The position numbers were made by a program, and so were the translations under genes. A stretch of DNA of 64,000 bases from NCBI RefSeq assembly GCF_004010195.1, contig NC_057719.1, forward strand, positions 30,065,853 through 30,129,852, in the 5' to 3' direction. This document shows positions 1 through 64,000 of this stretch, one piece after another. The notes under the pieces are model-generated. The model ran no database searches and was not told the origin of the DNA. It was given only the letters and a program-made list of their open reading frames with translations. The DNA is from Chiloscyllium plagiosum (taxonomy: Eukaryota). How positions within the stretch are numbered: the stretch's first letter is position 1; every line of letters begins with the position of its first letter.

Positions 1-356
1 CCCCAGGACATCAATGTGGACTTCAACAGTTTCCTCATTTCCCCTTCCCCCACCTCACCGTAGTTCCAAACTTCCAGCTCAGCACTGTCCCCATGACTTG
101 TCCTATCTGCCTATCTTCTTTTCCACCTATCCACTCCACCCTCTCCTCCCTGACCTATCACCTTCATCCCCTCCCCCACTCACCTATTGTACTCTATGCT
201 ACTTTCTCCTCACCCCCACCCTCCTCTAGCTTATCTCTCCACGCTTCAGGCTCTCTGCCTTTATTCCTGATGAAAGGCCTTTGTCCGAAATGTCGATTTT
301 ACTGCTCCTTGGATGCTGCCTGAACTGCTGTGCTCTTCCAGCACCACTAATCCAGA
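1..356 (+). mobile_element. Penelope-like element 3' end/pLTR with degenerate hammerhead core
   Basis: Same C-rich tail as follows the Penelope coding remnants at 19.5 kb and 23.4 kb; CTGATGA(267-273)...GAAA(287-290)TGTC. Confidence 0.8.
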
Positions 357-434
357 AAACAATTTTGAGTTGGATGCCCAGTAAACTTCAATCACAGGCT
401 CTTACTTGAATGTTCTCAGTCAGTTAGACTTATA

Positions 435-714
435 GAGGTTTAAAAAATCATGAGGGTTAGGGTAAATAGACAAGGCATTTTCCCAGGAGTGGGGGAGTCC
501 AAAACCAGAGGGCATAGGTTTAAGGTGAAAGGGGAAAGATTTAAAGAGGGTGGTTCATTTATGGAATGAGCGGCCAGAGGAATTGGTGGAGTGCTGGTAC
601 AATTACAACATCTAAAAGGCATCTGGATGAGTTTATGAATAGGAAGGGTTTGGAAGGATATGAGCCAAATGCTGGCAAATGGGACTAGATTTATTTAGGA
701 TATCTGGTCAGCAT
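435..714 (+). mobile_element. CR1/HER1-like LINE 3' fragment; its last bases resume at ~1882-1916
   Basis: Matches the 3' region of the 21515-22765 LINE (encodes ...TRGHRFKVKGERFK; tail gggactagatt). Confidence 0.85.
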
Positions 715-1881
715 TGTAGGAGTGACCTCGGTCTCTGAGGCAAGAAGACTTTGAAGGTGTCGGGAATTCAGCAGGGACAGCAATTTATTCGAGCAGTAAT
801 CAATTATAGCAAGGAGAGGAAGATCTTCACATAGGATGATTGAGCTCACTCTGTCAAACGCCTGCACGATACTACTTTTATACCTTCTTACATCAAAATA
901 TCAAGTCCGTAAGTCAATCAACTGGACGATGATTGCAATAAGTCTGTAAGCCAGTTACTAAGCAGTTAATTACATCAGGTCTGTAAATTAACTACATCAA
1001 ATTTACAGTTGGGGTAGCACGGTGGCACAGTGGTTAGCACTGCTGCCTCACAGCGCCAGAGACCTGGGTTCGATTCCCGCCTTAGGCAACTGTGTGGAAT
1101 TTGCACATTCTCCCTGTGTCTGCGTGGGTTTCCTCCGGGTGCTCCGGTTTCCTCCCACAGTCCAAAGATGTGCAGGTTAGGTGAATTGGCCATGCTAAAT
1201 TGCCCATAGTGTTAGGTGATGGGGTAAATGTAGGGGAATGGGTCTGGGTGGGTTGCACTCGGCGGGTCAGTGTGGACTTGTGGGCCGAAGGGCCTGTTTC
1301 CACACTGTAAGTAATCTAATCTAAATGAGTTCAATTAATAAGGCATTTGATTACATCAGATTGTTTTGTATTAGTTATCTACTAGTCAAATTCAAACACA
1401 CAGTACCATTTGCTTATGTGGTCACTTGCTTATCTTGTAACCTATGCCCTGAATATCCTGTGATCTGCCAAGGTTCTAACCTGCTTACTCAATTTGTTCA
1501 GCAATTAACAATGCCTGCTTGGTCCACATGGTGTGTCTTCAGTGATGCAGAGAGTCAATCACCTTAAAACTTCTTATTCTATGGTGTTGTGAGATATAAG
1601 TTTGTTTATTTTTGTATTAGGGTCCTATTTTACCAATCCACTCACAAGTGCTCTATATTTACTGCTTCCACATTTTGTTCATTCATTCATTTATAAAACA
1701 GTGGTCTCTCCACTCTCCAGTACACTGTTACCCAAAATTATGAAAAGATTATAATACTAATTCCGCCCTCCCTTCAGAACTATCTACCCAGACTTGAATA
1801 GCTTGCAGGACATCAAACAAGTTTTCTCCCTCAGCACATACCTGTTAGATACATATTAAATAGGGCCTCTGTCCCTATTCA
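715..1881 (-). mobile_element. Putative solo LTR splitting the CR1 tail (contains a SINE)
   Basis: TG...CA ends; minus-strand TATAAAA (876-882) and AATAAA (784-789); interrupts a CR1 tail; no TSD seen. Confidence 0.45.
1011..1324 (+). mobile_element. HE1-type tRNA-derived V-SINE
   Basis: A/B-box head (TGGCACAGTGG, GGTTCGATTCC), V-domain-like GGGTTTCCTCCGGGTGCTCCGGTTTCCTCCC, CR1-like tail ending (AATCT)n. Confidence 0.9.
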
Positions 1882-2309
1882 AAGGGTCTATTTCTGTGCT
1901 ATATATCTCTATGACTGAGTTGCTCAGCACTTTCCAGTAGAAAGCAGCAACTGGTGAGACATTTAGGACAAAGATCAGACTGCACTTACTGCATGTAGCA
2001 AGGTTAATGGAAGCACTTTGCACCTCCTAGGCTTTGAAGGAAAGGCTCTTGAAATTTATCTTTGAGGTGTTGTTTACTTCCTGACAGTTATACCTGGCAG
2101 AGCAAATGCTGCAGGCAGTTTTTACAAAAATGGGACTAAATGACATCCAGGTTCCATATGCTTCATGATAGTTGCATTATCAATGAGATTTTCCTTGGTA
2201 TCTAATGGAAGCCTCATCTGATGTCAAAATCAATGGTATTAAAATCTCAAATCTGAAAATTTCAGATCATTCTATTAACAATATAATTTTGGAAAATGTG
2301 CAGATCTGC

Positions 2310-3045
2310 ACTTTTGTAGGAAGAGTAGAGAACTGAATATTATTTTAAGTGAAGAAAGACTGCAGAAGGCTACAGCACAGAGTAATTTGGGAGTCCTCAT
2401 TCATAAATCACCAAAAGCTGGCATATAGGTTTAGAGGATAATAGAGAAGGTGAATGGCATATTGGTCATTTCAAAGGGATCAGTAGGGAGATTTTCCCAA
2501 ATCTATACAAGACATCAGTGCTGAATCACATCTGAAATATTGTGAAGCATTTTGATTCCCTTATCTAAGGAAAGATATACCAGTAATGGAGGAAGTCCAG
2601 AGAGGTTCTTCTGGGTATGGAGACAGGTTCTTTTTATGAAGAGAGGCTGAGTAAGTTGGGTTTATACTCAGAATTTAGAAGAATGAGAGAAAACCTTATT
2701 GGAACATACAGGATTCTTGAGGGCCTTGACAAGATATATGAAGACAGACTGTTTCCCATTGTGGGAGAATCTAGGACTAGAGCACCTAGTCTTGGAGTAA
2801 GGGGGTCACCCATTTAAAGTGGAGATGTAGAGAACTTTCTTCTGTGAGAGCGGTGATTCGGTGGACTTCTTTACTTCAGAGGGCTGTAAAGGCAGGACCA
2901 TTAAGTATAGTCAAGGCTGACAGAGACATTTTTAATCAGTAAGAGAGTGAAGGGTTATGAGGAAATGGCAGGAACGTGGAGTCGAGGATTATCAGACCAG
3001 CCCATTGAATGGCAGAACAAATGGCTAACTTCTGCTCCTGTGTAA
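2310..3045 (+). mobile_element. Degenerate CR1 LINE 3' fragment
   Basis: ORF 2617-2817 (YEERLSKLGLYS..FRRMRENLI..Y) resembles the CR1 ORF2 C-terminus. Confidence 0.85.
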
Positions 3046-4019
3046 CATCGTAACTGCTACCTGCTCCTGTCAATCATGAGTGTTAATCATTCTTTGTGGG
3101 AATTATGCTTTTCTAACTTACTCCAGAAACATTTCTCCTTTCCAGTTAGATTGACATATGTTCTTGGGAGGGAGGAACATTGGAAGGAAGATTCCATTTA
3201 TGATCTTGTTTGCATTCTATGAGAAAATGTTTAGCTTTCATGACAGGCAGGAGAAAGTCAGAAGCTGGTTGGATTAGGGCCACCATTTCCAAGGTTTGAT
3301 GCGCAGAGATGGAAGAAGTCCAATCTCTACAAACCTGACCTTTAAAACTGATTGCCGAGACATTGGATTTTTGGTCTGAGATGGCAGGCTGGATTAGAAG
3401 TCAGGACAAGTGACCCAGAAGAATCTAGGCTGCTTTGTGAATTTAGCACTGTTCAAAATTCAAAAATAAAGAATAAAAGATGACACATCCTCCAGCACTT
3501 AATCTTCCTCTCATCCTGCACACACACTCACCTATTGCCCATTCAAGTCAGCCTGTACCCCTACGTCAACCTATGATCTGCGCCCCACTTGTCCAAGTCA
3601 GCTTATGCCCCTCTTTGCACAGACATGCCAATCCACCAAACCCTCCATGATTTTATACCCTTGATGTCAACTTGAGTGTCACTGGCTAATGACCTTGTCC
3701 TTTTAGTCCCATATCAATGAAGAGCCAGCTCATGCCAACTACTTCCCATTGCCCTTCTACTTACCTCATTTAGTATTCACCATGGCAGACCTTAGGACCT
3801 ATGTGGAGATGAGATCAAATAAATCTCAATGAAATAAAATTGTCAGCATCTATTACAGCCTGACTACAGCGATAAAGCACCATTATTCATTAAAAACCCA
3901 TTTACTGTACTATATTTACATTCCTTCAACTAGCTAAATCCTTAAAAGAACAAAGGCTTAATTACAGCAAGCATTGGAATTCATAATCCTGCAAACAAGA
4001 AATCTACAATAATCTGGAC

Positions 4020-4520
4020 CATAAGAGCACAAGATATAGGAGCAGAATTAGGGCATTCAGTCCATTGAGCATGCTCCACCATTCGATCATGGCTGATATA
4101 TTTCTCAACCCCATTCTCCTGTCTTCTCCCCGTAGCCTTTGATTCCCTTACTAATCAAGAACGTATGTATCTCTGTCTTGAAGATGTACAATGATTTGTC
4201 CTCCATAGTCTTCAGTGGCAATGAGTTCCACAGATGCACTATCCTCTGGCTTGAAGAAAATTCTTCTCAATTCAGTTCGAATGGATCATCTCTTCACTCT
4301 GAGACTGTGCCCTTGGGTCCTAGTGTCTTCTACTAGTGGAAATATCTCCATGTTTGCTCTATTCAGGCCTCTCAGTATTCCATAAGTTTCAATCAGATCC
4401 CCCCCTCATCCTTCTAAATTCCATCAGGTACAGACTCAGAATCCTCAACCGCTCCTCAGATGACAAGCCCTTCATCCGTGGGATCATTCTTGTAAACTTC
4501 CCTTGGAACCAATCAAATGC
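4020..4520 (-). mobile_element. CR1 LINE 3' fragment
   Basis: Reverse complement of the CR1 tail (ataggagcagaattagggcattcag...gatcatggctgat). Confidence 0.8.
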
Positions 4521-5011
4521 CAATAGATCTTGTAAAGTGGCAGGTTACCTACTATGATGGTTGAAGAACAAATGTTTATTAAAGTCAATCATGCACTAAT
4601 CCAGTCATTGAATGTCTTCAGGCTTGTGTTTATAGAATGATATAGTGATCAATCATTTTAAAAAAATAATCCTGACATTTTTTCAAAGATAAAAGGGAAG
4701 GACTTTTAAATGCTTTGGCAACTCCCTTTGTAAGTCACAAGTTGTCCGGTATTGTTGACAGTTTTTCTTGTTGCTTTTCATACCTTGCTTTGACTATGCC
4801 ATTTGACAGTTGCCTCCATGAAAGGACTCTTTTCTTCCCCAAAGGTATGCCAGGAAAGATGCAAAAGTGTACTTTAGCTATGCAAATAAATCTCCAAAGT
4901 TCAGACCTGCTCTTACCAGTGCACTTCAAAATTCACTCTACAAGGCTACCAAAATCTCTACTTCAGTGAGATGGTTGACGATTTAAACAGCAGAGATGCC
5001 TTTATAAAATG

Positions 5012-5112
5012 ATTCTGATGAAGAGTCACTGGACTGAAAATATTAACTCTGCTTTCTTCCCACTGATGCTCAATTTCGCCAGCGAGTCCTGTTTTTGTTT
5101 CAGAACTCCAAC
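5012..5112 (+). mobile_element. Old Penelope pLTR with hammerhead-like core
   Basis: CTGATGA(5015-5021) AG AGTC-actg-GACT GAAA; tail like the 56281-56385 pLTR. Confidence 0.6.
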
Positions 5113-7264
5113 AACCATAGAGTCAGAGAGACGTACAGCACGGAAACAGACCCTTTGGTCCAACCCATCGGTGCTGACCAGCGATGTCAGGCTCACCAGT
5201 CTATAGATCCCTGGCTTTTTCTTATCGCCTTTCTTAAATAGTGGCACCAGGTTAGCCAACCCCACGGTTCTTTGTTTTATTATAGCCATAAAATGATTCC
5301 CCAACCCAATTCTTGATCCCTGCAAAAATGGGAATTTCCATGTTTGGTGGAGGGACTTACATTCTTCCGCCATTTTTGCCATGATGGCAGAAATCTAGGC
5401 CAAAGGTAAAAATCAAGAATCCAAAGACTGTTCTTGCAGATGTCCACTTCTAGTTTTAACAGGATAAGGAATTGTATTTTAAAAAGGAGCAGTTACTTGA
5501 AGATGCTAATGAAGCTACATACCAAAAATATTAAACTTACAAATGTTACAATTCCAATTCTGGTTTACCAGTGCTCAAGAAACTGAACAGCTCTTCTTTT
5601 ATGCCCCCTCCTCCATGCTCCATCTTCCTGGACCTCCGGGCCAACTTGCCCAAAAGCCAATAAACCAGCTTCTCCATCTGGCTAGTAACCAGCCAAGAGG
5701 TAGTGAGAAAGAGTTCAAAGGAGATCTAATTTTTTTTGGAGAACTTACGTTGTCGATATTCAAAAGTACAGAGATGTGCCTCTATAATTATGTAAAAAAG
5801 CTACTCTGCATCTTTCCGCCACTTAGCCAGATAATTTGGTACTTCCAGAAGTCATGAATAAGAGGACTGGAATAAGAACTTACAGACCATTTAAGTAATA
5901 ATAGGCTGAATTTTCTGGTCAGCAGCAAAGTAACAGTGCTTGGACTGATATCCAAGAAAACAGCCTAAACAAAGGTCTGGTCATCTTTATGGGCTGGATT
6001 TCTCCATTCACAATGGTTATCTAAATCTACTGCCAAATCAAGGGAATTACAGACATTTAGAAGAATGAATCCTAGAAAGTAGAATTTGCAACTAATTACA
6101 TTGAAGTATTTTTTCAGGAGGAAAACACTGACAACGCTTCATTTTTAATTTAAACTTTTAGGTCATAAAGTAAATGATTGTGATTGCATTAGAAGTAAAA
6201 ATATCTTGAACATTTTTTTTAAACTGAAGTTCTTAACTTTGTAGAGAAATTTGACCCTCCATAGATCTAAGTTTTTGAGTGCCACAGATGCATAGAAATG
6301 GTTAGACATTTTGCTGTTAAAGTACAATTATATTTTATACAATAATATACAACTCTTTTAAGGAACTTTGCAATGAGATTAACAGCATAAAAAGTGAATG
6401 TTTTCATCAATTCACAAATTGCTGAGGGACCTCAGAAGCAGTCCTGCTGGAGTAGTGTAGATTCGCTGACACAACTTCTGGATTTCTGAACTATCCTGTG
6501 CACGTGTAGACTCCCAAATTTGCTGTCAATTTCAGTCTTGCCATCACGGCCACACAAAATCAAGATTCACATTACTACAAAGGTATATCAGAAATTTGTT
6601 ACTGGCATGATTCACAATGATAATTTTCTGTTAATTTTAAAATCTCTTTTTTTTAACCAATCAATATGAGTCTATAGCAACTGAAAATCCAAAGTCGAAA
6701 CGACTGCTTTACTACAGCCTTTGACACTTATTAATGTCAGTCCAAAAACACATGGACTATGGGCGAAATGTTTTGATACTCGTTTGTGGGCTAGGAATTT
6801 TCACTAGATGTTGATAACTGACATGGATTTGCAAAATGTAGCTTATTATACACACTTTCCCTAGAAGTTTAGAAATGTTTTTATTTATATATCCAAATAA
6901 AACATTGTAGAGTTTCTCAGAGCTGCTTTAGGTTTACTTTAGAGACATAGTCATGATCACCATTTTATTGCTATTTGGTTATAAACCACTGCTTTTACAT
7001 TTCTGCACAAGGAGTTAAAACCTCACTAAAACCTTCACGGAATGTGATCTTGCAAAATGTTTCACCAGAATGTTTCCATCTGTTTCTTTCCTTGTTAAGT
7101 AAAGAACCCCGTGGCTCTCCAGATTTTTTTTCACCACAACCAGATTATATCCTCTCAGGTCCATCTGTTATCCTTCAATACCAGGACCCTGCAGCATGTA
7201 TAGAAGCAGACTGAAGTAACGGACAGTACCTTCAGGAGAGGTGGGAAGAAATCAACAGGTTTAT

Positions 7265-8365
7265 GGGTCGAATTTTACAGTTTTTGGATAAACTTTTCTT
7301 ATGGGCTTCTTGCCGCAAGGCCGAGTACATTTCTTCAATGTACCAAACACACTTCATTAATTGCCTACCGAGTCTATGTCATCTCTCATGCCCATTATTT
7401 GCTTCTCCTACCATGCGCCCTTCCAGGAACAACTGACCACTCAACAGATATCCACAAAAACCACAGTAACACTTGTGCCTGCATCATCATTAAAAGCCGA
7501 CTGTACACCCAGACAAGCACTGTCAGTCTGGAGCTGGGTACAGGTGCCTGCATGCACACTGTAGCATTACAATGACAGTTACCAGTGCAGCCAAAGGTAC
7601 AGCATTGAAGTGCGGAACTATCCTGTCATTGGATCAGAGTTATGGCATAAGGGTTTTCTGAGGCTGGCACATGTCAGATTCCAATGCCTGTGGACATGGA
7701 GTGCATATGGCCAGTGCCCATGCAGCACACCATGAATGGTCATTTGGAGAAAGCAGTGAGCTGAATCAGTTGCTAGCTCTGGTTTCCTTGTTGCATTTTC
7801 CTGACATCCAGCTTGTTTGGCAACTTTGGAGTCTGAATATGAATGAGGCCAGCTGAGTTGTAAATAAATTGTTTAACAATCAATAGTAATCGTCAATTGG
7901 CATCTCACTGCTGCCTAATGTGAATTTCAGCAAGCCACTTATGAAAAGCATAAAAGATCATAGAATCCCTACAGCATGGAAGCAGGCCATTCAGCCTATC
8001 AAATCCGCACCAACCCCCAAAGAGCATTCCACCCAGATCCATTTCCCTCCTCAAAACCTTGCAGTTCCCATGGCAATCCACCTAGTCTGACATTAGTGGC
8101 AATTTCACATGGCCAATTCACCTAACCTACATATCTTTGGAGTGTGGGAGAAAACCCACACAGACACAGGGAGAATATGCAAACTCCACAGGGTGGAATC
8201 AAATCCAGGTTCCTTGTGCTATGGGGCAGCAGTGCTAACCACTGAGTCATGATGCTGTCCAGGATGAAGCAAGATTACCTGAATGTCAAATGCTGCACTT
8301 TCATCCAATTCTGCCACAGATCTTGCCAGAGCCTACTTTGGTTAGATTCTTATAAGATTCTTCCC
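7265..8365. mobile_element. Old interspersed repeat, possibly a non-autonomous PIF/Harbinger derivative
   Basis: Ends GGGTCGAATTTTA / TAAGATTCTTCCC are roughly inverted; 7580-7720 is homologous to 26267-26408. Confidence 0.45.
7958..8240 (-). mobile_element. Older HE1-type SINE
   Basis: Diverged reverse complement of the 1011-1324 element. Confidence 0.8.
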
Positions 8366-9409
8366 AAAAGATAATTGTCATCGCCAAAATGACACTGCAC
8401 AAAAGACCCTTTCTGTCATTTGACATTTGGCTTTAGAATAAAGCTTGAAAGTATATTCACTGTGTATAAAAAATAATTAATGGAACCTCAGCAAATGAAT
8501 TGTGAAGAATATGAAAGAACTTTATGAAGTATAATGGTTTGGAAGTTCAGCTAAACTTGCATTGAACTGGAACCGTTTAACTTCCAGAAGTGGGATTGTC
8601 AGTTGTATGAAATCTAAAGTTGAACGAGTGAGATGACAAATAAGATCTCCATAAGTTAGAAGACAAGTTTTAAATGACCTGTCTAAATTAATTAATCTTA
8701 TTTAAATTTTATTTAATTTTAAATTCTGACAATGATTGTGATAATATTAAAAAATAATCACATCCTCCAGATTTGACAGTAGCTAGAATCTATCAACACC
8801 AGGCTTCAGAAGAATATCAGGAATATGTCAGATGGTAGCTGTATAGGTCTAATAAAACGCTGATTACAGTCAGCTGATCCTGGAAGAGCCTTGATGTGGC
8901 ACATATTGTTATTATGAAAGAAATATGAATACTGAACTTGAAGCTAAGTCAGGCATTTTTCTCAGGCAGGGTTAGGAGACTGTAGTAAGGGGACAGAGTG
9001 CAAGGGGTGGCAGGAAAACAAGGCATAAAGGGGATTTCATCATTTGAGGTGGTCCTTGATGGGTACAGGAGACTCCTCAAGCAGTGTAATCCCCATTCTT
9101 TCCTATCTGCGCCATGAATCCCATTTGGCTGATTGTAGTTCCTACCATGTTGCCAGTGGCATATACTATGGCAGAGGAGGCAGCATAAGCTCCTTCATTG
9201 GCCATTTTTCAGACACTTAAGGATCTCAATGAGTGTAAGGATGTAAGGATGATCAACTCCCCAAATAAGGGGACCACATCTGGAATGAATGGTGTTTGGA
9301 AGAATGTAACCATGCAGTTGAAATAGTGTACTGGCTGCCCTGATGTAGTCATGTGATTTCAACCTCAACCTTTGCGTGCCATGGCAGGAATGAAATAGCT
9401 CATATGAAG

Positions 9410-9956
9410 CATGGTGTTAGGAACAACGGTCCATCAGAGAATAAGTGAATTTCAGAGGTTTAAGAGAGCCAGCTATTGAACAGAACAGCAAGGCAGAAGG
9501 AAAGAAGACGCAGTCTGCAACTTTGAATTACTCGGAGAGTAAAAATAGCAGTGCATTTTCAATTCCCTATTGTTGCAGGAATGAAAGGGGATATGACAAA
9601 TTTGAAATTTTCTACCGGTGTCAGTGACAAATCTGTAAAATAGCTGCAAAATTAATGAGAACTCTTGCCCAATTAAGAAGAGCAACCATCTATCAGTGTT
9701 GAGGAAGGGTACTACAAGCTGCACTGCAGCCAGATCTCACTAAGGAGATAAAAGGACTGAATAGCTTTTGAAGGCTTTGAAGACATATTTTGAACCCTAT
9801 ATTATTGTTACTTATGAATGGTATGAATTCAACATCAAGGAGAGGAAGATTGACCAGTGCTTGACTGAATTGCCACATCCAGCTGAATCATGAGAGTTTG
9901 GACAACTGTAAGATGACATCATCAGAGATAGGATTGTCTTGGGCATAAGAGATCTC
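9410..9956 (+). mobile_element. Ty3/Gypsy LTR retrotransposon gag remnant
   Basis: Degenerate translation ...EFGQL*DDIIRDRIVLGIRD at ~9893-9953, a typical Gypsy gag motif; PBS-like TGGTGTTAGG near 9412. Confidence 0.65.
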
Positions 9957-10254
9957 ACACTTGCCCCACCATGTGCCAGCACCTTGCGCAGCAAACACAC
10001 TGCCTGTGCAGCAAACAGGCAGCCATGTCTCAAATTTTCAGGGGAGTCGTCCTCACTGAAACCCATGAAGGTACTAGCATCCCATACCAGCACAAGGGAT
10101 TGGCCAGGATCAAGTGTGCAGTCAATGTGTTTTTAGTAAGGGGGTGTCTTCTTCTGAAATCTGGAGAGTGGGTTATATTCAGTCCAGTTGCATTACAGTG
10201 GCCAGTCAAGGGGCAACGGCTATTATGGGGTTGCTGGAGGTGCACAGCCCATCA

Positions 10255-10350
10255 GAGTCAAGAGTATAGTACTGGAAAATCAGAGCAGGTCAGGCAGCAT
10301 CCGAGGAGCAGCAGAAGCAACGTTATCGGGAATAAGCCCTTCATCAGGGA
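10255..10350 (-). mobile_element. Penelope pLTR fragment
   Basis: Minus strand reads CTGATGAAGGGCTTATTCCCGATAACGTT...GGATGCTGCCTGACCTGCT. Confidence 0.75.
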
Positions 10351-11399
10351 TCAGGGATCTGGGTACTTATTGTCTGGGGCCATCCAGTTAGGTCATTCAA
10401 GGCAGTAGGCTATGGTCACTCAATCGGGTCTGTCCAAACAAAGTAAGGGGAAAGGAGGGCCGGGGTGTGGGGAGCTAAGTTGTTGTGGAACGGGGATGGA
10501 ACCTACTCATGGGGTTTGGGGACTGCAAGCTTGTGAAAAATGGGGTGATAACAAGTATGAAGAGAGGCAACTATATTTGTAAAGAAAGATGTGCTGATGA
10601 ATTTATTAGAATAGAATAATGCAGGAGGGGAGTTTGTTCATGATCAGGAACACTGTTGCTTCAAGTGGGAGTATGGGGGTGTGGAGGTTGGTGCAGTGAC
10701 TCCGCCTGACAATAGGGAAGAAAATAGTTCTGACCATATCCGTAATGGGCGTGGTAAGTGCCACAACCAGTAAGGAAGGGGGCTGCAGGTCCCACCAATG
10801 TGAGACTCTTTCAAGGGAAATGCCATCATATATAGAGCTATGCTCTTTACAGGGAACAGACCCATTGAGTCCCTAATCCGTCACAATCCAAATATATTGT
10901 TTTCCTGTTTGCTGCACATCCCTCTGTCCTAGACATCACTGACCACTTCTTTTTAATGAACACTTATGGACACAGAGATGAAGGAACGAATAGGAATGTT
11001 TTAAGAAGAGGGGCAAGGATGTTGGCATAATCCAAAGCCCTATGTTCACCCTAATCATCTTCCATACGCTGTGGCGGGCTCTCAACACAAATACCTATCC
11101 ATGGTACCTCCTGTACAGACATGGTTAGGCTTCATGCTGGCACAGTTACATTCTGCCAGCAAACAAATGGAGTACAAAAACAATAAAACTAATCCAAATG
11201 TGATTCTTTATACAATAAAGCTGATTCTTGTAAACAATTTAATTTTAATCAATTTCCCCAGGTGCACTGTCACCTGTTCCAACAAAGTACTCTCAATGGG
11301 TTTTTCTCTTTTTACTCTCCCACTATGTCTTAGTGTCACCCCAGGTTTGGCAACTAAAATAGGGTGAGCGTGCTCAGTAGAGGAGCCCATTGGCCTTGA

Positions 11400-12830
11400 A
11401 GGTTTGGTTAGGCAATCTTGTGGGCGTTTGAGTCTGAACAGCCCTGACATACTGAGGATCTTCTTCTCAGTTTGAATTTCCAAGGATTAGAGAGAGACAG
11501 ATAGAATGGAGGTGGAATGTGCTGAGAGGAGACTTTTAAAGAACCAGTGTATGGTTCTTCTCCCAACTGGGTGCTACTTTTCCTCCTTATGAGGAAGGAA
11601 CATCTGTAGTGTGTGCAATTTCCCTGTTCCCCCTGTTACTATGCCTTCAGTCCTGAGGATCAGTGGCTAGGGTGATAGAGTGCAGCTGTGTGCACCTCTC
11701 TCACAGATCCTGAGGGTGCTGTACCCTGGCTCTCCATAGCAGCCACCAACCTGGCACATGGTTGAGGCAGCTCCTCCCAATATCCTCCCACTCCAGCAGC
11801 CTTTGGGCAATGAGTACCATTGCTGTCCACATATCTGTCTGCTGCTCCAGTTCCTCCTCCATGAGCCTATGGATCAAGTCCCAGACTGTTGGTACCACTG
11901 CCTGAGGCTGAGCAGGTTCCTTGTCTCCAGCAGTCCTCTGAGTGCCAGTGGCTGTGGGGGATCCTTCCTCAGCCAGCTGCTGTGCTCTCCCAGTGAGGTG
12001 CTCACCCAGCTTATGCCCCCTAACCTTGCAGGCTGGTGTCAGGATCTGAGCTGGTGGAAGGTGCAGGAGATAGCCTTGCTGATGTTGCCTGTGAGGCCTT
12101 GATACTTCCTTCTTCAGGTCGAAGAGGTGGCTTCAGGGAAAACAAGCCAGTTCTCCACCGACATCATGGACATTCTGCAGGTTTCTACAAGACACCAGTG
12201 ATAAGAACAATGGTTAGAGGGGGTGTGCAATGAATGACACTAAGAGCAGGGTTAATGTGAGACTTGCAGTGGAATGAAGGCTGGAACTGACTCAGTTAGT
12301 GGAACACTGGTGTCTTGCCATCTCCATAGGGACATTCCAGGTCTTCTGCTGGAAGGGACAGGGTCCTCTCCTCGTAGGAAGTGAGGTGGTCAAACACTCC
12401 CCCACCATATGTCCTATTAAGAGGGAAAGGTGGGAATTGCGTTGAAAGGTGGTGAGGTGTTCAGTGGAAGTGTGTCAACAACACAGAGTCCTCACAGGGT
12501 TTATGATATGGGAGTAGGGAATAGAGCTGGTGAGGGAAGATGTCACACAGTCGTGAGAGTAGCAGAGAGTGAGCTAGAGGGATCGACCTCATGTGGGGCT
12601 GTGGAGGGAAGAGTGTGGCAATTACCCTGGCAGAACAGAGAAGGCTGTTAACTTTCTTATGGCACTGCTAGCTATTCCTATGCACTATTGAAAATGCACT
12701 GATCCAGGTGGCAACTTGGCCCAGGTTGCCAGTCTGGTACTGCAGTATCTTTTGCCAGTCTTCCTCTGCACCAGCCCCTCCACCAGGATCTCTGGATCTC
12801 TGTTGGAAATTCATGACAGCAGCTACTTAT
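11400..12830 (-). mobile_element. PIF/Harbinger Myb/SANT-like ORF remnant
   Basis: Minus-strand degenerate peptides EILVEGLVQRK...W.QVATWISA...R..QCHKKV (12640-12800) and RTYGGGVFDHLTSYEERT (12362-12415). Confidence 0.6.
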
Positions 12831-12969
12831 TCTCTGATATCTTCACACTGTATCCATCACTAAGCAGAGCAGCATCAAAGTAAAGTGTGAAAAGCCTTCC
12901 AAAAAACCTGACAGCCAAAAACACAGAGTTCAGGTCATGGTCTTGCATCTGAAAACACAGGACTTTATG

Positions 12970-15170
12970 AGAATATAAGATGTAGGAGCAGAAGTGGGCC
13001 ATTCAGTCCATTGGGTCCATTGCACCATTCAATGAGATGGCTGATCTGGTAATCCTCAACTCCATTTTCCTGCCTTGTGTTCTTATGGCTTGATGCCCTC
13101 ACTTCTTAAAAATCTATCTAATGCGGCCTTGAATAGATTTAATGAGCCAACCTCACTAGCTTTCTGCGGTAAAGAATTCCACAAATTCACTACCCTCTGA
13201 ATGAAAAAAATCCTCATCTGTTTCTTAAATGGGTGATTCCATAATCTGAGATAATACCTTCTGGTTCCAGGGTAACCCACAATGGGAAAAAAAAACCTCT
13301 CTGCATCTTCCCTCTCAAGCCCCTTACAGATTTATCTGATTCAATAAGGTTACCTCTTGTTCCCCTAATTGGGAATGAATACAAGCCCAATCCACTCAAC
13401 CACTCATCATAAGAAAATCCTGCCATATCAGTATCCACTGAGTGATCTACCTCGAATGCCAGTATTCATTAGATAAGCAAACCAAAATACTAACCGTATT
13501 CCAGTTGTGATCGGACCATTACCTTGTACAATTTTAGCAAGACCTTCCTAGTTTTATATTCCATTCCCTTTCAAATAAAGGCCAACATTCCATTTGCCTT
13601 TCCTAATACCCACTGAACTTGGATGCCAGCTTTTTATGATTCATGCACTCGGAGCCCCTAAATCACTCAGTGCCATATCTTTTTGCAATCTTTATCTATT
13701 TAAATAATATTTAGCACTTCTTTCTGCAAAAGTGCATAAACTCACATTTTCCCATATTACATTCCATTTTTTTAAATTTCAAAAATATACTTTATTCATA
13801 AAATAATTTGATGGTCTGTACAGTTGGTCATGCCATACATATGTAAACATGTACATACAGAGATCAAAACTTATCATTTTTATACAGGTCTGTACATTTT
13901 TTGATCATATGCCCATATAATTAGCTGAGGCGTCAGCAGAGCCCAAATGACTGCATGGGCCCCCTGTTCTTCGTTAGGCAGGCAGACTTTACACAGTGGT
14001 CTTTCCCCACCGCGCCTTGGCGGCAGCTGCCCCAAGCTTCAGCGCATCCCTCAACACGTAGTCCTGGACCTTGGAATGTGCCAGTCTGCAACACTCAGTC
14101 GGGGTCAACTCCTTCAGCTGGAAGATCAACAGGTTTCGGACCACCCAGAGAGCGTCCTTCACCGAGTCGATGATCCTCCAGGCACAGTTGATGTTTGTCT
14201 CGGTGTGCGTCCCAGGATACAGACCGTAGAGCACGGAGTCCCGCATCATGGCACTGCTCGGGACGAACCACGACAAACACCACTGCATTCCTCTCCAGAC
14301 TTCCTCTGCGTAGGCACATTCCAGAAGGAGATGTGTGACAGTCTCGCTCCCCCCCGCAGCCGCTTTGACAGCAGCGTGCGGTGCAGCTGAGAGTCCAGGC
14401 CTGCATAAAGGATTTCACAGGCAGAGCCCTTCTCACCACCAGCCAAGCCATGTCTTGGTGCTTGTTGGAAAGTTCTGGCAATGAGGCATTCTGCCAAATG
14501 GCTTTGGCAGTCTGCTCAGGGAACCACTCAATAGGATCCACCCTCTCCTTTTCCCGAAGGGTCTCAAGGACACTACGTGCTGACCACTTCCTAATGGACT
14601 TGTGGTCAAAGGTGTTTTTTTTCCATATTACATTCCATTGGCCAAGGTTTTGCCCATTCACTTAATCCCTCTATAGGTGCCTAGTGTTATCCTCACTACT
14701 TGCTTACCCACTCACTTTTGTGTTATATGCAAATTTGATGATAGTTCATTCATTTTTGTCATCCAAGTAATTAACATATATTGTAAATAACTGTGGCCTC
14801 AACATTGAGCTCTGTGGCACTGCACGAGTTACTGGTTGCCATCTAGAAATATCCCCTTTTTCTCATCTCTCTGACTTTTACTAGTTAGTCAATCCATTAT
14901 CCATGGTAATTTACTATCTCCAACGCCCTATGTGTGGTACCTCATTGAAGGCCTTTTGGAAATCCAAATGTCTGATATTTATTTGTTCTCCTTATTTATC
15001 CTGAATGTTACCTTCTCAAAGAACTCCAATAACTTTGTTAGGCATTATTTCTCATTCATGAAGTCATGGTGAATCAGCTTAATTGTATTTTGCATTTCTA
15101 AATGCTTTGCTATTCCATCTTTTATAATAGACTCTAACCTTTCCCTCGTGACAAATGTTAATGAGCCTGT
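12970..15170 (-). mobile_element. CR1 LINE remnant interrupted by a Tx1/L1 insertion
   Basis: ORF 13083-13280 (FFIQRVVNLWNSLPQ) and 15045-15230 (LESIIKDGIAKHLE). Confidence 0.85.
13769..14622 (-). mobile_element. L1/Tx1-clade LINE, 5'-truncated, with poly(A) and 17-bp TSD
   Basis: ORF2 C-terminus (WQNASLPELSNKHQDMAWLVVRRALPV, zinc-knuckle region, ...VLYGLYPG); AATAAA at 13791-13796; TSD CCATATTACATTCCATT at 13752-13768 and 14623-14639. Confidence 0.85.
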
Positions 15171-16203
15171 TTTGTCTCCGGTTTTTATTAAGTGGCTCTT
15201 TGATCCTGTCCCACCATTGAACAAGATCATGGCTGATTTACTACGTCAACCTTCCAACATTATTCAATATATCCTTTAATTCTCTTAGTACCTAAAAATA
15301 TATTGAATTCTGTCTTGATTTTTCTCAACAGCTGGGAACCTACAATTCCCCTGGCAGTCAATTGCAAACATTGAAGCAATTTGAATTATCAAATTTTGCC
15401 CCAACTTAATTATTTGAGACTATGATCCTGTATTCAAGATTGACCATGCAGGAGAAAAATTTTGCTATGGACCAAATTTTACGTTAGTTTAGGCCAAGTG
15501 CCAAAGTCATGTCAAATCTTTGGAAGGTTTTTTGCTATTTGGCCGAGCGGCTTTTTTCACCATATGTTACCAAGCTAGCCTCACGTCTGATTTCAAATCC
15601 ATCTTACTCCATCCTCCCAGAATAACTTACCACTGCTAGGATAACCTGGAATTAGCCAGCATCCCATGTACCCACACCCATCCTTAAAAGCTTACCATGT
15701 AGCTGGGCAAACACTGTCACTCAGAAGCTGACCTGCACAATCTCTGACATTTACATCAGAAATGGCAGATGAGGGAAAAATTGACACCCTGCATTGTGGA
15801 CAGTGTCCTACAGATCCTCTGGATAAGGTGGTGCAATGTGGGACTTCTCCCAGGATCAGCAGTGGAGGCCATGACATCAAACCATTTCATGCATCTGAAG
15901 GAATATGCAGCATTGTAGGAAGAAGGTCCATGTCCTTCTCCACTCCACTAGCATTAGTGCCACCTTCTTCCTTGATGTCTCACACTCATTCAGTCTCTGC
16001 TATTATACCCACCTCCCACCTCGGCTCATTCTCTACCACTTCCACTATTGTTTGCAACATCTTTCTTCACTCGCTGTCACCTAGCCACTAACCCAACATC
16101 TCCTCTAACCTCCCTACTCATTTGCTAGCGATACCTCCCCACCTGCACCAAAAGTAACAGCTATGCCATCCATGTTTTCTCTTTTAACACCTACCTTTCT
16201 CTC

Positions 16204-16469
16204 AGGAGAAAGTGAGGACTGCAGATGCTGGAAAGTCAGAGTCAAAAAGTGTGGCACTGAAAAAGCACAGCTGGTGAGGCAGCATCCGAGGAGCAGGAGA
16301 GTCAACATTTTGGGTTTTGGCTAATGATGACAAGCCTACGCAGATGCCAGGGTTAGAAGCTCCAGACAATGTTGGGCATGACAACATCCCTGTCCAAAAC
16401 ATCGACTCTCCTGCTCCTCGGATGCTGCCTGACCTGCTGTGCTTTTCCAGCACCACACTTTTTGACTCT
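16204..16469. mobile_element. Inverted pair of Penelope pLTR arms around an 80-bp spacer
   Basis: 16238-16313 is the imperfect reverse complement of 16394-16469. Confidence 0.8.
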
Positions 16470-18681
16470 ATCATTCTCTCATTCCAGGAAAACAGCCCAC
16501 AGTAGGCTCGAAGGATGGGTGGTGTGTTGCCCAACATTTGACTACTCACTATTATGTGGAGAAAATCCTGACTATGATTGCTCTGAGTGCCTGACTCTGT
16601 CCAACTCCTGGACTAGTGTTGGAGACTGCCCTTAATTTACTCTGACAGGACACCCTGAGGGGGTCAAGTCCCCCTTGGCTTGATTGAGGCCTGCTGACAC
16701 CTTTGGCAAGCTTCTTTATTTTGTGTTTGCACTAAATGGCACAGCACGAAAGGAGTACCATGAGCCTGGTTAGTTCTGGCTGAGCCAGCTAAGTGCACAA
16801 AGGCTATACAAAGTGATGTAAAACAGGGTTATTGTGAGCCCCAGGTAGGCTCAGAGTAAGTGAATGCTATGACAGATTCTCTGCCATCTCTGTCCTCTCT
16901 GCACCCCAGGGTGCTGCCTCCAATTCCCAGCATTGATTCTCCTCACTTCTACATGTTAGCAGTTTCTGTTGACATTGATTCCGAACCCCTGATTGACTTG
17001 GTCGGACAGCTCTAAATGATTGACCGAACAGACCATGAATGACCTCTGAGTAGCTCCCCAACTGATGATCTGTGGATTCCCTGACTGTTTGCACTGGACC
17101 TATTCAACTGACCCTGAATTGTAATGAGATCTTGACCATCCCAAGTGGACAACAGCCTGTGCCCAAGTTCTGGACCGTGAGCAGTCGCTACCGTTGATTG
17201 ACTGTGCTGGGACCCCCCCCGACTGAAAACAGACTTCATGGACTTGACTGTGGACTACCCCCAACTTTGATTTTGAGACATGACCATTTTGTTGGTGCAT
17301 ATACAGTATGTTTACTGTGTGGGCTGCTGGCATGACATTTTGCCATACAGCAACATGCCCAAGCCCTTGACTAATGACTGCTAACAACCAGGAGTAGCTG
17401 CCTGGTGATGTGACTGTTCTGACTTTTAAGATCTGTCTGAGAAGAAAAAGCAGAAAAAGGAAAGGCAAAGCACAGATGCTGTGAGCATTCAGTTGGGTAC
17501 AAAAGTGAGTGAGTGCCCAGAGAAGCAGCCAATACATGATCTAAACAGAAATTTCTCGTGAAACTCAGCAGGTCTGACAACATCTACAGAGAGAAAGCAG
17601 ACTCAATATTTAAGGTCCTGTGACCCTTCTCCAATCCATGAGCTGGGTGTCTCTTCCTGTGTGCAAACTGTACTTGCAGCTGTATTGCAATGAGAGGTAC
17701 CAGCGTGCTCCAAGGTGCAGCATTCCTGGGCAGAACTGTGTTATAAGTGTCTCGGAGATATACCATGATGATGTGTCGAGGCTGACCGATGTCCATGGAT
17801 GTGGATGCATGCAGTCACTGTCCTTAGCCATGAGGTGTTGATGTAACGTGTCCAAGATGGAGATCTGAGGAACAAAAGCTGAGCTGGTGTTGCCAGGTCC
17901 CCACTATGACTTTCTGGTCAGGAATTCTTGATCTAATTTCTCATTGGCAGATGGGACAATAGGAGATTACCTATTAATGAGGCCAGATTAAGTAACAATG
18001 AGAGTGATAATGGGTGATAGTGTATGCTAATAACCATCTCATCACTGATTAGCAAGAATCTTGCCTCAGTGGCTGTGACTTGGCTGGAAAATATAATTTT
18101 TTGGTCTTGAGGTCAACATCTCACTGATTTTTTTCAAATCTTTTGCTATAGTCTACATTATTCAGGGGCTGGGAAGATTCCACCCAATCAATCAAGCCTA
18201 GTTGCTCCAAACAGTAGTATGGGCATTTTAAAAGCCTGATAAATAAAGCTCCTGCATACACACAAGCTGGTGTCTCATCTTTATATATCTCCGAGACATA
18301 AAACCCAACAGTGACATGAACACCACTGAACTGTTCACTACTGTCCTTCGGAGAAGATGTCTGCTATCATTACCCACACTGGTTTATATGTTATTCCAGC
18401 ATACAACAATGTAGTTCACTCTTAACGTCCCTTTGAAATGGCCTAACAAGACATTCCATTGTCACTACCACTACTCAGGGGCAATAGGAATGAGCACTAA
18501 ATTCTAACCTTGGCAATAATGTCTACATACAATGAATAAAAAGTGAATTGAGCAACCAGTATACTTGTGTTTACTGAAAGGACTGTCCACTACTCCATGA
18601 GGGCATCTTCCTAGAAGATGTCTGAAGAGGTAAAGTTTATTAAAAAAGTACCCAATCCTACTGTCAGACTCACTCACAATG

Positions 18682-19868
18682 GAAAAAGCGAGGACTGCAG
18701 AGGAATGCATCCCAGATGTCCTCCTATTTCAAGGACTTCAATTTCCCCTCCCACGTGATCAACAATGCCCTCCATCGCATCTCCTCCACTTCCTCCACGT
18801 CTGCCCTCAAACCCAACAACCCCAACCGCAACAAGAATAGAATCCCCCAGTCCTCACATTCCACCCCACTAATTTCCAGATACAGCGCATTATCCTCAGC
18901 CATTTCCGTCACCTACAGTCAGACCCCACTACCAAAGATATATTTTCCTCACCACTCTTATCTGCATTCCGCAGAGACCATTCCCTCTGCAACTGTCTTG
19001 TTGGGTCCATGCTCCCCACCAACCTACCTTCTGCACCTGGCACCTTCCCCTGCCACTGCATGAGGTGTAAAACCTATGCTCACACTTCACACTTCACACC
19101 TCACTCCTCACTCCTCACCTCACCTCACCACCCCTCACCCCTCACTCCTCACCCCTCACCCCTCACCCCTCACCCCTCACTTGTGTCCAAGGCCCTAAAG
19201 GATCATTTCAAGTTGAGCAGAGATTTTCTTGCACAACCTTCCACCTCGTCTACTCCATCCATGGCTGTCAATGTGGTCTCCCCTATGTCAGGAAGACAAA
19301 ACGCCAACTCGTGGAGCAGTTCAGGAAACACCTTTGGGATGTACACATCAAACAACCCCACCTCCCTGTGTCCAACCACTTCAACTCCCCCTCCCCCTCC
19401 CCCAAGGATATGCAAATCCTGCCCTCCTCCACCGCCAACCCAAAGTCACTCAGCAGCTAGAGGAAGAACGCCTCATCTTCCACCTTGGGACCTTAAAACC
19501 ACACGACATTAGCATCAACTTCACTAGTTTCCAAATCTTTCCATTCCCCACACCCTATCCCAGAACTAATCCTCCAATTAAAGCACCATCCTCTTGACCT
19601 GTCCCACCTATCCATCTACCTGCCTACTTACCTCTCTTCCACTCCACCCTCCCCACTGACCTATCACAATCACCTTTCACCTGCATCCACCTATCAATTC
19701 CCAATTACTTTCCTCCAGTCCCACCCCACTGACCCCTATTTATCTCTCAGCCCCCTTCCTCTCCCACTTTCCTGATGAAGGGCTTAAACCCGAGTTGTTG
19801 AGTCTCCTGCCCCTCGGATGCTACTTGACCTAGTGTGCTTTTTCCAGTGCCACACTTTTCAACTCTCA
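18682..19868 (+). mobile_element. Penelope-like element remnant (RT C-terminus/GIY-YIG region plus pLTR)
   Basis: Peptides MSSYFKDFNFPSHVINNAL and QLEEERLIFHLGTLKPHDISINF; pLTR with CTGATGAAGGGC at 19772; short inverted 5' piece at 18682-18701. Confidence 0.85.
19081..19180 (+). repeat. 7-mer tandem repeat (CACACTT/CACTCCT/CACCCCT)n
   Basis: Read directly; lies inside the Penelope remnant. Confidence 0.9.
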
Positions 19869-20921
19869 CTCCCAATGGCCCAGTCACTAGAACCTTATTT
19901 TGCATTAAACTCAGGAAGATGGGAACACGATATGCACTCACAGTCGCATGAATGCTTCTCGCTCACTTGCAGATCTTAGGTACACCATGAAATGTCCCAA
20001 AACATCCCTAGAGAAGTCAAATATACTTGCTAATTCATAGCAGAGCCTGGTTTGTGACCAACCAAGATTGAGAAGGTTCCTTCAGGAAGATGCCAAATGT
20101 ATCAAGACGTTGTCAGGAATATGTAGAGGTGAAGTTGAGGTTTTGGAGGGAGCCCACAAACCTTCAGATAACTTATTATTTAGCTCTTCAAACATTATTT
20201 GCCGTCCATATATTGTAGAGTCTGAAGATCATGTATTTGACTTCTTAGCCATTGTAGAACCGTTGGAGTGGAATAGAAGCAAGTCACCCTCAATCCCAAG
20301 GGACTACCTAAAGCAAGACACGCTAATTGAGTCAGAACTCAATGTTAATCATGATCCTACCATTACTGTAGGGACCATTTTCCAAGGAATTTCTGGATGA
20401 CTAATTCTTAAATAATGTATTCAAGTGATACATAAATGGGAAAAAGAGCTCTACATGAGCATCAAGAACAAAATGCGAGATATCTTATAGGTATGCAAAA
20501 TGCTATGAATTATACACATACAATGATGCTGCTGTGATGATTATGCTTTAATCTTTAAAACCAAAGATACATGATTTATTAAAGAAAGTCAATGAATCGA
20601 GAATTTTTATTATTAGAATAGTGAAGCTCTGCTTTTATTAGTGTGACTTTCTGAATAATTTAATAAACTTTAAACTCTTGTGCTTAATTTTATTTTCCAC
20701 CTATGCTTTAAAATTTAGAGTTTAATTTACATTCAATAAATAACTAACGAACCATTTTGTTTTGTTTTACTTTAGGTTGATGTCAGACTTGCAGCTTCCT
20801 GTAAACATAATAGATTAAGTGATGAGGTAGCATGTGTGGAGACTGGTGAAGGAAATTAAGGATTACATAATTGATGAGTTAGCAAGGGTGAATGAAGGAT
20901 AGTTTAATTCAAATATTAGTC

Positions 20922-21085
20922 TTAGTTGTGGTTCAGAAGGTAGTAATCTTGTCTCTGAATAAGTGGATGGTGGGCACAAGTTCTATTTCTGAGACTTCAG
21001 ATGAAAACATTGACTCATGCTCCAAGGCAGAGCCTGACGAAGTGCTGCACTGTTAGTGGTGCCATCTTTTGGATGAGACATGAAA
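20922..21085 (+). mobile_element. DeuSINE-like (SacSINE1/AmnSINE1-related) 5' fragment
   Basis: AAGTGCTGCACTGTTAGTGGTGCCATCTTTTGGATGAGAC resembles the Deu-domain SINE consensus as I recall it. Confidence 0.55.
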
Positions 21086-21089
21086 GTGA

Positions 21090-21512
21090 TAATGTGGAGG
21101 AGCCAGTGTTGGACTGGAGAGGACAAAGTTAAAAATCACACATCACCAGGTTATAGTCCAACAGGTTTATTTGGAAGCACTAGCTTTTGGAGTTTGTTCC
21201 TTCATCAAGGGTTGTGAAGCAGGACCATATGACACAGAATGTATAGCAAAAGATTAGTGTCATGCAAGTAAAATGATATAAACCCAGATTGTTGTTAAGT
21301 CTTTCATCTTTTAGAATGGGTTACAGATTTCAGTTCATTAATATGTAAATCCCAGAACTTCTTTTAAGTCACATTCTCAAGATAACTTAAGGTTTTATAA
21401 ACAAAGGTGACATCTCAGCTCGGACAGTGTATTAAAGGTTTGAGGTCAGAGTCTGTCTGCATACCAATTATGAGTCAGACTGGTTTTATTTCCAAAGTGG
21501 AATTTACAAAAT
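21090..21512 (-). mobile_element. Second Penelope pLTR family
   Basis: Minus strand TTGATGAAGGAACAAACTCCAAAAGCTAGTGCTTCCAAATAAACCTGTTGGACTATAACCTGGTG, a degenerate hammerhead with an AGCT palindrome. Confidence 0.6.
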
Positions 21513-21514
21513 AT

Positions 21515-22765
21515 TGTTTGAGATTTTTGAAGAAGTAACAAAAAAATTTGATGAGGGCAGAGCAGTGGAGGGGAGGTGATCTATATGAACTTCAGTAAAG
21601 TGTCTGACAAGGTTCCTCATGGTAGACTGGTTAGCAAGGTTAGATCTCATGGGATACAGGAAAAACTAGCCATTTGGATTCAGAACTGACTCGAAGGTAG
21701 AAGACAGAGGGTGGTGATGGGGGAGTTGCTTTTCAGACTGGAGGCCTGTGACCAGTGGTGTGCCACAAGGATCAGTGCTGGGTCCACTGCTTCTCATTAT
21801 TTATATAAATTATTTGGAAGTGAACATAGGAGGTGTAATTAGTAAGTTTGCTAATGACACCAAAATTAGAGGTGTAGTGGACAGTGAAGAAGGTTACCCC
21901 AGAGTACAACGGGATGTTGATCAGATGGGCCAAGGAGTGGCAGATGGTGTTCAATTTAGATAAATGTGAAGTGCTGCATTTTGGAAAAGCAAATCAGGGT
22001 AGGACTTACACACTTAATGGTAAAATCCTGGGAAATGTTGCTGAACAAAGAGACCTTGGAGTGTAGGTTCATAGTTCCTTGAAAGTGGAGTCACAGGTAA
22101 ACAGGATAGTGAAGAAGGCATTTGGTATGCTTTCCTTTATTAGTCAGAGTATTGAGTACAGGAGTTGGAGGTCATGTTGTGGCAGTACAGGACATTAGTT
22201 AGGCCACTTTTGGAATATTGCACGCAATTCTGGTCTCCTTCCTATTGGAAGGATGTTCTGAAGCTTGAAAGGGTTCAGAAAAGATTTACAAGGATGTTGC
22301 CAGGATTGGAGGATTTGACTTATAGAGAGAGGCTGAATAGGCTGGGGCTGTTTTCCCTGGAGCGTCAGAGGCTGAGGGATGACCTTATAAAGGTTTATAA
22401 AATCAAGAGGGCATGGATAGGATAAATAGACAAGTTCTTTTCCCCCGGGTGAGGGAGTCCAGAACTAGAGGGCATAGGTTTAGGGTGAGAGGGGAAAGAT
22501 TTAAAATGGAACTAAGGGGCAACTTTTTCACACAAAGGGTAGTGCATGTATGGAATGAGCTGCCAGAGGAAGTGGTGGAGGCTAGTACAATTACAACATT
22601 TAAAAGGCATCTTGATGTGTATATGAAAAGGAAGGGTTTAGAGGGATATGGGCCAAGTGCTGGCAAGTGGGACTAGATTAGGTTAAGATATCTGTTCAGC
22701 ATAGATGAGTTGGACTGAAGGGTCTGTTTTCTATGCTGTACATTTCTCTGACTCTATGACTCTAT
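21515..22765 (+). mobile_element. CR1/HER1-like LINE, 5'-truncated, frameshifted
   Basis: RT motifs TSGVPQGSVLGPLL and KFANDT; LVRPLLEYCTQFWSP; RGNFFTQRVV; tail ctctgactctatgactct. Confidence 0.92.
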
Positions 22766-22869
22766 TTAGTCCTTAGAGCTAAAGTGATCAAAGGGTAATG
22801 GGGCGAAAGCGGGAACAGGATGTTGAAATAGATGATCAGCCATGATCATATTGAATAGTGGAGTAGGCT

Positions 22870-24023
22870 CCCACAGCTACCTGGATTACAGCTCTTACCA
22901 CTCTGCCTCCTGCAAAAATGCCATCCCAGATTCCCAATTCCTCTGTCTCCCAGGAGGACCAGTTCCACGACAGAACACACCAGAAGGCCTCTTTCTTTAA
23001 AGACTGTAATTTTCCTTCCCACATAACTGAAGATGCCCTTCAACACATCTCATCCACGTCCCTCACCTCCGCCCTCAAACCCCATCCCTCCAACCGCAAC
23101 AAGGACAGAAGCCCCCCAGTCCTCACCTTCCAACCCACCAACCTCCGCATAAATGCCTTCTCGCAGAGTGCTTTTGGGAACATCTCCAGGACATCCACAC
23201 CAATCAACCCCACCGCTCAGTGGCCCAACATTTCAACTTCCCGTCCCACTCTGCTGAGGGCATGCAGGTCCTGGGGCCTCCTCCACCGCCAGTCCCTCAC
23301 CACCCGATGCCTGGAGGAAGAATGCCTCATCTTCCACTTTGGAACACTGCAACCCTAGGGCATCAATGTGGACTTCACCATTTTCCTCATTTCCCCTCCC
23401 CCCACCTTACACCAGTTCCAATCTGCCAGCTCAGCACTATCCTCATGACCTCCTGGGTGGCACGGTGGCACAGTGGTTAGCACTGCTGCCTCACAGCGCC
23501 AGAGACCCGGGTTCAATTCCCGCCTCAGGCAACTGACTGTGTGGAGATTGCATGTTCTCCCCGTGTCTGCGTGGGTTTCCTCCAGGTGCTCCGGTTTCCT
23601 CCCACAGTCCAAAGATGTGCAGGTTAGGTGAATTGGCCATGCTAAATTGCCCGTAGTGTTAGGTAAGGGATAAATGTAGGGGTATTGGGTGGGTTGCGCT
23701 TCGGCGGGGCGGTATGGACTTGTTGGGCCGAAGGGCCTGTTTCCACACTGTAAGTAATCTAATCTAACCTGTTTTACCTGCCAATGTTCCTTCCCACCTA
23801 TCTGCTCCATCCTCCTCTCTGATCTATTACCTTCATCCCCACCTCCACCCACCTATTGCACTCTTAGCTACCTTCTCCCCAGCCCCAGCCCTCTCCCATT
23901 TACCTCTCTACCCCAGAGGCTCCTTGCCTCATTCCTGATGAAGGGCCTTTGCCCGAAACATCAATTTTCCTGCTCCTCAGATGCCGCTGGACCAGCTGTG
24001 CTTTTCCAGCACCACTCTAATCT
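22870..24023 (+). mobile_element. Penelope-like element remnant with pLTR (SINE inserted)
   Basis: ORF 22918-23358 (SFFKDCNFPSH...LEEECLIFHFGTLQP); hammerhead-like CTGATGA(23935)AGGGC-cttt-GCCC GAAACATC. Confidence 0.85.
23455..23767 (+). mobile_element. HE1-type V-SINE (young)
   Basis: Near-identical to the other full-length copies. Confidence 0.92.
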
Positions 24024-24222
24024 CGCAGCGCTAAATGTCCTACTCCTGTTTTTATTTTCTATGTTTACACATTTTCTCAGTTCATCTGCAACTGAAACCT
24101 TTATCCATGTTTTTGTTACATTTGTTCCACTGAAGCTCTGGCTGACCTCTCACACTCTATAGCTGAAAATGTGTTGCTGGAAAAGCGCAGCAGGTCAGCA
24201 GCATCCAGGGAACAGGAGAATC

Positions 24223-24250
24223 GACGTTTCGGGCATAAGCCCTTCTTCAG
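24223..24250 (-). ncRNA. Minimal hammerhead ribozyme motif
   Basis: Minus strand CTGAAGA A GGGC-ttat-GCCC GAAACGTC; core intact, helix I disrupted by the junction. Confidence 0.65.
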
Positions 24251-24325
24251 GCTAACCTAGGTTGCTTTTGAACAATCCGTAAGCAGTTCCAGATAAGACA
24301 ACTCCCTTAATGACCATCCATGACC

Positions 24326-24359
24326 ATCCTGAAGAAGGGCTTATGCCCGAAACGTCGAT
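24326..24359 (+). ncRNA. Minimal type I hammerhead ribozyme motif
   Basis: ATC CTGAAGA A GGGC-ttat-GCCC GAAACGTC GAT: short helix I (ATC/GAT), helix II, palindromic ACGT, GTC cleavage triplet. Confidence 0.75.
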
Positions 24360-24372
24360 TCTCCTGTCATTC

Positions 24373-24400
24373 CTGAAGAAGGGCTTATGCCCGAAAAGTC
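24373..24400 (+). ncRNA. Second tandem hammerhead motif (palindrome mutated)
   Basis: CTGAAGA A GGGC-ttat-GCCC GAAAAGTC, 44 nt after the first copy. Confidence 0.6.
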
Positions 24401-25339
24401 GATTCTCCTGTTCCCTGGATGCTGCCTGACCTGCTGCCCTTTTCCAGCAACACATTTTCAGCTCTGATCTCCAGCATCTGCAGTCCTCACTTTCTCCTCT
24501 CACACTCTATACCCTATTAACCCGAGGATATTCAAACTTTGTTTCCTATGGTCCCCTGTGCTCATTGACTCATATTATCTCCTGGTCAAGCAAAACCTTG
24601 ATTTTAAAACTCTCACCCTTTGAGACAATTTTAGCATCCTATTGGAGAAGGGGAATGCTGGGAATTAATATAATCAGGGAAGATGTTGGGAGCTATCATG
24701 TCAAATTACCATTGATGGGATTGAGTTAAAAGCCTCTTCCTGTCAACATTATTTTGCCAGCATTAGGGGGGAGTATTATCGCATTGGAGAGTGTCAGGCT
24801 AACCTAGGTTGCTTTTGAACAATCCGTAAGCAGTTCCAGATAAGACGACTCCCTTAATGACCATCCATGCCCTGTACAGTGGCCCCAGGGTGCCTTGGTG
24901 ACTGGGATATCTTGCCCCACCCACCCTGCAATCCCAGGGCCTGCTCCAACTTGCTGGAAAGAAACTTGTCTTAAAGGTGCCTCTTCCTCATCCTGCAGCC
25001 TTCACAGCGGCCATCAATGGTGAGATGGGACTGAAGCTTACATGTTTTTAGCTAAGTCTGAGTTAGATGAGTTTTCTGAAGGGATTTCTGCCACATGGTC
25101 TAGTAGGTTTTCTCATCTCTTACCAATCTCACCTCATTAAGTACCTACCCGTCCTCTAAAGCGTGCTTCGGATCTGATTGTAGCCCCCATCTTACCAACT
25201 TTCATTGCTGGACAACTTGTCAATCAGTTGGATATCCCTGAATTACCCAGGCCCATGCCATCTTTAAAAGCTTGTTGTCTACCCAGACAAGAAACTATTC
25301 CAGAGCTGCTCTCCACTTCCTGCCATTTGCCCAGACATG

Positions 25340-25570
25340 GTAAGCTAGTGTAAATTGGTGTTCCAAAGTGTGGACAGGGACCTGAAGGTTCTTCAGGATT
25401 AGATGTTACCAACATGGAACATTCCTGCCCCCCCCCCATGGCCAGCAGTGGACGCTATGACATCAGACCATACCAGCCTGGTGTGATTTTGCCACCCAGG
25501 TCAGTATAATCTCAAACATCTGGAGGGTAACCCAGCAGTGTAGGGAGAAGGTCATTGACCTTTTCCACCT
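25340..25570 (+). mobile_element. PIF/Harbinger Myb/SANT-like domain remnant
   Basis: 25467-25568 translates TIPAWCDFATQVSIISNIWRVTQQCREKVIDLFH; upstream VDRDLKVLQD. Confidence 0.65.
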
Positions 25571-26767
25571 ACTAGAGTAAATGCCAACATCTTCTATCCA
25601 ACAGCTCACTCTATCTCTATACTGTACTGACGTCACACCAAGATTCATGTTTTATTACTCTCACTGACCCTGCAACATTTTCCTTCAGTCAATGTTGTCC
25701 ACCTCAACACCAACCACAATCCCAGCCAACACTAATGCTGCATCATGCCCTCTGTGCTGTCCAATCAGTCACTGCACCAAAAGTAAAACTATTCCACCGA
25801 ATTTCAACTCTCTTAATACCTGTCGTATTCTCATGCCACGAGGCTGGATACCTTAAAAAGTAAAGAAAGAGTCAGGACAGGTGATGGGCTACCTCACATT
25901 TACTTCCTTATATGAGAAGCAACCTGACTCTACTACCCTGAGTGGTTGACTGACTGTTACCAACCTCTTGACTTACCTTCCTGGGGCCCGCTGAGCAATG
26001 GCTATCTCCCTTGACTTTGACAGCCATGACAAGCTTCCTTCCTTCCTTTCTATCTACGCTAAAAGATAAGGCAATGAGTAGTACCATAAGACTGAAAGGA
26101 CAAAGCGCAAAAAGGCAAAGGAGTGATACTTGGAGCATCCAGGCAAACTTAGTATCAATGCTATGACAGAGACTGAAAAGCCCGAGATGCAGCCTGGTCC
26201 AGTCTATGACTGGGTGTGTGTCCCTGAGCACATAGTGTCCTTGCTATGGCATTACAATGAAATTTCCAGTGCGGGTCAAGGTACAACACTGAAGTGCAGA
26301 AGTGTCCTGTTAGTGGATCAGAGACATGTCATGAGATTTCTTAGAGATCAGCACATAATCAGATGCCAATGTCTCTGGACACAAGGTGTGTGTAGTCGAT
26401 GCCCCTAGGATGTGTCCTGAGATATTGGTACCTGGTGTCCAACATAGAGATTACTCACAGCAAGAGGTGAGCTGAATTCACTGGGTATCCACACTGATTT
26501 CCATATCAGGTTTTTTTGAGATCTAACTTGCTCAGCAAGTTTTGTCAAGTGGAAAGCAAAATGTTAAAGAGGAAGATGGAGCCATAAAGAAGGCACTTAA
26601 CAAGTTAATACCTCTTAATTAACAACTCACTACTGCCTAGCAAGAAATGTTCCATATCCCTTGACAAAACTATTCAAGAAAAGGTGTCGTCAAGGTCTCT
26701 TTAAATGTCAGAACAAATTCAATGGGCAGAATATATTATAGTCCCAATATATTATACATACATTAAG

Positions 26768-27032
26768 GGGTGGTGATGGCCAAGTGGTATTATGGTTGGA
26801 CTATTAATCCAGAGACCCAAGTAATATTCTGGGGACCTGGGTTCAATGAAAATCTGGAATTAAGAATCTAATGTTGACCATGAATCCATTGTCAATTGTC
26901 AGGGAAAAAAAAACATCTGGTTCACTAATGTCCTTTAAGGAAGGAAACTGCCATCCTTACCTGGTCTGTCCTACATGTGACTACAGATCCACAGCAATGT
27001 GGTTGGCTCTTAAGTGGGCATCTAGGGATGGA
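26768..27032 (+). mobile_element. tRNA-derived SINE family B (core CTGGTTCACTAATGTCCTTTAAGGAAGGAAA)
   Basis: A/B-box head; other copies at ~38400-38655, 40199-40540, 50085-50290 and 59190-59512 (minus). Confidence 0.75.
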
Positions 27033-28224
27033 CAGTTACCTCTGAGATATTTGCACTCACCTAATTCTGGCCTTTTGACGATCCCTTTAATTGCTCAACC
27101 AATGGCTGTCAGGTACCCAAGCTTTATTCACTGGGATTCCATCCACAAACTATCCACCATTCTACTTTCTTCCTTTAGCACACCCCTCAAAAAGTACCTT
27201 TTTTAGAACATAGAACATAAAACATTACCGCGCAGTATAGGCCCTTCAGCCTGTACTCGATGTTGTGCCGCACTGTGAAACCAATCTGAAGTCCATCTAA
27301 CCTACATTATTCCATTCTTGTCCATAAGCCTATCCAATTACCATTTATTGTAAATGCCCATAAAGATGGCGAGTCTACAACTGTTGCAGGCAGTGTATTC
27401 CACACCCTGAGTAAAGAAACTACCTCTGACATCTGTCCTATATCTATCACCCCTCAATTTGAATCTGTGCCTCCTCATGCTAGCCATCACTATTCTAGGA
27501 AAAAGGCTCTCACTGTCCACCCAATCTAACCGTCTGATTATCTTATGTGTCTCAATTAAGTCACCTCTCAACTTTCTTCACTCTAACGAAAACAGCCTCA
27601 AGCCCATCAACCTTTCCTTGTAGGACTTTCTCTCCATACCGGGCAACATCTTAGTAAATCTCCTCTGAACCCTTTCCAAAGCTTCCATTCCTTCCTATAA
27701 TGCGGTGACCAGAACTGTACGCAATACTCCAAATGCGGCTACACCAGAGTTTTGTAAAGCTGCAGCATGACCTCATCATTCCAAAATTCAATCCCTCTAC
27801 TAATAAAAGCTAATACACAGTATGCCTTCTTAACAGCCCTATCAATCTGGGTGGCAACTTCGAGGGATCTATGCACATGGACACCGAGATCTCTCTACTC
27901 ATCTACACTACCAAGAATCTACCATTCACCCAGTACTCTACATTCCTGTTACTCCTTCCAAAGTGAATCACCTCACACTTTTCTGCATTAAACTCCATTT
28001 GCCACCTCTCAGACCAGATCTGCATCTTATTTATTTCCCTCCATAACTTACAACATCCTTCAGCCCTATCTGCAATTGTACCAACCTTAGTGTCATCCCA
28101 CAAATTTACTCACCCGTCCTTCTACGCCCTCATCCAGGTCATTTATAAAAATGACAAACAGCAGTGGACCCAAAACAGATCATTGCAGTATAAAACTAGC
28201 AACTGAACTCCAGGATGAACATGG

Positions 28225-28512
28225 TGGGCGGCACGGTGGCACAGTGGTTAGCACTGCTGCCTCACAGCGCCAGAGACCCGGGTTCAATTCCCAACTCAGG
28301 CGACTGACTGTGTGGAGTTTGCACATTCTCCCCGTGTCTGTGTGGGTTTCCTCCCACAGTCCAAAGATGTGCGGGGCAGGTGAATTGGCTGTGCTAAATT
28401 GCCCGTAGTGTTAGGTTAAAGGGGTAAATGTAGGGGTATGGGTGGGTTGCGGGTTGGCGTGGACTTGTTGGGCCGAAGGGCCTGTTTCCGCACTGTAAGT
28501 AATCTAATCTAA
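28225..28512 (+). mobile_element. HE1-type V-SINE
   Basis: Full head and tail with a short internal deletion. Confidence 0.9.
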
Positions 28513-29213
28513 TTTCCAATCAACCACCACCCTCTATCTTCTTTCAGCTAGCCAACCTCTGATCCAAACTGCTAAATTGCCGTCAATCCCATGCTTTCAT
28601 ATTATGTGCAATAGCCTATCATGGGGAACATTATCAAACAACTTACTAAAATCCATATACACCATATCAATGGCTTTACCCTGTTTGGTCATCTTCTCAA
28701 AGAACTCAGTAAGGTTTGTGAGGCATAACCTGCCCTTCACAAAACCACGCTGACTATCCCTCATCAACTTATTCCATTCTAGATTATTATAAATCCTATC
28801 TCTCATAACCTTTTCCAACACTTCACCCCCACAACTGAAGTAAGGCTTACTGGTCTATAATTACCAAAGTTTTCTCTAGTCCCCTTCTTGAACAAGTGAA
28901 CAACATTTACTATCCTCCAGTCTTCTAGTACTATTCTTGTAGGCAATGACGACATAAAGATCAAAGCCTAAGTTTTGCAATCTCCTCCATGGCTTTCCAG
29001 AAAATCCTAGGATAAATCCCATCCGGCTCCTTGTGAATCTCAATCCCATCTAGTCTAGTAGCCTGTTTCTCCATATTCTCCTTGACAACATTGTCTTTTT
29101 CCAATGTGAATACTGATGAAAAATATTCATTTAGCGCCTCTCCTATCTCCTCAGACACCACACACAACTTCCCATCACTGTCCTTGATTGGCCCTAATCT
29201 TACTTTAGTCATT

Positions 29214-29776
29214 TAGTCACTGAGTACTTTAACTACTCAGTCCCCTTGGCATCATGGTAGCCCACAAACCCACCAACACACTAAAACAGCAGCTCATGAA
29301 TTTGAAAGACCATATACAGACAATAAGCAAAACTAATGTTATTTACAAAATACCGTGAAGGACTGTAACAAACACTACATTGGACAAACAGGCAGAAAAT
29401 GGCCACCTGGATACATGAATATCAACTAGTCACTAAACGACATGACCCTCTCTCACTAGTATCCTTACATACAGATGAGGAAGGACACCACTTCAACTGG
29501 GACAACACATCCATCCTAGGACAAGCCAAATATAGACACACACAAGAATTCCAACTGGAACGCTATCAACAAACACATCGAGTTAAACCCCATCTATCAC
29601 CCCCTGAGAAAAAGAACAGGAAATGGCATCACCAACCCAAAGAAACCCAAACATATAAATAGAAAGCAGGAATTATCAACAATGCTTCGTCCGGAGGCCC
29701 ACTGAAGATATTACCTAGTTGGGTGACGAAAGACTGGAAATGAACCTTTCAGTCAGCAAGCAAACCTACAACCAGA
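29214..29776 (+). mobile_element. Penelope-like element 3' fragment (GIY-YIG endonuclease + pLTR) with 12-bp TSD
   Basis: Frameshifted VAHKPTNTLKQQLMNLKD...NVIYKIP...HYIGQTGR; CTGAAGA(29702)...GGTGAC GAAA; TSD ACTTTAGTCATT at 29202-29213 and 29777-29788. Confidence 0.85.
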
Positions 29777-30384
29777 ACTTTAGTCATTCTTTTATCCCTC
29801 ACATACATTTCAAAAGCTGATCCTATCCACCAACAACTTCTCATGTCCCCTCTCACTCATCTTAGCTCTCTCTTTATATTTTGTATAAACTGTTTAGTCA
29901 CAGGTTATTCAGGTTGATCAGATTGTTTATATCTGGACAGGATATTTGGAATTAAAAACTGACACAGATAAGAAAACGTGTAGGGTTATAGGGAGATTAA
30001 AGTAGAGTAACAGTAGGAATATAGCTTATTCCGAGCTGGTACAGAGATGACGGGCTGTGTGACCACCATTTTTGCTGTAATTATTCTGAGAAATGTATTA
30101 AAAACTTTCAGAGACAAGCTTATTCGTAAAGGACTCAAACAACGTCATCATCAATAATCTATTCCTGTTGTTTCGTAAAGATAGATACCGCTAAAATGTC
30201 TTTAAAATCAAAATTAATTTGCTGAGATTTGCACAGTTATGAGGATATTGGCCAAAAGTTATTTTTTGGACCTTAAAGAGGAAATAGACTCCAGTGTAAT
30301 ACAAGTGTCACTGGCACAAGTAATGGGAAGAGGAATGGAGCATATTGTCCAAGTATAACCAGGTTCAACATCAACATCGCGAAC

Positions 30385-30600
30385 AGCAAAATGTTAGAGA
30401 TAATGGAAACCTGAAAGGCAAGCACAAAATGGTGGAGAAATGCAACAGATAAGGCAGGATCTGGGGAGAGAAACAGATTTTATCGATCAAGTCTGATATG
30501 AACCTGTTCTGAAAATGTCATACCTCCACTAAGAAAGTTAATTCCACTTCTCTCTGCTCTGATACTGCCAGAACTGCTGAGTTTCTCTCTAGCACTTTCC
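30385..30600. mobile_element. Old inverted pLTR pair
   Basis: Degenerate minus then plus copies of the 56281-56385-type pLTR. Confidence 0.5.
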
Positions 30601-30602
30601 AT

Positions 30603-31500
30603 TGGTTAAATGGCAGGACACAGAGTAATGGTGGAGGGTTGCTTTTCGGACTGGAGGCCTGTGACCAGCAGTTTTTCACAGAGGTTGGTTTTCAGTTTGT
30701 CATTTATATAAATGTTTTGAATGAAAAATAGAAGGCATGGTTAGTAAGTTTGCAGATGACACCAAAATGTTGTGGCACAACGGACAGCGAAAAAGTGTTT
30801 CTGTGACTACATAAGGATCTTGATCAAGTGGGTCAATGGGGTGACAAATGGCATTTAGAGTTCAATCTGGATAAATGCAAGATACAGACAATTGTGTGTG
30901 TTTACCGTTGTCTAATGCACTGGGAACGGGATGATTTTGTTCCCATCTCCTGGGGTTCAACACAAAGATGACGTCCTTGATATTTAAGTGGCCCTACCAT
31001 CTCCCTCGTTACTGTCTTGCTCTTAATGTAGTCGTAGGATCTCTTTGGATTATCCTTAATCTTATCTGCCAATGCTATCTCATATCCCCTTTTTATCTTC
31101 CTGATTTCTCATTTATGTATGCCCCACACTCTATTTATTAAGAGATTCAATTGAACCAAGTCATCTATATCTAAAGTAAGATTCTCTTTTATTCCTGAGT
31201 AGGAACTCACTAACTTTATTTATCCATTGTTCTTTAACCTTACCAGCCTTACTCTAATAGGAGCATAATGTCTCTGAACTCTCGTTGTCACACTGTTGAA
31301 CTGTCAGACTGCAAACAGTCTACTCTAATCAAACTTTGAAAACCCTTGTCTCATACCGTTAAAAGTGTGTGGTACTCCAATTAAAAAGATCACATATAAA
31401 TAATGCTTATTCTTTTCCATAACCATTTTGAAACCAATAGAGTTATGAACACAAGACCAAAAATGTTTCCCCACTTTTACTTCAGTCACCTGCCTGGCCT
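30603..31500. mobile_element. Two CR1 fragments (+ at ~30603-30885, - at ~30905-31500)
   Basis: KFADDTK motif at 30747; minus-strand CR1 ORF2-like sequence after it. Confidence 0.7.
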
Positions 31501-31509
31501 TATTGCGCA

Positions 31510-34500
31510 AAAGAAGGCTGTGTGAGGAGATTACTCCACAGTTGAAGAGGGTGAAGACATGACTGCCAAGCTGATTCAGTGTGCTGCGTGCATGATTTGG
31601 GAGGTCAGGGACACTGATGGTGTCTCTGGCTCCTATAGCTATGGTAAGTGTGTACACATTCAGCTTCTGAAGGAGCATGTTGCAGTACTGAAGAAAGAAC
31701 TAGATGACCTCAGGATCATTCGAGAAAACAAGAATTTTCTGGACAGAACCTTCAGCGAGGTCATTACACCGAGCATACCAGAAGAGACAATGGAGATGAT
31801 GATGAGGAAGGAAGAGATGATTCAAGTACAAGAGATCCCGGGGGAAGTACCTCTCGTGAACAAGTGAACCTCATGGAAACTGTTGAGACAGATGATATTG
31901 CCAGTTCACGAGGTGGACAGGTCTGCCAATTGAAAATTGGCATGGAAGCAAAGCCGAGGAGTCAGACATCATGCAGAGCCATGGTAATAGGAGACTCCAT
32001 AGTGCGAGGAACTGAAAAGTGTTTCTGCGGCAACAGGCAGGAATTGAGGATGGTGTGTTGCCTTCTGGTGCCAGGATTCAGGACGTCACCGACAGAGTGC
32101 AAGGAATCCTCTAGGGCAAAGGTGAAGAGCCAGAGGTGATGGTGCATGTCAGCACAAGTGACATCATGAAGAAGAGGAGGGACATTCTACAGCGGGACTT
32201 CAGAGAACTCAGACGAAGGCTGAAAAGCAAGACTTCCAGGTGGTTATCTCCAGTTTGCTTTCAGTTCCTCAGGCTGGAGAGAGCAGGAACAGAGAGATAA
32301 TGGACTTGAATGTGTGGCTGAGGAACTGGTGCAGAAAGCAAGGATTTAAATTCTTGGATCACTGGGGTATGTTTTGCGGTAAGGATAAATTATACAAGAG
32401 CAACGGGTTGCACCTTAATGGGTGGGGACCAGCATTCTGGCAGGCAGGTTTGCCACTGTGTTTAAACTAAGTAGTGGGGGACAGGGGACAAACTGGAATT
32501 TCAAGAAGGAGGTTAAAGGGAAAGTGAGATATAAGAGAAGTTAAGGAAGACAACAGAATCAATGGAGCAGAAAACTCAAGAAGGGATCATACAGTATGGT
32601 CAAGTGAAATAGGGATTGATAAAAAGGGTGAGGGGAATAACAAATGTAAAATATTATATATGAATGCGCGAAGCATAAGAAATAAGGTGGAGGATCTTGA
32701 GACTCAGTTGGAAATTGACAGGTACGATGTTGTGGGGATAACTAAGACATGGCTTCAAGTGGACAAAGCCTGGGAAATGAATATTCAAGGCTATAGTGCT
32801 ATCGAAAGGACAGAGTGATGGGCAGAGGGGGTGGGGTGGCTCTGTTGGTGAGGAATAATATTCAGTCCCTTGCAAGGGGGGACATAGAATCAGGAGATGT
32901 AGAGTCAGTATGGATGGAGCTGAGAAATTCTAAGGGTAGAAAGACCCTGTGGGAGCTATCTACAGGCCCCCAAACAGTAGTCTGGATGTCGGGTGTAAGT
33001 TGAAGAAGAAATTGAAATTGGCCTGTCGCAAAGGTATTACTACAGTTGTTATGGGGGATTTCAACATGCAGGTAGACTGGGAGAATCAGGATGGTACTGG
33101 ACCCCAAGAAAGGGAGTCTGTGGAGTGCCTCCGAGGTGGATTCTTAGAACAGCTTATACTGAAGCCTCCCAGGAAGAAGGCAATTCTGGATCTGGTGTTG
33201 TGCAACAAACCGGATTTGATCATGGACCTCAAAGAAAAGGAGCCATTAGGAGGTAGTGACCATTCAGGTTGGTATGACAGGTCGGCGAAACATTGAAGGC
33301 CGAAGGGCCTGTACTGTGCTGTAATGTTCTATGTTCTATGTTCTATAATATGATAAGTTTTAATAAGTTTTAATTTGAGAGGGAGAAGGGAGAATTGGAA
33401 GTGTTAGTATTGCAGTTGAACAAAGGGAACTATGGAGCTATTAGGGAGGAGCTGGCTAAAGTTCAATGGTTCAATACCCTAGCAGAGATGGCAGTGAATC
33501 AACAATGACAGGTATTTCTGGATACAATGCAGAAGGTGCAGGGTCAGTTCATTCCAAAGAGGAAGAAAGATCCTAAGGGGAGGCAGGGGTGGCCATGGCT
33601 GACGAGGGAAGTTAAGGACTGTATGAAGATAAAATAGAAGAAGTATAACATAGCAAAGATGAGCGGGAAGCTGGAGGACTGGGAAACTGAAGCAACAGAG
33701 GATAACTAAGGCAATACCTGGAGAAAAAAATGAAGTACAAAGGCAAACTGGCCAAAAATATAAAGGAGGATACTAAAAGCTTTTTTAGGTATGTAAAAAG
33801 GGAAAAAAAAGGTTAAGACTAAAATTGGGCCCTTGAAGACAGAAACGGGTGAATTTATTATGGGGAGCAAGGAAATGGCTGAAGAGTTGAGTAGGTACTT
33901 TGGGTCTGTCTTCACTAGGGAAGACACAGGCAATCTCCCAGATGTAATAGTGGCTGAAGGACCTAGGGTAATGGAGGAACTTAAGGGAATTTATATTAGG
34001 CAGAAAATTGTGTTGGATAGACTGTTAGGTCTGAAGGCTGATAAGTCCCCGGGACCTGATGGTCTGCATCCCAGGGTCCTTAAGGAGGTGGCTGTAGAAA
34101 TCGTGGGCACATTAGTAATCATTTTCCAATGTTCTATAGATTCAGGATTAGTTCCTTCGGATTGGGGGGTGGCTAATGTTGTCCCAATTTTCAAAAAAGG
34201 AGGGAGAGAGAAAACACGGAATTATAGACCGCTTGGCCTGACGTCAGTGGTGGGAAAGATGCTGGAGTCAATTATAAAAGATGAAATTACGACTCATTTG
34301 AATAACAGTAACAGATAGGTCAGAGTCAGCATGGATTTACGATTAATCTTCTGGAAGTTTTTGAGGATGTGATTATGAAGATGGGCAAGTTAGAACCAGT
34401 GGATGTAGTGTACCTGGACTTTCAGAAAGCCTTTGATAAAGTCCCACATAGGAGGTTAGTGAGCAAAATTAGAGCACATGGTATTGGGGGCAAAATACTG

Positions 34501-35580
34501 ACTTGGATTGAAAATTGGCTGACTGACAGGAAGCAAGGAGTAGTGATAAACGGAATGGCAGGCGGTGACTAGTGGGGTACTACAAGGTTCAGTGCTGGGA
34601 CCGCAGCTGTTTACAATATACATTAATGATATAGATGAAGGTATTAAAAGTAATATTAGCAAATTTGCTGATGACACAAAGCTGGGTAGCAGGGTGAAAT
34701 GTGAGGAGGATGTTATGAGAATACAGGGTGACTTGGACAGGCTAGGTGAGTGGATGGATGCATGGCAGATGCAGTTTAATGTGGATAAATGTGTGGTTAT
34801 CCACTCTGGTGGCAAGAACAGGAAGGCAGATTACTTTCCAAATGGAGTCAAGTTAGGTAAAGGGGGAGTACAAAGAGATCTAGGTATTCTTGTACATCAG
34901 TCAATGCAGGTACAGCAGGCAGTGAAGAAAGCTAATGGCATGCTGGCCTTCATAACAAGAGAAATTGAGTACAGGAGCAAAGAGGTCCTTCTGCAGCTGT
35001 ACAGGGCCCTGGTGAGACCACATCTGGAGTATTGTGTGCAGTTTTGGTCTCCAAATTTGAGGAAGGACATTTTGGCTATAGAGGGAATGCAGCGTAGATT
35101 CACGATGTCAATTCCCAGAGTGGCGGGACTGTCATATGTTGAAAGAATGGAGCGACTGGGCTTGTGTACACTTGAGTTTAGAATGATGAGAGGGGATCTG
35201 ATTGAGATGTATAAGATTATTAAAGGATTGGACACATTGGAGGTAGAAAACATGTTTCCGTTGATTGGTGAGTCCAGAACCAGAGAACACAGTTTAAAAA
35301 TAACTGGGTAGGCCATTTAGAATAGAGTTGAGTAGAAACTTCTTCACCCAGAGAGTGGTGGATATATGGAATGCTCTTCCCCAGAAGGCAGTGGAGGCCA
35401 GGTCTCTGGATACTTTCAAGAAAGAGATGGATAGAGGTCTTAAAGATAGTGGAATCAAGGGTTATGGGGGTAAGGCAGGAACAGGATACTGATTGTGGAT
35501 GATCAGTCATGATTATAATGAATGATGGTGCTGGCTCGAAGGGCCGAATGGCCTACTCCTGCACCGATCGTCTATTATCT
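31510..35580 (+). mobile_element. Near full-length CR1 LINE (ORF1 zinc finger + SGNH esterase; ORF2 APE + RT), inactivated
   Basis: ORF1 from 31559 (CAACMIW..YGKC; VIGDSIVR; FKFLDHW). ORF2 motifs YMNARSIRNK, MGDFN, GSDH, SPGPDG, NYRP, DFQKAFDKVPH, QGSVLGP, KFADD. Multiple frameshifts and stops. Confidence 0.93.
33265..33345 (+). mobile_element. Short 3' tail of another CR1 family inserted in the LINE
   Basis: ggccgaagggcctgtactgtgctgtaa(tgttcta)3, matching the tail of the 27205 element. Confidence 0.75.
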
Positions 35581-36632
35581 AGTTTTGCTCTTTCTCTCAG
35601 GAGAGTATCCACATATTGATAAAGAACGTTTACTTGAACACATTTGACAAATTCTTCACCATCCAAACCTTTAACCTTTTTAAAAAAGCTTTTGTCTATC
35701 TGCTCTAATTTTCCTTATGTGAATTGTGTAGTGTTGTTTTATAACCCTCCTGTGAAGCACCGTGGGCTTTTTAAATGCGTTAATGATGCATGTACTGTAA
35801 GAATAACTAGCTGATGACATTTTACACACTTCTCTCAGTGAGTAACAGGGATACTGTCATGTTGCAGTGATTTTGCGCTATAATGTAATACTTATATTAG
35901 CCACAGGGGGATGCAAAACCCCCATGAATCACAAAGCTTAACGGAGTCATAATATTTTGAAGGAAAAGGCAAAAAAGAACAGCACATAAGAATCACAAAC
36001 TGCAATCCATATATTTTTTAAGTGAGATAAGTATCAAAACTAATAAAATCATCCAAGTGTATAATATTAACAGAATGCCCAGTGATACTTACCTCAGAAT
36101 GACAGTTTAATTTAACCTCATATTTCTTGTACTTGTAAGAAAAATGATGTAGAATCAATTATGTTATTTTAGAAGTGGAAGGTCAGCATGAGGTAGCTCA
36201 CCTCCATATCAGACGTCCATTTAGAACAACTGGTGAAATAGTGGCATCATCTGGTGTAATTTTATTGCCAGAAGATTTGACTCATCATTTCCTAGATGCT
36301 GAATTATCTAATTATTTACTTACAAAGCTTGCAGAAATTTAACAATTTTATTTTATGCAAGTATTATTATTGGTTAATTATTCCCTCATCTGATTCAATA
36401 AATCAGGGAGAAACTACAATGTGAATCAAGCTCACAAACTATAGGCTCACAGCCTATCTGGCGTAGACTGAATCAATTATTCTTATTCTGTTTGTTTTTC
36501 CCTTCAGAGGGCCGAGAATTTTCCAGTGTCGTCAGAAGTGCATGAACTCAGAACTTCCATTTGCTGCTTTCATTTCACTATGATTACATCCTACTATCCT
36601 TAGAGAGCTAATTTAAATAATAGACAATGTCT

Positions 36633-36633
<1 letters not shown>

Positions 36634-36665
<32 letters not shown>
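36634..36665 (+). repeat. (TAA)10 microsatellite
   Basis: Read directly; AATAATAGACAATG occurs on both sides. Confidence 0.95.
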
Positions 36666-38656
36666 GACAATGCCCAAGGAGCATTTGGTCTATAGGAGCA
36701 AAAAATGAATGAATTCGGATTGGGTGTAATGTGAAAATGTTTAAATCTCAAAATACCACCTCTGGTTTTAATGGAGTCATGATGGATGAGGATTTGGCTG
36801 GAAACAAACCCAAACTCTGCAGACTAGTAGACAGTATACACAGTTTAATGAGGCTCAGATGCCTCACATTTAATCTCTTCTAAATCTGTCATGGTTCCAG
36901 CCATGTATCCAGACCTCAGGAAGTCCTGCACTTCACGGGAGGTGAGGACTGATGCCTGGAAATGATGATGCCAAGGGAGCTGGCATTCTTGCCCCACGTC
37001 CTCCAAACAAACCCATTTCTCACTTTGTACTTTTGAACCCCGCCTCGATGATCAGAACCTCTCAGCAATTGCAAACACCAATCTCTGTTCCCATTTTGAA
37101 ACCCTGCAATCATCACCACCTCACTGGGCTGTGAATCTGGTAGTACCACGAATGGGCTTTCTATCTGCTATAGGCAGAAGTCTGTGGATGCAGAAGATGT
37201 TGCCCTCTCCATTTTTAGGTGTTAACAGATCCAAATCAGCACTAAATAATTGTAGAATTTGCGTTGGGAAGTTCTTCTTCTGAGAATGCTTAATATTTGG
37301 AATTGGCTGCCAGAAATGTTTGGAATTGGTTAAAGGCCAATTATGCAATGAGGTGGAGTGATGTCAAGAATAGGTGAACGAAAATAAACTGAATGGCTTC
37401 CTTGTCTTTGTCTTGTGATCTTGTAATAATTTCAATTGATTGTTTGGAGGAAGATTTTTTGTGATATCAATATTTCACTGCAAATAAATGGAAGGTGTGT
37501 CACACTTTAGAAAAGAATACATTAAATTGAGCACTGAACTTGTTTACTTTGAACAAGGAGTTGAAAATCTACCTTTGAAGGAACATGTATAAAGAATATC
37601 AGAAAGTCTGTAATTAATTTATGAGCAACTTTCAAGCTTACAGGATTTCAATTTCACCTTGATATTTTAATTTTGCAACCATTACCAATATGGTGTATGT
37701 GCACATATATATTCCATAGTCCTTTTAGAGGGCTATTGTAAAGGTTGTTGGTCATTTGATACATTCTTGCATATTTTACTTCATTGTTTGTGCTTTCTAA
37801 ATTATTTCCATTTTTACTCAGGAATCCACTTATAGTCAACACAGTCAGACCATTAGCAGGCTGGCCAGTGATCCCTGAAGATCTCACCCTCACACAGTGC
37901 TCTCCAACCAGCTGCAGCAGCTACCAATCTGTTGTCATTCTAGTATTCAATTCTTCCCTTGCACAATCCAATTACAACAGTCTGGATAAATAAAATGAAG
38001 TCAAGCATAGACAGAACACCAGCTGGCGATGATTAAATATACAAAACAGACTTGCAAATTTATTGTGAAAGGGCATATTGCAGTTATAAGTAAAAATAAG
38101 TTTGAGACTTTGCATAGTGGTAATTTTTTAAGATGAATGCGCTAGTGACTGCTACTTAAGTTAGAAATATCTTAATGTTAGCATTTACCAAAGTTTTAGG
38201 AAATAAGTCAGATTCATTTTTATAGCATACATTTTCCACATATAATAATTATTAATTTGACCAAAAATTTGCACAATTTCAGTTGAAAGGTCAATGAAAT
38301 TGTAACATTTTTATATCCACATTTTTACCTAATTGTCTTCAGTGAAATGAGATATTGGACTTAATTTCTCCTGAACAAGTGGTAGTTGGGAAAAGGGGAG
38401 GCAAAGTAGTGATAATGTCACAGGACCTATAATCCAAAACCCTAAGCTAGTGCTCAGGGCACATGACTCAAATCTTACCATGGAAGATGATGTTTAAAAC
38501 AATTTTTTTTTAAATGGGATTGAAAGCAAGCATGCAACTATGGTAAGCTTTTTCTCCAAGATTCTCAACATCAAGAAAAATCCATCTGGTTCCCTAATGT
38601 CCATTAGGGAAGGAAATCTGCCATTCTCACCAGGTCTGACCTACATGTGACTTCAG

Positions 38657-38780
38657 GCGAAAGTGAGGACTGCAGATGCTGGAGATCAGAGTCAAGATTA
38701 GAGTGGTGCTGGAAAAGCACAGGTCAGGCAGCATCTGAGCAGCAGAAAAATCAATGTTTCAGGCAAAAGCCTGATGAAGG
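38657..38780 (-). mobile_element. Penelope pLTR adjoining a family-B SINE
   Basis: gaaagtgaggactgcagatgctggagatcagag...gtttcaggcaaaagcc followed by inverted CTGATGAAGG. Confidence 0.75.
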
Positions 38781-39307
38781 CTGCCATTTGCCTGCATTAG
38801 TGTCTAGTTAATATCTAATCCCACCTAATTTATCTGTAACTTCCTATTCTCCCACACATGACTGCAACCATTCCAGACATGAAAGCAAGAATAGCTACCT
38901 TGCAACTCTAGCTCATTGCTTGCTCCATCTTGGTCAGCAGTCCCTAGAAGTTTCAGAGTGCATACCACTAGCAGTGAGCAGCTGTAACCCTGTGCATTGG
39001 AAGTGCACAAATGTTACAACTCCCTGGGGTAGCAGGCTAGAAATCAGGCTTAGCTATTCTGAGTCATCACAGAAGTTAACAATTTTATAAAAAGTACTCA
39101 AAATTTTCTAATAAAACTATTTTTAGGCAAAGGTGGACAGAAAGTATGGACCAGGTTTCAGTACATAATAATTACTATTACAAATAAATATTCTACCTAC
39201 AGATAAATAATTATGAACCATTGCTATATAACTAAAAAAAAAGCAACTCCTTTACAAAATTCCACCCATGCATACATACTGATAAACTCACAAACAAGAA
39301 GTGTCCT

Positions 39308-39729
39308 TGTGAAAGAGAAAGGCTGCAAAGGCAGTTCAATGGTGCCTATTCAGAGTCCACTGAGGTGGTCCTTTAGGGCATGTCACGTCCTACTGTTCCT
39401 TGATCTTCCTTTGCCATGTACTTTCACTTGCTTTCAAGAGGCACAGCATGGCTGGTTCACACTTACAATGTCTCTAACTTATTGGTTATAACCCACAACT
39501 GATGAGGGGGATATAAACTGTGAAAGAGAAAGGCTGCAAAGGCAGTTCAATGGTGCCTATTCAGAGTCCACTGAGGTGGTCCTTTAGGGCATGTCACGTC
39601 CTACTGTTCCTTGATCTTCCTTTGCCATGTACCTTCACTTGCTTTCAAGAGGCACAGCATAGCTGGTTCACACTTACAATGTCTCTAACTTATTGGTTAT
39701 AACCCACAACTAATGAGGGGGATATAAAC
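39308..39729 (+). repeat. Tandem duplication, 2 x 211 bp
   Basis: 39308-39518 and 39519-39729 differ at three positions by my reading. Confidence 0.95.
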
Positions 39730-41288
39730 TAGCTTTCTTCTGGCTTGGAGGATATTTTTACTACAGTGAAAGGACAGCTCCTTCCCTTCTGGAAATCCAA
39801 TAGCTTATGAGTGTGAACTATTGAACAGAAACAATCTACAAAGGCAGGTAGCAGGCCTTAGGCATCAACAACTAGACAATTTCACAGACTGATTATGTAC
39901 TTGCTGCTAGCTGAATCTTCATTTGTACACACACTTTAACTCTAGCGCACCAACAGAGTTTCCTCACTACTTGAACAAACAGCATTTACAATTAATTTCA
40001 AGTAACTTGTTTCTCAAAAAGTCCAGTAATCCTTTCCACAAACCTTGGTTTTTATAATGGCATATTTCTCATATCACTCCACATTAAAAAACACAAAAAT
40101 AAAAAGCTATGTCTTTTATGATTTTGTCGAATGTTATTACTGGATGAGTCAGCTCATCAAAATCAATTCCTGATGCTTCAAACTTCTCAATGCAAAGTGA
40201 TGGCTGAGCGGTATTATGGCTAGACCATTAACCCTATGGCCAGACCCAAGTTCTGGCAACTCAGGTTTAACTCTCTGCCATGGGAGAGGTAGAATTTGAA
40301 TTTAATGAAAACCTCGAATTAGGCATCTAATGATGACTATGAAAACGTTGTTGATTGTCAGAAAACATCCATCTGGTCTTCTAATGTGCTTTAGGGAAAG
40401 AAACTGCTGCCCTTACCTGGTCTGGCCTGCATGTGACTCCAAACCCACAGGAATGTGAGTGACTCTGAACTGCCCTCTTGGTGATTGGGAATGGGCAATA
40501 AATGCCTGGCCAGCAAAACTCACATGCCATGAATTAATAAAACAGGAAACAAATTCACATTACTACTCAGTTTTAAAATGGCATAAAAAGCTCCAGAAAT
40601 ATTGACAATTTAATCAACAAAATACCTACATACATGTAGCACTAGTTAAAAACCTAAACTCTAGATTAAACTATATTTTATTGTTACATCACATACCAGC
40701 CTCACCACATTCTTATGGTACAGCTACAACCCATTTAGAATACAGTTCTCCACTTTCATCTAGCAGTTCGGAAAAGACATTCATTGTAATTCTGCCCCCA
40801 AGGCCACTTTGTTAGCAGGGACAGTCACCGAACTCATGCTGGAACAAGTTGTAACTCAGGGCTCTTACTCTCCATCTTAGAAGTCACTCACTATACCTAC
40901 ATGGGTGCTCACAGCATCACTACCTTGACCTGCCTCGCCTTTGTGTTCTGTTACCTCATTCAGAACCCACAAGTTCATAAAATATCTGTCTTGCCTCATC
41001 TATCAGCACAACAATGTATTAAAAATAATACAATTTGAATAATAACACTACACTCCTGCCAAAATTTATCCCTCAGAAAATACTATATAGCTGAAATGGT
41101 CATTTAATAACAACACTTCAAATGTAATTCACTGCCAGTGAATATGTTGCATTGTTTTAGGGGACATGAAAGAAGCTGTATAAATGCAAATTATCTTCAA
41201 GTAAAAGAAAACACTGCAGCAACAGCCATCTGTAGGAAACACATTTTTAATATTGCCTGTGATAACAACAGTTGATACAAGCCAAATC

Positions 41289-41307
41289 TTTATTTAGCGT
41301 TTTTATT
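41289..41307 (-). terminator. Candidate TTC8 polyadenylation signals (two AATAAA)
   Basis: tttatt at 41289-41294 and 41302-41307 read AATAAA on the minus strand, ~1.2 kb after the stop. Another candidate lies at 40677-40682. Usage is unverified. Confidence 0.45.
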
Positions 41308-41900
41308 TTGATGGTTACTGTACAACTTCCTTTACAAAACAGGTTGAAATACCATCACAAACACATTTTCACTTGTTGGACTATAACTGGCTCTTTATGA
41401 GAAATAGAATTTGAATATACAAAAATTAACAAAATGGTGCCTCCTTTAAAAGGAATGATATGAAATTGTATCTTAACTATGAATATTATGTTGTGATCTT
41501 TGTGAGGGTTCTTGGATTTTCAAAATACTAATATAAAATCTTCTTTGAATGTTTTAATCTACTTTCAGATTACCCTCAATCAGATGGCCTGCCTACCATG
41601 CTATCAGCAGGTAAGTCAACATGACAGCTGTATTAAGACATTTACTATATGTCAAATATTTTGTACAATACAACCAAAACTACTGTTGCTATATCAGTTA
41701 TTGGCTTTACTCTGGCACTGACTGACATGCACACAGTGAGCACAAAAATAGTTTCAATAGCTCCATTAATCTAAATCCATAATTCTCATATTCATTGCAC
41801 ATTTGATGAACTGGAGATTGAATTTTTAAACTCCACCAAGGCCAGAAGCAGAGGTTCCTGCCTTGATTCCTCAGTGTTTGTGTTTAGGAGTGACATGCTC

Positions 41901-42373
41901 AGGGGCCTGGGATTTTCCTGTTAGCTACCAGCTTCCTGATGCAATTGTGGCAGGAGAGGTAATACCAGCAAGGGCCAGTTTAACTGTATGGAGGTGGCTC
42001 TCCAGCATACAGCCAGTTTTTCACTGCTCCAGGTATGCCTTCCTTGCCTGCTTGGATATGGGTACAGCCAAAGGTCACTATGTTACGATTCAGCTACATC
42101 CTCCCAATCACAGTGGTACCTCAGCTGCTTTTATGATTAAAAAAAAAGTGTGATGAGTGCTTCCATGCTGAAGTGCTCTCCTGGTTACTTTTTACGACTT
42201 TCAAGCCGGTTAGCCTGCCCACATACCTTAACTGGAATAGAAATGTGACAAAAACAACTTTAATGGAGTGCCCCTGTCAAAATCCCAAAGGTAGACTGTA
42301 TCTCCCACCAGGTGGGTGAGTTTGAGACAGTTCTGACTCCCAATTCCCTGCATCCAAAGTGAAAATGCATCCC
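41901..42373. mobile_element. Old DNA-transposon-like repeat in the putative TTC8 3' UTR
   Basis: Ends GGCCTGGGATTTTC / GAAAATGCATCCC resemble termini seen elsewhere in the window. Confidence 0.35.
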
Positions 42374-42508
42374 TGAGCCTCAGTATGAGGTAGAAAGCTA
42401 AGATTATGAAACTAACAATTGTACTGCCACATCATGCAGTATCTGAATTATGTAACATATCTCACATAACAACAAAAAAATCCCAAGATCATTGCATCAC
42501 GGTTACAG

Positions 42509-42625
42509 TTAAAGCATGGCAAAGTGTTGTTGCAGTTGCTTGATTAATTGCTGAGTGTCAACATGTTCTGGAAACGCAGCTGCTGATTTCTGCGCAGCTA
42601 TATAACTGCTCTGAAGGTCTCCAAC
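42509..42625 (-). CDS. TTC8: TTC8 terminal coding exon (117 nt including TAA)
   Basis: ttccag|GTT ... CTT TAA; VGDLQSSYIAAQKSAAAFPEHVDTQQLIKQLQQHFAML*. Confidence 0.97.
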   Translation of the reverse strand, partial: VGDLQSSYIAAQKSAAAFPEHVDTQQLIKQLQQHFAML

Positions 42626-45600
42626 CTGGAAGAGACAAACAGATGTCAGTGTAATGTAGAATCATCCATCAAGATACTACACCATGCAAGTGTTCAAAGC
42701 AAGTATTGGCAAATATTCTAGTTTTATTTAGTTCCTAAGGCAAACATCAAGGTTTAACTCTGTATTTTTAGCTTATCAGCAAGTGAACAGTCTTTATTGG
42801 TTGTCATGCAGTTTCCTCTGTTGGAGCAATTGCAGACCAGGTAACTGCTTTGCAGAACATCTCAGGTCTGTTTATAAAAGTGACTTAGTCCTAGGAGTAT
42901 TGGACTGGACACTTGTACCATGCCGTCTATTTCCCATGGCTTGACAACATGCTCAAAAGCTTTGATTTTAACTCTTTTCCCCATCTGGCATAGCCGAACT
43001 GAAGTAAAACTTAGGGGACATACCGTAATTGAGCAGGCTGCCTTCCTCACATATCCAAATACTAACTGACTCTTTTGAGCAGGTCACTAACAGGGAGGGA
43101 GAGGGATCTTTAAAAATGCAGATCAGATTTTGTATGATTATTTCTAAAGATTAATCATTGGTAAACATCTTAAAGTAGAACTGCTCAGATTTTTGAAAGT
43201 TACAATTAAACGTGATGAAACTAGGAATATAACAGCTATGAAGGGCTCTCGGATGCATGGTAACGTTCCAACTGCTAGGTTAGAAAGCCTGGATTCAAGT
43301 CCTGCCTGTTCCAGAGATGTGTCACAACATATTTGAACAGGTGGATTAAAAATATCTACAAAAGCTATAACAGAGAAATGATTCACGAAAGGACAGGACT
43401 CGATGATAAATATTCCTGGATAAAGACGGTCATGTAGGATTATACCCTCTGGTTCTAGACTCTTACAAAAGGAGAAGCAACTACCCCATGTCTATCTTGT
43501 CAAGACCGCCCAAGAATCTTATAATATTTCAAGAATTCGTCTGTCATTTGCCTAAACTCCAGTGGGTACATGCCCAAACTACTCAACTTCTCCTTTTATA
43601 TATATATAAAAAAGGAGAAGTTTTTCCTTTTTTTTATATATATATAATAAATATATATATATAAAAAAAAGGAAAAATCCTTCTATTCCCAGAATCAACC
43701 TAACAAACTTTCTCTGGACAGCCTTCAATACCAGTATATCTTTGCTTAGATCCAAGTGGTGTGCAGGAGCACAGAGATCTGAGTATGGGTACATAAGATG
43801 GTAGGGCGAGTTGAGAGAGATCGTGGCACAGGGATAATAGGGACATAGCATACAGCAATATTGAGGTTATGTTGAACTCAAAGACACTAGTGCAGCTTCA
43901 GCTAAAGTAATGCATCCAGCTTTGATGCACTTTAGGAAGAATGTGAAGATATTGGACAGAGCGTGTGGATTGGGGTTTACAAGAATGGTTCCCAGGATGA
44001 GAAATTTCAGTCATGAAGATCTATTGGGGAAACTGGGACTGTTTCCATTGGAGAAAAGAACATTAAGAGGAGATTGGATTGAAGCATTTAGAATCATAAG
44101 AGGTCTGAACAAATTGGGAGAAAATGTTCCCAATTGTGAAAATTCAAGAATGAGAGCACAAGGCTATAAAGTAATTTGTGAAAAAAAAAACAAGTTATAT
44201 GATGAAATCGGTTTCTCTTGAAATGAGCAGTTCGAGTCTGGAATGCGCTGCTTGAGATTGTGGTGAAGGTAATTTCAATTGAGATATTAAACAGAGGATG
44301 GGATGTCTATTTATAAAGGGAACCCTGTGCAGGATTACAGGGAGAAGGCAGGAAAATGACACTGAGTGAGTTACTCATTGGAGAGTTGCTGCAGACAATG
44401 AGCCAACTGGCATCCCTCTTCGGTGCAATAATTCTGTGCTTGTATTGGTTACCTTATCTGAAAGTGCAGCAAAGTTATAATGCGGTTCATACATATGAGG
44501 AGCCAGTGCTGCAGCTGTTTGTAGAAACCCCCGAGCCTAAAAATAAAAATGAAGAATAGAATCATGGAATAAGTGAATGGTTTACTTCTAAAGTATCTTT
44601 TTCCCACATACATGACAACTTTGGCTACTCACCTGTTCATAGTGACCTTTGTGCACCTCCAGGACAGCTAAATTGTTATAAGCTTCTGCATGATCATTGT
44701 TGTTGGCTAGTGCCAGTTTAAAACATTGGTAGGCCAAATTCATATCTCCTATTCCCTAAAAAGAAAGGCAACATGATATCCAGTTACAAATGAAGGCTTG
44801 CTGTATGTTTTACCACACATAACCATCAAAAACACAAGCACCTGGTCACACCAAGAAAACAGGAAAAAGAAGTCTGGCCCGGGGACTTATTTATCCACAT
44901 GTTTTACAAACTTTCCAGCCCGTCCTCCTTTTTAACATCAACCTGTTCGAGCGTATCGGCCTGTTTCACGCTGTCCTCACAAATGACAAGGGCCCCTCTC
45001 ACTAGTGAATACTGAAGCGAAGTATTCATTAAGGACCTCCCCTACCTCCTCCGACTTCAGGCACAAGTTCCCTTCACTATCCCCAATCAGCCCTACCCTC
45101 ACTCTGGCCATCCTCTTGTTCCTCGCATAAGTGTAGAATGCCTTGGGGTTTTCCTTAATCCTACAGTCCAAGACATTTTCAAGTCCCCTTAGCACTCTCC
45201 TAAATCCATTCTTCAGTTCTTTCTTGGCTACCTTGTAACTCTCCAGAGCCTGTCTGATCCTTGCTTCCTCAACCTTAAATAAGCTTCCTTCTTCTTCATG
45301 ACTAGATGTTCCACATCTCTTATCATCCAAGGTTCTTTTACACTACCGTCCCTTCCTTGCCTCAGTGGGGCAAACCTATCCAGCACTTACAGCAGGTGCT
45401 CGCTAAACAACTTCTATATTTCTATCATGCAGTTCCCTGAGAATATCTGCTTCCAATTTATGCTCCACAGTTCGTGCCTAATAGCACTGTAATTCCCCCT
45501 CCTCCAATTAAATACTTTCTCATACCGTCTGCTCCTATGCCTCTCCATAACTATAGTTAAGGTCAGGGGGCGGTGATCACTATCATCAAAATGCTCTCCC

Positions 45601-48600
45601 ACTAAGAGATCTGACACCTGACCCGGTCCGTTGTCAAGCACCAAATCCAAAATGGCCCCTCCTCTATTCGGCCTATCTACATATTGAGTCAGGAGTCCTT
45701 CCTGGACACCTTATAAAATCTGCTCCATCCAAACTATTTGCACTAAGGAGGTTCCAATCAATTTTAGGGAAGTTGAAGTCACCCATGACAACAACCCTGT
45801 TACTTCTGCACTTTTCCAAAATCTGCTGCCCAATCTGCTCCTCTCTGTTGCTATTGGGAGTCTATAGAAAACTCCCAACAAAGTGACTATTCCTTTCCTG
45901 TTTTTGACTTCCATCCATAATGACTCAGTAGACAAACCCTCCTCGATGGCCTCCCTTTCTGCAACTGTGATACTATCCCTGATTAGCAATGCCACTCCCC
46001 AAACTTTTTTATCTCCCTTCCTCGGGCGGCACGGTGGCACAGTGGTTAGCACTGCTGCCTCACAGCGCCAGAGACCCGGGTTCAATTCCCGCCTCAGGCG
46101 ACTAACTGTGTGGAGTTTGCACGTTCTCCCCGTGTCTGCGTGGGTTTCCTCCGGGTGCTCCGGTTTCCTCCCACAGTCCAAAGATGTGCAGGGTCAGGTG
46201 AATTGGCCATACTAAATTGCCTGTAGTGTTAGGTAAGGGGCAAAATGTAGGGGTAGGGGTGGGTTTCGCTTCGGCGGGTCGGTGTGACTTGTTGGGCCGA
46301 AGGGCCTGTTTCCACACAGTAATCTAATCTAAATCTATTCCTTTTGAAACATCTAAACCCCAGAACATCCAGCAATCATTCCTGCTCCGTGATATCTAAG
46401 TATCTGTAAAGGCGAAAACATTGTAGCTCCAGGTATGGATCCATGCTCAAAGTTCATCACCCTTATTCCTGACACTTCTTGCTTTAAAATCATCACACTT
46501 CAACCCATCACACCGATTGCAACTTTGCCCTATCAACTGTCTATCCTTCCTCACAGACCTCTGCACACTGTATCTGCCTGTTCACCAACTACCCCATCCT
46601 CTGATTGGTAGCTCTGGTTCCCATGCCCCCTGCCAAACTAGTTTAAATCCTCTCTAAGAGCTCAGTAAACCTCCTGCCCAGGATATTGGTGCCCCTCCAG
46701 TTCAGGTGCAACCGGTCCTCCTTGTACAGCTCCCACCTTCCCCAGAAGGTATACCAATGATCCACGTATCTGAAGCCCTCCCTCTTACACCAGTTCTGCA
46801 GTCATGTGTTCAGCTGCATTCGCTCTCTGTTCCTAGCCTCACTAGCATACATCATGACTGATACAGGTTTCGCAGCCCCATTCTCCCACCTTCTCCCCCT
46901 AACCTTTGATTCCCTTAGAAATATATAGGTTCTTGATTAGTATCTTAAATACTCAATGACTTGGGCTCCACAGCCCTCTGTGGCATTGAGTTCATAAGAG
47001 TAGAGATTTTTCTCCTTCTCAGTTCTAAAGGATAATCCTTTTATTCAGAGACGGTGCCTCGGGTGGAAACCAAGTGGAAACTCTTATCACCATCCACTCT
47101 ATCCAGGCCTCTCAGTATTCTGTAAATTTCAATGAGATTCTCTCTCCTCATCCTTCTAAACTCCATCGAATACAGACTCCGAATTCTCACCTGCTCCTCA
47201 TAAGACAAGCCCTTCATCCTTGCGTTCATTCTTGTGAACATCCTCTGGATCCGCAAGGCTAGCAAATCCTTCTTTGGATACAGGATCTAAAACTGATTAC
47301 AATATTTAAAATGCAATTTTAGCAGAGCTTTATATAGCCTCAGCACTACATCCCTGCCACTATATTCTACCACTCGCGAAATGAATGCTGAAATTGCACA
47401 TGCCTTCTGAACTGCCAACTAAACTCACATGTTAAAAGAATCCTGGATTAAAACTTGTATGACCCATTGTGCTTCAGATTTCTGAAGCCTTTCCTGGGTT
47501 AGAAGCTAATCTATGCCCCTTTACTTCCTATCAGAGTGCATAACCTCACACTTTCCCACATTGTATTCCATCTGCCACTTGTTTGCCCTCTCTCCTAGAC
47601 TGTCCAATTCCTTCTGCATCGTCTCCACTTAACAGTACCTGTCCCTCCACGTATCTTTGTGTCATCTGCAAACTTAGCAACAATGCTCTCAGTTCCTTTG
47701 GCCAGATCGCTAATGTATAACAAGAATAGTTGTGGTCCCAAAACTGACAACTACAGAACTCCACCAGTCACTGGTTGCCATCCTGAAAAAGACCCTTTTC
47801 CTCATCCTCTGCCTTCTGCTTGTCCGTCAATCCTCTATCCATGCCAATTCCTTGCCCCTACCTCCATGTGCTCTAATTTTTATTTAGCAGCCTCCTCTGC
47901 AGCATTTTTAAAAGGCCTTCTGGAAATCCTTGCTTGTTACGTCCTCAAAAGAATTCTAACAGATTTGTCAAGCACGATCTCCCCTTGATCAAACTTGCCA
48001 ACTCATCCCTATTTTACCATGCATTTTCAATACTCAGCCATCTCATCCTTATAATGATTCTAAAATCTTAGCAATGTCTGAAGTCAGGCTAACCGTCCTA
48101 TAATTTCCAGTCTTCTACCTTCCTCTCTTCTTAACAGGGTTGTTATGTTCACTATTTTCCAGGTCCCTGGGACCCTCTTGACTCTAATGATATCTGAAAG
48201 ATCACCACCAATGCCTCTACAATCTCCTTAGCTCTCTCCTTCATAACCCTGGGGTGTAGTCTGGTCTGGATGATCTATCCACTTTTACATCTTTCAGCTA
48301 TCCCAGTGAAGGCCGCTACACTCATCTTTGCTCCGTAACTCTTTTGAAGTTCTGCAATGCTATTGGTGTTTTCCACTGTGAAGACTGAAGCAAAATAACT
48401 ATTCAGTTCCTCTGCCATTTTTTTGTTCCCCATTACTACATCTCCAGCCCCCATTTTCCAGTGGTCCAGTGCCCACTCTTGCCTCTTACCTTTTATGTAT
48501 CTTAAAAAAATCCTTTGTAACCTTCTTATATATTACTTGCTAGCTTATGCTTATATTGCATCTTCTCCTCACTTACTGCTGTTTTAGTTGTTCTCTCCCG

Positions 48601-51600
48601 GCCTTTAAAGGTTTCTTTAGATTTAGATTACTTTACAGTGTGGAAACAGGCCCTTCGGCCCAACAAGTCCACACCGACCCGCCGAAGCGCAACCCACCCA
48701 CACCCCTCCATTTACCCCTTACCTAACACTACGGGCAATTTAGCATGGCCAATTCACCTGACCTGCACATCTTTGGACTGTGGGAGGAAACCGGAGCACC
48801 CGGAGGAAACCCATGCAGACACGGGGAGAACGTGCAAACTCCACACAGTCAGTCGCCTGAGGCGGGATCTGAACCCAGGTTTCTGGCGCTGTGAGGCAGC
48901 TGTGCTAACCACTGTGCCACCGTGCCGCCCTAACCTTCTTACTTCCCACCAACCTTCATAACATTGTATGCTTTTACTTTTGCTTTTAAACTATCCCTTG
49001 TCCTCACCTGAGTATGTTTCTTCTTACTTGGGATGAAATTCTGTTGTGGCTGCCAAATTACCCACAAACTCTCTTGCCATTGCTGCTCTATTGTCTTCCC
49101 TGCTAGGCTGTCCTTCCAATGTACTCTGGCCAGCTCCTCCCTCATATTTTTGTAATTACCTTTACTCAGTTGTAATACCATTACATCTGATTCTAGCTTC
49201 TCCCTCTTAAATTGCAGGGTGAATTCTATCATGTTGTGGTCACTAACCTCTTTGAGTTTCTTCATCTTACCCTCCCAAAGCAAGTCTGGCTCATTATACA
49301 TCAAAACCAGAATTGTCTGTTTCCTAGTGGACTCTCCCATAGGCTGCCCCAAAATGATATGGTGTGAAATGTTCAGATGTCTGTCAGTCTGGCATCCTGG
49401 CAATATGTAGACCGTTGTGACCAATTTGGCAATTTTCTCTGGGATCTTAACAGATGTTGTTTGCTCAGGAAACAACAGTATGGAAAGGACTTTCAGTTGG
49501 TTTTCAAGAGTACAATCCAGTCTCACATTGGATTTACCACCAAAATTACTTCAGAACCAAGAGACATGGGCTGAGCAGCTCCTTTCATGGCAAGCTTCCT
49601 CAATTAAACATCCAAAGCCATCTCTAAACATGCAAAACATTGTTCAAACAGAACAACCAGAAAGCCCAAAAAATTGTGAAGGGTTTTCCTTGAAGGGAGC
49701 TTCAGCGTCAAGACCATCAAATGCCTGGAACTGTTTGGTGTTCAACAAATGAATTGGAAAAAAGGTTTCACATTGACTTAAAAATATTAGCTATCTTCAC
49801 AATCCATGAAACTCAGTTCCACAAATATTAAATCATAACATTATCATGTCATAAAACAACCTGAAATTGCAATTTACTGTAAACAATTCATTACACAGTT
49901 TAAAAAAGTAGCGTTGGAATTCATTGTGTGGACCATAACAACAGCATGGATCTGTTATGCAAAATAGTCCATTTACTTACCGTAAATATTTTCTAATACT
50001 TCAATGCAATTAATGAAATAAATCTAGAATAAAAACCTAACAATCAACATGGACAGTGACAAACCTACTTGCCTATTTAAAAAACCTAACTTGGTTCACT
50101 AAAGTCCTTTAAGAATCCTGCCATTCTTACTTGGTCTGCTGTAGATGTGGCTCTAGGCCCATGACAGTATGGTTGACTCAAAGCTACCTTCTAAATTGGC
50201 ATTGAAAAGGCCGTAAGTCACATTCAAAAAGTCAATACCTCCGAAAGAGTGATTAGGGATGAACAAAAAATGTTGGCCATGTCAGCGGTACCAACAGCTT
50301 GGCACCTGTTGAGACCCCAAACACTGACCCAAATACTAACCCTCTGATTAGTTGGTAGCTCTGAGGTGGGATTTCATGTCAATGAAAATCTGAAACTTCA
50401 CTTTAGGTTATTAATGATAATTGGGACAGGGCATGGGGTAGTGGACTCCAGCACTTCACAACTCAGCCCAGTGATTTGGGTAAAATGCAGGTGTCCAGTT
50501 AAAGTTTGACCTCTCTGGCACTAATGGTTTAGCTTGGGTATTGATCTTCAGGATGTTGTGACCCATTATGTCAAAGCTGCAATGTCAGTTGCTGCCTCCC
50601 ATATGCTGATTCTCTATACGAGATTGCACTATTTTTTCCTGCAGGAAAAGAGGATGTGCATGCTATTGAAAAACCAAATGGGGAAATGTGCATTCCTGCT
50701 GAGTGCAATTGTGTGGAATATACAGTGAGGAAGGAATCCTGTAAGAAGTTACTGGTTTGCAAGTGCCACAGTATGAAAAGAAAATGATGTTCGTGTCTGT
50801 TGTGAAGACAACACAGGATGACTTTGTGCCTCAAAAGCAGAAAGGAAGGAGCTTTAGTGTGTCCTTGTGACAGGATGCTCAAGGGGTCATGGAGTAGAGG
50901 GAAATGGGGTAACCAGAGAAAAGGAATGTTGCATGTACTGTAAAAGGACAGGACATATGAAGTGTGCTCATTCTTACTTCTTGACATAGTTGAACCTATT
51001 CCTCACTGCATCCATGTCCTGGGGATTATGCTGATGGGCATGCCCCTCTCAACATCCTAAGTCAAGTCAAGTTTTGCTGCAGTGTTTCAGGAGACATACT
51101 TGCAGAACTTAAGGAATAATCCTTCTCTCTTTGTCCAGACCTCTTCCATCACTTTCTCCAGAAAGGCATTGGACAGTCTGAAATGAATTGATTTCAGAAA
51201 GTCTCTATTGTGTGTGAAAGCAAGGAATGCAACTCCATTCAACAGTGTATTGTTGCTTTAAATGTCTTTAGCATCCTGCTGGCAATTTTACCATGAAAGT
51301 GGGCCAACTATCCATTTCTTCAACAAACAATCAGGTGGTCAGGTATTCTAAAAAATTATATTGAACTGATGCCCAGGAGTTAAAATCATTTTGGCTTTAT
51401 GCCAGTGATGTTAAGAGATTGATTTCTTCCTCATGTCACTACCCTCAGCAATGCTGACTCAGATTTAGAAGCATGGATATAACAATTACTATTACATCTT
51501 AAATAAATTATAATTCCTTAAATATTTTTGATAAAAATCAAATAAACTGAAGGTCAATATTATCATAAATGTATTTCAGCAGTATTTGCTATTTTTAAAA

Positions 51601-54600
51601 GTTATGATGCAAAACGATTCATAAAATCTTCTAATAAAGTTTGTGTATTTCACTGCCTTCATAAGCAATTATTTAAATACTGCTGGAAATAGATTAATGA
51701 GCAGCCATCTGAATAAATGTGTAGAACATACAAAGATAATTAATCTGAAAAGGCTACCAGGACTATTACTGTTAAATTCCTAATTACAAATCTTGTTTTA
51801 ATTGTGATAACTATACCACAATCATATTTCATATATCCATTAATATTAATTTACTGCTTTCTATCAATCACTTTTCTGAACCACTATAGCTTACAACTAA
51901 TTCAACTTAGTTCAAGAGTATTAACACTGGCATTTGTATGGAGGAACAAAAGACATCAGAATAGGAGCATACCATTCAGCCCTTCGAGCCTGATCCGTCA
52001 TTCAATAAAATCATGTCTGATCTCAATTCTACTTTCATCTCTACTCTACATAAACCTTGACTTCCTGGTCTGTTGAAACACTAACTCAACCCTGCAGAAA
52101 TTCAATGACTAATTCTCAACTGTTTTCTGGGGAAAATAATTCTTTATACTAAGGATGTGCAAGAAAAAAACTGCCCTCATCTCATTCTTAAATGCCGGAA
52201 TTCTTAATCTTGAGCTGCATTCCCTGTTCTAGTCTCTTTTACAAGGAGAAAGCATCCTTTCAGAATCTACTCTGTCACAACCCCTCAGGATCTAATATCT
52301 TTATTTATATTCGATGTAATTGGAAAGAAAGCTATAATAATTTGTGTAATGAATTCACTACATACCACTGCTACATGGCCAAGATTGTACCATACATCAG
52401 CCACTTCCTCATCATTCACAGCCAGTGCAAGTGCTCTTTGAAATGAGCTCAGAGTCATATCATACTGCTGTGCATAAAAGCAGCACAGCCCTAGGTTGTT
52501 GAAGAGCTGACAATTATAAACACCCATTTGGAGAAGTCGCCTGTAGAAAAGAAAATCTTTTCAACACAATTCCAAAACCAAAAACATTGAACTCTTTGCA
52601 TAACAAGCAAAATGTACAACATGAATTAACAGAGTCAGAGAGCACAGAAATAGACCCTTTGATCCAATTTGTTCGTGCTGGCCAGACATCCCAAACTGAC
52701 CTAGCCCCATTTGCCACCATTTGGCCCTTCTCCCTCTAAACTCTTCCTATTCATATACCCTTTCAGGTGCCTTTAAAATATTATAGGGTTATGGGAAGAA
52801 AGCAGGAGAATGTGGTTGAGTAACATGTCAGCCTTCATCGAATTGCAAAGCTGACTCAATGTGCCAAATAGTCTAATTCTGCTCTTATACCTTATGGTTT
52901 TCTGGTTAAATGGATTCCAAACCAGGCCAAATCTGCTGTGGACCAAAGCCTGGACTCAAAGCCTAGCGAGGCAGGCTCAAACAAAAGTCTGCTCGCTCAG
53001 GGGTTAGATAGGGCAGAGATTAAACAACATGTCAAATCAGGCAAAGCCATTAAAATCGGTTGAGCCTTCCCAGTACTTGCTGCAGCTCTCTCTGAGAGTT
53101 ACAATGAAATGCAGTATGCAAGTGAAATGGAATCGAGGGGATAGGTTCTGTCAGATTACTGTTCAGGAGGTGAAGGTGTATTGATTGATAGGTTTCTGAA
53201 CTCAGCAATGCCATCACCTTGTAGCCCTGGCATTTCTTTTTCAAATAGAATTTTTTTTTTTTGAATGGGCAACGGTTCCTAGTAAGCTATTAGCTTCCAC
53301 TGAAGCTATGTCTGAATTAAAATTCATCACCAAGTACCAAGGCATGTGCACTCATAAGTAAAAAAACAAAAAAGGCATACACCATTGGAAACTGAAGTAG
53401 TTTACCTATCTGAACTATGGCTGTTTTATTAAAATAGCTTAATGATCATAATCTGTAGCTAAAATTTAGTTATTGATATATCTTCTGATCTCACCTATAG
53501 AATCGCAATGCAATCTCAGGCTGATCTGAATAAAAATGATTACTTCCTATGCAGGCAATGGCTTCTACATTTGTATTATCTTGTTTTAAAACATTCTTGT
53601 AATATTCAGTGGCTGACACCATGTTGTTCATTTCCTGTTAAAGTCAAAAATAATGTATTATAAAATGGCAAATTTAAGAGAGAATGTCAACACATTTTGA
53701 CCAAAGTTTTAAAATTCTGAATAAGAATTGACATGTACAATACATACATTGTATATACGAGCTATTCCTGTAAGCAGTGTAACTTCTGCTGGGAAACAAT
53801 CCAGTCCTTGCTTGTAAAGGCTTAATGCTGTCAATGGCTGGTCTAAACGAATATAGACCTATTCAAATAAAGTGAAAATTATTTAGCAGGTGTAAGAATT
53901 TGTATTTAAAAACTCCCTTTATTCATTAATCTTTTCAGAATTGATCCAGTAGTTAATATTAACACAGGGATTAGAATACGTTGTTGGTAATGAGACAAAT
54001 AAGACTTACGAGTTATTGTCTGTCAATGGTTTAAAAAAAAACTTCAAGTGAGGGACAGATGCATAGTTTAAAAGTGAATATTGAGAAGACCCTGAGTTCC
54101 ATAATTCTGAAATGGCACTTCAATGTCATTCTTTAGCATCAACATGCATCAAGTGTCATGATGTTATGATTGCAGCATGGATACAAAACAAACTCACTGT
54201 ACATATTTAGGACTAATCATTAATATTGCAATAAAATCAGAAATTGCTGGAAACATTCAGTAGGAATGGTAGCACAGAATCAGAGAATCCCTACATTGTG
54301 GAAACAGGCCATTCGGCCCAACAAATTCACACCGACCCTCCAAAGAGTATCCCACCCAGAACACACTCCCTTACCCCTGTTACTCTATGTATCCCCTGAT
54401 TAATGCACCTAGCCTACACGTCCCTGAACACTATGGGCAATTTAGCATGGCCAATTCACCTAACCTGCACATCTTCGGATTGTAGAAGGAAACCAGAGCA
54501 CCCGGAGAAAACCCACATAGACACGGGGAGAACATGTAAACTCCACTCAGACAGTCGCCCGAGGCTGGAATCGAACCCAGATCCCTGGCACCGACAGGCA

Positions 54601-57600
54601 GCAGTGCTAACCATTGACCTGCTCTACAGCATCTGTGGAGAGAAACCAGAGTTAACATTTTGGATCCAGTAACCTTTCTTCAGAACTGATGGTAGTTAAG
54701 ACAAAGTTATTTTTTCATTTCAGACAATGGGGAGGGGCTGGTGGTGGTGGTAAGTAAACAACAGGTGGAGATAGAGCCCGAACAGACAGAAGGATAGTTG
54801 GACTGCCAAAGGAGTGGATAGTGGATAACGGTTAGCCTAGGGGAATGAATAACTGCTAATGGGGACTCTAAGTGACTAACAATTGCATGTGTGGTAACAA
54901 GACAGTGTGCAGGGGTTGGGTAAGGACATGGAGAAGGTGCCTCAAGCCATAAAATTGTTGAATTCAATATACAGCCCAGAAGGCTATAAAAGTTCTCAAG
55001 TGAAAAATGAGGTGTTGTTCCTCCAGCTGAACTGTTCCATCCACCATCACCCTCCTCCAGGCCAAGCTCATCCTCACCCTGAACAACTTTGCTTTTAACT
55101 CTTCTTGCTTTCTTCGGATCAAAGGGGTGGCCATGAGTACTCGCATGGGCCCCAGTGATGCCTTGTGAGGCATGTGGAACATTCCATATTCCAATCCTAT
55201 TCCAGCTCCCACCCACAACACTTTCTCTGGTGTATCGATGATATCATTTGTGCTTCTTCCGTCCCTTGTCTTGAATTGGAAACATTTATCAATTTCACTT
55301 CCAATTTCCACCCCTCTCACCTTCACTTGGTCAATCTCTGACCTCTCCCTTCCTTGACATCACTGTTTGCATTTCTGGGGATAAGCAGGCCATACAAACC
55401 CACCACCTTCCAGTTACCTTGACAAGACATCCTCATGCCCTACTTCCTGTAAAGACTATTCCATTCTCTCAGTTCCTCCACCTCTTCGAATGCCAACTTC
55501 AACAAGCCGGCCTCTGAAGTGCCCACCTTTTTCCTCAACCAGTAATTCCCCAGCATTGTAGTTGACAGGGCCCTCAGCTGCATTTGACCCATCTTCCCCA
55601 CTTCAGCCATCATTCTCCTCATTCCTCCCACATAAGCAATAGAGTGCCCCCTTGCCCTCACCTATCATCCTGCCAGCATCCACATCCACATCCGCAGGAT
55701 CATTAGCCGCCATTTCCATCACCTCCAGTAGGATGCCATGACCAGACACATTTCACTCTCCTCCCTAGTCAGCCTCCTGCAAGGTACGTTCCCTCCAGGA
55801 CATCCTGGTCCACTCTTCCACCATCCCTGCAATCCCACAGCACCATCCCCTGCAACTGTGAAGGTGTAACACCAGCCCATTTACTTCCTCCCTCCTCAGT
55901 ATCCAAGGGCCCACAACCTAATCTACTGCATTCACTGCTCACAACATGGTTGCCTTTACATTTGGGAAATGAAAGCACAGACTGGGTGATCACTTCACAG
56001 AATACCTACATTTTGTCCGCAGAAAAGACCCTGAGCTTTCAATTGCCCAACACTTCAACATACCACCCTGTTCCCTGACCAACATCTTTGTCTCAGGCTT
56101 GCTGCAATGCTCCAGCAAAGCTGAGAGCAAGCTAGAAGACCAGCATTTCATTTTCCACTTGATATTCAAGTCCTGAAGGCTGTAGAGTTCTCAAGTTCAA
56201 TAATCTTAGGACTTAAGAAACCTTCTCCCAAGTCCTTACTCCAACCTCCACACACCAGCCTTTGTAATAAAGTGCTATCAGTTCTGACAAAGGGTCGCTG
56301 GACCTGAAACGTTAACTCTGATTTCTCTCCACAGATGCTACCAGATCTGTTTTTGTTTCCAATATCCAACATCTGCAGCTCTTGTTGTTTTTAAAAATTA
56401 ACACTGCAAGTACCTTTTAATGACGTGAAAGTGTTTCATTACTGCCAAACAATTTCTGGCAGTGGAGTCTCATTCCTTCGAGTTCTGAATTTAATTTCTT
56501 AAATAATAAAATTTATTTTTTCTACATTTCTTTTCTTTCTGAATTGAATACATATGTAATTTCCCTCAGTGTGCTGTTACTAGATCACAACTGTGGGAAA
56601 ATTTAGTTTGAACTTAAGGATGTGGGAGCAAAACTGACTATAGCAGACGATGTTAGACGCCATGTTACAGCAAATTTTGGCCCAGGTATTGAGTTGTGAT
56701 ATGTGTCATACAATTGCTTACCTTTGCCAGGTAAAGAACTGTATCAACCATTTCCTGTTGTTTGAATGCAGATTTAAACTGCTTCTCTGCTTCACGATAC
56801 AAACCCAACCTTTTGAGATCAAAGATATTAGACAATAATATTGAAACTCTGTAGAACACATTGAAAGTATTCATTCATTTATCATGCTTTGTACCTGCTT
56901 CCCTGCATTCAAAGTGACAATGTTCTATAGAAACTTTCATAAAACAAATAATAGATGCATTGTAGCCATGGATCAGTGATTCCCAATTACATAAAGTAAC
57001 TTAAAAACAATCGTAAACAAATGGGTAAAATCTTATCTTAGCATCAAGATCATCACCTGCTGCCTAGAAAGCCAATGGGAGACTTGCACTGCCTTTTCCA
57101 GGATAGGCCCAACAAGCCACACACTAAACAGGCAGTAGAGAGGCTACCTGTGGTGGATGTTCAACTTAGCATGAGTTACTGGACAAGCAGATGCTAGCAG
57201 TTCTTGTGCACAGCTGTGCCACGGAGGAGGCCATGGTTGTTGCCAAAGGATAGACTGCTCAAACATTCGGCGAGGACCCAAGTCACAGGTAAGTAATTTG
57301 CACAAGAAACAAGAGTTAGGTTGGGGAGTGGGGAGAGCTCTCATTGGGGCCCTGCTTCATTTTATTCACTGTAGGCATTTGTTCATGGAGGAACGTTGGT
57401 GACCTTGATCAAACATACAAGATTTAGAGGGGTCTTGGGACAGTAAATGTTGAGAAGTTTCCATTAGTGGGGGAAATCACAAAACAGGGGACACAGTTAA
57501 AGGGGACATTCCATTAAAATGAAATGCAAAGTAATTTCTTCTCCCAGAGGGTGGTGAATCTCCAGAATTCTCTAATACAGAGAGTTACGAAGGCCAAATC

Positions 57601-60600
57601 ATTTTAAATATTTAAAGAGGAGATAGATTTTTGAAATATCAAGGATTTGAGGGCTATGAGGGTTATGGCACAAAAGAGGAATTGAGGCGAGGGCAGATCA
57701 TCCATGATCTTATTGAATGGCCTACTCCTGTTCCTATTTCTTATGATCTTTCTGACGTTCATTCTCTTGATCAGGCACTGATTTGATTGAGGGACTCCAA
57801 CATCCAATGTGGCAAGTAGGCCGTACAGTTTAACATGTCATAGACATCACCTAAGGACAGGCCTGCTGGCAGCTGGGTAAATCTTAACTGCAGCAAAATG
57901 GAAACCTTATGGTCCTTAACTGGCCACTCAGGAACCATAATTGGCAGTGTAGAAAAGTCAAACACATGCGTTCCCACCCAGGACCCAATTCTGGTGGGGG
58001 GGCATGAAAACAGCAGGTGTCAGTTTGCCTTCACCACATCTAATTAAACACTTCTCCCACCTACAAATTCATGACCAGAAAAGTCCACCCAATGCATTCA
58101 TCTTCTCTAATTCAATACAACATAAATCTAAGTTGGTTTACCTGTAGTAACATTTTCCAATTTGTACCTTCCACCACCAATCTTTATACTGGGAATGCTC
58201 AGTAGCCAGGGCTGCCAAATCTAAAGCCTGTTAAAATAAAAATATTCAATTTTTATTGGAAAGTTTTCACAAATTAATTGGGAAATTTTTAAAAATAAGT
58301 GAACATTAATTGATCCGCCATTGTGCTGTACCAGAGTTCCAAACTTGGTGTAAACTTCAGGTGAAACAGGGTTAAAGAACAGGGGGTAACTAAAGCAGTA
58401 TACAAGGATGAAAGATAGTTCTCATTTGAAGTCATGTGTTTTGTCATTTTTAATCCAATATTTAATATTATGTAGTTATTTTATATTTACCTTATATTTG
58501 TACATGGTAAAATTTTCCAATCATAAATTGAAAATGCTATTACATTACTATTAATGGGGAAAGTGCAATTATAATCATGAAAAAGTTTACATTGGCAGTT
58601 TCCATTCTAACTTCTGATGGATTTTTAAAGAATGAGCACTCTATTCACAAAAAAATTGGATTACAAAAACACTGCAAGCAATATTGTTATTAAAAAATAA
58701 AATTGTGATGCATCAGCTGTAAACAGCCAAGGTCATCCAGGATACTGTCCTTCCTTTTAGGCAGTGAACTTCAAGATGTAGCAGCCTTGCCAGTACAAAT
58801 TTACCATACAGAAACTTGCTTCCTAACAGTACGGTGGGAATCCCTGCACTCCAAGAACTGTAGCAGTCCAAGAGAACAGCTACCATCTTCTCCAGCAATT
58901 AGTGATGGGAACTAGATGCTATTTTAGCCAGTGATGCCTATATCCTGTGAACAAATTTAACAACCCAGAGTTTAAAGGATCATATTATTATAGGTTGAGA
59001 GTCAAATGTCACAAGGCGATCAAACGGAAGTATTTATGATAAAAGAATATAAGCGAACTATTTCTCTCAGATGTGCAAAACAGAGCCAGAGGGTTCAGTG
59101 AGAACAGATTTAAAACATGAAAATTGTAGGGTGTGCTGGAATTCCTAACATGTATTCTCATCACCAAAGCTGAAAGTAGTAATTAGGGAAAATCTGTCCT
59201 TTTATTGCCCATTCCAACTTGCTCTTGAACGGAGTGATTTACTAGGCCACTTCAGAGGGTAGTAAAAAGTCAACCACATTTCTGTGGGTCTGCAGTCACA
59301 GGTAGGCCAGACCAGGTAAGGACAGGAGATTTCCTTCTCTAAAAAAAACACATTTGTGAATAAAATAGATTTTTGGCAACAATTGAATATGGTTACACAG
59401 TCATCAATAGACTAGCCTTTCATTCCCAACTTTGATGTAAGTTTCACCATCTGATCTTGAACGTTAATCTGGGACTCTGGATTTTAATGAAATTACCACT
59501 AGACTACCACCTCCCCCCATCATAAATACATTTTACAAATCTGTTCTTCAGCACACTTATACACCTTTAATAGTTACACATCAAGATTTGCCACAGGTTA
59601 CTGAAATAAATCTCAAATAGAAATTGGAATACCATGGTAGTTCTTTATTGATAACTTACAGTTTTAACATCATTTTCATGATGGAAAATATATTCAAACA
59701 ATGCCTGAAAAATAATCATAAATGAATAGTTTATCAGTTTTCAAATGCATCTTTTACACACAGGAAGAAAATATTGCAAATCCTATAATTCACTCTACTG
59801 ATAACATACAAAATATTCTAGTTGGCAGGTTTAGTTAAGTCTGCACAGAATGTGGCCAAGGCAGAGAAATTTGGCAAACGTCCTTTTTGTTGGAACCCTC
59901 TCATTGGTGCAGCATGCAATCTTCCGGTTGACATTTCAATGGTTACCAATCTCTCATTTAAATATTACAACACAGTAAAATATTTTAAAGAAACGTAGCC
60001 CATTTTTCTGAATGCTTAGAGCACAGCTCAGTTAGGTATGCTATTTGTGTTAGAGCTTTGGCCGATGAAGGAAGTGCCAAGTGTAATCGTTATATTAATA
60101 ATTTCCCCTTTCATTACAAAGATTATTACATTATAAAAATGACTACATTTCAAAAAATACTTAACTGGTTGTAAAGTATTTTGAGCTGTTCAGTGGCTTT
60201 GAAAATCTCCATATAAATGCCAGCCTCTCTTTTTACTTCTTTCATGTAGGGATCCAAGCAGATTCGTTGACTGGCCTAATCCTGCTGGTTAGGTCCACTT
60301 CTCTCAATTGAGAGCTCACTTCCACCTTCTGAAGAGCAATTCTAATTTGCCACTAAATACTTCCCTTTCCATTGAAGAGAGCAAACCTTAGTAGGACTTA
60401 TACACTTAATGGTAAGGTCCTAGGGAGTGTTGCTGAACAAAGAGACCTTGGAATGCAGGTTCATAGCTCCTTGAAAGTGGAGTCGCAGATAGATAGGATA
60501 GTGAAGGCAGCGTTTGGTATGCTTTCCTTTATTGGTCAGGGAGTATTGAGTACAGGGGTTGGGAGGTCATGTTGTGGCTGTATAGGACATTGGTTAGGCC

Positions 60601-62306
60601 ACTGTTGGAATATTGCGTCTTTTCCCTGGGGTCGGGGAGTCCAGAACTAGAGGGAATAGGTTTAGGGTGAGAGGGGAAAGATAATAAAAAGAGACCTAAG
60701 GGGCAACTCTTTCACAGAGGGTGGTACGTGTATGGAGTGAGCTGCCAGAAGAAGTGTGGAGGCTGGTACAATTGCAATATTTAAGAGGCATTTGGATGGG
60801 TATATGAATAGGAAGAGTTTGGAGAGATATGGGCTGGGTGCTGGCAGGTGGGACTAGATTGGGTTAGGATATCTGGTTGGCATGGACGGGTTGGACCGAA
60901 GGGTCGGTTTCTGTGCTGTACATCTCTATGACTCTATGATCAAATATTTTTTATATAGAATATGCAGTAGAAAAACAATTCAGCCCAAATAGAAATGCCT
61001 TCATTTATGCTTCACACAATCTCCTTACTACCCGCATAATCTTCTATTCTCTTCTACATCATGCTTGTCTAGCTTCCCTGTGGGTACATCTATGACTTGT
61101 TTCAACCACTTCTCGTAATAGCGAGTTCCACATTCTCACTACTGTTGGGTAAAGAAGTTCTTTTGATGTTTCCCACTAGAATGCTCTTATGTTGATGACC
61201 TCTAGTTATGCTCTTTTCTACAATCAAACATTTCATAAATTTTAACAACACCTCAAGATTTTCAAGAGAAAAGAGATCCAGTTTCTTAATCCATTTGCCT
61301 CCTTGACTTCTGGAGGTATTCTGGATCCCAACTAAACAGAACTGAATGACAGGAGGCCACTGCTGAATCGGAGAGAACAGTCTCAAGATAAATAGTGAAA
61401 ATGTGATAGAGAGGCAACTGTGATCATAAAAATGGGAGTGGATCCTGATGGGAAGGCTAGTGATTTCCACATGGGTCCTAGAACAGTCATGCTCCTTCTG
61501 GTTCACAAGATCTACATACTTATCTTATTATGTCCATTTTGGCATCAATCCTGCTTACCACCAAGTTTCTCTGGTGCTTTGGCACTGACTTAGACATGTA
61601 TGACAGATTTGAAATTATAATGAAGTTCTATTTGCAACACATGTGCTATCCTTTGAGTATCTTGAGATCCTTGTCAGTTTGTGGCAATCACTCCCCCCAC
61701 CTCCAAAACACCACGAGTTAAGGTGCCTGTTAGGATATCTTAAGTCGTGGTTCTGTGGAAGGGAAAACTAAAAAAAACGAGTAAAACTCAACATAAAGCA
61801 AGCACAAATTATGTCAATATTGAAAACTATAAAAATTCCAAAATCTTTAAAACGGGTTTTGCACTAAATTTACACGTGAAATTGTGCAGTTGTGGTGGAC
61901 TTAGTCTAGAATTCCTAGGCCTATACAGTATGTAGAATTTGGCACAAACCTTAGCTAAATTTGGTTTTCCAGCATATTTGGTTAAATTTAATCTGGATAA
62001 ATTAATAAATGGTCCATCAGGACTGGTAAGCATGGAAGCCTGAAGGAAGATGAGAAAAAAAAATTATTGTAACTCCAACAGAAAATGACTACAAATTGAT
62101 AACTATCTAAAAAGAATTTTAAAAACTACACTTCTTCAAAATTTACCGTCCCCAGCCGAACAAATCTTCCAGAAGCACATGTTACTGGGCGGGCAGTGTA
62201 AGCCGTTCTAGGGGTCTTGATAGCTTGCTCCATGGTGCCAGGTCGGCCAGACTGGGTGCCTGGTCTAACAAACCCAGTGATGGGTCTTCCTGATTGAGAC
62301 ACAGGT
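42509..62306 (-). CDS. TTC8: Tetratricopeptide repeat protein 8 (BBS8, BBSome subunit), 3' part: 11 coding exons; 5' exons outside the window
   Basis: Manual translation gives one frame across GT-AG exons of 160, 90, 45, 86, 88, 111, 140, 175, 123, 84 and 117 nt. It runs from PVSQSGRPITGFVRPGTQSGRPGTMEQAIKTPRTAYTARP to HVDTQQLIKQLQQHFAML*, matching vertebrate TTC8 as I recall it. Confidence 0.98.
43420..44440. mobile_element. Two old CR1 fragments (- then +) in the last TTC8 intron
   Basis: Peptides KDILVLKAVQRKFVRLI and LGKLGLFPLEKRTLRGDWIE. Confidence 0.75.
43585..43677. repeat. Two adjacent AT-rich palindromes
   Basis: 13-bp arms at 43585-43597/43610-43622; 26-bp perfect arms at 43621-43646/43652-43677. 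Confidence 0.9.
44453..44536 (-). CDS. TTC8: TTC8 coding exon (84 nt)
   Basis: ttttag|GCT ... GAT AAG|gtaacc; ARGFLQTAAALAPHMYEPHYNFAALSDK. Confidence 0.97.
44633..44755 (-). CDS. TTC8: TTC8 coding exon (123 nt)
   Basis: ttttag|GGA ... GAA CAG|gtgagt; GIGDMNLAYQCFKLALANNNDHAEAYNNLAVLEVHKGHYEQ. Confidence 0.97.
44865..46850 (-). mobile_element. CR1 LINE 5'-half remnant (ORF1 end, APE domain)
   Basis: Peptides GVALLIRDSIT, DLVLDNGPGQV..DSDH and EVLNEYFASVFT. Confidence 0.85.
46024..46333 (+). mobile_element. HE1-type V-SINE (young)
   Basis: Full-length, CpG-rich. Confidence 0.92.
46855..49350 (-). mobile_element. CR1 LINE remnant
   Basis: Peptides KGLSYEEQ..FRRMR, KFADD (47658-47672) and SDHNMIEFTLQF. 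Confidence 0.85.
48617..48930 (-). mobile_element. HE1-type V-SINE (young)
   Basis: Reverse complement of the full SINE. Confidence 0.92.
52366..52540 (-). CDS. TTC8: TTC8 coding exon (175 nt)
   Basis: ctacag|G CGA ... GCA GTG|gtatgt; RLLQMGVYNCQLFNNLGLCCFYAQQYDMTLSSFQRALALAVNDEEVADVWYNLGHVAV. Confidence 0.97.
53495..53634 (-). CDS. TTC8: TTC8 coding exon (140 nt)
   Basis: taacag|GAA ... TAT AG|gtgaga; EMNNMVSATEYYKNVLKQDNTNVEAIACIGSNHFYSDQPEIALRFYR. Confidence 0.97.
53748..53858 (-). CDS. TTC8: TTC8 coding exon (111 nt)
   Basis: gaatag|GTC ... TAC AAT|gtatgt; VYIRLDQPLTALSLYKQGLDCFPAEVTLLTGIARIYN. Confidence 0.96.
54235..56385 (+). mobile_element. Penelope-like element with inverted 5' segment
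   Basis: Plus-strand RT motifs LTLNNFAFN..IKGVAMSTRMGP, CIDD and FLDI from ~55060; GIY-YIG region; pLTR at 56281-56385; minus-oriented 3'-end copy at 54235-55035. Confidence 0.85.
54277..54613 (-). mobile_element. HE1-type SINE inserted in the inverted pLTR
   Basis: Reverse complement of the SINE body; head slightly truncated. Confidence 0.85.
56722..56809 (-). CDS. TTC8: TTC8 coding exon (88 nt)
   Basis: caaaag|G TTG ... GCA AAG|gtaagc; LGLYREAEKQFKSAFKQQEMVDTVLYLAK. Confidence 0.96.
57400..57750 (+). mobile_element. CR1 3' fragment
   Basis: ttcttctcccagagggtggtgaatctc...gaatggcctactcctgttcct. Confidence 0.8.
58142..58227 (-). CDS. TTC8: TTC8 coding exon (86 nt)
   Basis: taacag|GCT ... 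TAC AG|gtaaac; ALDLAALATEHSQYKDWWWKVQIGKCYYR. Confidence 0.97.
58815..58955 (+). mobile_element. LINE 3' tail related to the family-B SINE tail
   Basis: gcaattagtgatgggaactagatgct...ccagtgatgcc resembles the SINE tail at 40480-40535. Confidence 0.5.
59660..59704 (-). CDS. TTC8: TTC8 coding exon (45 nt)
   Basis: ttttcag|GCA ... AAA ACT|gtaagt; ALFEYIFHHENDVKT. Confidence 0.97.
60375..60938 (+). mobile_element. CR1/HER1-like 3' fragment with internal deletion
   Basis: Colinear with 21985-22765 but lacks ~22225-22435. Confidence 0.88.
61950..62039 (-). CDS. TTC8: TTC8 coding exon (90 nt)
   Basis: ccttcag|GCT ... GCT AAG|gtttgt; ASMLTSPDGPFINLSRLNLTKYAGKPNLAK. Confidence 0.97.
62147..62306 (-). 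CDS. TTC8: TTC8 coding exon (160 nt)
   Basis: aaatag|A CCT GTG ... CTG GGG ACG|gtaaat; encodes PVSQSGRPITGFVRPGTQSGRPGTMEQAIKTPRTAYTARPVTCASGRFVRLGT. Confidence 0.97.
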
Positions 62307-62501
62307 CTATTTAAAAGAAAATATTTTGAACAGAAACACAGGAAGAAAACAAGTATTAATTAATTACAACTTGAAACATGTAATAATGAAAATTAGTTGT
62401 TGGTTTGCAGATTCAACTTAGTTTTTGACGTCTTTTTAAAACAAAATTTGTCAGGGGAATTAATTTGTCAGAGGAAACTTAGCTTCACTTGTTGACGCAG
62501 A

Positions 62502-62931
62502 GTAACTTGACATTTAAACAGAAGGACCAAAAATGTCTAATTTGCTAATTCCACACATCCCTTTTTTTTACATTTCATTTATCAGAAGCAATCTTAACCA
62601 TATTACTGGTTATTACATTATTGGTGGTGGGTCTGCTGGAGATTAGATCAGAAATTTCCTGATGAAGGCCTTTTGCCCGAAATGTCGATTTTCCTACTCC
62701 TCAGATGCTGCCTTACCTGCTGTGCTTTTCCAGCACCACTCTACTCTTGACTGATTACAGTATTGGATCCACATGTGTTCACTGAAGATCTAACCAATGG
62801 AACCACCTATTGCAAGGCTTAACATCACTGACATTGGGTCAGTTGAGTGTAACTTGACATTTAAACAGAAGGACCAAAAATGTCTAATTTGCTAATTCCA
62901 CACATCCCGTTTTTTTACATTTCATTTATCA
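62502..62931 (+). repeat. 83-bp direct repeat pair
   Basis: 62502-62584 and 62849-62931 differ at one position. Confidence 0.92.
62655..62752 (+). mobile_element. Solo Penelope pLTR with hammerhead-like core in a TTC8 intron
   Basis: CTGATGA(62659)AGGCC-tttt-GCCC GAAATGTC GATTTTCC...CAGCACCACTCTA. Confidence 0.8.
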
Positions 62932-64000
62932 CATTATTCAATGCTATGTCTACCTGATCTATCTTGACAAATAGCAAATAAAAATAGTTATTCAATATTT
63001 CTGCCATCCTTCCATTGTTACCCGACACATTATTACCCCTATCCTCAATGGTTCTACTCCCGACATAGCCCTTCTTTATTTAAAAGAAATGTGTGCAAAA
63101 TATTTTACTAGTTTATTATAAGATCCTTGAAAATTTAATTTCATAGTCCCAGCCCCCAAGTGATGTAGACATTGGGTCAGTTGAGAAAATAGAATGGAAC
63201 TGGCAGAAATTAAATTGTCAATTTTTAGAATAAAATGGTCTGATTCCCCAGCCAAGTTCTGAACAGCAGGGAAGAACCTCATTAGGGAGTGGCAAGAGGC
63301 CTATGCACATGCAATTATTACCTTACCTCACCTCACCGATATGCAGTTTCCTAGTCACATACCCAAACAATTCCTGACACAAACGTCAGAACGGATGCCT
63401 GGTGTGTACAGACCACTGCTTACTCCTCCAGGCCTCCACCTTGGATAGCAGTTACCAATATCTCAGGGCACAATCGATAGTTAATGCCTACACCCCTCAT
63501 CGACAGTGATTAGCATTGGACACATACCAGACTCACTACACCCCCACGGTACATTTCTGACCCAGTTTTGCATTTGAGTGCACCAGCATTTATCATTGTG
63601 TTTCTGCCAGGAGACTTTGTGCACAAGGAAAGGACCCATTTCATCTATTTGATCAGGATGTACTTCAGGATTCCTCACTTGCTCTCTTAAATGTTAACTC
63701 ACTTTGCACCTACTTTGTTGCTCACAGCATCTCTGCCTTGTCTTATTTTGCACTTTTCACCTTTGTAGTTATGTTTTCTTTTCATGTCTGAGCATACGCA
63801 CTCAACTTGTGAACAATGAGAGGCCCTGCAAACACTAACTGCTTTAATCAGGCATTTTCATGATACAAGTTGAAGTTATTTATGATAACACTCTGCATAT
63901 GAAATGCATACAGTGATAAATCACATGGGATACACATTCTGGTCAGAAGCAATCTTGATCATATCACTGGTTATGATCTGGCTACTTCCAAGGATCCACG

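Follow-up and report, generated by a model that had tools for sequence, protein, structure and literature searches.

Minimal type I hammerhead ribozymes were described in 2014 in the pLTRs of metazoan Penelope-like elements (PLEs), and the published alignment includes examples in which helix I has only 2 bp (Cervera and De la Pena 2014, PMC4209133). Direct and inverted pLTRs with a one-sided tail of 30-40 nt are the norm for PLEs (Craig et al. 2021, PMC8557442), and unrelated DNA captured between solo pLTRs with TSDs has been reported as well (Arkhipova et al. 2013, PMC3846280). For the Poseidon PLE of the green anole, two RT start sites explain the ends with and without a tail, uncleaved RNA is the main template, and insertion in vitro did not depend on the hammerhead, which needed protein when assayed (Frangieh et al. 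2024, PMC11167929). What PLE hammerheads contribute to transposition is not yet settled, as PMC8557442 and PMC11167929 both state.

Here, we analysed a tandem of hammerhead cores within a 64-kb stretch of DNA, referred to as a whole as the window. The pattern CTGANGA-N13-GAAANGTH places two cores on the plus strand (24329-24356 and 24373-24400) and one on the minus strand (24223-24250), and it has 5 matches in the window, where 0.01 would be expected by chance. TRF reports the plus-strand pair at 24327-24411 with a period of 44, 1.9 copies and 97% matches, and the two units differ at 1 of 41 positions, namely 24397. The three cores lie together within a single 350-bp insertion which, from left to right, consists of an inverted pLTR piece, captured host DNA, a stutter, unit 1, unit 2 and a tail. 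The features of the insertion and its surroundings are as follows.

22848-24016, plus strand: an older PLE from the repeat family of the insertion, a separate copy truncated at its 5' end (tblastn match at 22848-23385, DNA similarity)
24146-24161, no strand: left copy of the 16-bp TSD (exact match to 24496-24511; single in the related species)
24161-24251, minus strand: inverted tail-less pLTR piece, which holds the third core (96.7% identity over 92 columns to 24372-24463)
24247-24322, plus strand: captured host DNA, 76 nt (copy of 24794-24869, 1 mismatch in 76)
24320-24329, plus strand: 10-nt stutter (repeats 24310-24319; its final 3 nt are also the first of unit 1)
24327-24367, plus strand: unit 1, a 41-nt pLTR fragment with core 24329-24356 and an intact ACGU palindrome (40/40 identical to the minus copy)
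24367-24463, plus strand: unit 2, a pLTR fragment plus the pLTR 3' part, with core 24373-24400 (palindrome broken at 24397)
24464-24497, plus strand: PLE 'tail' of ~34 nt, at the right end only (missing from the inverted copy)
24496-24511, no strand: right copy of the TSD (first 2-3 nt common to the element end)
24794-24869, plus strand: host DNA from which the captured stretch was copied, lying 283 nt past the target site

The letters of the two plus-strand cores are as the preliminary description had given them, TRF agrees with its 44-nt period, and it put the predicted cut sites, after 24356 and 24400, in the right positions. The boxes CUGANGA, GAAA and NUH are present in all three copies of the insertion; the extra nucleotide before helix II and the G10.1-C11.1 opening pair of the published consensus are found as well. 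The assignment to the minimal type I hammerheads of PLEs likewise holds: the copies fit that consensus, related copies lie downstream of GIY-YIG remnants, and in a second family of the window the core is retained while the helices show apparently compensatory changes. The tandem hammerhead pair is real, and its motif class is the one already described in 2014. A check against covariance models, which had been proposed, brought no support, as Rfam gave no hammerhead family with E up to 5 for 9 kb or with E up to 10 for 141 nt. Such a miss is unsurprising for a hammerhead motif that lacks helix III. Rfam matches to MIR6136 and MIR7723, at 47.9 and 47.6 bits versus gathering scores of 99 and 200, reflect the inverted repeat only and were rejected.

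The copies differ in what surrounds the core. The palindrome at 15.2-16.2 is intact in unit 1, in the minus copy and in the majority of the family, and it is broken in unit 2 at 24397. Family RNA reads mapped to the insertion mostly carry C at this position (153/168 and 240/270), so the A of unit 2 is private to that copy. Helix I measures 3 bp in unit 1, where the stutter provides one of its strands, 2 bp in unit 2 and just 1 bp in the minus copy, because the sequence upstream of the minus core is captured host DNA.

Several lines of evidence define the insertion. None of 3000 random flank pairs gave a shared match of 16 nt; the length of the TSD is put at 13-16 bp, and 2-3 nt are shared with the element end. 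The empty site is preserved in a related species (organism B), of which a contig joins 23998-24145 directly to 24496-25085, and the source stretch 24794-24869 exists there as well. The parts of the insertion that exist in duplicate show 4 differences over 224 positions, one falling in the palindrome, compared with 33 substitutions in about 740 nt of flank between this genome (A) and organism B, which places the insertion after the A/B split. The junction between captured DNA and unit 1 is bridged without differences by one contig, possibly from the assembly's own sample, and in run X5 of a second study one contig extends 23 nt into the insertion, under the 31-nt rule; the insertion is likely present in other individuals. 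At four other family copies in the window, flanking matches measured 5-8 nt only and no TSD was called.

How was this arrangement made? The inverted piece begins 1 nt before the CUGA box and shares 5 nt of microhomology with the captured stretch (24247-24251), while at the other end the family's ends pile up at 24497-24499, the end of the tail. Counting the native upstream letters of the family, the five junctions show microhomology of 1, 5, 3, 1 and 2-3 nt, and the short microhomology at most junctions indicates template jumping. We examined where the short copies of the family in the window start (24251, 24327, 24367, 62656, 10350, 38771, 16391 and 16314): five of the eight begin 1-8 nt before the CUGA box, none begins at the cut site, and the remaining three start inside or just past helix II. 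The sample is small, and three of the five starts near the CUGA box come from the insertion described here. It is possible that the reverse transcriptase of the family tends to halt or jump at the 5' edge of the core, in which case the fold would delimit the template and would not serve for cutting.

We propose that a Penelope-like RT-endonuclease of Neptune/Nematis type acted in trans on the end of a very abundant pLTR. Reverse transcription would have begun at the tail and halted just 5' of the hammerhead core; after this halt, a slip-back of 44 nt would have led to the core being recopied as unit 1, followed by a jump onto host DNA ~300 nt away, with the 10-nt stutter, and the product would have been linked with a second copy, inverted and without tail, whose priming took place on the opposite side. 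The hammerhead motif at the insertion would then be inherited from the pLTR. The 44-nt repeat could also stem from later slippage and not have formed during insertion. Taking these observations together with the computed folds described below, we consider it likely that the tandem arose within one PLE insertion in trans, a fairly young event that happened once, and that it is probably inert in place.

The presumed source family is well represented in the window. A repeat of ~130 nt around the cores occurs in 11 copies or fragments, 3 of them long, and the long copies at 19772 and 23935 follow remnants of RT/GIY-YIG proteins. An exhaustive protein search with the 83-aa piece at 19182-19430 returned 517 relatives with E up to 0.001; all 10 relatives tested had a GIY-YIG match in Pfam and 7 of them also an RVT_1 match, with several of the Pfam matches lying below the curated cut-off. 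When mapped back by tblastn, the relatives marked 18662-19549, 22848-23385 and 55034-56161 of the window. The CX2-5CxxC linker, found in 69 of 73 protein matches of 200 aa or more, points to a source PLE of the Neptune/Nematis type. In the protein-cluster Atlas, the GIY-YIG lead rests on 18-20% of cluster members. The six single-frame ORFs of the window gave no Pfam match, and a word-indexed protein search gave no matches. Scanning metagenomes for a 20-nt pattern of the family returned 17 loci, which were rejected as chance, all 17 matching over just 20-23 nt.

The older PLE at 22848-24016 retains RT-end and GIY-YIG remnants and a decayed hammerhead at 23935, and it is split by a SINE-like repeat at 23455-23767. 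The latter is one copy of a dispersed repeat of ~315 nt, others of which lie at 1012-1324, 28225-28512, 46024-46337, 48617-48930, 54284-54616 and 7961-8244, and which we take to resemble a tRNA-derived SINE. Two older inverted arrangements of the pLTR family, each with a tail at one end, are found at 16204-16469 and 18681-19866. Elsewhere in the window, a two-copy 211-bp tandem with 98% matches occupies 39308-39730, and the fragments at 21718-22760, 34416-35311 and 47499-47929 presumably resemble C-termini of LINE reverse transcriptases.

A second hammerhead family, with the same core and different helices, is found at 56284, 5015 and 54683. It accompanies a second PLE family at 54628-56339, with RT and GIY-YIG remnants at 55034-56161 and an inverted pLTR piece at 54628-54690; the hammerhead-like motif at 56284 has a 5-bp helix II and a 4-bp helix I, and another copy lies at 5015. 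An alignment of 11 window copies, from which three decayed fragments without most of the core were left out, showed two-sided changes in 4 of 7 pairs, mostly one between-family event counted three times, and 80.5% of cells paired. Among the 8 aligned copies of the source family, no two-sided changes in helix II were found.

Could the pair nevertheless function as a compact self-cleaving dimer, as had been suggested from its letters? The whole insertion folds to a hairpin of ~91 bp (z = -17.7), and in this context a working dimer is not borne out by the computed structures, as one of the two units is paired with the inverted copy throughout the folding stages computed. In all seven co-transcriptional snapshots the antisense copy holds one of the units, pairing with unit 1 first and then swapping to unit 2 during transcription, and the two are never both free. 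Folding as a dimer carries a calculated penalty of 15.8-16.8 kcal/mol when the inverted copy is left out and of 57.3 kcal/mol when it is included; only the difference of ~40 kcal/mol is robust, while the absolute values mean little, nearest-neighbour energies omitting the tertiary contacts of the hammerhead and any help from protein. Restoring the palindrome in silico gave 10.3-11.0 kcal/mol without and 57.0 kcal/mol with the inverted copy; repair of the AAGT of unit 2 helps only where the inverted copy is absent. Since any read-through RNA includes an antisense copy of the units, the palindrome of unit 2 is mutated and the helices I measure 2-3 bp, these models make it most likely that the pair is inert in place.

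The opposite-strand core had been called intact, with the consequence that both strands could be affected. Its core letters are all there; 'intact' is limited by the 1-bp helix I. For the wider claim there is no support: within the insertion the minus core has no same-strand partner, it is fully paired in the minus-strand fold, and its helix II probability there is 0.0.

Among the alternatives, the one that survives best, though we consider it unlikely, is that the compact double hammerhead self-cleaves, at least at 24400, if transcription sets in downstream of the inverted copy and ahead of unit 1, or if PLE protein helps. A transcript starting within the captured stretch would be free of the antisense copy, and the construct 24300-24500 of the preliminary description excludes the inverted copy at 24161-24251. 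Both cores are complete, helix II has a probability of ~0.98-0.99 when the tandem is folded alone, and a period of 44 nt allows a dimer topology. In the outer ribozyme, which combines the core of unit 1 with the cut site at 24400, A15.1-U16.1, C15.2-G16.2 and the 3-bp helix I are kept, the 5' strand of that helix being captured host DNA; in the inner one, with the core of unit 2 and the cut site at 24356, the C-G pair is lost and helix I has 2 bp. Published minimal hammerhead dimers and trimers cleave at a low yet detectable level (PMC4209133), and the anole PLE hammerhead cleaves when protein is present (PMC11167929). Against this reading, the pairs of helices I and III reach probabilities of no more than 0.002 even when the inverted copy is left out, and the RNA data, weak evidence from ~2% of one polyA single-cell run, leave the unique parts of the stretch without depth and show no accumulation of read ends.

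In the same run, RNA depth was present in 12 of 30 bins, all on repeat sequence, and the pLTR family is transcribed somewhere in the genome. A sequencing-run search listed no matching RNA run. In run X21, A>G differences occurred at 20 places within 23900-25100, compared with 7-9 in three DNA or untyped contig sets; this excess in family RNA could reflect A-to-I editing of repeat duplexes, or other copies and individuals.

We give still less credence to the more far-reaching proposal that template jumping made a compact double hammerhead whose outer helix I was improved by the captured DNA, which cleaves if transcribed internally and which represents a nascent retrozyme. That the tandem is an incipient non-LTR retrozyme, with a unit capable of being excised, circularised and re-inserted, appears very improbable. 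Two consecutive core-bearing units are indeed the layout that a preprint on such elements uses as a criterion (10.64898/2026.07.22.740005), but TRF counts just 1.9 copies here, one palindrome is broken, the period of 44 nt lies below the consensus range of 51-972 bp given there, and the tandem sits inside a TSD-bounded composite insertion. Moreover, the other 8 family copies in the window are single, and this is the only such tandem among the 9 TRF rows of the window, which show no spread of a tandem family. An error of assembly or sequencing is equally hard to credit as the origin of the additional 44-nt unit: although no contig among the longest records listed bridges the junction of the units (24367-24372), unit 2 opens with native upstream letters of the family that are absent from unit 1, the units differ at 24397, and the junction of captured DNA and unit 1 is backed by a contig without differences.

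The one-off insertion in trans, as we read the locus, is a tidy case of how composite PLE insertions are made, proven by an empty site; it may serve as a species marker and adds one more host to a known motif class. To carry more weight it would need either cleavage by the tandem or a clustering of 5' ends at the core that extends to the whole genome. In the open literature, that is outside subscription papers, Repbase and bioRxiv supplements, we found no shark PLE hammerhead, a match to 'shark' referring to the shape of a ribozyme; one searched supplement file of PMC4209133 contained 0 matches to 'shark', 'Callorhinchus' or 'Leucoraja'.

Compared with the minimal hammerheads in the parts of PMC4209133 considered here, the cores share CUGANGA, the extra nucleotide, a helix II opened by G-C, GAAA-CG-UC, the lack of a stable helix III, a short helix I and a site after the GIY-YIG end, and in both cases near copies lie on opposite strands. 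With a helix II of 4 bp and helices I of 2-3 bp, the present pair stands at the short end of the range given there, and its spacing is 44 nt versus about 3 kb. Tandem type I hammerhead units derived from pLTRs are also common to the animal non-LTR retrozymes, from which the locus differs in a unit below every reported consensus, fewer than two full copies and no sign of amplification (10.64898/2026.07.22.740005, in part). The likeness to Poseidon lies in the short copies, none of the eight starting at the cut site; the protein relatives of the family differ from it in carrying the Neptune/Nematis CX2-5CxxC linker (PMC11167929). In architecture the locus resembles the complex PLE insertions of PMC3846280 and PMC8557442, with which it shares direct and inverted pLTRs, a one-sided tail, a TSD and captured DNA. 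Unlike the cases given in these sources, the insertion is a miniature of 350 bp with no ORF, its TSD measures 13-16 bp compared with 8-10 bp in the rotifer cases, and the captured DNA was taken from 283 nt beside the target.
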